Below, in pieces: positions 1-24,000 of a stretch of 24,000 nucleotides of DNA. The notes beneath the pieces were generated by a model. It did no database searches, had not been told where the DNA came from, and saw only the letters and a list, made by a program, of their open reading frames with translations. The DNA is from Acaryochloris marina S15 (GTDB lineage: Bacteria; Cyanobacteriota; Cyanobacteriia; Thermosynechococcales; Thermosynechococcaceae), in assembly GCF_018336915.1 (NCBI RefSeq), contig NZ_CP064923.1, forward strand, positions 4,625,372-4,649,371, in the 5' to 3' direction. A program made the translations under genes and the position numbers. Positions within the stretch are counted from its first letter, which is position 1. Each line of letters begins with the position of its first letter.

Positions 1-857
1 CTTAACCGAGCCGATGTTCGAGCTTGATCAGGGGCTAACTGAATCTGCCGCTGCACACTGGTAAAACTGGCATAGGTTTCTCGGTATTGAGCATCTAAAG
101 CCTGTCGTTCAGTTTTGATCCGGTCTAAAGCAGCGGATGCGGTTTGGGCTTGTGTAGCAGGGTCAATCACATTGGTGCCACTGCGAAAAGTCTTCAGGGC
201 AGCCTCTGCTTCCAAAACGCTGCGGCGAACTTCTGGCAATTGCTTATCAATAAACGCCAAACCCTTGGAGAGACGGAGCTTCTGCTGTTCTAGGTTATAG
301 AGTTGATAGACAGATAAGACTGTTTCTAAAATCTGTTGGGTTTTTTCAGGCTGAGTACTGATGTAACTGGCGGCCAAGACCTTTGTTGCGACCTTTCCTT
401 TACCCGTTCGATCTGGACCATATACAGGACTAAAAGACAAAGATGATCGTAGATCCTCAATGGTGATATTTGGATAGTCTGTTTGTAGCCGTTCAACAGC
501 CCTAGACAGAACTTCAGCCCCCGTCAACACTTGCAGTTGTGTCGTGAGATCCACTTGAACATTCGGATCAGCAAACCGATTCTCTGCGGTCTTCGGCCCT
601 AAACCATTCGGTTTGGACTGATAGTTGGACTCCACCAAAAGCTGCATCGTACTTTGATACAGGGGTTGAGTTTTTAAAGTCAGGAAAATAGAGCCTGCCA
701 AAGCGCCCACAAAGGCACCTAGAAACCAAAATTTCCGCCGGATTAAGATCGAAAGCAGATGCCCATAGCCCCAGTCTTTGTCAATGGTTTGGGCAATCAA
801 AGCATCTTGTTGATGCGCAAGCTTATTAGGGGGTTTGTATAAACTGCTTTCAGTCAC
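1..857 (-). CDS. Polysaccharide chain-length determinant (Wzz/GumC/PCP-type) protein, N-terminal part. The 3' end lies beyond the window start.
   Basis: Absent from the ORF track because it runs off the window edge. My minus-strand translation from GTG (857-855) reads VTESSLYKPPNKLAHQQDALIAQTIDKDWGYGHLLSILIRRKFWFLGAFVGALAGSIFLTLKTQPLYQSTMQLLVESNYQ..., and the frame stays open to position 1. A basic stretch, one TM helix and a long coiled-coil-like segment (LEQQKLRLSKGLAFIDKQLPEVRRSVLEAEAALKTFR) fit the Wzz/GumC architecture. The start codon is uncertain: GTG, with an in-frame stop at 873-875 just upstream. Confidence 0.6.
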   Translation of the reverse strand, partial: MTESSLYKPPNKLAHQQDALIAQTIDKDWGYGHLLSILIRRKFWFLGAFVGALAGSIFLTLKTQPLYQSTMQLLVESNYQSKPNGLGPKTAENRFADPNVQVDLTTQLQVLTGAEVLSRAVERLQTDYPNITIEDLRSSLSFSPVYGPDRTGKGKVATKVLAASYISTQPEKTQQILETVLSVYQLYNLEQQKLRLSKGLAFIDKQLPEVRRSVLEAEAALKTFRSGTNVIDPATQAQTASAALDRIKTERQALDAQYRETYASFTSVQRQIQLAPDQARTSARL

Positions 858-867
858 AATCTGTATT

Positions 868-1992
868 TCAACTTATAGAAGGAACAAAAGAATTTTGATT
901 AATCGTTTGAGCGGGATAAATTTGGTTAATAACTTGATGGATTTTTTGAAAGAAGACGGGTTCGGAAAAGTGTGACAGGGCATGGTTTCGAATGTATTGA
1001 TAGTCCCATTCGATCTGTTGCGATCGCACGAGTGCTGCCTGCAGAGATGAGGCTGTTTGTTTATTGAAAAACACACCCGTCTGGCCTGGAACTTGGGTAT
1101 CGAGTACACCACCCGCACCAAAAGAAACCACTGGCGTTCCGCTGGCATTTGCTTCAACGGGAACCAAACCATAATCTTCTAGGGCTGCCACGACCACTGC
1201 TTTAGCTTTGGCCATCAGATGACAGCGCTCTGCATCAGAGATATATCCTAGAAATTCGACGTTTGATTTAGCTCGACGTTCTAAATGCTCCCGTTCCGGG
1301 CCATCTCCCATAATCTTCAAAGGCCAACCCAACTGATTAAACGCATCAATAATAACGTCAACACGCTTATAGCCCAACAATCGGGCAGATACTAAGAAAA
1401 AATCTTCTTTTTGGTCCGAAAAAGAAAATTTAGAATTATCAATTGGATAGTTGACTACAATCGCTTGCTTACTATAAGTCGATTGGATACGGCCGGCGAC
1501 TTCAGTCGAATTAGCAATATATAGATCGGGCTCTTGGGCATAGGCGAGATCAGCCTTCCTCATGACCCGAAACATTTTCTCGATAAAAGGGTAGAGATGC
1601 TGATAGTCTGCATACTCTCTCAAATAGGTTTGGGTGTCCCACAGAAAACGAGTGATGTTATGGCAAAAGCAGATATGTTTTGCATCCGATCGGGTTCGCA
1701 CCGCTTTAGCAAAGCTGGTGCTACTGCTAATAATTAGGTCATATTTCTGTAAATCCAACGCTCTAAAAGCTGGATAATAGAAAGGAGCCAACAGCCTAAA
1801 ATACTTGGTTGCCCCTGGTAATTTCTGTAAAAGAGTTGTATGAACAAGTCGATCGCCCAACTCTATCGTTTGTTGTGGATCGTATAGAGAAGTGAATATA
1901 TCTGCACTGGGGAAGTGACGACACAACAGCTCGAAAACCCTCTCAGCGCCTCCGCGTTGGGTTAGATAGTCATGAACTAGGGCAATCTTCAT
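868..1992 (-). CDS. Glycosyltransferase family 4 (GT-B fold, group 1)
   Basis: 374-aa ORF with an ATG start. The N-terminus MKIALVHDYLTQRGGAERV and the C-terminal EDYGLVPVEANASGTPVV region are typical of group-1/GT4 enzymes. Its stop lies 10 nt upstream of the Wzz-like gene start, so it is probably co-transcribed with that exopolysaccharide gene. Confidence 0.85.
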   Translation of the reverse strand: MKIALVHDYLTQRGGAERVFELLCRHFPSADIFTSLYDPQQTIELGDRLVHTTLLQKLPGATKYFRLLAPFYYPAFRALDLQKYDLIISSSTSFAKAVRTRSDAKHICFCHNITRFLWDTQTYLREYADYQHLYPFIEKMFRVMRKADLAYAQEPDLYIANSTEVAGRIQSTYSKQAIVVNYPIDNSKFSFSDQKEDFFLVSARLLGYKRVDVIIDAFNQLGWPLKIMGDGPEREHLERRAKSNVEFLGYISDAERCHLMAKAKAVVVAALEDYGLVPVEANASGTPVVSFGAGGVLDTQVPGQTGVFFNKQTASSLQAALVRSQQIEWDYQYIRNHALSHFSEPVFFQKIHQVINQIYPAQTINQNSFVPSIS

Positions 1993-2450
1993 AATTCGTT
2001 CGTACTTTAGCTGCTACTTCACCAGGACCCTTTGTTCAATTTTTAGAAATCACACGGATGTGGAGGAATAGGCTAGACAATATCATGAGCTTGACGATAC
2101 AACACTTCGTAAAAGGATACCCTAAACATGAGAATTATTGCTTTATAAAGATGACAGAACCCAATTCAATCCATAGCGCAGCTACTTCACTGTTCACTGC
2201 ATGGGTTATCTATTCTATAAAACTTCAATCTCAATATTCTCTGAAGAAAAGAAGCTAGGAATTCTCAATTTTTCTTTCAGCAATAGTCTCTCTTTCAACG
2301 CATGAGGGAGAATGATGTTTAAAGGTATTAGAAGTAAGTGAAAGTCCTGGGAACTTGGCCCAATTAGCCCACTTGCACCCCAGCAGGTTAAGTATAGCGT
2401 GGCATTTTTCCCCTCGCCAGATAATTTAGAAAGTTTTTCGTTAGTATCGG

Positions 2451-4265
2451 TTATCGATAGTTCTGAGCTTGGGTTTCAAACATCGATGCATAGACCCCAT
2501 TCAGGTTCATCAGCGTATTATGATTACCTTCTTCAATCATGTGACCTTGTGACATCACATAAATATAGTCCGCCATCTTAACTGTCGACAATCGGTGACT
2601 AATCAAAATGGCGGACTGATCTTGTATGAGCTCCCGAAACTGTTGGAAAACCTCATACTCAGCTTTGGGGTCCATTGCACTGGTTGGCTCATCCAGAACA
2701 ATCACTTGGGAATCTCGAAGAAAGGCACGAGCCAAAGCGATTTTCTGCCACTGCCCAATACTGAGTTCTTCTCCCTGATCAAACATCTTGCCTAAGACAG
2801 TATCGTACCCTTGAGGTAACGACTGGATCACTCTATCGGCCCCGGATAGTTGAGCCGCCGATCGGATTCGATGCTCATCGGCAGGTCTCTCAATATTCCC
2901 TAACTGGATATTCTCTCGGGCAGTGAAATGGTATTTAGCATAATCTTGAAAGATGACGCTGATATGGCTTTTCAGCTCAAGCTTGCTAAAGTTTTTGAGA
3001 TCAATCCCATCAATTGTGATATTCCCTTCAGTAGGATCGTAAAGCCGACAAAGTAGCTTAATTAATGTCGTTTTGCCAGAACCATTTTCACCCACTAAAG
3101 CAATGACTTGTCCTGGCTGAAGCTTGAGAGAAACATTGTGAATAGCTTGACGCTGGGTCGTTACATATTGAAAGCTCACATTATTGAAGGCAACTCCAGT
3201 GGCTAAACTCCCTGGAAAAGGCTGCGGGCATTCTGGCTCCAAAACTTTTGATTCTATATCTAAAAACTCGTATAGATTCGCAAGGAACAAATTATCCTCA
3301 TAAAGTCCAGATAGACTCCGTAACAAACCCTTCAGACTATTTTGGCCTTTTTGCAGTGCCTGATAGTAGAGAACTAAATCCCCTAATTTGAGCACTCCCA
3401 ACAAAGTTTGTTGGACCATATAGACAAAGATGGCAAATACAAACAGTCCTGCAATTACCTGGGCTCCAAAAAAGGCAAAGGATCGTTTGGAAACTATGCC
3501 TACTTTTTCTTTATAGATTATTTCCCGTAACTGGGAATATCTGTGTTTGAAATGTTCTCCTAAGTTAAATAGACGAATTTCCTTGGCAAACAAATCGCTG
3601 GTTTGTAACCACCCCAAATACATCGCCTGCCGTTCCAGCTGAGTACGACGACGCTTCCAGTGGTACATCACCCCTGCAAACTTCATCCGCACCAACACAG
3701 TCGGAATAGCAGCAACAAACAAAATCCCCACAATGCTCCAATGCAAGGCTAATAACAATCCCAACATTGCGATCAGTGAAATTGAACTTTGCCCGGCCAA
3801 GGCTAACCGATCCAGGATACGGGGAGGGCGATAGGGAGCCTCTTGTTGTGCCCGCTGCAAGGCATCATAATACTGGGCATTTTCGTAATACTCTAAGTCG
3901 GCTGAAATAGATTTAGAGTGGATAATGCCCTGCATATAATCCGTGACCCGCTGAGCATGAGCAATGGTAACCAAGTCCGATAGCGAGGCAAAGAAGGTCG
4001 TACTAATCGTCAAGCAAGCGGCAACAACCAATAAAGGAACGATATCGTTGATCGCTGATGCCCGGTTAGAGAGTGCTAAGCTAATCGTCACTTGGTCGAC
4101 AATCAGCTTAGTCATATAAATGGAAAATAAGGGTAGGATGCCCTGAATGATGACCAAGCCAATGCGCGCCAAAGTCCAGTTAGGACCGCTTTGCCAAACC
4201 AATTTCAAAGCTGGTATGAAGTGCAAGGGACGTTTGAATCTTGCTTTGATAAATCCAGTCAGCAT
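2451..4265 (-). CDS. ABC transporter, fused permease/ATPase; predicted lasso-peptide exporter/immunity protein (McjD-type role)
   Basis: 604-aa ORF with an N-terminal multi-helix permease half. Walker A is GENGSGKTT, the ABC signature is LSIGQWQKIALARAF and Walker B is VIVLDEPTS. It lies directly downstream of the precursor genes on the same strand. Confidence 0.85.
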   Translation of the reverse strand: MLTGFIKARFKRPLHFIPALKLVWQSGPNWTLARIGLVIIQGILPLFSIYMTKLIVDQVTISLALSNRASAINDIVPLLVVAACLTISTTFFASLSDLVTIAHAQRVTDYMQGIIHSKSISADLEYYENAQYYDALQRAQQEAPYRPPRILDRLALAGQSSISLIAMLGLLLALHWSIVGILFVAAIPTVLVRMKFAGVMYHWKRRRTQLERQAMYLGWLQTSDLFAKEIRLFNLGEHFKHRYSQLREIIYKEKVGIVSKRSFAFFGAQVIAGLFVFAIFVYMVQQTLLGVLKLGDLVLYYQALQKGQNSLKGLLRSLSGLYEDNLFLANLYEFLDIESKVLEPECPQPFPGSLATGVAFNNVSFQYVTTQRQAIHNVSLKLQPGQVIALVGENGSGKTTLIKLLCRLYDPTEGNITIDGIDLKNFSKLELKSHISVIFQDYAKYHFTARENIQLGNIERPADEHRIRSAAQLSGADRVIQSLPQGYDTVLGKMFDQGEELSIGQWQKIALARAFLRDSQVIVLDEPTSAMDPKAEYEVFQQFRELIQDQSAILISHRLSTVKMADYIYVMSQGHMIEEGNHNTLMNLNGVYASMFETQAQNYR

Positions 4266-4592
4266 AAACGGCCATTTGACAATGCATAGTGCAGAATTAT
4301 CCTAACGCTGTACGAACACACTCAGCGAGAGAGGTGAAAAACATGGCCAGCCCTAGTCAAAATCCTGGGTCATAGGATGGAGCTGATCTGCCAGATCGTT
4401 CACATTTCAATAATGAGGTCGAAGTCTTAGGGAGACTGCCTTACACCCCAGAGAAGCAAAGTCGTCATCCATATGGCTAAGCTGAAAAAGCCTGCATCCG
4501 AACAGCAAGGACTCATTCAGCAACACTGAAACCGTTGATCTTAAACAGGCCGTTATCGAGGAGATGCAATGTTGTGATCTGTTTTAGCTCAA

Positions 4593-4631
4593 ACAAATAG
4601 AGCCAGCATTTTGAAGGCTGACTCTGTTTGT
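4593..4631 (-). terminator. Candidate stem-loop (attenuator or mRNA-stabilising hairpin) between the precursor genes and the ABC exporter
   Basis: 4593-4607 pairs with 4617-4631: about 14 pairs, with one mismatch and one wobble on the minus-strand RNA, and a 9-nt loop. It sits 37 nt downstream of the stop of precursor copy 2. There is no clean U-tract after the stem; the U-rich run UAUUUGUUUG is partly inside it. It is therefore not a textbook intrinsic terminator. Confidence 0.3.
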
Positions 4632-4667
4632 ATCAATATTCAGTTTATAGATAACTGAAAAGGATGA

Positions 4668-4808
4668 CTATGACGTTACATCATCAATATCACCGGCAGG
4701 AATCGTCCCAAAAGGCACATCTGTCGCATTAAATGACGGTGAATTCTTAGTCATATCTTCTACGCTGCCATACACCTTCAACTGAGGTGCACCATAGGAT
4801 CTTTTCAT
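4668..4808 (-). CDS. Lasso-peptide precursor, copy 2 (46 aa): MKRSYGAPQLKVYGSVEDMTKNSPSFNATDVPFGTIPAGDIDDVTS
   Basis: Hand translation of the minus strand: ATG at 4808-4806, TAG at 4670-4668. AAGGAG (4826-4821) lies 12 nt upstream of the ATG. The leader matches YxxPxLx3Gx5Tx exactly (Y5, P8, L10, G14, T20). It sits between a lasso cyclase and an ABC exporter. A paralogous copy lies 334 bp away and differs mostly by silent substitutions. Confidence 0.8.
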   Translation of the reverse strand: MKRSYGAPQLKVYGSVEDMTKNSPSFNATDVPFGTIPAGDIDDVTS

Positions 4809-4878
4809 GGTCTTAGCTTACTCCTTACTTAATTTGTCTTTAGCTGTTCTGGCTTATGCATATGGAAGCATTTGCCAA

Positions 4879-4938
4879 TTAACAGCGTCTAATTGTTGTC
4901 AATTAGGTGTTTTACCCCCCAGGTCAGCTGTGAAACAA
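4879..4938 (-). promoter_or_regulatory. Conserved ~60-nt block upstream of precursor copy 2, containing an 18-bp palindrome (4889-4906)
   Basis: The minus-strand sequence TTGTTTCACAGCTGACCTGGGGGGTAAAACACCTAATTGACAACAATTAGACGCTGTTAA is almost identical to the block upstream of copy 1, while the flanking spacer has diverged. The palindrome is CTAATTG-ACAA-CAATTAG. Promoter elements could not be assigned with confidence; TTGTTT-18nt-TAAAAC is one possibility. Confidence 0.4.
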
Positions 4939-5001
4939 TTCAAGCTGGACCACGACGCAAACATTCTAGCAACAATCAAAAAATCGTGGCTGGGTAATAA
5001 A

Positions 5002-5142
5002 CTATGACGTTATATCATCAATATCCCCAGCAGGAATGGTTCCAAATGGCACATCGATAGCATTCACCGATGGCGCATTCTTTGTCATATCTTCTACGCT
5101 TCCGTAAGCCCTCAATTGAGGTGCATCATAAAATTTTTTCAT
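5002..5142 (-). CDS. Lasso-peptide precursor, copy 1 (46 aa): MKKFYDAPQLRAYGSVEDMTKNAPSVNAIDVPFGTIPAGDIDDITS
   Basis: Hand translation of the minus strand: ATG at 5142-5140, TAG at 5004-5002. AAGGAG (5160-5155) lies 12 nt upstream. It has the same leader motif and the same Asn1/Asp9/C-terminal Ser architecture as copy 2. Confidence 0.8.
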   Translation of the reverse strand: MKKFYDAPQLRAYGSVEDMTKNAPSVNAIDVPFGTIPAGDIDDITS

Positions 5143-5215
5143 GGCCTTAGCTTGCTCCTTAAGTCATCTGCTTTTAGCAGCTGTTCTGGTTTACTTATAT
5201 GAGTTGCCATACAAG

Positions 5216-5274
5216 TTAACAGCGTCTAATTAAAGTTAATTAGGTGTTTACCCCCCAGGTCAGCTGTGAAACAA
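5216..5274 (-). promoter_or_regulatory. Conserved block upstream of precursor copy 1, containing an 18-bp palindrome (5226-5243)
   Basis: The minus-strand sequence is TTGTTTCACAGCTGACCTGGGGGGTAAACACCTAATTAACTTTAATTAGACGCTGTTAA. The palindrome is CTAATTA-ACTT-TAATTAG. Relative to copy 2, the innermost arm pair changed G:C to A:T on both arms, so the symmetry is preserved by a compensatory change. Confidence 0.4.
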
Positions 5275-5432
5275 GTTTCTAGCCGGACCATGATGCCGCT
5301 ATTTTAGGCAGTATCCAGTGGAAAATCTTGCCGAGTGGACATCAATTCAGCATACAAATCCAGTTTAGACATTATAGCTTTTAAAATATATGGGGAGAAT
5401 CTCAATCCTTAAATATTCATAAGATTTGATTA

Positions 5433-7406
5433 CTATTGCGTGGATTCTGCAAAATTGGAGCTTAGATTAGCTTGTTGTAGCCAAAGAATCAAGTTAACGG
5501 CAATCCAAATCAGTAAAGTGTCGTTAGCTTCAGCATGTCCTGTGTGCCATCGATTGACTAGGTTAGTCAGCTCTTGCATATCAATAAAGTCTGCAATGGC
5601 ATCAGGAGGATGACTGAGGACCTGGTGGATCAAGTCCGTACCGTATTTCTCTAGGGTATGGTCAAACGCTGTGCCCAAATTTCCTTTCCCTGCGCGCCAC
5701 TGAATTTGGGGAGGAAGAATACCTTCGAGTCCACGTCTGATAATCAACCGAGTCCAACCATTTTGCATCTTCTGCTCCTCTGGTAGAGAGACACAAAATT
5801 CTACTAACCGCTTATCCCAAAAGGGAAATCGCAATTCAATTTGGGATGCGGCGGCTGTTCGATCCATCACTTCTAGGGTCGAAGAGACTAAGCCAGACGT
5901 AACATCAACGATATGTTCATGACGTTGAGATGGTTGTGCGCCAAAGCGCTGACGACGCAACTGTTTATAGCGCTGTAGCACTGATGCCCGATCGATAAAG
6001 TCTGGGCTAAGGGGAATGGCCCAAGGCATTGCTGGAGCTGCCTGTGATGCACTAGGGTCTTGCTGTCCACGAGATTGCCAAGTGTTGACTTTACGAATAA
6101 TTTTGGTGATCTTTGTCTTCTTGAGGAGGGGGTTGATGCCAAATTTACGGACATAGGACCGATACAGTGGCCATAAGTCGTAACCGAAGCTTTGACAAAA
6201 CCCGCTCATCTCGCGCCATAACTTGAGCCAATGTCCCGCTTTGGCAAGGGTGCGCAAATACCCTACTCCATGGGATACCGCCTGATCACCATCAAAGCCA
6301 TCCAATAACACCCGGACGGATTGGCCCTGAGCGATTTGATATAAGGCATGGGTTAAGTGGGAGTTACAGGCAAATAAGGGTTCGTCTTGAAGGGCCAACA
6401 TCTGCTGATAATCTGTCCAGGGTCCGAGTTGATCTCCCTGTACATACTGAGGCTCGATAGGCCGCTGATGAACCACTGCATTAATGAATTCCTGTTCATC
6501 AGATGCCGTTATTTCATTAAACACGGCAGAGAAGGTGGGGAATTTAGCGGTCTCTTGTGCCTCCTGTCTCAACTGGGCAGTCATACAGGTGATGGAGGAG
6601 GAGTCAATGCCACCACTTAACATCGTGCCCACGGGAAATGCACTTCTGAGGCGACAGCGCACTGCTTCGGTAAAAATAGCTTGAAACTGTTCAGCATAGG
6701 CTTGATCGGACTCAAGCTGTAGTTCAACGTCAGGATCGAGAGACCAGTAGGATGAGATGTCCAGATTGTTTTTGCTCACCGTCATCCGGTGAGCAGGAGG
6801 AAGTCGCAGGATCTGCTCATAGAAGGTCATTTCTGAATCAAACAACATGAGGGTCAGATAGTCGGCGACTCTGGTTTCATTTAAGGCTTTAGGCACTTCT
6901 GGCAGGTGAAACAGCGCTTTCATTTCGCTTGCAAAGGCAAACACCTGTTCAGAGGCATAGTAAAAGAAAGGCTTGACCCCAAAATGATCGCGGGCACAAA
7001 ACAAATGCTGTTGAGTGGCATCCCAGAGGGCAAAGGCAAAGTCACCCAGGAGAAATTCAGGACATTGTTCACCCCATTTTTCGTAGGCAGCAAGAATGAG
7101 AGCGCTATCGGTAATAACTTCGGATGTAGGCTGTTCCAGGCCCAACTGGGTCATCAGATCAGCACGATTATCAATCCGCGCGTCGGCAGTGAGGACTAAG
7201 GTTTGGGAGGCATTGCTGAGAGGAGGCGTTTCAAACCGGGATTCTGGGGTTGTCTGTAATAAACAATGGCCGAGGCCAACCTGATCTTGACTCCATATAT
7301 TTGTCCCATCCGGTCCCCGATGGGACAGAGATTGGACCATTTGATGCAGATGATCAATCCCCCCAGGATGAGGGTGAGGATAAACAAAGCCAGTAATTGC
7401 GCTCAT
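5433..7406 (-). CDS. Lasso-peptide cyclase (asparagine synthetase B-like, McjC-type)
   Basis: 657-aa ORF. The PP-loop ATP-pyrophosphatase motif is MLSGGIDSSSIT. The N-terminus is MSAITGF rather than the MCGI of true AsnB, so the glutaminase Cys nucleophile is absent, as is typical of lasso cyclases. The gene is flanked by other lasso genes. Confidence 0.9.
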   Translation of the reverse strand: MSAITGFVYPHPHPGGIDHLHQMVQSLSHRGPDGTNIWSQDQVGLGHCLLQTTPESRFETPPLSNASQTLVLTADARIDNRADLMTQLGLEQPTSEVITDSALILAAYEKWGEQCPEFLLGDFAFALWDATQQHLFCARDHFGVKPFFYYASEQVFAFASEMKALFHLPEVPKALNETRVADYLTLMLFDSEMTFYEQILRLPPAHRMTVSKNNLDISSYWSLDPDVELQLESDQAYAEQFQAIFTEAVRCRLRSAFPVGTMLSGGIDSSSITCMTAQLRQEAQETAKFPTFSAVFNEITASDEQEFINAVVHQRPIEPQYVQGDQLGPWTDYQQMLALQDEPLFACNSHLTHALYQIAQGQSVRVLLDGFDGDQAVSHGVGYLRTLAKAGHWLKLWREMSGFCQSFGYDLWPLYRSYVRKFGINPLLKKTKITKIIRKVNTWQSRGQQDPSASQAAPAMPWAIPLSPDFIDRASVLQRYKQLRRQRFGAQPSQRHEHIVDVTSGLVSSTLEVMDRTAAASQIELRFPFWDKRLVEFCVSLPEEQKMQNGWTRLIIRRGLEGILPPQIQWRAGKGNLGTAFDHTLEKYGTDLIHQVLSHPPDAIADFIDMQELTNLVNRWHTGHAEANDTLLIWIAVNLILWLQQANLSSNFAESTQ

Positions 7407-7426
7407 GATGACAGAAGGGTCGAAAT

Positions 7427-8644
7427 TTAGGAATGAGAAGTGGGTTCAATCTCTTTAATCATGAGAAATCCCTCTTGAATCAAGTTCTGAGTTAAGGACA
7501 ATCTGCCAGCATCATTAATCAAACCACCAATATCTTTTATGGCCAGACAGGAATGGTCGATCAGATCGGTCAGGGAAGCCGCTAGAAAGATAGGAAAGGT
7601 TAGGCTTTTTTGATAGAAGTTCAAAATAATTTGGGTTGAACTTCTATCAACTGAAAATAGGATATTGGGCCTACGGGCAACGACAGAATCGAGATTGAGC
7701 TGTGGCAGATGGATCAGGTCTTGGAAGCGGCCTTGGTCTTCTGATTTGCGATCGCACAAAAATACCCCATTCTTCCGCTCCACCAATTCTTTGGTCTTCA
7801 CCCTATTCATTAAGGACTGGCTCAGGGTTTGAAACGATTCATCAAAAGCCTGCTGTTGCTCAGAACTGGAAAAACCGTGGGGAATCGCTTTCCGAAAGGC
7901 CGGGTCAGCCTGGGCAATGGTGACCAACTCCTCCAAGAGTTCGTAAGCAAAGGTGGGATATAACCCTAGGGATGCGTGGACTGAAGTGGTTTCTTGACTG
8001 GCCGCTTGATGGACCACACCCCGAGGAATATAGAGCAAATCACCAGGCTGGAGCATTACCGTTAACTCTGGCTCAGCCAGTTCATGGCGGCCAATACTTT
8101 GATCTCTGATGTGAGAGGGTAGCTCAACGGGGGAATGGTAGAGTTTCCATTCTTTCTCCCCGGTGATTTGGAGAATAAACACATCATGTTCGTCGTAATG
8201 AGGTGCTAAACCCTGGGCTTGGGGGGGCGTGATGTAGATATTGGTTCGGAGCTTAAACTTCAGCTCGCATTCTAGGGCACTACAAAAGTGTCGCAGCTTG
8301 GGAATTTTCTTGTGGGCCCCGTTGATGGTCAAGGTTAAGCCCTGGTGCAACAAGCTATACAGCTTGTCATTGTCAATAAAATATTGTTGGGATTTAGAGT
8401 GGCGTTCGCACCAGTCTTCCAGACTTAGCTTATTGCCCTGATCCACTAGGCGGAAGTTATTGTAATCCGCCAACAAAGCTTTGTTTTGCAGCAGTAGATC
8501 GATGTCGCCTGGATCTAGGACCGACCCATAAAAAAAGGCATCATTCCTGGGCAAATGAAGCGTTTTTGCTTCCCAATAGGTCTGGAAAAAATCTTCAATC
8601 GTGCAGGGAGCGATTAAACGGGCAAACTGAGACTCAACCTTCAT
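7427..8644 (-). CDS. JmjC/cupin-4 family Fe(II)/2-oxoglutarate oxygenase (RoxA/YcfD-like peptide or protein hydroxylase)
   Basis: The facial-triad context is GLAPHYDEHDVFILQITGEKEWKLY (HxD), LLYIPRGVVHQA, and the distal His in TSVHASLG. The track starts the ORF at a TTG (8665). I prefer the ATG at 8644-8642, which overlaps the kinase stop (CATGAAGGTTGA) by 11 nt. Confidence 0.75.
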   Translation of the reverse strand: MKVESQFARLIAPCTIEDFFQTYWEAKTLHLPRNDAFFYGSVLDPGDIDLLLQNKALLADYNNFRLVDQGNKLSLEDWCERHSKSQQYFIDNDKLYSLLHQGLTLTINGAHKKIPKLRHFCSALECELKFKLRTNIYITPPQAQGLAPHYDEHDVFILQITGEKEWKLYHSPVELPSHIRDQSIGRHELAEPELTVMLQPGDLLYIPRGVVHQAASQETTSVHASLGLYPTFAYELLEELVTIAQADPAFRKAIPHGFSSSEQQQAFDESFQTLSQSLMNRVKTKELVERKNGVFLCDRKSEDQGRFQDLIHLPQLNLDSVVARRPNILFSVDRSSTQIILNFYQKSLTFPIFLAASLTDLIDHSCLAIKDIGGLINDAGRLSLTQNLIQEGFLMIKEIEPTSHS

Positions 8645-9539
8645 GGGCCAGGATGTGATTTTCAACTAGGGTAGCAATGTCCGGCAGTAAATCTAAGGAA
8701 GCTGGTCGTAGAAGACGCAAGAGAGGCACCTGTTGAGCCAGTATCATCAGTTGCTTAAAATGGCTGGCCCCTCGCTCCTGCAATAAAGTTTGCTCAAAGC
8801 GGGTGACATAGGAGTTTTGCATCAAATGTTGAATAATCTCCTGGGGCGGCAACGGCTTAATGGCGACTTCGTCTCCTTGCCCCAGCACAAAAATATATCT
8901 AAGAGGCAGAATGTCAGCCATAAAGCCCGAAGAGAGCTGATGATTCCGTTTTTCTAAGCGGGCACCTAATCGCGGCAAATCTTCGGGTTGCTTGCCAATG
9001 CAAGCGACGGCATCTGGCCACAGCTTAATTTGAGGAAAGGCAGGTTGCACCTGAATTTGATGACGTTGGATTTCCAGGGCCACCACATCATCCGCAATTA
9101 AGCTATGGCCTCGATCATGCAAGGTAGCTGCCATCGTGGATTTGCCCCACCGTTTTTGACCGATAAAGGCCACGGCTTCGCCTTCTAAGGCCACAGCGCT
9201 GGCATGGAGGACCAAAAATCCTCGTTGGTGCAATACGACCCCCATCACCGCGCCTAGAATAAACAGGCGAAGGCGATCCTCATCCAGATCGATCTCTAAA
9301 TCAATCAGGACATCTTGCCCTTCCTGAATCAAAAACGTCCCCACTCCCTGCCAATATAAATACATCCCCGCATCTGTATTTTGATAGCAATGCAGGGTGT
9401 TTTCGGTTTGCAAAGGACTATCGGTAATGGCACCAAAATGAATCCAAACATCCGCATCAGTTGCCAGGGTAGAGATCAGTTCTGGCAGTTGAATTTCAGA
9501 CTGTAGGGTCAAGCCATAGGCTGAGTAAAAGTGGGACAT
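8634..9539 (-). CDS. HPr kinase/phosphorylase-like protein; predicted lasso-precursor Ser kinase (paeninodin PadeK-type)
   Basis: 301-aa ORF. Walker A sits in the HprK-like context LHASAVALEGEAVAFIGQKRWGKSTMAATL. The gene is embedded in a lasso operon whose precursors end in Ser. Confidence 0.7.
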   Translation of the reverse strand: MSHFYSAYGLTLQSEIQLPELISTLATDADVWIHFGAITDSPLQTENTLHCYQNTDAGMYLYWQGVGTFLIQEGQDVLIDLEIDLDEDRLRLFILGAVMGVVLHQRGFLVLHASAVALEGEAVAFIGQKRWGKSTMAATLHDRGHSLIADDVVALEIQRHQIQVQPAFPQIKLWPDAVACIGKQPEDLPRLGARLEKRNHQLSSGFMADILPLRYIFVLGQGDEVAIKPLPPQEIIQHLMQNSYVTRFEQTLLQERGASHFKQLMILAQQVPLLRLLRPASLDLLPDIATLVENHILAHEG

Positions 9540-9672
9540 GGCAATTGCGGTTATCCAGACTCAAAGAATAACGTTTTTAGGCGATTTTTGCCTTAAGCAA
9601 TCAGGGTTAGATATTTGAGAAAGATAAAGTAGAGCCTGGAGAATCAATCCTGCAGATATAGACCGCCAATCC

Positions 9673-10602
9673 CTACCGTGGGTCCATAGGCAGGATTTTC
9701 TTGAGGTTGGACTTGAGTTTTTTCAGGAACGGTTGAGCGGATTTAGGGGAGTTGGCAGTAAACAGCTCATAGATTAACTGTTCGAATAGCGGATTGGGCA
9801 CCATGGGGTCTGGGTGAATCATGGCATCTAGGTCCAAATTAAAGGTCGGCAACTCATTCAGACCTTGGTTTCCTTGGGTATGACTGCCTTGAGTACCAAT
9901 ATTAGAAACCAGATTGACCTTGGGCACCACGGTAAGACCATTCTGGGCAAGACAAGAATAAAACCACGGAATATCCCAAACTTGTTGGTTTTGATAAGCC
10001 CAGTCAAATAATTGGGTAACCCAATCTGCTAGGGCTGGCTGCGGAAAAAATTGGGCCTGTCGATACTGAGGCCAGCCCGTCATTTTGAGGTCGTAGCATT
10101 GCCAAGCCCTGCGCCAAGAGGCCCATCCCCAAGACACAAAAAATTTAGAAAACACATAGGTCTGGGGAATCGGTAAGGTATCTCCCAGAAAATTACTGCC
10201 GGAGATAGTCATCACTTGAGATAGATGACGGTACTGGGCCAACATGGCTTGGCAAAAAGGGAAAAAACTGGGATGGGGAAGACAATCATCTTCTAAAATG
10301 ATCGCTTCTTCCACCTGAGAGAACACCCAATCCAACCCCTGGGCATTGCAACACCGCCCCCCAAGATTCGAGTCTGAAAAATGGGTGAGCACCTCGCACT
10401 CCCAATCCACTTGATCGACAATGGCTCTAGCTTGCTGGCATAATTTTTGGTCCTCTGGAACATCAGCTCTCGGGCCATCTGCAACGATTAACAAAGCTTG
10501 TGGTTTGGCCTGGGCAATCGCGGCAAACACCTGACTGGAATATTGAGGGCGATTGAAAATATGAAACGCAACGGGAGTGGAAAGGGGCATCAGGAGTGCC
10601 AT
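9673..10602 (-). CDS. GT-A-fold glycosyltransferase (GnT-I/GT13-like, 'HlpA-like' family)
   Basis: 309-aa ORF. The N-terminus is VAFHIFNRPQYSSQVFAAIAQAKPQALLIVADGPR. The acidic motif ILEDDCLPHPSFFPF resembles the EDDLEVAPDFF motif of GnT-I. No sulfotransferase PAPS-binding motifs were seen. The assignment rests on remembered family signatures only. Confidence 0.55.
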   Translation of the reverse strand: MALLMPLSTPVAFHIFNRPQYSSQVFAAIAQAKPQALLIVADGPRADVPEDQKLCQQARAIVDQVDWECEVLTHFSDSNLGGRCCNAQGLDWVFSQVEEAIILEDDCLPHPSFFPFCQAMLAQYRHLSQVMTISGSNFLGDTLPIPQTYVFSKFFVSWGWASWRRAWQCYDLKMTGWPQYRQAQFFPQPALADWVTQLFDWAYQNQQVWDIPWFYSCLAQNGLTVVPKVNLVSNIGTQGSHTQGNQGLNELPTFNLDLDAMIHPDPMVPNPLFEQLIYELFTANSPKSAQPFLKKLKSNLKKILPMDPR

Positions 10603-10620
10603 GGAAGAAGAAGCGGAATT

Positions 10621-11229
10621 TCAGACAAACCAGCTGACAATCGAGAAGCGCTCACCATAGGTGACCGGTTTAACTTCATGCCAGAGATCGGATCGAAACG
10701 CAATCAGTTGACCTTGTTCAGGCTCCAGAGGGAAGCCATAGTTTTGACCGCGAGCATCATCAAGTAATCCATAGAGGGCTAAGGCTCCGCCCCCAAAGGT
10801 CTGAGGACTAGGCTCAGCGGACATACTGTTGAGGAAAATAATTAAAGACACCAGTCGATTTTTTTCAAACTTAGAGCCCGGTAGGCTCGGATCGATGACA
10901 TCTCGATGAAGGCCAAAAAAGTCGCCCACTTGATAGCGATAGCAGGAGGGGGGTTCTAAGTCCTGGAGTTGGACCTGGAAATGGGTTTCTAATCGCGGCT
11001 TAATAGCAATTAAGCGCTCACGAATGCTCTGGGCCGTGGTTTGACTTATTTGCAACTGGCCCGTTTTTCGTCGACTATTGTCGGTCACAGCCTCACCATA
11101 TCTTGTGAGGCGAGCGGGCTCACAGGGGCAGGTCTGTGCTTCCGTGAGGTAGGACTCACAAAATTGTGGATCTAAAAAGCCGGGGTCAACAAATACCCCC
11201 AAGCGTTCAAAAAAAGCAGCGCTAGGCAT
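10621..11229 (-). CDS. 2OG-Fe(II) oxygenase, prolyl 4-hydroxylase-like
   Basis: 202-aa ORF. HxD is in DFFGLHRDVIDP. The distal His and the 2OG-binding Arg are in LIAFRSDLWHEVKPVTYGERFSIVSWF. It ends 18 nt upstream of the GT-A gene. Confidence 0.8.
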   Translation of the reverse strand: MPSAAFFERLGVFVDPGFLDPQFCESYLTEAQTCPCEPARLTRYGEAVTDNSRRKTGQLQISQTTAQSIRERLIAIKPRLETHFQVQLQDLEPPSCYRYQVGDFFGLHRDVIDPSLPGSKFEKNRLVSLIIFLNSMSAEPSPQTFGGGALALYGLLDDARGQNYGFPLEPEQGQLIAFRSDLWHEVKPVTYGERFSIVSWFV

Positions 11230-11299
11230 TGCTCCGAACCTTTTATTCAGCGATGGAAAAATATTTAATATTCTAGATCAAGTCCTCAGAAGATGAGGC

Positions 11300-11758
11300 T
11301 TAGATCTTGGAATCAAATGATGGCATTGGTGTAAAGCGGGATAAGTCATTCACAAAGCCCATGATCACTTGCCCTTGCAACTCAACCCAGGCATGGGCTT
11401 CTAGAGAATGGTCTTCTGCTTTAGCAACCCCAATTTTTAGCTCGGGTTCATAGCCTCGCCGACAAATTAACACTTGAGTGACGAGGGCTCGAGCTAAACA
11501 TTTCACCTTTCCTGGCATAAAGCGGCTGCTGGTGTTCACTGCCCAGACCACTTTACCTACGGTCCTACGACTAATCTTAGTCAGGGTAGGCGATTGATAG
11601 TAAGCAGACGTTTGGTGAAAGTTGACCAGCCATTTTTGCAGGATTTTGAAGGGTAGCAACCACAACCCCAATCGAACCAAGCCCAAGAGAACGTAGGTTT
11701 TGATCAGGAGGGTGCGATCGCAACTTCGCAACCGCAAAAATTTAAGCACTGGCGACAT
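11300..11758 (-). CDS. Lasso-peptide leader protease B2 (transglutaminase-like cysteine protease)
   Basis: KCLARALVTQVLICRRGYEPELKIGVAKAEDHSLEAHAWVELQG carries the Cys and His (AHAWVE) signature of lasso B2 proteins. The track ORF starts at a TTG (11770). The ATG at 11758 is more likely, and either start overlaps the end of B1. Confidence 0.85.
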   Translation of the reverse strand: MSPVLKFLRLRSCDRTLLIKTYVLLGLVRLGLWLLPFKILQKWLVNFHQTSAYYQSPTLTKISRRTVGKVVWAVNTSSRFMPGKVKCLARALVTQVLICRRGYEPELKIGVAKAEDHSLEAHAWVELQGQVIMGFVNDLSRFTPMPSFDSKI

Positions 11759-12047
11759 CTTTGATCTCAATCAATTCCGATTCAGCCATCTCATTTAGCA
11801 ACCTCATGACATCTTGTTCACACTGGTCCGACCCAACTTCGTATTGATCTAAAATTTGGTCGCAGATATCTTTAACCGATCGAGGTTGCTGAAGTAAATT
11901 CCAAACACTTGCACCCACTTCATTCAAACCGAAGTACATTCCTGTCTTCAGGTTGAGGATAACTGATTCCCCGGCTAAGTCAGATGAGACTTGCTCTGGG
12001 GTCGCAACAACCGTTGTATTCGTTGAAATAGTGGTAGTCAAACTCAT
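11742..12047 (-). CDS. PqqD-family RiPP recognition element (lasso B1)
   Basis: 101-aa ORF. DLAGESVILNLKTGMYFGLNEVGASVWNLLQQPRSVKDICDQILDQYEV...DVMRLLNEMAESELI follows the PqqD pattern (GE.vll....g.yf.LN..g..iW.ll), and the gene overlaps B2. Confidence 0.85.
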   Translation of the reverse strand: MSLTTTISTNTTVVATPEQVSSDLAGESVILNLKTGMYFGLNEVGASVWNLLQQPRSVKDICDQILDQYEVGSDQCEQDVMRLLNEMAESELIEIKDVASA

Positions 12048-12236
12048 AACCCTTTAAAACAATCTAATATAATGCAGATTTCGTTTAAGTTAGCACAGAT
12101 ATTTTATATTTATCCGTAGGAATTAAAACATTTAACCATTAGCTTTACAGGGATTGTCGACTCATTTTTCGCCAGACAACTTTGACCCATTTTATGCCGT
12201 GTTGACGATGCCGCTGACAGACTGTATTTCCGCTGC

Positions 12237-13439
12237 TTACCTTTTTGAATTGCAGAATTTTTCAACGCAACGCACAAAGATTTCCACTCCCATGGCTAAA
12301 GCAGTCTCATCAAAATCGAATTGGGGATGGTGGTGGGGATAGGCTAATCCTCGCTCGTCATTGGCTGAACCCAAAAAGAAGTAGCAACCTGGAACTTCTT
12401 GCAAAAAGAAGGACATGTCTTCCCCTCCCATGGTTTGACAGTTGGGAACCACACCTGTTGGTGTTTCAATCACTTCAGTACTGATGGAGCGTACTAAATC
12501 TGCGATCGCAGCATCATTTATCACAGGTGGATACAGTCGCCAATACTTTAAGTCGTAGGTGGCTCCCCAACTTTGACAAATCCCCGTCAGGATATCCTGC
12601 ATACGCGGCTCAATCAGATGGGCCAATTCTGGGTCAAAGTAGCGAACCGTGCCGCTCATAAAGCTGGAGTCGGCAATCACATTAGAAGCTGTGCCCGCAT
12701 GGAGTTGTCCGATGGTCACCACAGCTGAATCGAGGGGATTGACATGGCGAGCCACAATGGCTTGGAGGGCGTTGACGATTTGAGCGCTGATCACCACTGC
12801 ATCCGTGGTTTGGTGAGGCATGGCGCCATGTCCCCCCTTGCCCTGAATCTTGCATTCAAATAGATCCACGGCAGCCATCAGCGGCCCTGATTTGACGCCA
12901 ACGGTGCCGAGGGGGAGATTGTTCCATAAGTGCAGGCCAATAATGGCATCAACTTGCGGGTTTTGCAGAACACCCGCCTCAATCATGGGCTTGGCCCCAC
13001 CCGGAGATTCTTCAGCAGGCTGGAAAATGATCTTGACCGTACCGGCAAAGTCTTGGCGATGTTGAGATAAATAGCGGGCTGTTCCCAGAGCAATGGCCGT
13101 ATGTCCATCATGGCCGCAGGCATGCATGACCCCATCGTGGCGTGACCGATAGGAAACCGTATTCTCTTCCTGAATGGGCAAGGCATCTATGTCTGCCCGA
13201 ATCGCTAACACTGGCCCCGGTTGTGCCCCAGAGATCGTGGCCATGATACCCGTTTCAGCAATGCCTGTTTGATGGTCAATGCCCCATTCTGTTAAGCGCT
13301 GAGCTACAAATTCAGCAGTGAGATGCTCTTTGAATCCAAGTTCTGGATATTGATGCAGATGCCGTCGCCAAGAGACTAAATCCAGTTGTTGGATATCTGA
13401 GCGAATGGAGGTATCAGAATGAGGAGGAGAAGAAACCAT
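12237..13439 (-). CDS. M20/M25/M40-family amidohydrolase (N-acyl-L-amino acid amidohydrolase / hippurate hydrolase-like)
   Basis: 400-aa ORF. WRRHLHQYPELGFKE, MHACGHDGH and FQPAEE are characteristic of the ILR1/AmhX-type M20D subfamily. Confidence 0.85.
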   Translation of the reverse strand: MVSSPPHSDTSIRSDIQQLDLVSWRRHLHQYPELGFKEHLTAEFVAQRLTEWGIDHQTGIAETGIMATISGAQPGPVLAIRADIDALPIQEENTVSYRSRHDGVMHACGHDGHTAIALGTARYLSQHRQDFAGTVKIIFQPAEESPGGAKPMIEAGVLQNPQVDAIIGLHLWNNLPLGTVGVKSGPLMAAVDLFECKIQGKGGHGAMPHQTTDAVVISAQIVNALQAIVARHVNPLDSAVVTIGQLHAGTASNVIADSSFMSGTVRYFDPELAHLIEPRMQDILTGICQSWGATYDLKYWRLYPPVINDAAIADLVRSISTEVIETPTGVVPNCQTMGGEDMSFFLQEVPGCYFFLGSANDERGLAYPHHHPQFDFDETALAMGVEIFVRCVEKFCNSKR

Positions 13440-13951
13440 AGTACTCTTCCCAAAACGGGAAAACGGTCAATTACTTCTTTAAGAATACTATTCCTAGATT
13501 TTTCACGAGCAGTAAGCCAAAAACCAAATTAGCAACAAAAACCAGTTGATATCTTCATTCTCACAGTCTTAACTCTGAACTTAGAGTAAGCTAACCATCA
13601 ACGGATGGGCTCCACCGTTATTATCTAAAATCTTTGTTTGTGTTCTGCGGCTAAAAGACCTCAGCCTTACTGACTGATGATCCTACGTTTGGTGGCTTCG
13701 CATTTCAACTTTTAGTTCCAGTTGCTAAGCCTTGGTTTTAGATGAATTACGCCTTGAATATTTATTGCGAAGTGGGTTGATTTTTGGTGGGTCAGCTACG
13801 ATCCAAAAAAATTTGCTACTGGTATCTGCAGTTTTCTACTCCAAAGCTAGCACTGGATATTCGACAATCATGCCCATAGTTCAGGTCGGCTCGCGTCAGT
13901 AAAGCTAAGCTTCTAGCCGTACTTTTACCAACCCTTCACACTATCTTTATG

Positions 13952-14167
13952 AGCTGACTGCCTGACACATCTCTGAAAGCCTTTTCCTCGTATGGGTTTG
14001 CACTGTAAGAATAGCAACGCTGCCCCTAAGGCAAGAGAGTTGGTAATACGTTTAGGTTGCGTTTGACGTGTGAACAATGCCAAAAGCTAGCCTTATACAC
14101 CCTGCTATTCAGCATCCAAAAGCTACGTATCTAAAGGCTTTGAGGTACTTATGTCAGGCAGTCAGCT
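13952..14167. mobile_element. MITE-like non-autonomous element (216 bp) with 16-bp perfect terminal inverted repeats and a 5-9 bp target-site duplication
   Basis: AGCTGACTGCCTGACA (13952-13967) is the exact reverse complement of TGTCAGGCAGTCAGCT (14152-14167). Sub-terminal arms also pair at 11 of 12 positions: CTGAAAGCCTTT (13973-13984) with AAAGGCTTTGAG (14133-14144). The element is flanked by direct TTATG (13947-13951 and 14168-14172). An equivalent reading is a 9-bp direct repeat CTTTATGAG with 14-bp TIRs. There is no internal transposase. Confidence 0.55.
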
Positions 14168-14169
14168 TT

Positions 14170-14583
14170 ATGAGTCTCCAACAGAAAATTATTAAGGCTG
14201 CCATTCAAGGTCTGATCCAACTTGCAAACGACCCAAAATCTCAGGAAAAAGTAATGGACCTTGCCCAAAGTGCCTTTGACTTTTACCAGGTCAAAACTGG
14301 CCAAGTCAACTTGCAGTCTAGTGAAGATGCGGTTAAAAGTGCTGTAGAGTCGTGTATTCGTCAAGACGAGGAGAGCCAAGCCAGAGTTGCAGCATTCGTG
14401 TGTGCGATCTACGCTCAGCACGACGTCTATCGTGGTGCCCAAGTTGGAGGTAGCCTTCGGAAACGGTTTGGTCCATCTTGGTTCCCACGTATCAAGGAAC
14501 ATGAGGAGCGGTACGCTTTGAAAATAGACAAGGCACTGGAAGATTACCTATACCAGCAGATTCAATCTACTACTGACGCCTAA
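14170..14583 (+). CDS. Hypothetical protein (137 aa from ATG 14170; the track ORF is extended to 14077)
   Basis: Open frame MSLQQKIIKAAIQGLIQLANDPKSQEKV... with no family recognised. The track's 5' extension (14077-14169) lies entirely inside the MITE-like insertion. The ATG at 14170 sits within the right target-site duplication, which restores the pre-insertion start. Confidence 0.4.
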   Translation: MSLQQKIIKAAIQGLIQLANDPKSQEKVMDLAQSAFDFYQVKTGQVNLQSSEDAVKSAVESCIRQDEESQARVAAFVCAIYAQHDVYRGAQVGGSLRKRFGPSWFPRIKEHEERYALKIDKALEDYLYQQIQSTTDA

Positions 14584-14713
14584 CTCAAGTAATACAAAAT
14601 CGCATGGAATACAGCAATCCAAGATCAAAGGCATTACTTGATTTCAACCTCTCTCGTATCACTGCTAGTTGAATCGACACGGTTTATTCTGGCATCGTCT
14701 GAGTATAAGCCCT

Positions 14714-15613
14714 TTAGATAGAAGCATAGAGCTGCTCTGCCAGGATAGAGATCTCATCTTCCATCGTTAGTAACTCTAGCCAATGGCTAGGTATACCCTG
14801 CACACCATAAAAAGCACCTGCCAATTGACCACAAATAGCAGCCGTAGTATCAGCATCATCCCCAAGATTGGTTGCTTGCAGAACCGCCTGTGCAAAAGTT
14901 TCTGTGGTCCAGAAACACCAAAGAGCCGCTTCTAGACTATCTACGACATAGCCAGAACCTCGAATATCTTCCAATGTTTTGCTTTGATAATCTCCCTTGG
15001 CTATAGCTTGTATCGAAGGAGAAATTATACCTGCTGGTTCTTGCTCCATAAGGATTTCAACTTTGCCAACTCCTGATAAGGCGCGAAAGAGCATATCACC
15101 AAATAATTGGCTGGCCTCAATACATTCTGTAGCCCCATGAGTGGTACGCGAACTTTCACCACATAGATACAAGGTGCGATCGCGATCTGGGTAGCAGAAC
15201 ATAGGTACTGGGGCCAATCGCATCAAACACCCATTCCCAGCTGATCTAGGGTGAGTAGAGCCACTGAAAAGGATATCTGTAGTCTTGTATTGCTCTAAAG
15301 CTTGCCTAACAGTATTTCCAATATCGAAACAGTCACCTGTACTGCTGAGATAGCCTTTTTCATACCAATCACAGTAGCGATTCATCTGATCTGCCGCGTC
15401 AAATTTACCTTTTTGAATCAGGCTAGTGGCAAGACATAAGGCCATTGAGGTATCGTCCGTCCATTGTCCTGGTTGCAGATGAAACGGACCGCCGCCCACC
15501 ATATCGGTGACGGGGGCAAAGGTTCCTCGCGGCTGAAACTCTACCGTTGTCCCAACGGCATCACCGACTGCCAACCCCAGTAAACATCCTCTGAATCGTT
15601 CGGATATATCCAT
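14714..15613 (-). CDS. ADP-ribosylglycohydrolase family protein (ARH/DraG-like)
   Basis: 299-aa ORF. The N-terminal RFRGCLLGLAVGDAVGTTVEF and the C-terminal LGDDADTTAAICGQLAGAFYG are the two metal-binding signature regions of the ARH family. Confidence 0.85.
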   Translation of the reverse strand: MDISERFRGCLLGLAVGDAVGTTVEFQPRGTFAPVTDMVGGGPFHLQPGQWTDDTSMALCLATSLIQKGKFDAADQMNRYCDWYEKGYLSSTGDCFDIGNTVRQALEQYKTTDILFSGSTHPRSAGNGCLMRLAPVPMFCYPDRDRTLYLCGESSRTTHGATECIEASQLFGDMLFRALSGVGKVEILMEQEPAGIISPSIQAIAKGDYQSKTLEDIRGSGYVVDSLEAALWCFWTTETFAQAVLQATNLGDDADTTAAICGQLAGAFYGVQGIPSHWLELLTMEDEISILAEQLYASI

Positions 15614-15787
15614 ACCTCACCCTTTCCGCTTACAGCCGCAAATTCACTGGAACAATCTACCTATCAAGATTGAGTATTCCTCTCCTTGCTGCGTTACCTA
15701 CTACTAAACCGAAAAAACACTCAAATCTGCAAACAACCTAATCTTGTTTCAGTGCTGGAGAATCTCTGCTAACATGAAAGCGCTTTA

Positions 15788-15861
15788 GGGCTTGTAGCTC
15801 AGTGGACTAGAGCACGTGGCTTCGGACCACGGTGTCGGGGGTTCGAATCCCTCCTGGCCCG
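15788..15861 (+). tRNA. tRNA-Arg, anticodon UCG
   Basis: Hand-folded cloverleaf: acceptor GGGCTTG/CTGGCCC, D arm GCTC-AGTGGACTA-GAGC, anticodon arm CGTGG-CTTCGGA-CCACG, variable GTGTC, T arm GGGGG-TTCGAAT-CCCTC, discriminator G. No CCA is encoded. The acceptor stem has one G-U pair and a U6-U67 mismatch. Confidence 0.85.
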
Positions 15862-15867
15862 TTTTTT

Positions 15868-15899
15868 AATTCACTCAAGTCAATGTGCTTGAGTGAATT
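15868..15899 (+). terminator. Rho-independent terminator-like hairpin after the tRNA
   Basis: Perfect 12-bp stem AATTCACTCAAG / CTTGAGTGAATT with the 8-nt loop TCAATGTG, followed by T-rich GTTGTTTCTTG. Confidence 0.6.
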
Positions 15900-15925
15900 G
15901 TTGTTTCTTGAGTTAGCCTCACAGT

Positions 15926-16570
15926 ATGGGTGTTCGCGTTCGGCAGCATGTTAATCCTCTGAGTCAAAAATTCCAGGATGCGATCTCACCCCCGGATTGG
16001 CCTGAGATCTTCGCCCAACCCAAGCAGCCTCTCTATTTAGATATTGGCTGTGCTCGCGGACAGTTTTTACTGGATATGGCCCAACTACGCCCCCATCACA
16101 ATTTCTTAGGGGTCGAAATTCGGCGGCTTATGGTTCAATCCGCCCTACAACAACGCGACGAATTACAGCTCAGCAATCTCCATTTTTTGTTCGGCAATAT
16201 TAATACGTCCCTCGACTCCCTAGTGGGTGCCCAATCAATTACCGGCGTCACGATCCAATTCCCTGACCCCTGGTTTAAACGCCGCCATCAGAAACGGCGG
16301 GTGGTTCAACCCGCATTGGTGAATGAGTTGGCCACTTGCCTCAAACCAGAAGGCCTACTGCTGATCCAATCGGATGTATTGGAAGTAGCGATTGAGATGT
16401 GCGATCGCATCGCCGAACACCCTGCCTTTACAGGAACGACGCCACTCTACCATTGGCTACCAGAGAGCCCTTTCCCCGCTGCCACAGAGCGGGAAAAGCT
16501 GACCTTATCAGAAGGGTTACCGGTCTACCGGTATTTATTTCAAAAGGGAGTCAAGACAGACTCTAAATGA
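15926..16570 (+). CDS. trmB: tRNA (guanine46-N7)-methyltransferase
   Basis: 214-aa ORF. It has the SAM-binding [10 protein letters not shown] and the hallmark [14 protein letters not shown]. Its 3' end overlaps the convergent glgC by 8 nt. Confidence 0.9.
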
Positions 16571-17858
16571 TGGTGTTATCAGGAATCTCAGCATTCTTCA
16601 GCACCACAACGATACCGCTGCGAATGTAAAAGCCATGCTCTTCCTGATTAGATTCTTCAACATTGTCTTTATTGACAATCTTGACGTTGCGGCCAATCCG
16701 GGCATTTTTATCAATAATAGCGCGGCTGATTTTAGTATTTTCACCAATACCGATGGGAACGCTCCCTCCTCCTTGACTAGAGGCACGCTCAGCAAAGGGC
16801 TGATAATAGTCAGCACCCATCACTAAGGCATTGTCGAGGGTACAGCCTGATTCAACCCGCGATCGCACACCCAGTACTGAGCGATTAATCTGGCAATTCT
16901 TGATAATGCAGCCTTCCGCAATCATCGATTCCGTCACATGACAGTCTAGCTGCTTAGTAGGAGGCAAATAGCGAGAGCGGGTGTAAATCGGAGATTTCTC
17001 ATCATAAAAGCTAAAGGGAGGCTGAGGTTGGCGAGTTAAAGCCAAATTTGCCTCATAGAAAGCTTCAATGGTCCCAATATCTTCCCAATAATCATTAAAA
17101 AGATAGGCTTGGACATTGTAGTCCTTCGCTGAGCTAGGGATAATTTCCTTACCAAAGTCAGTGGAGTCAGGCGAATTCTTGAGCAGATCAATTAAGACAT
17201 CTTTCTTGAAGACATAAATGCCCATCGAAGCAATAAACGGCTTTTCTTGAGCTTCTTCTGGGGTCAGCCCGAGGGTGGTAGTATCCACCTTCATCCGTTC
17301 CAGTTCTTCACCTTGAGGCTTCTCACTAAAATCAACCACACGCCCAGTTGACTCATCAATCTTCATCAGGCCAAAGCTGGGGGCACGATAGGCATCAATG
17401 GGAAGCACCGACAGGGTAATATCTGCGTTCGTACTGCGATGGCGCTCAATAAATACGGTGTAGTCCATGCGATACAGATGATCTCCCGACAAAATTAGGA
17501 TTTCATCCACATCACGCTGTTCAGCAAACATCCACATGTATTGTCGAACGGCATCCGCTGTTCCTTGGAACCAATTGGGATTTTCAGGGGTTTGTTGAGC
17601 AGCAAGCACCTCAGCAAAACCATCGCTAAAGCTGGAGAAATGATAAGTTTGGGAAATGTGGCGGTTCAAAGACGCGGAGTTGAACTGCGTCATCACGTAA
17701 ATTTTGTTGATTTCCGAATTAATACAGTTACTCATCGGAATATCAATGAGGCGATACTTACCTGCCAAGGACACAGCAGGCTTTGCACGCTGTTTGGTAA
17801 GAGGATATAGGCGTGTACCAGCACCACCACCCAAAACAATTGCTAGAACTTTATTCAT
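16563..17858 (-). CDS. glgC: Glucose-1-phosphate adenylyltransferase (ADP-glucose pyrophosphorylase)
   Basis: 431-aa ORF. The N-terminus is [45 protein letters not shown], followed by [10 protein letters not shown] and a C-terminal left-handed beta-helix region. Length and sequence are typical of cyanobacterial and plant enzymes. Confidence 0.95.
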
Positions 17859-17969
17859 ACTTTAAATGACACCTTAACTGCCTATCGCCTCCACACTCCA
17901 GTGTCGGACGGTCCGTTACAGTTGACAAGGGCCAATTCGTTAAGAGCTATCAAAAGTCTTCGCAGTACT

Positions 17970-19360
17970 CCAACCATAGCTAAAAGCTTGGTTGGTGGTG
18001 TAGCGGAGTGTGACTGAAAGAAACAACCCTTCGGCAAAGCTCAGGAGCCTAAGTGCAGTATCTACACAGTAAATAGTATTATGTAGGCATGCTTAACATG
18101 ACCTGGGAATTCAAACTAGAACCCACTCCTGAGCAAGTTATAGAGATTGAACACACCTTAACGGTGTGTCGAAAAGTCTGGAACTTTGCTTTGCGTGAGC
18201 GTAAGGACTGGCTTAATTCTCGTAAATGCTCAGTGAATGCTTGTTCTCTTAGGCATGAGTACATCATGTCAGGTGATGAGCCATTTCCTAGTTATCACCT
18301 TCAAGCCAAACGTTTAACCCTTGCTAAGAAAAAGATTGCCGAACTCAAAAGCGTCAATGCTCAAATGCTTCAGCAAGTCTTGAGACAACTGGATGCATCC
18401 TGGGAGCGTTGGCTGACCAAGCAGTCGGGTCTACCTAGATTCAAAAACCAAGCTCGAATGCGAAGCTTTGTATTTCCTCAGATGCTCAAGCATCCTCTCA
18501 GTGTAAGAGGCATCAAGCTTCCGCAACTGGGCTGGGTCAAAGTGAGATGGTCTAGAGATATACCCCAGATATGCGAAGTCAAACAAGCTCGTATTGTCCG
18601 TAAGGCGTCGGGGTACTTTGTCATGTTGAGTTTACAGGCTGATGTGGATATTCCAGAGGTGCCCTTTCATGGCCATCCGGTGGGAGTTGATGTGGGATTG
18701 GAATACTTTCTATCTACTTCAGATGGCTTACAGATCAAACATCCTCGCTTTTTTAATGAGTTGCACCGCAAGCTGAAATTGCTGCAACGTAGACTCAAGA
18801 CCAAGCAAAAAGGGAGTACTAACCGGTCCAAACTGCTGAGGAAGATCGCCAGAGCTCATCAACGGATTGCCGACACTCGTAAGGACTGGCATTTCAAGAC
18901 CGCCCATCAGCTTTGTGACCAAGGAGATTCCATCTTCGTTGAAGACTTGGATTTCCGCATAATGGCGAAAGGGTTTTTGGGTAAACACACATTAGATGCT
19001 GGCCTTGGGCAATTCACTAACCAGATCCTTCCTTGGGTGTGCTGGAAGCGTGATGTTCATTATGGCAAGGTTGATCCAAGAGGAACTAGCCAGGAGTGTC
19101 CAGATTGTGGAGCAACGGTGAAAAAGGATTTGAGTGTCAGGATGTCTCACTGTTTAGAGTGCGGCTCAATTAAGCCGAGAGATATTGCGGCAGCTCAAGT
19201 GATTTGTACCCGTGGGCAACGGGGAATAGAAAATGCCTGTGGAGTCGAGGTGACGGGGGGTTCAGTAATGAATTCTAGTCAACTGGCTTTGAAGCAGGAA
19301 ATCTTTGGAGCGATCTAAAGAATCTCCTTGCATACCCGATAGGGCTGCTGGGAGAGGATG
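17970..19360 (+). mobile_element. Solo-tnpB IS200/IS605-type element (approximate extent; ends not resolved)
   Basis: tnpB is wedged between the glgC promoter region and the 3' end of the convergent acyltransferase gene. A strong hairpin at 17970-17995 could be the left-end structure. The right end must lie within about 40 nt after the tnpB stop, because the next gene ends at 19361. The boundaries are inferred, not demonstrated. Confidence 0.35.
18098..19318 (+). CDS. tnpB: TnpB (IS200/IS605-family OrfB; RuvC-type RNA-guided endonuclease)
   Basis: The N-terminus is MTWEFKLEPTPEQ. The RuvC triad contexts are VGVDVGLEYF (D), SIFVEDLDFRIM (E) and RDIAAAQVI (D). The zinc finger is CPDCG...HCLECG. 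The track starts 9 nt earlier, at ATG 18089. No tnpA is present in the window. Confidence 0.9.
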   Translation: MTWEFKLEPTPEQVIEIEHTLTVCRKVWNFALRERKDWLNSRKCSVNACSLRHEYIMSGDEPFPSYHLQAKRLTLAKKKIAELKSVNAQMLQQVLRQLDASWERWLTKQSGLPRFKNQARMRSFVFPQMLKHPLSVRGIKLPQLGWVKVRWSRDIPQICEVKQARIVRKASGYFVMLSLQADVDIPEVPFHGHPVGVDVGLEYFLSTSDGLQIKHPRFFNELHRKLKLLQRRLKTKQKGSTNRSKLLRKIARAHQRIADTRKDWHFKTAHQLCDQGDSIFVEDLDFRIMAKGFLGKHTLDAGLGQFTNQILPWVCWKRDVHYGKVDPRGTSQECPDCGATVKKDLSVRMSHCLECGSIKPRDIAAAQVICTRGQRGIENACGVEVTGGSVMNSSQLALKQEIFGAI

Positions 19361-20761
19361 TCAAGGTTCGATCACATTCAAATCTTCTAGGGCTGTCTGG
19401 ATAGATTGAGTCAACTCATCCACAGCCTTCCTGGCTCCCTTGCGGTTGGCACTATAGGTGGGCCACCGGTCCGTCACGGAAATAGGATCACTAATGGTCA
19501 GCTTCAAGGATTGGGTCCCTAGCTGTGGCGGAGAATGGGAATCGCCCCCTTGAAGGAAGGTGATAATTTTCCACATAATCAGAACAATCTCGGCAAATCG
19601 ATCTCCGGTCGGTTTCTCCAAAATATAGGTGCCATTCACCATGGTTAGCCGCTCAACCATCCGCATATGTCCAATTCGGAGACTCGCCTCTTGGGCTAAC
19701 CAATCCGCCATCCCCCGTTCAACAGGAGTCAGCTGATCCAAGTCTTGCCGATAAATGCGATCAAAACTCGCCTGCTCTAGACGCCGACAACGATCCACGA
19801 TCTCTCCTTTAGCCGTGAGACCAAAGTAGGATTCAGCAGCTTGCAGTGCGATATCTAATTGCTGTTTCAGTTGAAAGGCAAGTTTGGCATTGCGATCAGA
19901 GGGGTCATAGGGCACCGGCTCTATCTCTGGACGAGACAAATGGTAGTACTTGCTATAGAACCGATCCATTTCTACCAGAAGACACTCACCCAAGCGCAGC
20001 ACTCGACCATATAAAACATCTTTTTCAGGATCTTTGAGGAGGCCTGGCGGAGACACTTCAGCTGGCAATTCCATTTGAGCTTCCAGCTGATCCAGTAACT
20101 CTTTGATGGCTTGCCAAGGAGGAGAAACATAGCGATACCGAATCCGTAACGGCACAATGTAGACTGATTCCGACCGATTCGCTTTCTGCAAGTCTTCGAT
20201 ACACCAAAAGCCCATTTGGGCGACACCCGGCTCTAACGGACTCACCAACTCATTATGTTCATTGGTGCCTCCTTCTGGTGCGATGGCAATGGGATAAGGG
20301 CTATTGGCAAAGATTTCACGAGCTGCCCGCAAGCCCATCCGATCCGCTTTCCCCCTAAGAATCGGTGTCCCCCCCAATCTGGGGAATAACCAAGATACAA
20401 ATTCCCCTGCCCATAGGGGAATACCGCGGTCGTACATAAAGTGGCTGTAGGTAGGCCGCTTAAAGCGAATCCCTGTTTTGCGCGCTTCCTTGGGAACTAG
20501 CCGCCACAGCATATAAGACATGGCAAAGGGATCTTTGGTACTAGGATGCCGGAAGGCCATCAAGAACCGAGTATTACCGGCCTGAAACTCCTGGTACAGC
20601 TTGACTAAAACCTTTAAGTTTTCGGCTTCAACGGACGTAACAGAGAGCTTCCAGGGCATCCAGGCCGGTAACAGAAAACGGACGGTTTCTATCACCCAAG
20701 GCGTGAGACGTTGCGGAATAAATGCTAGAGGCGGTTGAGCTTTAGAAACGAACTTGGGCAA
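19361..20761 (-). CDS. PlsC-family acyltransferase (phospholipid/glycerol acyltransferase domain protein)
   Basis: 466-aa ORF. The HX4D motif is in AFRHPSTKDP and the motif-III-like sequence is IAPEGGTNEH. The first codon in the track is TTG (no nearby in-frame ATG), so the start is uncertain. Confidence 0.6.
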   Translation of the reverse strand: MPKFVSKAQPPLAFIPQRLTPWVIETVRFLLPAWMPWKLSVTSVEAENLKVLVKLYQEFQAGNTRFLMAFRHPSTKDPFAMSYMLWRLVPKEARKTGIRFKRPTYSHFMYDRGIPLWAGEFVSWLFPRLGGTPILRGKADRMGLRAAREIFANSPYPIAIAPEGGTNEHNELVSPLEPGVAQMGFWCIEDLQKANRSESVYIVPLRIRYRYVSPPWQAIKELLDQLEAQMELPAEVSPPGLLKDPEKDVLYGRVLRLGECLLVEMDRFYSKYYHLSRPEIEPVPYDPSDRNAKLAFQLKQQLDIALQAAESYFGLTAKGEIVDRCRRLEQASFDRIYRQDLDQLTPVERGMADWLAQEASLRIGHMRMVERLTMVNGTYILEKPTGDRFAEIVLIMWKIITFLQGGDSHSPPQLGTQSLKLTISDPISVTDRWPTYSANRKGARKAVDELTQSIQTALEDLNVIEP

Positions 20762-20845
20762 GGATAGCAGCTCCCTATTCAGGTTTGATTGATCACGCTA
20801 CCCTAAGAGAATAGCTTGTTTATCTTGGACTGCAAGACTGACTTT

Positions 20846-21538
20846 ATGGCCGAAACACCCCTACAGCGACCCACTACAACCGTTGTCTTGGCGATGAGTG
20901 CAGACGGCAAAATTGCCGATGCCCAACATTCTCCCCCTGAGTTTGGGTCTGCTGAAGATTATGCCCATTTAGAGCGACAGGTTGCGGCGGCTGATGGCAT
21001 ACTTTTTGGATCGGCCACCCTCAAAGCGGGGGAAACCGCTATGCGAGTGGTGACCCAAGATCTCATTAATGCTCGATTAGATCGGGGCCAGCCTGAACAA
21101 CCAGCCCAAATTGTCTGTACGCGTTCGGGGGATTTAGACCCCAACCTCAGATTCTTCCAACAAGCCGTTCCCCATTGGCTAGTCACCACCCAAGCGGGTG
21201 GGCAGTCCTGGCAAGAAAAATCCCATTTCGAGCAAATTTTCACTTATGAAACAGCTACCCAATCCATCGATTGGGCTCAGGCACTTGCAGCAATGGCCGC
21301 ATTAGGAATTCGCAACATAGCAGTCCTTGGAGGAGGCCAAATTGTGGCAGCCCTGTTAGCAGAAGATTTAATTGATGAGCTTCACCTAACTGTTTGCCCG
21401 ATCTTGCTTGGGGGGAAATCAACCCCCACCCCTGTCGCTGGCAAAGGCTGGCTACAACAAGATGCACCTTGGCTAGAGCTGCTTTCCGTTAAGCAAGTTG
21501 AGAACGAGTTATTTTTGCACTATCGTCGCCGTCGTTAG
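20846..21538 (+). CDS. RibD C-terminal domain / dihydrofolate-reductase-like reductase (diaminohydroxyphosphoribosylaminopyrimidine reductase-like)
   Basis: TTTVVLAMSADGKIAD, followed by GSATLKAGE and a C-terminal VLGGGQIVAALLAEDLIDELHLTVCPILLGG, fits the RibD_C pattern. The track start at 20816 is a TTG; the ATG at 20846 is preferred. Confidence 0.7.
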   Translation: MAETPLQRPTTTVVLAMSADGKIADAQHSPPEFGSAEDYAHLERQVAAADGILFGSATLKAGETAMRVVTQDLINARLDRGQPEQPAQIVCTRSGDLDPNLRFFQQAVPHWLVTTQAGGQSWQEKSHFEQIFTYETATQSIDWAQALAAMAALGIRNIAVLGGGQIVAALLAEDLIDELHLTVCPILLGGKSTPTPVAGKGWLQQDAPWLELLSVKQVENELFLHYRRRR

Positions 21539-21586
21539 CAAGCATTGACTAGAGCAATACTCTTAGTCTGGGTTTGCTAACTGCTA

Positions 21587-21916
21587 TTACTCTGAATCAG
21601 ACTCGTCTTCGTCTGATTCAGCAGCAGCGGGACCTTCATGCTTAAGGGTCAGATAGCGAATCACCTGTTCACTAATGCGCATTTCGCGTTCTAATTTTGC
21701 GATCGCATGTCCCAGACCGTTGTAGTTCATCTGGATATAGACGCCTTCACGGAAATTTTGGATCTCATAGGCCAACCGACGCTTGCCCCGGTGTTGAGTA
21801 TCAATTTCCTCAACCCCTTGTTCTTTCAGCAGGTCTTGATACTTATTAATCGCCTGATCCAACTGCTCTTCGCCTAAGTCTGGGCGCAGAATATACATCG
21901 TCTCGTAAGCAGTCAT
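21587..21916 (-). CDS. rpsF: 30S ribosomal protein S6
   Basis: 109-aa ORF beginning [18 protein letters not shown], with RRLAYEI further in and an acidic C-terminal tail ([10 protein letters not shown]). This is a classic S6 sequence. Confidence 0.95.
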
Positions 21917-22087
21917 GAAATTTTCTCCTTATGGGCTTGAGGCTTCTTGTACACAGGTTTATATCTGCAGTGCATTGATCACGTACAGTTCAGATGCGTA
22001 AGAAGCAAGGATCTAGGATTCTAGCATTTAATGCCTGGCACGATACACTCTCTGTCCCCCTTCATCCAAGAAGCAATCAGAGAATAA

Positions 22088-22918
22088 CTAATCGGCAGAA
22101 AGGTTTAAGTCAGTGGTGATAGACCTAAAGCTAGGCCTTGCAAAATAATAGCCTTGAAATAGCTGAATATCCATTTGCTTGAGAATATTCAATTCTGCGT
22201 CAGTTTCAACCCCTTCTGCAATGGGTTCAATGGCTAACTCCCGACAGACTTGAATAATCCCTCTGACAATGGCTTGACGACCTTTATCTTGGTCAATATT
22301 GCGAATCAAAGCCATATCCAGCTTAATGAAATCTGGCTTAAAATCAGCGAGAAAATTCAAGCCAGAATAGCCAGCTCCAAAATCATCTAATGCTGTTTTA
22401 AACCCCAGTTTTTGATAATGCTCAATAATAGCCCGGACATGGGCATAGTCCTTAACCTTCTCAACTTCCGTTAATTCAAACAAAATTTTGTTGAGGGGGA
22501 AATTGTATTGTGTAGCCGTTTCAATGGTGGTGCGAATACAAAGATCGGGCTGATAGACTGCATTAGGGAGAAAATTGATACTGACCATTGACTGAATCCC
22601 CAACTCAGCCGCTAACTGAATCGCCCGAACTCGACAGGCTTGATCAAAGCGATATCGACTTTCATCCGTCACCTGCCCCAGAATACTCGCCGCAGACTCA
22701 TTATTAGGGCCACGCACTAGGGCTTCTTGAGCAAAAATAGTGCCATTACCCAAATTTACAATGGGTTGAAACGCCATTGTGAAGTCAAACTGCAGTTCGG
22801 GTGTACTCAGACATCCAGAACATCCCACTGACAAAGGTTCTTGATCCACCACGATAGTGTTTTTGAGACCACAGATGAAAAATTGAATCTTCCGCACATA
22901 GCGACGGCAGAAACTCAT
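22088..22918 (-). CDS. Stand-alone EAL-domain protein (predicted c-di-GMP phosphodiesterase)
   Basis: The catalytic signatures appear intact: QEALVRG, SINFLPN, ELTE, DDFGAGYSGL, KLD, EGVET and QGYYFARP. The short N-terminal extension is Cys-rich (CSGC). The track start is TTG at 22921; ATG at 22918 is preferred. Confidence 0.85.
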   Translation of the reverse strand: MSFCRRYVRKIQFFICGLKNTIVVDQEPLSVGCSGCLSTPELQFDFTMAFQPIVNLGNGTIFAQEALVRGPNNESAASILGQVTDESRYRFDQACRVRAIQLAAELGIQSMVSINFLPNAVYQPDLCIRTTIETATQYNFPLNKILFELTEVEKVKDYAHVRAIIEHYQKLGFKTALDDFGAGYSGLNFLADFKPDFIKLDMALIRNIDQDKGRQAIVRGIIQVCRELAIEPIAEGVETDAELNILKQMDIQLFQGYYFARPSFRSITTDLNLSAD

Positions 22919-23047
22919 CAAACCTAAATACAGAGAATCAAAATTTCAGCTATGTGCAGATATAGCTAGTGTGCCCCAAAAGAGTGGACTTTCCACATAC
23001 ACACAATCCATCAATATCTCTTTCTACAGCGTTAAACCGAGAAACGA

Positions 23048-23542
23048 TTAAATCTGCATATTGACTGCATTTGAAATAGCGGGAATTTCGGCATATTGGC
23101 CTTGAACCGTTTTAAATACGCTATAGGCAAAAATAGCGAAAATACCTAAGAAGATGGTGTTGAATAGCGTTTCAGTCAACAATGCAAGCTGAAGCCCTTG
23201 GCTAATGATCGGCAATACCAAGTTGCACACCATGAGTATGAGATCTAGCAAAATCGCTTGCAACACATTAAAGCGAATAAAACGACTAATATTTTCATTC
23301 CGAACGACGGCAAAAAACAATCCCATAAATAGGATTAAACCTGCAAACGGAATCAGGCGGATAAATTGGGCATAAATTTGTACAAGCGGAATGATGGGCA
23401 ATAGGCCAATGCTAGTCAGTGTCGGAAACTGGCGCATAATATATTGGCCATCACCGTAGACAATTGCATCCATCAGAGGCAGTAAATAAGGCAACGCGCC
23501 AAACACTCTTTCGGACCAAGGGGTTGAATCATCCCAACTCAT
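23048..23542 (-). CDS. Tic20-family membrane protein
   Basis: Four predicted TM helices. ALPYLLPLMDA and VVRNENISRFIRFNVLQAILLD match the Tic20 family hallmark. The track start at 23557 is a TTG; ATG at 23542 is preferred. Confidence 0.7.
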   Translation of the reverse strand: MSWDDSTPWSERVFGALPYLLPLMDAIVYGDGQYIMRQFPTLTSIGLLPIIPLVQIYAQFIRLIPFAGLILFMGLFFAVVRNENISRFIRFNVLQAILLDLILMVCNLVLPIISQGLQLALLTETLFNTIFLGIFAIFAYSVFKTVQGQYAEIPAISNAVNMQI

Positions 23543-23657
23543 TGCATTGTCTCCCAAATTATGGATTCACACCGTTTCATCAATGTAACGTATCTCCATT
23601 CCCGTTTTAGGAGATTCCACAAAAGAACTAACAATTGGCTGAAATCATTACCAGGGA

Positions 23658-24000
23658 CTAATCACGGGTTTGGGCGTAAGCCGCATCAGAAATCAAGGGC
23701 ACCTCAGCATGATGTCCTCGCAGAGATTGAACCACTGAGAACACCACGATACCCAGGGTGCCTAGGAATAAAACATTGGACAGTACCATGACAAATAGTC
23801 CGCCTCCTGAAGTCGTACTACCCACAGAACTGCCCAGAATACCTACTACCTGCAGAACCATCAAAATTATTGTCAGAGATATCCCGAGCATGATCGCCTG
23901 CATGGCGTTATAGCGAATGAGATGACGGATACGGTTATTTCTGACGACACCAGCATACAGGCCGATAAAAACCATCAATCTGACAATTGAGAGTCCCCCA
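23658..24000 (-). CDS. Tic20-family membrane protein paralog (5' end beyond the window)
   Basis: VVRNNRIRHLIRYNAMQAIMLGISL is paralogous to the neighbouring gene. The frame stays open upstream of the track's TTG start (23978) to the window end (..GGLSIVRLMVFIG..), so the gene is truncated by the window. Confidence 0.6.
   Translation of the reverse strand, partial: GGLSIVRLMVFIGLYAGVVRNNRIRHLIRYNAMQAIMLGISLTIILMVLQVVGILGSSVGSTTSGGGLFVMVLSNVLFLGTLGIVVFSVVQSLRGHHAEVPLISDAAYAQTRD

Follow-up and report, generated by a model that had tools for sequence, protein, structure and literature searches.

Known tailoring of lasso peptides includes phosphorylation by a kinase, the joint action of a kinase and a nucleotidyltransferase, hydroxylation by the Fe/2OG enzyme CanE and, since 2025, the activity of a membrane GT2 glycosyltransferase, IgtG. 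CanE provides the precedent for an Fe/2OG enzyme that hydroxylates a lasso precursor while it is still linear, and the published specificity of lasso kinases is for the C-terminal Ser of linear precursors (PMC8498205). JmjC and cupin hydroxylases are known from another RiPP pathway, that of biphenomycin (PMC12257519), and glycosyltransferases have earlier been noted beside cyanobacterial lasso clusters (PMC6993621). The literature searched contains no lasso pathway with a JmjC enzyme, with a GT13-like enzyme or with the combination of enzymes described below, and no characterised cyanobacterial lasso peptide. Within that literature, the novelty that the initial annotation had claimed for both the enzyme combination and its cyanobacterial origin is therefore borne out.

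Acaryochloris is a chlorophyll-d cyanobacterium. The window analysed here, 24,000 nt from the genome of A. marina S15, contains between positions 2451 and 12047 what is probably a functional, split-B, kinase-type (paeninodin-like) lasso cluster, making two related, strongly acidic 25-residue lasso peptides. The ORF map reveals ten co-directional minus-strand genes (Table 1), located and oriented as originally described; the earlier count of eleven was one too high. Two small intergenic ORFs, 4407-4526 and 5304-5405, were rejected as genes, as they show no protein-level conservation in the closest relative. The tight junctions reported before are all reproduced: B1 and B2 overlap by 29 nt if B2 starts at its TTG (17 nt with ATG 11758), 18 nt separate the first oxygenase from the GT-A gene, the kinase and JmjC genes overlap by 11 nt if the latter starts at ATG 8644, and 20 nt lie between JmjC and the cyclase. 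The JmjC ORF extends to TTG 8665 (7427-8665, the first possible start), and ATG 8644 is favoured because the homologues are 405 residues long. The remaining gaps are looser, with 70 nt between B2 and the oxygenase, 133 nt between GT-A and kinase, 290 nt between cyclase and A1, 193 nt between A1 and A2, and 402 nt between A2 and the ABC gene.

Table 1. Features of the lasso cluster, in window coordinates.
Feature	Position	Strand	Evidence
B1, PqqD-type RiPP recognition element, 101 aa	11742..12047	-	NF033536 83.9 bits (cut-off 80); PF05402 76 bits
B2, transglutaminase-like Cys protease, 156 aa from TTG 11770 (alternative ATG 11758)	11300..11770	-	NF033537 119.7 bits (cut-off 33); PF13471 E 1e-30
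Fe(II)/2OG oxygenase, P4H-like PF13640 family, 202 aa	10621..11229	-	PF13640 57.7 bits (cut-off 27)
Soluble GT-A fold glycosyltransferase, GnT-I-like (GT13), 309 aa	9673..10602	-	AlphaFold model and Foldseek
HPr-kinase-like P-loop kinase, 301 aa	8634..9539	-	PF07475 29.6 bits, under gathering score 33.3
JmjC (Cupin_4/ROX-type) Fe(II)/2OG oxygenase, 405 aa from ATG 8644	7427..8644	-	PF08007 107.9 bits (cut-off 22), E 3e-31
C, Asn-synthetase-like lasso cyclase, 657 aa	5433..7406	-	NF033535 'lass_lactam_cya' 892 bits (cut-off 525); PF00733 E 2.5e-51
28-nt conserved block with palindrome, upstream of A1	5247..5274	-	Identical to the copy upstream of A2
Precursor A1, 46 aa; leader MKKFYDAPQLRAYGSVEDMTK, predicted core NAPSVNAIDVPFGTIPAGDIDDITS	5002..5142	-	NF033528 lasso_cyano 32.0 bits (cut-off 33), leader-only match
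28-nt conserved block with palindrome, upstream of A2; candidate 5'-UTR hairpin or operator	4911..4938	-	Identical copy upstream of A1
Precursor A2, 46 aa; predicted core NSPSFNATDVPFGTIPAGDIDDVTS	4668..4808	-	NF033528 31.3 bits
Hairpin followed by U-run, between A2 and ABC gene	4593..4631	-	-16.8 kcal/mol, z -4.0
D, ABC exporter, fused permease/ATPase, 604 aa	2451..4265	-	PF00005 E 7e-34; MsbA/HlyB-type NCBIfam models align full-length

The core lasso machinery is confirmed as complete and intact, in agreement with the initial annotation, which had recognised a minimal set of A, B1, B2, C and D. The profile searches, passing curated family thresholds, place the 657-, 156- and 101-aa proteins in the lasso C (NF033535), B2 (NF033537) and B1 (NF033536) families. 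B1, which is 93% identical to its A. marina MBIC11017 counterpart (dN/dS 0.16), is predicted to bind the precursor leader, and B2, with Cys91 in a KCLA motif and His126 in an AHAW motif, is the predicted leader peptidase. The cyclase carries the ATP-binding motif SGGIDSS at residue 264, and its residue 2 is Ser instead of Cys, so that it lacks the glutaminase nucleophile. The exporter is 58-96% identical to ABC proteins encoded in other cyanobacterial lasso loci.

Both precursors score just under the NF033528 cut-off. Their leader residues Y-17, P-14, L-12, G-8 and T-2 fit the motif YxxPxLx3Gx5Tx exactly, from which cores of 25 residues are predicted, each with a ring between N1 and D9 and with Ser as its last residue. 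Asn, the predicted first core residue, is unusual among lasso peptides. The ring-forming Asp9 is present in both precursors and among their relatives, and both cores end in Ser. The precursor gene and its upstream region are tandemly duplicated (334-337 nt), with A2 as the second copy. The two copies of the 28-nt block are 100% identical; the block is kept in MBIC11017 and forms a perfect palindrome in the related locus L003. The regions upstream of the precursors are structured (z -1.6 to -4.1). The hairpin downstream of A2, which was overlooked by the consensus scan because its loop is 9 nt long, is conserved in MBIC11017 (-22.5 kcal/mol, z -5.7) and is likely an intrinsic terminator or attenuator that probably holds precursor mRNA above transporter mRNA.

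The full cluster is syntenic in MBIC11017, with protein identities of 84-97%, and every gene, the four tailoring genes included, is under purifying selection (dN/dS 0.03-0.16 at dS 0.2-1.0). Gene content, family membership, catalytic motifs and precursor motifs are, like this synteny and selection, directly established. Many RiPP clusters are silent in laboratory conditions, and it is conceivable that this one is silent or decaying and yields no mature product in the strain, as would fit the lack of a characterised cyanobacterial lasso peptide in the literature searched and the loss of B1/B2 in a related lineage. Such a fate is nonetheless improbable, given that all ten ORFs are intact with their catalytic motifs, that the selection values argue against decay, and that MBIC11017 retains both precursor copies together with their upstream elements. 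In the related lineage, represented by L003-5, no B1/B2 genes occur within 10 kb, so the clade may include members that do not depend on B proteins.

The four enzymes encoded between B2 and the cyclase were originally taken for dedicated tailoring enzymes, a view that holds to different degrees: it is strongly supported for the kinase and the JmjC oxygenase and reasonably supported for the PF13640 oxygenase, and it is only plausible for the GT-A protein. For the kinase, the profile of a 12-member family matches HPr kinase structures (E 1.4e-8), PF07475 is matched by all 12 members, and the motifs G127-x4-GKS(T) (P-loop) and ADD (149-151) are present. [quoted passage not shown]

Co-occurrence across genomes further reveals that the kinase and JmjC pair is widespread in cyanobacteria, and thus shared beyond this window. 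All seven contexts examined for JmjC homologues of at least 34% identity (34-83%) are lasso clusters in which the gene adjoins a kinase; such neighbours are found in Chlorogloeopsis, Nostoc, Scytonematopsis, Dapis, Calothrix and one unassigned metagenomic lasso cluster, spanning several orders and either gene order. A homologue with 33% identity is located outside any lasso context, and the protein belongs to a small, lasso-specific subfamily. His149, Asp151 and His212 are invariant. Sequence comparison with MINA53/NO66 (phmmer, E 5e-30) and the AlphaFold model (pLDDT 91.5), which Foldseek aligns to NO66 with E 2.5e-32 and TM 0.7 over ~450 columns covering all three domains, point to the full three-domain fold of these ribosomal oxygenases. 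Among characterised enzymes, the best matches of the model are NO66, MINA53 and YcfD, which are beta-hydroxylases of protein residues, and JmjC is accordingly predicted to beta-hydroxylate a core residue, most likely the Asp at position -4. Each of the five lineages that combine JmjC with precursors ending in Ser has Asp at -4 or -5 (DVTS, DITS, DVAS, DCTLS), and this Asp is missing from all six Ser-terminated precursors of four loci that lack JmjC, a correlation that covers few, phylogenetically related lineages.

The same architecture would also suit a ribosomal-oxygenase role; one or both oxygenases could act on a cellular protein, or could function in regulation or immunity, and share no more than a transcript with the cluster. 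The core peptide contains neither His nor Arg, the residues on which ribosomal oxygenases are known to act, so that activity on a lasso core would represent a new specificity, and a profile comparison by hhalign gives no match between the C-terminal domain of JmjC and PqqD recognition elements (probability 1.3%). Such roles outside the peptide pathway are nevertheless very unlikely in view of the constant adjacency to the kinase, the restriction of the small subfamily to lasso clusters down to 34% identity, the way in which JmjC presence tracks the C-terminal Asp motif, and the biphenomycin precedent.

The PF13640 oxygenase, a predicted peptide hydroxylase, has His108-x-Asp110, His184 and Arg194, and among PDB sequences it best matches 3dkq, a PKHD-type hydroxylase (E 3e-5). 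Outside the Acaryochloris clade it was found in a single metagenomic lasso locus. Its assignment to tailoring is based on conservation within the clade (78-94% identity in L001, L003 and L011) and on a 42%-identical homologue adjoining the kinase in lasso locus L089.

The GT-A protein has no match in Pfam, NCBIfam or PDB sequences. Its AlphaFold model (pLDDT 91.3) is closest by Foldseek to GnT-I (1fo8, E 8e-11), followed by POMGnT1 and GnT-II, and in 48 homologues the EDD motif shows invariant Glu104 and Asp106, with Asp105 in at least 90%. The family exceeds 7,900 members, and a 51%-identical homologue sits in polysaccharide clusters, surrounded by genes for flippase, methyltransferase, GT4 and GT2 proteins; the gene was recruited from clusters of this type. 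These relatives, and the absence of the gene from L011, where the cluster is otherwise identical, are the reasons why its role is graded lower. It may instead be a polysaccharide glycosyltransferase that landed in the operon and uses a sugar or lipid acceptor, leaving the peptide only phosphorylated and hydroxylated; a polysaccharide locus (GT4, Wzz) directly adjoins the cluster downstream, and GT-A is its least conserved gene relative to MBIC11017 (85% amino-acid identity). This scenario, though less remote than the other two, is still unlikely, since the gene occurs in both L001 and L003-5 and keeps the slot 18 nt past the oxygenase in the window, MBIC11017 and the more distant L003-5 (68% identity), and its dN/dS is 0.12. 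Moreover, related kinase-type clusters carry an NTP_transf_5 gene and use it for glycosylation, a gene that is missing from the Acaryochloris clade, and glycosyltransferases beside cyanobacterial lasso clusters have a precedent (PMC6993621). Sugar transfer to the peptide is the preferred prediction for GT-A.

In the proposed pathway, in which each reaction and its place in the sequence, the residues modified and the threaded topology are all predicted, B1 would bind both precursors, A1 and A2, at their YxxPxL leader, and the kinase would phosphorylate Ser25 on the linear precursor. JmjC would then beta-hydroxylate a neighbouring residue, most likely Asp22, and the PF13640 oxygenase a second one, either Pro or another Asp/Asn. 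GT-A could add a sugar to a new hydroxyl, to Ser/Thr or to the phosphate, and in the last case it would stand in for the NTP_transf_5 of related clusters. Finally, B2 would cut after Lys21, the cyclase would link the Asn1 amine to the Asp9 side chain, and the ABC transporter would export the product.

NCBIfam already has models for the cluster type (lasso_cyano, lass_lactam_cya), the genome of the A. marina type strain carries it too, and the locus represents a known kind of system. Its combination of tailoring enzymes has no experimental precedent in the literature searched, and the cluster is a promising place to look for new peptide chemistry. Whereas the related cyanobacterial clusters are paeninodin-like with a kinase and an NTP_transf_5 protein, the cluster in the window has the kinase without NTP_transf_5.

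The lasso-peptide genes at 2451-12047 form a compact unit of ten genes, all on the minus strand, and not of eleven as the initial annotation had counted. Two small intergenic ORFs, of 39 aa (4407-4526) and 33 aa (5304-5405), were considered as an eleventh gene; neither is conserved as a protein in A. marina. The tight junctions described earlier, namely the B1/B2 overlap, the 18-nt gap between the oxygenase and the glycosyltransferase-like gene and the 20-nt gap between the JmjC gene and the cyclase gene, all match the ORF coordinates. The 11-nt overlap of the kinase and JmjC genes holds as well, given that the latter starts at the ATG at 8644, which is favoured because its homologues are 405 aa long.

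Genes of the lasso-peptide cluster, in window coordinates
Gene	Position	Strand	Length
B1	11742-12047	-	101 aa
B2	11300-11770	-	156 aa
2OG oxygenase (PF13640)	10621-11229	-	202 aa
Glycosyltransferase-like protein (GT-A)	9673-10602	-	309 aa
Kinase	8634-9539	-	301 aa
JmjC protein	7427-8644/8665	-	405/412 aa
Cyclase	5433-7406	-	657 aa
Precursor A1	5002-5142	-	46 aa
Precursor A2	4668-4808	-	46 aa
ABC exporter	2451-4265	-	604 aa

Curated HMMs, together with the leader motif of the precursors, bear out that the core machinery (A, B1, B2, C and D) is complete, and the proteins of 657, 156 and 101 aa fall into the lasso C, B2 and B1 families above the cut-offs. The cyclase scores 892 bits against NF033535, 'lasso peptide isopeptide bond-forming cyclase' (cut-off 525), and additionally matches PF00733, GATase_6 and GATase_7. 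B2 reaches 119.7 bits against NF033537 (cut-off 33) and B1 83.9 bits against NF033536 (cut-off 80), with further matches to PF13471 and PF05402, respectively, and the exporter matches PF00005. Catalytic motifs are intact in the cyclase (SGGIDSS; position 2 is Ser, so that there is no Cys2), in B2 (Cys91 and His126), in the kinase and in both oxygenases. By its cyclase, its B1/B2 pair and its precursors, the cluster is classified as a split-B type lasso peptide gene cluster, for which a threaded macrolactam is predicted, and NCBI annotation models already cover clusters of this type. Synteny with the chromosome of A. marina MBIC11017 extends over the whole cluster, with proteins that are 84-97% identical, and the cluster is selectively maintained rather than decaying, since dN/dS between the two strains is 0.03-0.16 (twelve genes compared, dS 0.2-1.0).

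Both precursors fit the leader motif YxxPxLx3Gx5Tx exactly, with Y5, P8, L10, G14 and T20 at positions -17, -14, -12, -8 and -2, and the same motif is found in about sixty precursor candidates beside related cyclases. Cleavage is predicted after Lys21, which gives 25-residue cores, NAPSVNAIDVPFGTIPAGDIDDITS for A1 and NSPSFNATDVPFGTIPAGDIDDVTS for A2. As lassos, these would have monoisotopic neutral masses of 2480.207 (A1) and 2518.150 (A2), to which a phosphate would add 79.966, each hydroxyl 15.995, a Hex 162.053 and a HexNAc 203.079; A1 with phosphate, two hydroxyls and HexNAc would come to 2795.243 ([M-2H]2- 1396.614). Asp9, which is also present in the orthologues, is the sole acidic residue at ring distance in both cores, and a DVP(F/Q)GT segment is conserved after the ring Asp in the cores of relatives. 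Against NF033528, 'lasso_cyano', the two precursors score 31-32 bits, slightly below the cut-off of 33, in a match limited to the leader. Both end in Thr-Ser, as do all orthologues of the clade.

A1 and A2 arose as a tandem duplication of 334-337 nt that took in some 200 nt upstream of the gene as well. Upstream of A2 and A1, within the duplicated regions 4809-4960 and 5143-5294, lies a 28-nt block, the same in both copies (4911-4938 and 5247-5274, minus strand), with the palindrome GGTC(C)AGCT...AGCTGACC, which is perfect in L003, a metagenomic locus of the Acaryochloris clade. Other hairpins lie at the corresponding place upstream of the precursors in three further lasso loci (L009, L010 and L012), and RNA folding of precursor upstream regions gives z values of -1.6 to -4.1; the block may act as an operator or, within the 5'-UTR, as a stabilising hairpin. 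A second hairpin, followed by a U-run, is located 40-70 nt past the A2 stop codon (4593-4631, minus strand; -16.8 kcal/mol, z -4.0) and is kept in A. marina MBIC11017 (L001, 12758-12800; -22.5 kcal/mol, z -5.7). Its probable role is that of an attenuator by which the amounts of precursor and exporter mRNA are set relative to each other. A scan for promoter and terminator consensus sequences returned counts no higher than the shuffled expectation, and it missed the hairpin after A2 because the loop has 9 nt. In L009 (13647-13751) and L010 (9356-9430), the stretch between the kinase and ABC genes holds a conserved ORF of 34 aa with a terminal Ser (MKHKFYFGLGQDYGENINQSGDILSYQMDELEAS); it has no lasso leader motif and may either encode a second substrate of the kinase or be an ORF by chance.

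The kinase, as a single sequence, scores 29.6 bits against PF07475, under the gathering score of 33.3. A profile of 12 orthologues matches HPr kinase structures at E 1.4e-8, and PF07475 matches 12 of the 12 members; the P-loop (G127-x4-GKS(T)) and an ADD motif at 149-151 are present. Both features of paeninodin/pseudomycoidin-type lasso peptides, an HPr-kinase-like kinase and a core ending in Ser, are thus found here, and phosphorylation is predicted. As the initial annotation had said, kinase-containing lasso clusters are known, with paeninodin and pseudomycoidin as examples. The NTP_transf_5 nucleotidyltransferase that accompanies many such kinases was searched for by tblastn with the L009 protein, which gave matches in L009, L010, L012, L014-L016 and many others and no match in the Acaryochloris-clade loci L001, L003-5 and L011. 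In the window, which lay outside the tblastn database, Pfam and NCBIfam scans found no match among the minus-strand ORFs of the cluster. Judged by these searches, no member of the Acaryochloris clade has NTP_transf_5. The PsmN-like NTP_transf_5 is an accessory trait by which phosphorylation is not defined, and the GnT-I-like GT-A protein may have replaced this enzyme in glycosylation.

Directly beside the kinase gene lies that of the JmjC protein, which matches PF08007 with 107.9 bits (E 3e-31) and carries an iron triad, His149-x-Asp151 ... His212, that is invariant in 44 homologues. In its AlphaFold model (pLDDT 91.5), all three domains can be superposed on NO66 and MINA53, and a Foldseek comparison with NO66 (4y33) gives E 2.5e-32 and a TM of 0.69-0.72 over about 450 alignment columns. 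The modelled architecture would be that of the ribosomal oxygenases (ROX), composed of the JmjC domain, dimerisation helices and a C-terminal winged helix. The ribosomal oxygenases NO66 and MINA53 are beta-hydroxylases of protein residues. The window protein shares this architecture and the HxD...H iron site with NO66, MINA53 and YcfD, but differs from them in its low identity (22-24%), in its RiPP-cluster context and in a likely substrate without His or Arg, residues that are absent from both cores. It is called ROX-like in fold only, and not a ribosomal oxygenase; its gene always adjoins a lasso kinase, a context that argues against a ribosomal His or Arg as the substrate. RRE-like domains have been reported on some JmjC fusions (PMC12710340). 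A reading of the C-terminal domain as a PqqD-like recognition element is not supported, as profile-profile comparison with the B1 family gave a probability of 1.3% and the whole protein, winged helix included, superposes on NO66 instead.

The JmjC protein has few homologues (138 matches at E <= 1e-10), most of them cyanobacterial. At 34% identity or more, all contexts examined, those of Chlorogloeopsis (L012), Nostoc (L013), Scytonematopsis (L095), Dapis (L096), Calothrix (L098), the unassigned L014 and the Acaryochloris clade, are lasso clusters in which the JmjC gene directly adjoins the kinase gene, in either order, while a homologue at 33% identity (L097) has a non-lasso context. Asp is found at -4 or -5 in five of the five JmjC-positive lineages with Ser-ending precursors (DVTS, DITS, DVAS, DCTLS) and in none of the six Ser-ending precursors of four JmjC-negative loci (NVAS, SVAS, PIGS, PPIS, LPCS). 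Because the presence of JmjC coincides with a C-terminal Asp in this comparison, which covers a small sample of related lineages, we hypothesise that the enzyme beta-hydroxylates Asp(-4). The enzyme belongs to a putative JmjC hydroxylase family of the ribosomal-oxygenase type that is dedicated to kinase-type cyanobacterial lasso clusters, and the site prediction, Asp at -4, is testable.

The second oxygenase scores 57.7 bits against PF13640 (cut-off 27) and retains His108-x-Asp110 ... His184 and Arg194; the nearest relative with a solved structure, a PKHD-type hydroxylase, is itself uncharacterised. It is conserved across the Acaryochloris clade and has a homologue in the metagenomic lasso locus L089. 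The cores carry Pro3, Pro11 and Pro16, but Pro, including Pro11 and Pro16, also occurs in cores of clusters that lack this oxygenase, and the precursor comparisons singled out no residue as its target or as the acceptor of the GT-A protein. GT-positive cores have Pro3-Ser4 and the GT-negative L011 has Ala3-Gly4, which is one contrast only.

For the 309-aa protein, the label of GT-A glycosyltransferase holds at the level of the fold, as predicted by AlphaFold (pLDDT 91.3), and not at the level of the family: sequence searches of Pfam, NCBIfam and the PDB gave no match, and no curated GT family claims it. The best matches of the model are GnT-I (1fo8, E 8e-11), POMGnT1 and GnT-II, followed by other GT-A enzymes; the leading PDB entries are 1fo8/1fo9 (E about 1e-10, TM 0.5), 5ggi and 5vcs, and the top 50 are all glycosyltransferases, mostly of GT-A fold, except 2pa4, a UDP-glucose pyrophosphorylase. 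GnT-I uses an EDD motif, and across 48 homologues of the window protein Glu104 and Asp106 are invariant and Asp105 is at least 90% conserved, an acidic motif of the DxD type for metal and nucleotide sugar. Only one homologue has a precomputed PF03071 match, and NCBI labels some of the homologues as 'GT family 2'. On this model, the protein is of GT-A fold, resembling GT13 (GnT-I/POMGnT1), and, by sequence, outside any curated GT family. The family has more than 7,900 proteins, one of which, from Acaryochloris sp. 'Moss Beach', is 100% identical to that of the window, and the gene was recruited from polysaccharide clusters, since members with 51% identity sit there.

That the four additional enzymes are dedicated to tailoring, as first proposed, is supported overall, with the GT-A role being plausible and not established. 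A tailoring role of GT-A is favoured by the fixed slot 18 nt after the oxygenase in three lineages, by purifying selection and by a clade without NTP_transf_5, and disfavoured by the absence of the gene from L011 and by the adjacent GT4/Wzz polysaccharide locus. This locus comprises GT4/polysaccharide genes at 868-1992 and 3-866 (minus strand). GT4 genes, often with Wzz/BY-kinase genes, also adjoin distant cyanobacterial lasso clusters (L009 4240-5394, L010 1239-3547, L012 1118-3497, L095 15035-16312), and the window GT4 is 62% identical to that beside L009, yet the cyclases are 49% identical and the arrangement is different. The proximity may reflect a functional link to glycosylation or exopolysaccharide, or merely a common neighbourhood. 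Several kb upstream of the cluster lie a tRNA gene (15788-15861, plus strand), which is the sole match of an Rfam scan and distant from the cluster, and a TnpB/IS605 OrfB-type gene with OrfB_IS605 and Cas12f1-like TNB domains (18089-19318, plus strand). Other neighbours are housekeeping-like (M20 peptidase, ADP-ribosylglycohydrolase, TrmB-like methyltransferase, GlgC).

Within the Acaryochloris clade, L011 (cyclase 69% identical) has the same cluster minus the GT-A gene, and the metagenomic L003-5 (cyclase 68% identical) have the four tailoring genes, the cyclase, one precursor and the exporter. In L003-5, B1 and B2 are absent within 10 kb and have left no remnants; very permissive tblastn of L003 gave noise only. 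These natural single-part differences are usable as built-in controls. Beyond the clade, a genome scan with the cyclase as a single protein matched only A. marina and one distant Chitinophagaceae, and the broader context was drawn from protein-cluster look-ups and a metagenome scan. The cyclase has a large family of cyanobacterial relatives, about 45-50% identical to it, with members in Pleurocapsa, Richelia, Chlorogloeopsis, Calothrix, Nostocales and others. The contexts read (L009 and L010) have a common backbone, B1-B2-C-A-kinase-ABC plus the NTP_transf_5 nucleotidyltransferase, which is the enzyme set of the published paeninodin and pseudomycoidin clusters. A cyclase profile retrieved 80 metagenomic loci, many of them with homologues of the kinase and of NTP_transf_5; no JmjC or GT-A gene was found in them, and L089 alone has a PF13640 oxygenase homologue (42% identical), directly after the kinase.

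The NF033535-family clusters of Pleurocapsa (L010), Chlorogloeopsis, Scytonematopsis, Calothrix, Dapis and Nostoc, none of them characterised, have cyclases 34-50% identical to that of the window and share with it the leader motif, DVP(F/Q)GT after the ring, the kinase and the ABC exporter; several have a kinase-adjacent JmjC, a pairing often met in lasso clusters of cyanobacteria. Most have NTP_transf_5 and some a PCMT-like methyltransferase (the Nostoc locus has neither), and, unlike the window, none has the PF13640 oxygenase or GT-A. In Scytonematopsis (L095 8001-11099) and Calothrix (L098 8001-11068 and 14522-17215), a PCMT-like (isoaspartyl) methyltransferase comes after the JmjC-kinase pair; the Calothrix locus also has dTDP-sugar biosynthesis genes after NTP_transf_5 and a 406-aa PqqD-containing fusion protein upstream. 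L014 (JGI 3300031454, 430-14978) is a more heavily decorated lasso cluster than that of the window, with B1, B2, cyclase, two precursors ending in CTLS, NTP_transf_5, ATP sulfurylase/APS kinase, two 2OG-FeII_Oxy_3 proteins, PhyH, a kinase-like gene, JmjC, HTTM and a sulfotransferase. By BLASTP, neither its two 2OG-FeII_Oxy_3 genes and PhyH nor a 310-aa protein encoded in L012 resembles the PF13640 oxygenase or GT-A of the window.

Taken together, the initial observation is confirmed and its interpretation supported, with corrections on the gene count, the GT-A role, the spread of the kinase+JmjC pair and the NCBI models. A bolder reading, which we consider doubtful but possible, is that the Acaryochloris product is the first lasso peptide to combine tailoring reactions of four different kinds, namely JmjC-dependent beta-hydroxylation of Asp(-4), phospho-Ser, P4H-like hydroxylation and GnT-I-like glycosylation, and that kinase+JmjC marks a widespread cyanobacterial subclass. 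A repurposed ROX-type JmjC would beta-hydroxylate Asp(-4), adjoining the phosphorylated C-terminal Ser, and the P4H-like oxygenase and the GnT-I-like transferase, encoded 18 nt apart, would jointly install a glycosylated hydroxy-amino acid, analogous, if formed, to eukaryotic Hyp-O-glycosylation. If this is true, the poly-anionic tail of beta-hydroxy-Asp, Asp and phospho-Ser could bind metals, and the kinase+JmjC pair would define a widespread, unstudied lasso subclass in cyanobacteria. Lasso peptides are prized as very stable scaffolds, and new tailoring enzymes enlarge the engineering toolbox. The cluster is a genome-mining lead within a well-known RiPP class, with no new principle, and it offers a concrete, intact and well-defined experimental target with exact predicted masses.

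Cyanobacterial lasso peptides are described as underexplored; solved lasso structures come from three phyla only, cyanobacteria not among them, and no isolated cyanobacterial lasso peptide was found in the literature searched. The sole paper found that names both Acaryochloris and lasso peptides (PMC8600333) discusses no Acaryochloris lasso cluster. The tailoring repertoire in the literature includes HPrK-like kinases, kinase plus PsmN, methyl- and acetyltransferases, PAD, epimerase, CanE and, since 2025, IgtG. JmjC and cupin hydroxylases are used in biphenomycin biosynthesis (PMC12257519), and none was found for lasso pathways in the literature searched. The closest chemical precedent for the proposed JmjC reaction is CanE of canucin A (Streptomyces canus), an Fe(II)/2OG enzyme that beta-hydroxylates the C-terminal Asp on the linear lasso precursor (PMC8498205); by its description it is not a ROX-type JmjC, and canucin, unlike the window, has neither kinase nor glycosyltransferase. 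In the davasins of Streptomyces davaonensis, the lasso-cluster glycosyltransferase IgtG O-glycosylates Ser (PMC11912497). IgtG, a bifunctional deacetylase/GT2 bound to the membrane, modifies the mature lasso iteratively, whereas the window enzyme is a soluble 309-aa GnT-I-like GT-A. A cyanobacterial cluster from Stanieria, which has a kinase and a recognisable glycosyltransferase and no B genes (Zyubko et al. 2019, PMC6993621), is the analogue of the B-less L003-5. Pseudomycoidin of Bacillus pseudomycoides relies on the kinase PsmK and the nucleotidyltransferase PsmN, its glycosylating enzyme being of the NTP_transf_5 type, without oxygenases; in the window, NTP_transf_5 is absent and the GnT-I-like GT-A is present. 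Paeninodin (Paenibacillus dendritiformis) and the proteobacterial ThcoK/SyanK clusters share with the window the split B1/B2, the cyclase, the ABC exporter, the HPr-kinase-like enzyme and the Ser-ending precursor (PMC8498205), a likeness judged on gene content. The window differs from them in having no NTP_transf_5 and no sulfotransferase, and it goes beyond them with two Fe/2OG oxygenases, the GT-A protein, two precursor genes and its cyanobacterial origin.

Follow-up and report, generated by a model that had tools for sequence, protein, structure and literature searches.

Two tandem genes of Acaryochloris marina are probable paralogous precursors of lasso peptides

Described lasso peptide systems and the Acaryochloris locus

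The paeninodin/pseudomycoidin-type lasso clusters of Firmicutes encode split B1 and B2 proteins, an HprK-family kinase, and an ABC exporter (PMC6993621). In the paeninodin and pseudomycoidin precursors, HprK homologues place a phosphate on the C-terminal Ser (PMC6993621, PMC10368454), whereas BsfK phosphorylates Ser3 and not the C-terminus (PMC10368454). Among the cyanobacteria, Stanieria cyanosphaera PCC 7437 has a putative lasso cluster that comprises a cyclase, a precursor, a PsmK-like kinase, and a recognisable glycosyltransferase (PMC6993621, Zyubko et al. 2019). Cyanobacteria have been described as an underexplored source (PMC7533575), and they are not among the only three phyla from which a 2025 survey lists solved lasso structures (PMC12214591); the literature searched yielded no account of a lasso peptide isolated from a cyanobacterium. 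The family NF033528 (lasso_cyano) of NCBIfam is bioinformatically curated, and we found no characterised member of it. In the caulonodin and xanthomonin clusters, which are proteobacterial and have a fused B protein and another leader type, a single set of maturation enzymes acts on the products of two or more closely related tandem precursor genes, so that several congeners are made.

Here we analyse a 24,000-nt stretch of the A. marina S15 genome (hereafter, the window), in which two genes, A1 and A2, are very probably functional paralogous precursor genes of a lasso peptide biosynthetic cluster. As in the paeninodin/pseudomycoidin type, the cluster has split B1 and B2, an HprK-family kinase, an ABC exporter, an encoded sugar-adding function, a Ser at the precursor terminus, and a ring closed by Asp, the last being predicted for A1 and A2. 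The differences lie in the sequence family to which leader and core belong (A1 and A2 gave no match to NF033524, PadeA), in core position 1 (Ala there, Asn here), in the sugar enzyme (the nucleotidyltransferase PsmN in the pseudomycoidin type, a recognisable GT-A fold here), and in two additional oxygenases; phosphorylation is predicted here. The Stanieria cluster, which we compared by description, was reported without B proteins (PMC6993621), whereas the window encodes both B1 and B2. Unlike the caulonodin and xanthomonin precursor genes, A1 and A2 lie downstream of the cyclase gene (C), each with its own conserved 5′ block.

The leaders of A1 and A2 resemble NF033528, aligning over positions 1–21 of the 35-position model with E ~ 1e-7 (A1, 32.0 bits, E = 8.6e-8; A2, 31.3 bits, E = 1.5e-7). 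The trusted cut-off, 33 bits, lies 1–2 bits above these scores, and the cores do not align to the model. Family members above the cut-off, for example P0047 (43 bits) and the near-identical tandem pair of Calothrix NIES-4071, have a DVPxGT core, a C-terminal ITS or VTS, and JmjC and HprK neighbours in common with A1 and A2. In the rest of the family the core commonly starts with Gln or Ala, whereas A1 and A2 start with Asn; in addition, their tails end in an acidic DIDD(I/V)TS, and a 2OG oxygenase as well as a GT-A transferase are additionally encoded in their cluster.

Precursor ORFs A1 and A2 and their conservation

A1 (5002..5142) and A2 (4668..4808) are 141-nt ORFs on the minus strand, each encoding 46 aa, and their coordinates and translations both match those of the preliminary description. 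The A1 product is composed of leader MKKFYDAPQLRAYGSVEDMTK and core NAPSVNAIDVPFGTIPAGDIDDITS, and the A2 product of leader MKRSYGAPQLKVYGSVEDMTK and core NSPSFNATDVPFGTIPAGDIDDVTS. The two cores differ at 4 of 25 positions (A2S, V5F, I8T, and I23V). The genes had been called unannotated, which holds for the ORF track but not for public records, where both exact sequences are CDSs in GenBank/RefSeq under the label 'hypothetical protein' (A1, QUY41699/WP_212662896.1; A2, QUY41698/WP_212662895.1), a label explained by their scores just under the NF033528 cut-off. The MBIC11017 orthologue of A2 carries the UniRef name 'Lasso peptide'. A Pfam search of both peptides gave no match, and the literature searched contains no mention of AM1_1913 to AM1_1916 or of the accessions, no discussion of the cluster where 'Acaryochloris' and 'lasso peptide' co-occur, and no characterised product of this peptide family. 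The plus-strand 66-aa ORF at 4807-5007, already described as spurious, is rejected as a gene, as in MBIC11017 it is frameshifted, being broken by indels of 4 nt and 6 nt and by stop codons.

Recounting the differences between A1 and A2 reproduces the earlier figures of 26 of 141 nt in 21 codons (12 silent and 9 replacement), and the differences are split 3/6/17 over codon positions 1/2/3. By the Nei-Gojobori method, the comparison of the two copies yields pS = 0.54, pN = 0.089, and dN/dS = 0.10 (Fisher p = 7e-7). Against the MBIC11017 orthologues, dN/dS is 0.04 for A1 and 0.09 for A2. Orthologue pairs with unsaturated dS range from 0.03 to 0.22, with one exception (L008 versus L009, 0.80), and the variable columns are distributed 18/18/38 by codon position. 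The purifying selection proposed from the excess of silent change is therefore supported between the paralogues and inside each paralogue lineage.

The precursor ORF has kept both its reading frame and its place between C and the exporter gene (D) in all eight Acaryochloris lineages recovered, including the L007 locus, which has an in-frame 6-nt insertion. The disruption or replacement of the ORFs in orthologous clusters, which the preliminary description had named as evidence against its reading, was thus found in none of the eight. A scan of the genome collection with the cyclase matched only MBIC11017 and unrelated Chitinophagaceae; the other orthologues were found via exact-protein look-ups.

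A tandem duplication of about 334 nt, restricted to their lineage, gave rise to A1 and A2, and the more distant Acaryochloris lineages have a single copy, as might be expected if only one precursor worked and the other were a decaying redundant duplicate or extra gene dosage of the same product. We consider this unlikely, since both copies retain the start codon, the Shine-Dalgarno sequence, all motif residues, and a conserved upstream block of their own, and since the changes following duplication are mostly silent in each lineage (16.5 synonymous versus 4.5 non-synonymous in A1; 8 versus 3 in A2). Moreover, the paralogue-specific core residues Ala/Ser2, Ile/Thr8, and Ile/Val23 are identical in two strains, which argues for two maintained, distinct products.

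Leader, core, and maturation genes

Translated in six frames, the window gives exactly two matches to the leader motif proposed for the two peptides, Y..P.L...G.....T., one at A1 and one at A2, compared with an expectation of 0.025 per shuffled window. The motif residues, Asn22, Asp30, and the terminal Thr-Ser, described as invariant between the copies, are also invariant in 13 homologues (Y5, P8, L10, G14, T20, N22, D30, T45, and S46). The leader comprises 21 residues, so that Y5, P8, L10, and T20 are positioned at −17, −14, −12, and −2, exactly the published split-B spacing of YxxPxL at −17..−12 and Thr at −2 (PMC10368454). With the leader anchored in this way, the invariant Asp30 falls at core position 9, within the Asp/Glu 7–9 range for ring closure and thus at a permitted ring size. 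The core comprises 25 residues in the order Asn1...Asp9...Thr-Ser, with the invariant Ser46 at the precursor C-terminus, as in the paeninodin type. Core position 1 is an invariant Asn, not the small residue, typically Gly, that is expected there. Ala, Ser, and Cys also occur at this position in characterised lasso peptides. Gly1 is expected by common lasso mining criteria (PMC7533575), a heuristic and not a strict requirement.

The same organization recurs in the wider peptide family, whose common features are the leader, the DVPxGT core, the C-terminal Ser, and the JmjC and HprK partners. Specifically, with YxxPxL as the anchor, Thr is at −2 in 40 of 41 peptides, core position 1 is Asn in 17, Gln in 11, and Gly in 3 of the 41, and 32 of 41 end in Ser; the DVP Asp is present in 35 peptides, in each of which it occupies core position 7, 8, or 9. 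The module of JmjC, HprK, and precursor is also present in Calothrix NIES-4071, where the precursors form a tandem pair, and at a metagenomic locus. One further candidate relative, P0044, from among the long multi-repeat matches of the profile search, was rejected, as it consists of a short motif, NPQLKSCGSIEG, repeated every ~25 residues; its sequence looks like the translation of a tandem DNA repeat, perhaps a CRISPR array.

A1 and A2 sit between the lasso cyclase gene and the ABC exporter gene, beginning 291 nt downstream of C on the same strand, and all maturation genes lie on the minus strand. The Asn-synthetase-like cyclase C (5433..7406) scores 892 bits against NF033535 (cut-off 525), matches PF00733, and carries the PP-loop SGGIDS. 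It is followed, away from the precursors, by a JmjC/cupin-4 oxygenase (7427..8665; PF08007) that contains the HxD...H motif and resembles MINA53/NO66/YcfD in the PDB; translation probably begins at the ATG at 8644, so that the protein would have 405 aa, the length of its homologues. The HprK-like peptide kinase (8634..9539) matches PF07475 (E = 6e-7, below gathering) and TIGR04352 (E = 1.6e-8), both under the cut-off, as well as an Hpr kinase in the PDB (E = 9e-5). It keeps H112, G127, G132, K133, S134, D150, and D151 and matches 7 of the 8 BsfK motif residues (motif from PMC10368454). The 309-aa product of 9673..10602 has no match in the PDB by sequence search; AF2 (pLDDT 90) and Foldseek (5ggi and 1fo8, E ~ 1e-10) assign it a GT-A glycosyltransferase fold of the GnT-I/POMGnT1 kind, with an invariant EDD motif. 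Next are a 2OG-Fe(II) oxygenase (10621..11229; PF13640) with the HxD...H...R motif, the transglutaminase-like leader peptidase B2 (11300..11770; NF033537, 119.7 bits, cut-off 33), and B1, a PqqD-type RiPP recognition element (RRE) (11742..12047; NF033536, 83.9 bits, cut-off 80). On the other side of the precursors, the ABC exporter gene D (2451..4265; PF00005) comes immediately after the precursor in each of the loci. The lasso-precursor reading of A1 and A2 is accordingly supported by the cluster context, the NF033528 leader match, the leader spacing, purifying selection, and the intact orthologues.

Several features of the family could also suit genuine RiPP precursors whose product is not a threaded lasso, for instance a phospho/hydroxy-peptide, linear or branched-cyclic, for which the kinase and the oxygenases would be mainly responsible. 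No partner accompanies the peptide family more constantly than the JmjC and HprK pair, the related L007 locus has no B1 or B2 nearby, Asn1 is atypical, and the tails of A1 and A2 are poor in bulky plug residues (Phe12 and Ile15/20/23) for locking a 9-membered ring. We nevertheless regard such a product as very unlikely, since the cyclase gene stands directly upstream of the precursor in every locus and scores 892 bits on the lasso-cyclase model, since the restriction of the DVP Asp to positions 7–9 throughout the family is the constraint of a lasso ring, and since pseudomycoidin provides a precedent for B-independent lasso formation (PMC6993621).

Signals flanking the precursor genes

The AAGGAG sequences reported 12 nt upstream of each ATG are present at 5155..5160 (A1) and 4821..4826 (A2) on the minus strand, as read in the sequence, and AGGAG is invariant across 10 aligned upstream regions. 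Each gene is preceded by a conserved block on the same strand, with an inferred function. The A1 block (5143..5310) contains a −10-like TAAAAT (5306-5301), a GGTCCGGC..GCTGACC hairpin, a G6 run, and the palindrome CTAATTAA..TTAATTAG. The A2 block (4809..4971) contains an extended −10-like TGCTAGAAT (4971-4963), a CTAATTG-ACAA-CAATTAG hairpin (4906-4889), a GGTCCAGC..GCTGACC hairpin, and a GCTGTT/AACAGC stem. The two blocks are 76% identical, compared with 41% at fourfold-degenerate sites. Folding by RNAalifold and of single sequences predicts three hairpins of a putative structured 5′ UTR (z-scores −2.9 for A2 and −1.2 for A1), and covariation in these hairpins is no higher than in shuffles (52–57 of 500 shuffles reach the observed values). 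At the gathering threshold, Rfam matched nothing in the intergenic blocks, its sole match being a tRNA elsewhere, and a permissive scan returned a chance snoRNA match (26 bits versus a gathering value of 65), which we rejected as evidence of a known RNA family.

Comparative folding places an intrinsic-terminator-like hairpin, CAAACAGAGTCAGCC..GCTGGCTCTATTTGTTTG, after A2 (4590..4630, minus strand). The hairpin is kept in 8 lineages, and 6 of its 14 predicted pairs show compensatory changes. A simple promoter/terminator scan detected neither the conserved −10-like box nor this hairpin, the latter owing to its loop of 9 nt.

The probability is negligible that A1 and A2 are untranslated and conserved only as a duplicated non-coding RNA or regulatory element, as the conserved non-coding flank with its stretch of 28 nt 100% identical between the copies might suggest, given the third-position bias and low dN/dS, the frame kept in all lineages, the match to a curated peptide HMM, and the lack of an Rfam family match.

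Proposed pathway and tailoring chemistry

For A1 and A2 as lasso precursors, the following pathway is proposed, in which the chemical steps and the threaded topology are inferred. Each gene carries its own conserved upstream block with a promoter-like element, one terminator after A2 separates the precursors from the exporter gene, and each 46-aa product would consist of the 21-residue leader and the 25-residue core. The HprK-like kinase would most likely act before the leader is removed and phosphorylate the invariant Ser at the C-terminus, although the target residue may differ, by analogy with BsfK. B2 may then cut after Lys21, with Thr(−2) as the recognition residue, and the cyclase may activate the side chain of Asp9 and link it to the α-amine of Asn1, giving a 9-residue macrolactam ring threaded by a 16-residue tail. 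The JmjC and 2OG oxygenases would probably hydroxylate side chains, the GT-A transferase would probably attach a sugar, and the ABC transporter would export the products. Since the cores differ at four positions, the cluster should yield two congeners.

A broader reading is possible but tentative: the family may represent an uncharacterised, widespread, mostly cyanobacterial lasso subclass with obligatory JmjC and HprK partners, JmjC hydroxylation, a phospho(-glyco) tail lock, and a cis-acting 5′ RNA. As part of the same reading, the subclass would be defined by an Asn/Gln-1 to Asp-8/9 ring, DVPxGT just past the ring, and a C-terminal Ser. If so, lasso peptides would be tailored by a JmjC-type (ribosomal-oxygenase-like) hydroxylation so far not described for them, a phospho(-glyco)sylated C-terminus and not bulky side chains would hold the tail in the 9-membered ring, and the conserved 5′ block of ~165 nt in front of each precursor could act in cis as an RNA element that sets the stability or translation of the precursor mRNA.

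The finding of tandem lasso precursors in a complete cluster is a routine result of genome mining, and mild novelty is confined to the tailoring set and to Asn as the first core residue. The locus offers two concrete cores with a predicted cleavage site and ring residue, in a compact 10-gene cluster amenable to heterologous expression. The prize would be the tailoring chemistry, in which a single scaffold of 25 residues would be worked on by two oxygenases (JmjC and 2OG), a kinase, and a GT-A transferase, together with the cyclase's tolerance of Asn at the N-terminus. With regard to annotation, the NF033528 cut-off misses real family members by 1–2 bits.

The twin precursor genes and their enzymes

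A1 (5142–5002) and A2 (4808–4668), the twin 46-aa lasso precursor genes, are 141-nt ORFs on the minus strand that encode MKKFYDAPQLRAYGSVEDMTKNAPSVNAIDVPFGTIPAGDIDDITS and MKRSYGAPQLKVYGSVEDMTKNSPSFNATDVPFGTIPAGDIDDVTS, respectively. Each carries a minus-strand Shine-Dalgarno AAGGAG (5160–5155 and 4826–4821) 12 nt from its ATG, confirming the positions, translations and ribosome-binding sites of the preliminary description. When the 24-kb window is translated in six frames, the pattern Y..P.L...G.....T. is found only twice, at A1 and A2, and shuffled windows give a mean of 0.025 matches. Both genes lie within a tandem duplication with a period of ~334–337 nt that also covers ~170 nt upstream. 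The 66-aa ORF on the plus strand between A1 and A2, already called spurious, is an artefact; in MBIC11017, a second A. marina strain, indels of 4 and 6 nt and stop codons break it up.

The term "unannotated" holds for the length-filtered ORF track on which it was based, but not for public records, where both coding sequences exist, mostly without a name. A1 and A2 are not hidden biology: GenBank already contains both gene calls, and a lasso-peptide label is attached to one orthologue. Specifically, their peptides match the Acaryochloris marina proteins QUY41699/WP_212662896 and QUY41698/WP_212662895 exactly, both "hypothetical protein", and the MBIC11017 orthologues of A1 and A2 are ABW26932 and ABW26931, the latter named "Lasso peptide" in UniRef. 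The scarcity of names is explained by the NCBIfam precursor model NF033528 (lasso_cyano), which scores A1 at 32.0 bits and A2 at 31.3 bits, below its trusted cut-off of 33, and aligns to the leader only (model positions 1–21 of 35).

All genes of the cluster are on the minus strand. From upstream to downstream, they encode B1, a PqqD-type RRE protein (12047–11742; NF033536, 83.9 bits against a cut-off of 80), the leader peptidase B2 (11770–11300; NF033537, 119.7 bits against 33), a 2OG-Fe(II) oxygenase (11229–10621; PF13640), a 309-aa protein (10602–9673), an HprK-like kinase (9539–8634), a JmjC/cupin-4 oxygenase (8665–7427; PF08007), the lasso cyclase C (7406–5433; NF033535, 892 bits against 525; PP-loop SGGIDS), A1, A2 and the ABC exporter D (4265–2451; PF00005). 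A1 and A2 are very probably lasso precursors, and the original interpretation was right. Curated models supply the names of C, B1 and B2, and the leader falls in a cyanobacterial lasso family that is likewise curated.

The 309-aa protein has no match in Pfam and none in the PDB by sequence. Its AlphaFold model, built on 40 homologues (pLDDT 90), has a GT-A fold with POMGnT1 and GnT-I as nearest structures (Foldseek, E ~1e-10), and it carries an invariant EDD motif. The kinase keeps H112, G127, G132, K133, S134, D150 and D151, seven of the eight residues of the motif defined for lasso kinases (PMC10368454). The JmjC protein is similar to the ribosomal oxygenases MINA53, NO66 and YcfD. The listed TTG start of its gene gives 412 aa and a 32-nt overlap with the kinase gene; since the homologues have 405 aa, translation more probably begins at the ATG at 8644.

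Leader–core boundary and conservation of the precursors

In lasso precursors, YxxPxL occupies leader positions −17 to −12 and Thr position −2 (PMC10368454, PMC6784204). Anchoring A1 and A2 on Y5/P8/L10/T20 gives a 21-residue leader and a core from Asn22, which places the invariant Asp30 at core residue 9. The same boundary rule was tried on 41 short peptides from an exhaustive profile search, anchored on aromatic-xxPx[LVI]. Thr is at −2 in 40 of the 41, and the Asp of D(V/I)P is at core position 7, 8 or 9 in all 35 peptides with that segment (in 1, 10 and 24 peptides, respectively). Lasso peptides allow rings of precisely these sizes. Asp at 7–9 together with Thr(−2) across the family thus provides independent support for the predicted cleavage site and ring-forming residue. 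Core position 1 is the unusual feature: it is Asn in A1 and A2, and 28 of the 41 peptides have Asn or Gln there, whereas mining criteria usually call for Gly (PMC7533575). Modestly new are this Asn-1 start, the acidic DIDD(I/V)TS tail, the four-enzyme tailoring set and a conserved 5′ block. We found no report of the cluster's product in the searchable literature, and a survey from 2025 includes no lasso structure from cyanobacteria (PMC12214591).

A recount of the A1–A2 alignment reproduced the earlier hand count of 26 nucleotide differences over 21 codons, 12 silent and 9 replacement, with 3, 6 and 17 changes at codon positions 1, 2 and 3. By the Nei-Gojobori method, pS is 0.54, pN 0.089 and dN/dS 0.10 (Fisher's exact test on synonymous versus non-synonymous sites, p=7e-7). 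Between the window strain and MBIC11017, A1 differs by 16.5 synonymous and 4.5 non-synonymous changes and A2 by 8 and 3 (pS of flanking genes, 0.18–0.49). The low dN/dS and the mostly silent change within each paralogue support the proposed purifying selection on both copies, and each has been under constraint since the duplication. Furthermore, the paralogue-specific core residues (Ala/Ser2, Ile/Thr8 and Ile/Val23) are the same in both strains, which, with this constraint, argues that A1 and A2 are kept as distinct products, neither decaying.

Close homologues with a named source came from Acaryochloris only in a word-indexed search. MBIC11017 (L001) has the full cluster with both precursors, as in the window; related loci have the orders B1-B2-K-JmjC-C-A-D (IP29b bin, L003/L004; K, the kinase), K-JmjC-C-A-D (L005/L006) and 2OG-GT-K-JmjC-C-A(48 aa)-D (L007), and the shorter contigs L008, L009 and L011 have a single precursor copy each. 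Disrupted ORFs replaced by an unrelated one had been envisaged as a refuting case; the opposite is seen, with the ORF intact between C and D in every lineage. Among 13 distinct peptides, the invariant residues are M1, Y5, P8, L10, Y13, G14, V16, E17, D18, T20, K21, N22, D30, V31, P32, G34, D40, D42, D43, T45 and S46, which extends the reported invariance of the motif residues, Asn22, Asp30 and the terminal Thr-Ser. Across ten coding sequences, variable columns number 18, 18 and 38 at codon positions 1, 2 and 3, and pairwise dN/dS is 0.03–0.22 where dS is unsaturated, except for the close relatives L008 and L009 (0.80), whose differences are mostly in the core. Such concentration in the core is typical of RiPPs.

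The 2OG oxygenase and GT-A pair (9673–11229, minus strand) is an accessory module, present in the window, MBIC11017 and L007 and missing from the IP29b lineage, in which B2 is followed directly by the kinase. In the Acaryochloris-like locus L007 (Logan SRR17348485_564, 3860–12150), no B1/B2 genes were found in the 10 kb upstream; they could be elsewhere in that genome. This arrangement is reminiscent of pseudomycoidin, which is synthesised independently of B, and of a Stanieria cluster (PMC6993621).

Beyond Acaryochloris, the profile search recovered many 43–65-aa metagenome peptides that have the leader in common, along with (T)DVPxGT after the Asp of the ring and an (I/V)TS or Ser at the C-terminus; several of these peptides pass NF033528. 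One of them, P0047 (43 bits), is preceded by a cyclase and followed by JmjC, HprK and PCMT-like methyltransferase genes. JmjC homologues of 40–52% identity occur in Calothrix, Nostoc, Chlorogloeopsis, Scytonematopsis and Dapis. Calothrix sp. NIES-4071 (L015, AP018290.1, 4274–14128) has the order B1-B2-C-two precursors-JmjC-HprK-methyltransferase-ABC-NTP_transf_5, with tandem 50-aa precursors (MNT[NS]KKAY[AT]APSLTVHGSVGTITQ|QGGPPIRVDVPFGTPLGDNGITDVTS), and a comparable locus in Dapis holds two 82-aa ORFs. Tandem precursors beside a JmjC/HprK module thus recur as a lasso architecture in cyanobacteria, and the Acaryochloris genes form a divergent branch of it. The Calothrix cores are identical; the Dapis ORFs have a similar leader and unrelated long cores. 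In L015, L013 and L016, a PCMT-like O-methyltransferase and a PsmN-like NTP_transf_5 protein are encoded beside JmjC and HprK.

Terminator-like hairpin and upstream blocks

In every lineage, a strong hairpin, AAACATAGAG...CTCTATGTTTTTT, follows the single precursor gene or, where there are two, the second; after A2 it is the terminator-like CAAACAGAGTCAGCC...GCTGGCTCTATTTGTTTG (~4630–4590, minus strand). With sequences from eight lineages, RNAalifold gives 14 pairs, of which 6 show compensatory double changes. A simple terminator scan did not pick up the post-A2 hairpin because of its 9-nt loop. A1 has no terminator-like hairpin, and its 3′ flank continues straight into the A2 upstream block.

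The conserved upstream blocks (minus strand, ~165 nt each) span 5143–5310 for A1 and 4809–4971 for A2. The A2 block has an extended −10-like TGCTAGAAT at 4971–4963, in place of which the A1 block has TAAAAT at 5306–5301. Each contains a GGTCCAGC...GCTGACC hairpin, a G6 run, a CTAATTG-N4-CAATTAG hairpin, a GCTGTT/AACAGC long-range stem and an invariant AGGAG. In the CTAATTG-N4-CAATTAG hairpin, a compensatory change from A-T to G-C distinguishes the A1 and A2 copies, and G-U pairs occur in other strains. A stretch of 28 nt is 100% identical between the blocks (5247–5274 and 4911–4938). Over its whole length the block is 76% identical between A1 and A2, whereas third codon positions reach 63% and fourfold-degenerate sites 41%; the block is therefore under selection. 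It holds three candidate hairpins, and an RNA structural role for it is putative: fold z-scores are −2.9 (A2 block) and −1.2 (A1 block), covariation is not above shuffled controls, and Rfam has no family matching the blocks.

Proposed pathway and genomic surroundings

The analysis establishes the A1 and A2 genes and the constraint on them, a complete set of enzymes and the geometry of the motifs, and the pathway is modelled on known lasso biochemistry. B1 would bind the YxxPxL leader, and the kinase, like PadeK and PsmK, would phosphorylate the invariant C-terminal Ser before the leader is removed (PMC6993621, PMC10368454); we consider this phosphorylation somewhat favoured. B2 would cut after Lys21, and C would link the Asn1 amino group to the Asp9 side chain with the tail threaded through the ring, an Asn1–Asp9 ring being probable. 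The JmjC and 2OG oxygenases may hydroxylate side chains, with the conserved Asp, Pro, Val or Asn as candidates, although hydroxylation of the peptide is a tentative assignment. Equally speculative is glycosylation, in which the GT-A enzyme might attach a sugar on the model of the hexosylated phosphate of pseudomycoidin; the Stanieria cluster, with its recognisable glycosyltransferase, is a second analogue (PMC6993621). D would then export two congeners.

Directly downstream of D, a GT4 glycosyltransferase gene (868–1992, minus strand) begins a polysaccharide-type cluster (Wzz/tyrosine-kinase, Polysacc_synt, pyruvyl transferase and methyltransferase), which is syntenic and always adjacent in all Acaryochloris lineages examined and is probably unrelated to the lasso cluster. 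An IS605-family OrfB/TnpB-type transposase (18089–19318, plus strand; HTH_OrfB_IS605, OrfB_IS605 and Cas12f1-like TNB domains) lies ~6 kb upstream of the lasso cluster. A tRNA gene (15788–15861, plus strand; Rfam, 61 bits) and an ADP-ribosylglycohydrolase gene (14714–15613, minus strand) sit between the cluster side and tRNA-methyltransferase (PF02390) and glucose-1-phosphate adenylyltransferase-like genes, an ordinary housekeeping context.

Follow-up and report, generated by a model that had tools for sequence, protein, structure and literature searches.

A prolyl-hydroxylase-like oxygenase and a GnT-I-like glycosyltransferase as candidate tailoring partners in an Acaryochloris lasso-peptide operon

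Two adjacent genes in the cyanobacterium Acaryochloris marina S15, one encoding an Fe(II)/2-oxoglutarate (2OG) oxygenase (OXY) and the other a glycosyltransferase (GT), raise the question of what these enzymes modify and whether they act in sequence. We analyzed a stretch of 24,000 nucleotides around them (the window). Both genes belong to a lasso-peptide operon on the minus strand with the gene order B1-B2-OXY-GT-kinase-JmjC-cyclase-A-A-ABC, in which neighboring genes overlap or are separated by short gaps, the GT-kinase spacer contains no terminator, and all genes evolve under purifying selection (dN/dS 0.03-0.15). Our preferred reading, to which we assign a probability of about 0.4, is that OXY and GT are co-transcribed lasso tailoring enzymes, with GT adding a sugar to a peptide hydroxyl, at best guess one made by OXY. 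Probably the pair adds a hydroxyl and a sugar to the lasso peptide; Pro as the target, the order of the two reactions, the acceptor atom and the donor sugar are inferred.

The core of the operon includes a PqqD-type RiPP recognition element (RRE) B1 (11742..12047; PF05402, E 2.6e-21; NF033536 lasso_PqqD_Bac, 83.9 bits, cut-off 80), the transglutaminase-like lasso leader peptidase B2 (11300..11770; PF13471, E 1.2e-30; NF033537 lasso_biosyn_B2, E 1e-34), the lasso cyclase C (5433..7406; NF033535 lass_lactam_cya, 892 bits), and the ABC exporter D (2451..4265; PF00005, E 7.3e-34). The two precursors, both of 46 aa and ending in Ser, are A1 (5002..5142; leader MKKFYDAPQLRAYGSVEDMTK, core NAPSVNAIDVPFGTIPAGDIDDITS, with the leader motif YxxPxLx3Gx5Tx) and A2 (4668..4808; leader MKRSYGAPQLKVYGSVEDMTK, core NSPSFNATDVPFGTIPAGDIDDVTS). 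All features that define a lasso biosynthetic gene cluster (BGC) are thus present, namely the RRE (B1), the B2 peptidase, the asparagine-synthetase-like cyclase, the leader motif, and a core Asp at positions 7-9; the ring is predicted to close between N1 and D9. When genome contigs were scanned with the cyclase, the only matches were A. marina MBIC11017, whose cluster lies around AM1_1918, and a Chitinophagaceae locus that is unrelated.

The 202-aa product of OXY (10621..11229) had been described in an earlier note as a prolyl-4-hydroxylase (P4H)-like oxygenase with an intact HRD...H...R motif, and our results agree. It matches PF13640 (2OG-FeII_Oxy_3; E 2.4e-15, 57.7 bits, gathering cut-off 27) and carries H108-R109-D110, H184 and R194; the iron triad H108, D110 and H184 and the 2OG-binding basic residue R194 are invariant in 42 OXY homologues. 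In the AF2 model (pLDDT 92.3), the double-stranded beta-helix is closest to known prolyl hydroxylases. The top Foldseek match in PDB is the P. putida prolyl-4-hydroxylase (4iw3; E 2.5e-12, TM 0.73), and later matches include 3dkq, Dictyostelium PhyA (6t8m), Chlamydomonas P4H, OGFOD1 and PHD2, as well as 2jig and 4nhy. The dN/dS against the MBIC11017 orthologue is 0.063. OXY would therefore be a PHD/P4H-fold Fe(II)/2OG enzyme identified by its HxD triad as a hydroxylase, not a halogenase. PF13640 is not limited to prolyl hydroxylases and also includes lysyl hydroxylases, and we know of no substrates for its members PiuC/YbiX.

Members of the OXY subfamily turn up broadly across lasso and RiPP loci, and most of these loci have no glycosyltransferase. 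Among 80 metagenome loci, relatives with 35-47% identity often adjoin genes for PqqD, B2, cyclase and HPr-kinase-like proteins. The subfamily thus appears devoted to RRE-dependent RiPP clusters, those of lasso peptides included. Since most lasso clusters bearing OXY have no GT, OXY does not need GT, hydroxylation can be considered a stand-alone modification, and GT an accessory cassette. Whatever the role of GT, this PF13640 subfamily appears to be an uncharacterized, widespread family of lasso/RiPP hydroxylases.

As for the target of OXY, a Pro in the conserved loop D-V-P-F-G-T-x-P of the precursor is the most likely candidate. Three Pro residues had been reported as conserved in both core copies, and we locate them at core positions 3, 11 and 16. 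Every related core contains Pro, and in 7/10 OXY-linked cores a Pro occupies position +1 or +2 after the ring Asp. We considered the latter as a signature of OXY and rejected it: the loop motif DVP[FL]GT also occurs, as DVPLGT, in the related cluster L108, where the visible 9.6 kb contain no OXY, and is thus a family motif. For the same reason, Pro conservation is not evidence for Pro hydroxylation.

The operon also carries a predicted second hydroxylase of the JmjC/MINA53-like, ribosomal-oxygenase type (7427..8665; PF08007, E 3.2e-31), whose gene has a 32-nt overlap with the kinase gene and whose sequence matches in PDB are MINA53 (4.9e-30), NO66, YxbC and YcfD. Consequently, a +16 mass shift would not be assignable to the P4H-like gene alone. 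The JmjC enzyme could itself supply the hydroxyl in place of OXY. Across the surveyed loci, JmjC and GT were both confined to the Acaryochloris clade; an obligatory partnership between them was, however, rejected, since in loci L100-L102 GT is followed directly by the cyclase without a JmjC gene.

GT (9673..10602), encoding 309 aa, follows OXY after the 18-nt spacer (10603..10620) noted earlier and confirmed by the ORF coordinates. Sequence searches gave no family for this protein in Pfam and NCBIfam at E<=0.01 and no match in PDB, either with the single protein or with a 43-sequence profile. The GNT-I family PF03071 was matched weakly (E 0.055, 12.7 bits, below the gathering cut-off of 25.4), and 25/43 family members matched it, the best at 6e-6. 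The family assignment was thus resolved only through structure prediction and family-member alignment, and as the A. marina orthologue is labeled 'hypothetical protein' in GenBank, it is not trivial. The AF2 model (pLDDT 90.4) retrieved 143 PDB chains at E<=1e-3, the best 50 of which are all glycosyltransferases, with no sign among them of the non-glycosyltransferase family that had been named as a way for the idea to fail. POMGnT1 ranks first (5ggi; E 3.5e-12, TMq 0.57), followed by GnT-I (1foa; 5.8e-11) and GnT-II (1.9e-8). The best matches fall into GT13, GT16, GT25 and GT2, and ppGalNAc-T (GT27) appears only at about 1e-5. The modeling proposed in the earlier note therefore found both the GT-A fold and the DxD-type site: E104-D105-D106 lies, as such a motif should, after beta4 (strand 99-104) and corresponds to the EDD of GnT-I (motif VVEDD), as in the alignment of family member P0023 (ILEDDCLPHPDFF) with GnT-I (VVEDDLEVAPDFF). 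In the family alignment E104 and D106 never vary, and D105 hardly does. GT is accordingly GnT-I-like by fold and not a member of curated PF03071. It shares with GnT-I/POMGnT1 (CAZy GT13) the GT-A fold and the aligned metal-binding motif, whereas it is a bacterial protein with 12-15% identity to them, and it presumably acts on a peptide, not on mannose. The dN/dS against the MBIC11017 orthologue is 0.119.

The window GT forms, together with P0002, P0004-P0008 and P0009, a single lasso-specific clade within a family exceeding 7900 proteins, and all sampled relatives with 47-51% identity are located in Wzx/GT4/GT2 polysaccharide clusters. At five positions where the polysaccharide clade conserves Tyr, all lasso-clade GTs have Phe, as would fit a changed acceptor. 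GT would thus be a soluble, metal-dependent GnT-I-like GT-A enzyme, recruited once from a polysaccharide-building family, that uses a nucleotide sugar (possibly UDP-HexNAc) to glycosylate a peptide hydroxyl. Speaking against this role, GT13-type enzymes and GT's own relatives use sugar acceptors. The recruitment of a polysaccharide glycosyltransferase into a peptide pathway is a clear case under every reading considered here.

GT is always found directly 3' of OXY, in two lasso lineages. The second GT-bearing lineage (L100-L102) has the order B1-B2-OXY-GT-cyclase, and of the proteins compared between the two lineages GT is the most conserved (57% identity vs 44% for OXY). It is cleanly missing from L103, a sister cluster of about 90% identity. 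The distribution of GT is therefore cassette-like, and the GT-bearing L101/L102 and GT-less L103 offer a ready-made natural comparison. Unrelated glycosyltransferases of the GT2 type also occur directly beside OXY homologues: B2-OXY is followed by GT2 (PF00535, 7.7e-31) in the lasso cluster L067, and the orders are GT2-OXY-OXY2-GT2 in L040 and GT2/TPR-OXY in L073. Direct GT2-OXY adjacency was observed on 3/105 assessable flanks, which alone is not significant; GT2 enrichment beside OXY is suggestive only and was not upheld as evidence.

Prolyl hydroxylation followed by O-glycosylation of the new hydroxyl, as the earlier note proposed, draws support from OXY-GT adjacency in two lineages and from the GT2-OXY pairs, and we keep it as a proposal. 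A complete scheme, in which a lasso-dedicated prolyl hydroxylase makes a loop hydroxyproline (Hyp) that a GnT-I-like GT-A enzyme glycosylates, and in which the module recurs with unrelated GT2 enzymes in L067, L040 and L073, would give prokaryotes an equivalent of the Hyp-glycosylation known from Skp1 and plants, and would add a new chemistry to RiPP tailoring; it seems to us rather doubtful. The parallel drawn with PhyA and Gnt1 in Skp1 modification (Dictyostelium, Toxoplasma) holds at the level of function, with PhyA among the top OXY matches, and does not extend to the family of GT. In that system, as in plant and algal Hyp-O-glycosylation (e.g. of CLE peptides), a P4H makes Hyp and a glycosyltransferase glycosylates it. 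Gnt1, however, belongs to GT60, and the plant Hyp-glycosyltransferases to GT31 and GT95, whereas the window GT is closest to GT13 and GT16, so the resemblance is one of analogy, not homology.

Known lasso systems supply the main alternative acceptors. The lasso peptide pseudomycoidin of Bacillus pseudomycoides ends in Ser and bears an added hexose, and its pathway includes an HPr-kinase-like kinase (PsmK) and PsmN (PMC6993621). The window contains the HPr-kinase-like kinase and C-terminal Ser that this type of modification requires. The kinase (8634..9539), matched below curated cut-offs by PF07475 (E 6e-07) and TIGR04352 (E 1.6e-08), is probably of the paeninodin/PsmK type. The family NTP_transf_5 (PF14907), which we take to be that of PsmN, had no match in the twelve window proteins scanned, nor is it on record for any called gene of the overlapping locus L001; a gene of this family follows the ABC gene in the relatives L103 (E 1.5e-59) and L104. 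PsmN-type proteins have been described as 'uncharacterized nucleotidyltransferases' (PMC6993621). The window thus differs from the psm cluster in having a GT-A enzyme in place of NTP_transf_5 and two 2OG hydroxylases that are absent from psm. In the davasins (Streptomyces davaonensis), the membrane-bound bifunctional polysaccharide-deacetylase/GT2 enzyme IgtG acts iteratively on Ser of the mature lasso peptide (PMC11912497). It resembles the window GT as a lasso-BGC-encoded glycosyltransferase that glycosylates the peptide (a prediction for the latter), but the window enzyme is a 309-aa GnT-I-like protein paired with a hydroxylase. CanE of canucin, an Fe/2OG Asp beta-hydroxylase aided by B1 (PMC9266682), tailors a lasso precursor, as predicted for OXY, and is set apart from it, by description, in targeting the C-terminal Asp with no sugar added.

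By analogy with pseudomycoidin, the kinase might phosphorylate the C-terminal Ser and GT add a sugar to the phosphate, taking over the job of PsmN, with OXY hydroxylating independently. The kinase and the conserved C-terminal ...D[IV]TS of the cores are in place, and GT-A enzymes such as polyprenyl-phosphate GT2s can glycosylate phosphate oxygens. The presence of PsmN-like genes in L104 and L103, the nearest GT-less relatives, and the lack of one in the Acaryochloris cluster would fit a replacement of PsmN by GT, and Zyubko et al. 2019 suggested PsmN-like action for a recognizable glycosyltransferase in a cyanobacterial lasso cluster (PMC6993621). Nevertheless, the L100-L103 lineage gained or lost GT while the sister cluster L103 has a PsmN-like gene, so that GT and a PsmN-like gene probably coexist in that lineage, which implies non-redundant roles. 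Moreover, GnT-I-like enzymes use hydroxyl acceptors, and a tblastn search detected no kinase in L040 and L073 with their OXY-GT2 pairs. We consider a phosphate-linked sugar quite unlikely; the adjacency of OXY and GT and the unrelated GT2-OXY pairs favor hydroxylation followed by glycosylation over it. A further argument, that the second GT lineage lacks a kinase and the sugar is hence not on phosphate, was withdrawn: in L103 the kinase gene is located downstream of the precursor gene, in a region that the L102 contig does not reach.

It is likewise unlikely, if a little less so, that GT glycosylates an ordinary Ser or Thr directly (e.g. S4, T14 in P-F-G-T, or the C-terminal T-S), with OXY and JmjC hydroxylating elsewhere independently. 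O-glycosylation of Ser/Thr has RiPP and lasso precedent in glycocins and davasins (PMC11912497), [TS]14 with a nearby Pro is conserved in all related cores, and the ring N1-[AS]-P3-S4 is shared by all GT-bearing Acaryochloris-clade cores seen but missing from the two GT-less relatives, L103 and L104. However, GT-less clusters conserve [TS]14 just as well, and the repeated adjacency of GT-A genes to the OXY subfamily would be left unexplained. The least probable of these readings has GT not acting on the peptide directly at all, but extending a sugar placed by the GT4 glycosyltransferase (868..1992, minus strand; PF00534, E 1.6e-20; cluster membership uncertain) or a host enzyme, or serving the GT4/Wzz polysaccharide genes. 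The polysaccharide setting of its sampled relatives, the attachment of GlcNAc to mannose by GT13 enzymes, and the GT4 and Wzz-like genes flanking both the window cluster and an unrelated cyanobacterial lasso cluster all speak for it. Against it, GT lies between OXY and the kinase within the operon at every Acaryochloris-clade locus, no polysaccharide genes are visible in L100-L102, and the lasso-specific GTs stand apart as a clade marked by distinctive substitutions.

If OXY and GT act in sequence, as we prefer, no Hyp-linked glycan would have been found before theirs on a ribosomal peptide from bacteria, and lasso engineers would gain a soluble hydroxylase/GT pair for placing sugars at programmable Pro sites. 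In the literature we found no bacterial Hyp-glycosylated RiPPs, and no characterization of Acaryochloris lasso peptides, of Hyp in lasso peptides or of P4H and glycosyltransferase pairs in RiPPs. The expectation that either outcome would be a new tailoring chemistry for lasso peptides made by these enzyme types was overstated, since pseudomycoidin (PMC6993621) and the davasins (PMC11912497) are lasso peptides already known to be glycosylated, by enzymes of other types, and a glycosyltransferase had been noted in a cyanobacterial lasso cluster in 2019.

Some observations concern the GT4 gene. A frameshift in its copy in CP071717.1, considered as a sign of dispensability, was set aside, as it coincides with an A/T homopolymer stretch and may stem from a sequencing error. 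GT4 is syntenic across all Acaryochloris-clade loci, and a 64%-identical GT4 together with a Wzz-like gene also flanks the unrelated lasso cluster L108.

ORF calls and Pfam/NCBIfam profiles place a lasso peptide operon on the minus strand of the window. It begins with a PqqD-type RRE gene (B1, 12047-11742), followed by genes for the leader peptidase B2 (11770-11300), a 202-aa Fe(II)/2OG oxygenase (OXY, 11229-10621; PF13640, E 2.4e-15), a 309-aa protein with a GT-A fold by AF2 model (GT, 10602-9673), an HPr-kinase-like protein (9539-8634), a JmjC protein (8665-7427) whose gene shares 32 nt with that of the kinase, the lasso cyclase (7406-5433; NF033535, 892 bits), two 46-aa precursors (5142-5002 and 4808-4668) and an ABC exporter (4265-2451). 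ORFs, profiles and models thus confirm the earlier note's observation of an adjacent P4H-like oxygenase and GT-A enzyme, separated by 18 nt. The 133-nt spacer between GT and the kinase contains no terminator-like site. The proteins of GCA_021497025.1 are identical or near-identical to those of the window. With its counterpart in Acaryochloris marina MBIC11017 the cyclase shares 89% identity; the GT of that strain (AM1_1918) is annotated as ‘hypothetical protein’. Relative to MBIC11017, dN/dS is 0.063 for OXY, 0.119 for GT and 0.03-0.15 for the remaining genes, and these low values indicate that all operon genes are maintained by selection.

The predicted cores of both precursors begin with Asn, with an N1-D9 ring (canonical Thr placed at -2), and related cores (L018, L050, L071, L079, L096, L103, L104) begin with Gln, Lys or His, departing from the usual Gly/Ala/Ser/Cys first residue. 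Upstream of B1 and, like it, on the minus strand are genes for an M20 peptidase (12237-13439), at a distance of 190 nt, and, farther away, for an ADP-ribosylglycohydrolase (14714-15613). Since the L005/L099 clade conserves neither in synteny, both probably fall outside the cluster. An IS605 OrfB/TnpB-type gene (Cas12f-like TNB; 18089-19318, plus strand) is located ~6 kb upstream of the cluster.

The description of OXY as P4H-like with an intact HRD...H...R proved correct. H108, D110, H184 and R194 are invariant among 42 homologues, and the AF2 model (pLDDT 92.3) is closest in the PDB, by Foldseek, to the Pseudomonas putida EF-Tu prolyl-4-hydroxylase (4iw3, E 2.5e-12, TM 0.73), followed by YbiX-like 3dkq, Dictyostelium PhyA, Chlamydomonas P4H, OGFOD1, PiuC and PHD2. 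The HxD triad indicates a predicted hydroxylase rather than a halogenase, the target residue not being readable from sequence. A metagenome scan for OXY relatives yielded 80 loci, many of which carry PqqD, B2, cyclase and HPr-kinase-like genes beside OXY (tblastn), while the GT13-like GT and the JmjC gene were found in none of the 80 by the same search. The closest GT-less relatives are L104 (B2-OXY-cyclase-A-kinase-ABC-NTP_transf_5, A being the precursor), L016 (B2-OXY-cyclase) and L018. This distribution suggests that OXY is a widespread stand-alone lasso tailoring enzyme and GT an accessory gene. Members of the OXY subfamily also turn up, among other places, in a radical-SAM/C39-ABC locus, beside AAA+ genes, and at loci that have several short precursors of similar type (L025, L031, L035, L048). 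The two of these inspected in detail, L031 and L048, encode, beside the oxygenase, a Mur-ligase-like protein of 453 aa and several such precursors (lasso-type leader YQRPELKRxGTLRDVTA; cores of 8-15 aa, e.g. QSTFPVCP or QKTGNTIGGVE); no cyclase was seen in either, and such loci may represent a different RiPP class.

GT matched no Pfam or NCBIfam family at E<=0.01 and no PDB entry by sequence. Its homologues exceed 7900, some with the source name ‘glycosyltransferase family 2 protein’, and 25 of 43 sampled family members match Pfam GNT-I weakly (best 6e-6). The AF2 model (pLDDT 90.4) retrieves POMGnT1 (3.5e-12), GnT-I (5.8e-11) and then GnT-II as top PDB structures in Foldseek. E104-D105-D106 follows strand beta4, with E104 and D106 invariant, and the EDD motif of family member P0023 aligns with that of GnT-I. 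The proposal of a GnT-I-like GT-A enzyme with an EDD site is therefore borne out by the structure model that the earlier note had called for, and no search placed the protein in a non-glycosyltransferase family.

GT relatives at 47-51% identity occur in Wzx/GT4/GT2/methyltransferase polysaccharide clusters. The window GT forms a single clade with six close relatives (P0002, P0004-P0008) and the 57% identical P0009, and every clade member with a fetched neighbourhood (P0001, P0007, P0008, P0009) is surrounded by a lasso cluster. Five Tyr conserved in the polysaccharide clade are replaced by Phe in all eight sampled lasso-clade GTs, a pattern that would fit an altered acceptor. GT also occurs in a second lasso lineage (L100-L102), in the order B1-B2-OXY-GT-cyclase; between the two lineages GT is 57%, cyclase 47% and OXY 44% identical. 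L103, with 90% cyclase and 89% OXY identity to this second lineage, lacks GT. Alignment of the junctions (L101:2119-3137 vs L103:1778-1852) shows the GT ORF cleanly missing with both spacers kept, and a short direct repeat, AGAAT[TA]GT..ATG, flanks GT in L101. These features mark GT as a discrete cassette. A sister clade of the window cluster (L005-L007, L099; GT 67-69% identical) has the order OXY-GT-kinase-JmjC-cyclase-A-ABC and no B1 or B2 across about 20 kb, resembling the Stanieria PCC 7437 cluster, which also lacks B genes (Zyubko et al. 2019).

In the reading that we favour, at a probability of about 40%, OXY would hydroxylate a peptide residue and GT would then place a sugar on the new hydroxyl. 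This proposal of the earlier note is supported in part, by the position of GT directly after OXY in two lasso lineages together with unrelated GT2 genes that directly abut OXY homologues in the L067 lasso cluster (...kinase-B2-OXY-GT2), in L040 (GT2-OXY-OXY2-GT2) and in cyanobacterial L073 (GT2/TPR-OXY). However, GT2 stands beside OXY on only 3 of 105 assessable flanks, so the pairing is statistically suggestive at best. The version with Pro as the target is more doubtful. The DVP[FL]GT loop motif also occurs in L108, whose visible sequence contains no OXY, and Pro conservation thus says nothing about the OXY target. The L040 region (1071-4298) belongs to a high-GC soil contig in which two PF13640 oxygenases are interleaved with two GT2 genes beside a polysaccharide deacetylase; no lasso genes were found within 5 kb in L040, and tblastn with the window kinase detected no kinase in L040 or L073.

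GT might instead glycosylate Ser or Thr directly, a candidate site being [TS]14, which is conserved within P-[FL]-G-[TS]; we consider this reading unlikely. Rather improbable is a sugar on phosphorylated Ser, even though both the presence of a kinase and the conservation of ...D[IV]TS at the C-terminus are consistent with such chemistry. A gene of NTP_transf_5 (PF14907), which we take to be the family of the pseudomycoidin nucleotidyltransferase PsmN, is present in L103 and L104 and missing from the Acaryochloris cluster, as if GT could stand in its place; against this, the lineage in which GT came or went has a sister cluster that retains the PsmN-like gene. A PsmN-like action was previously suggested for the GT of the Stanieria cluster (Zyubko et al. 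2019; PMC6993621). Glycan extension, or a role of GT unrelated to the peptide, for which the polysaccharide-cluster relatives offer a precedent, is less probable still. As for the hydroxyl itself, the JmjC protein is a possible second source, although no JmjC gene lies between GT and cyclase in L100-L102.

Lasso glycosylation is already known: pseudomycoidin carries a hexose installed on phospho-Ser by PsmN (PMC6993621), and davasins carry sugars installed on a Ser by IgtG, a membrane enzyme in which a polysaccharide deacetylase is fused to a GT2 (PMC11912497). Known lasso hydroxylations include that by CanE at the beta-carbon of Asp (PMC9266682) and that of RES-701 on Trp. Our literature search found no description of Hyp in a lasso peptide, of an Acaryochloris lasso peptide or of a bacterial P4H+GT RiPP. 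The parallel drawn earlier with Skp1 and plant Hyp-glycosylation holds as a functional analogy and extends to nothing beyond function.

The JmjC protein (7427-8665, minus strand) resembles MINA53 (4.9e-30), NO66 and YxbC (‘putative asparaginyl hydroxylase’) and is a predicted second hydroxylase of the operon; no surveyed locus outside the Acaryochloris clade showed its gene. The precursor core contains five Asp and two Asn but neither His nor Arg. In all Acaryochloris-clade loci the ABC exporter is followed by a GT4 gene (868-1992, minus strand, in the window) and a Wzz/BY-kinase-like gene (1-860, minus strand). The otherwise distant cyanobacterial lasso cluster of L108 is likewise flanked by a GT4, at 64% identity, and by a comparable kinase-like gene (L108:1-3045), and has an additional GT4 immediately before B1. 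The GT4 orthologue of the complete genome CP071717.1 (L001:18718-19840) is broken between two reading frames close to an A/T homopolymer, which reflects either pseudogenization or an error in the sequence.
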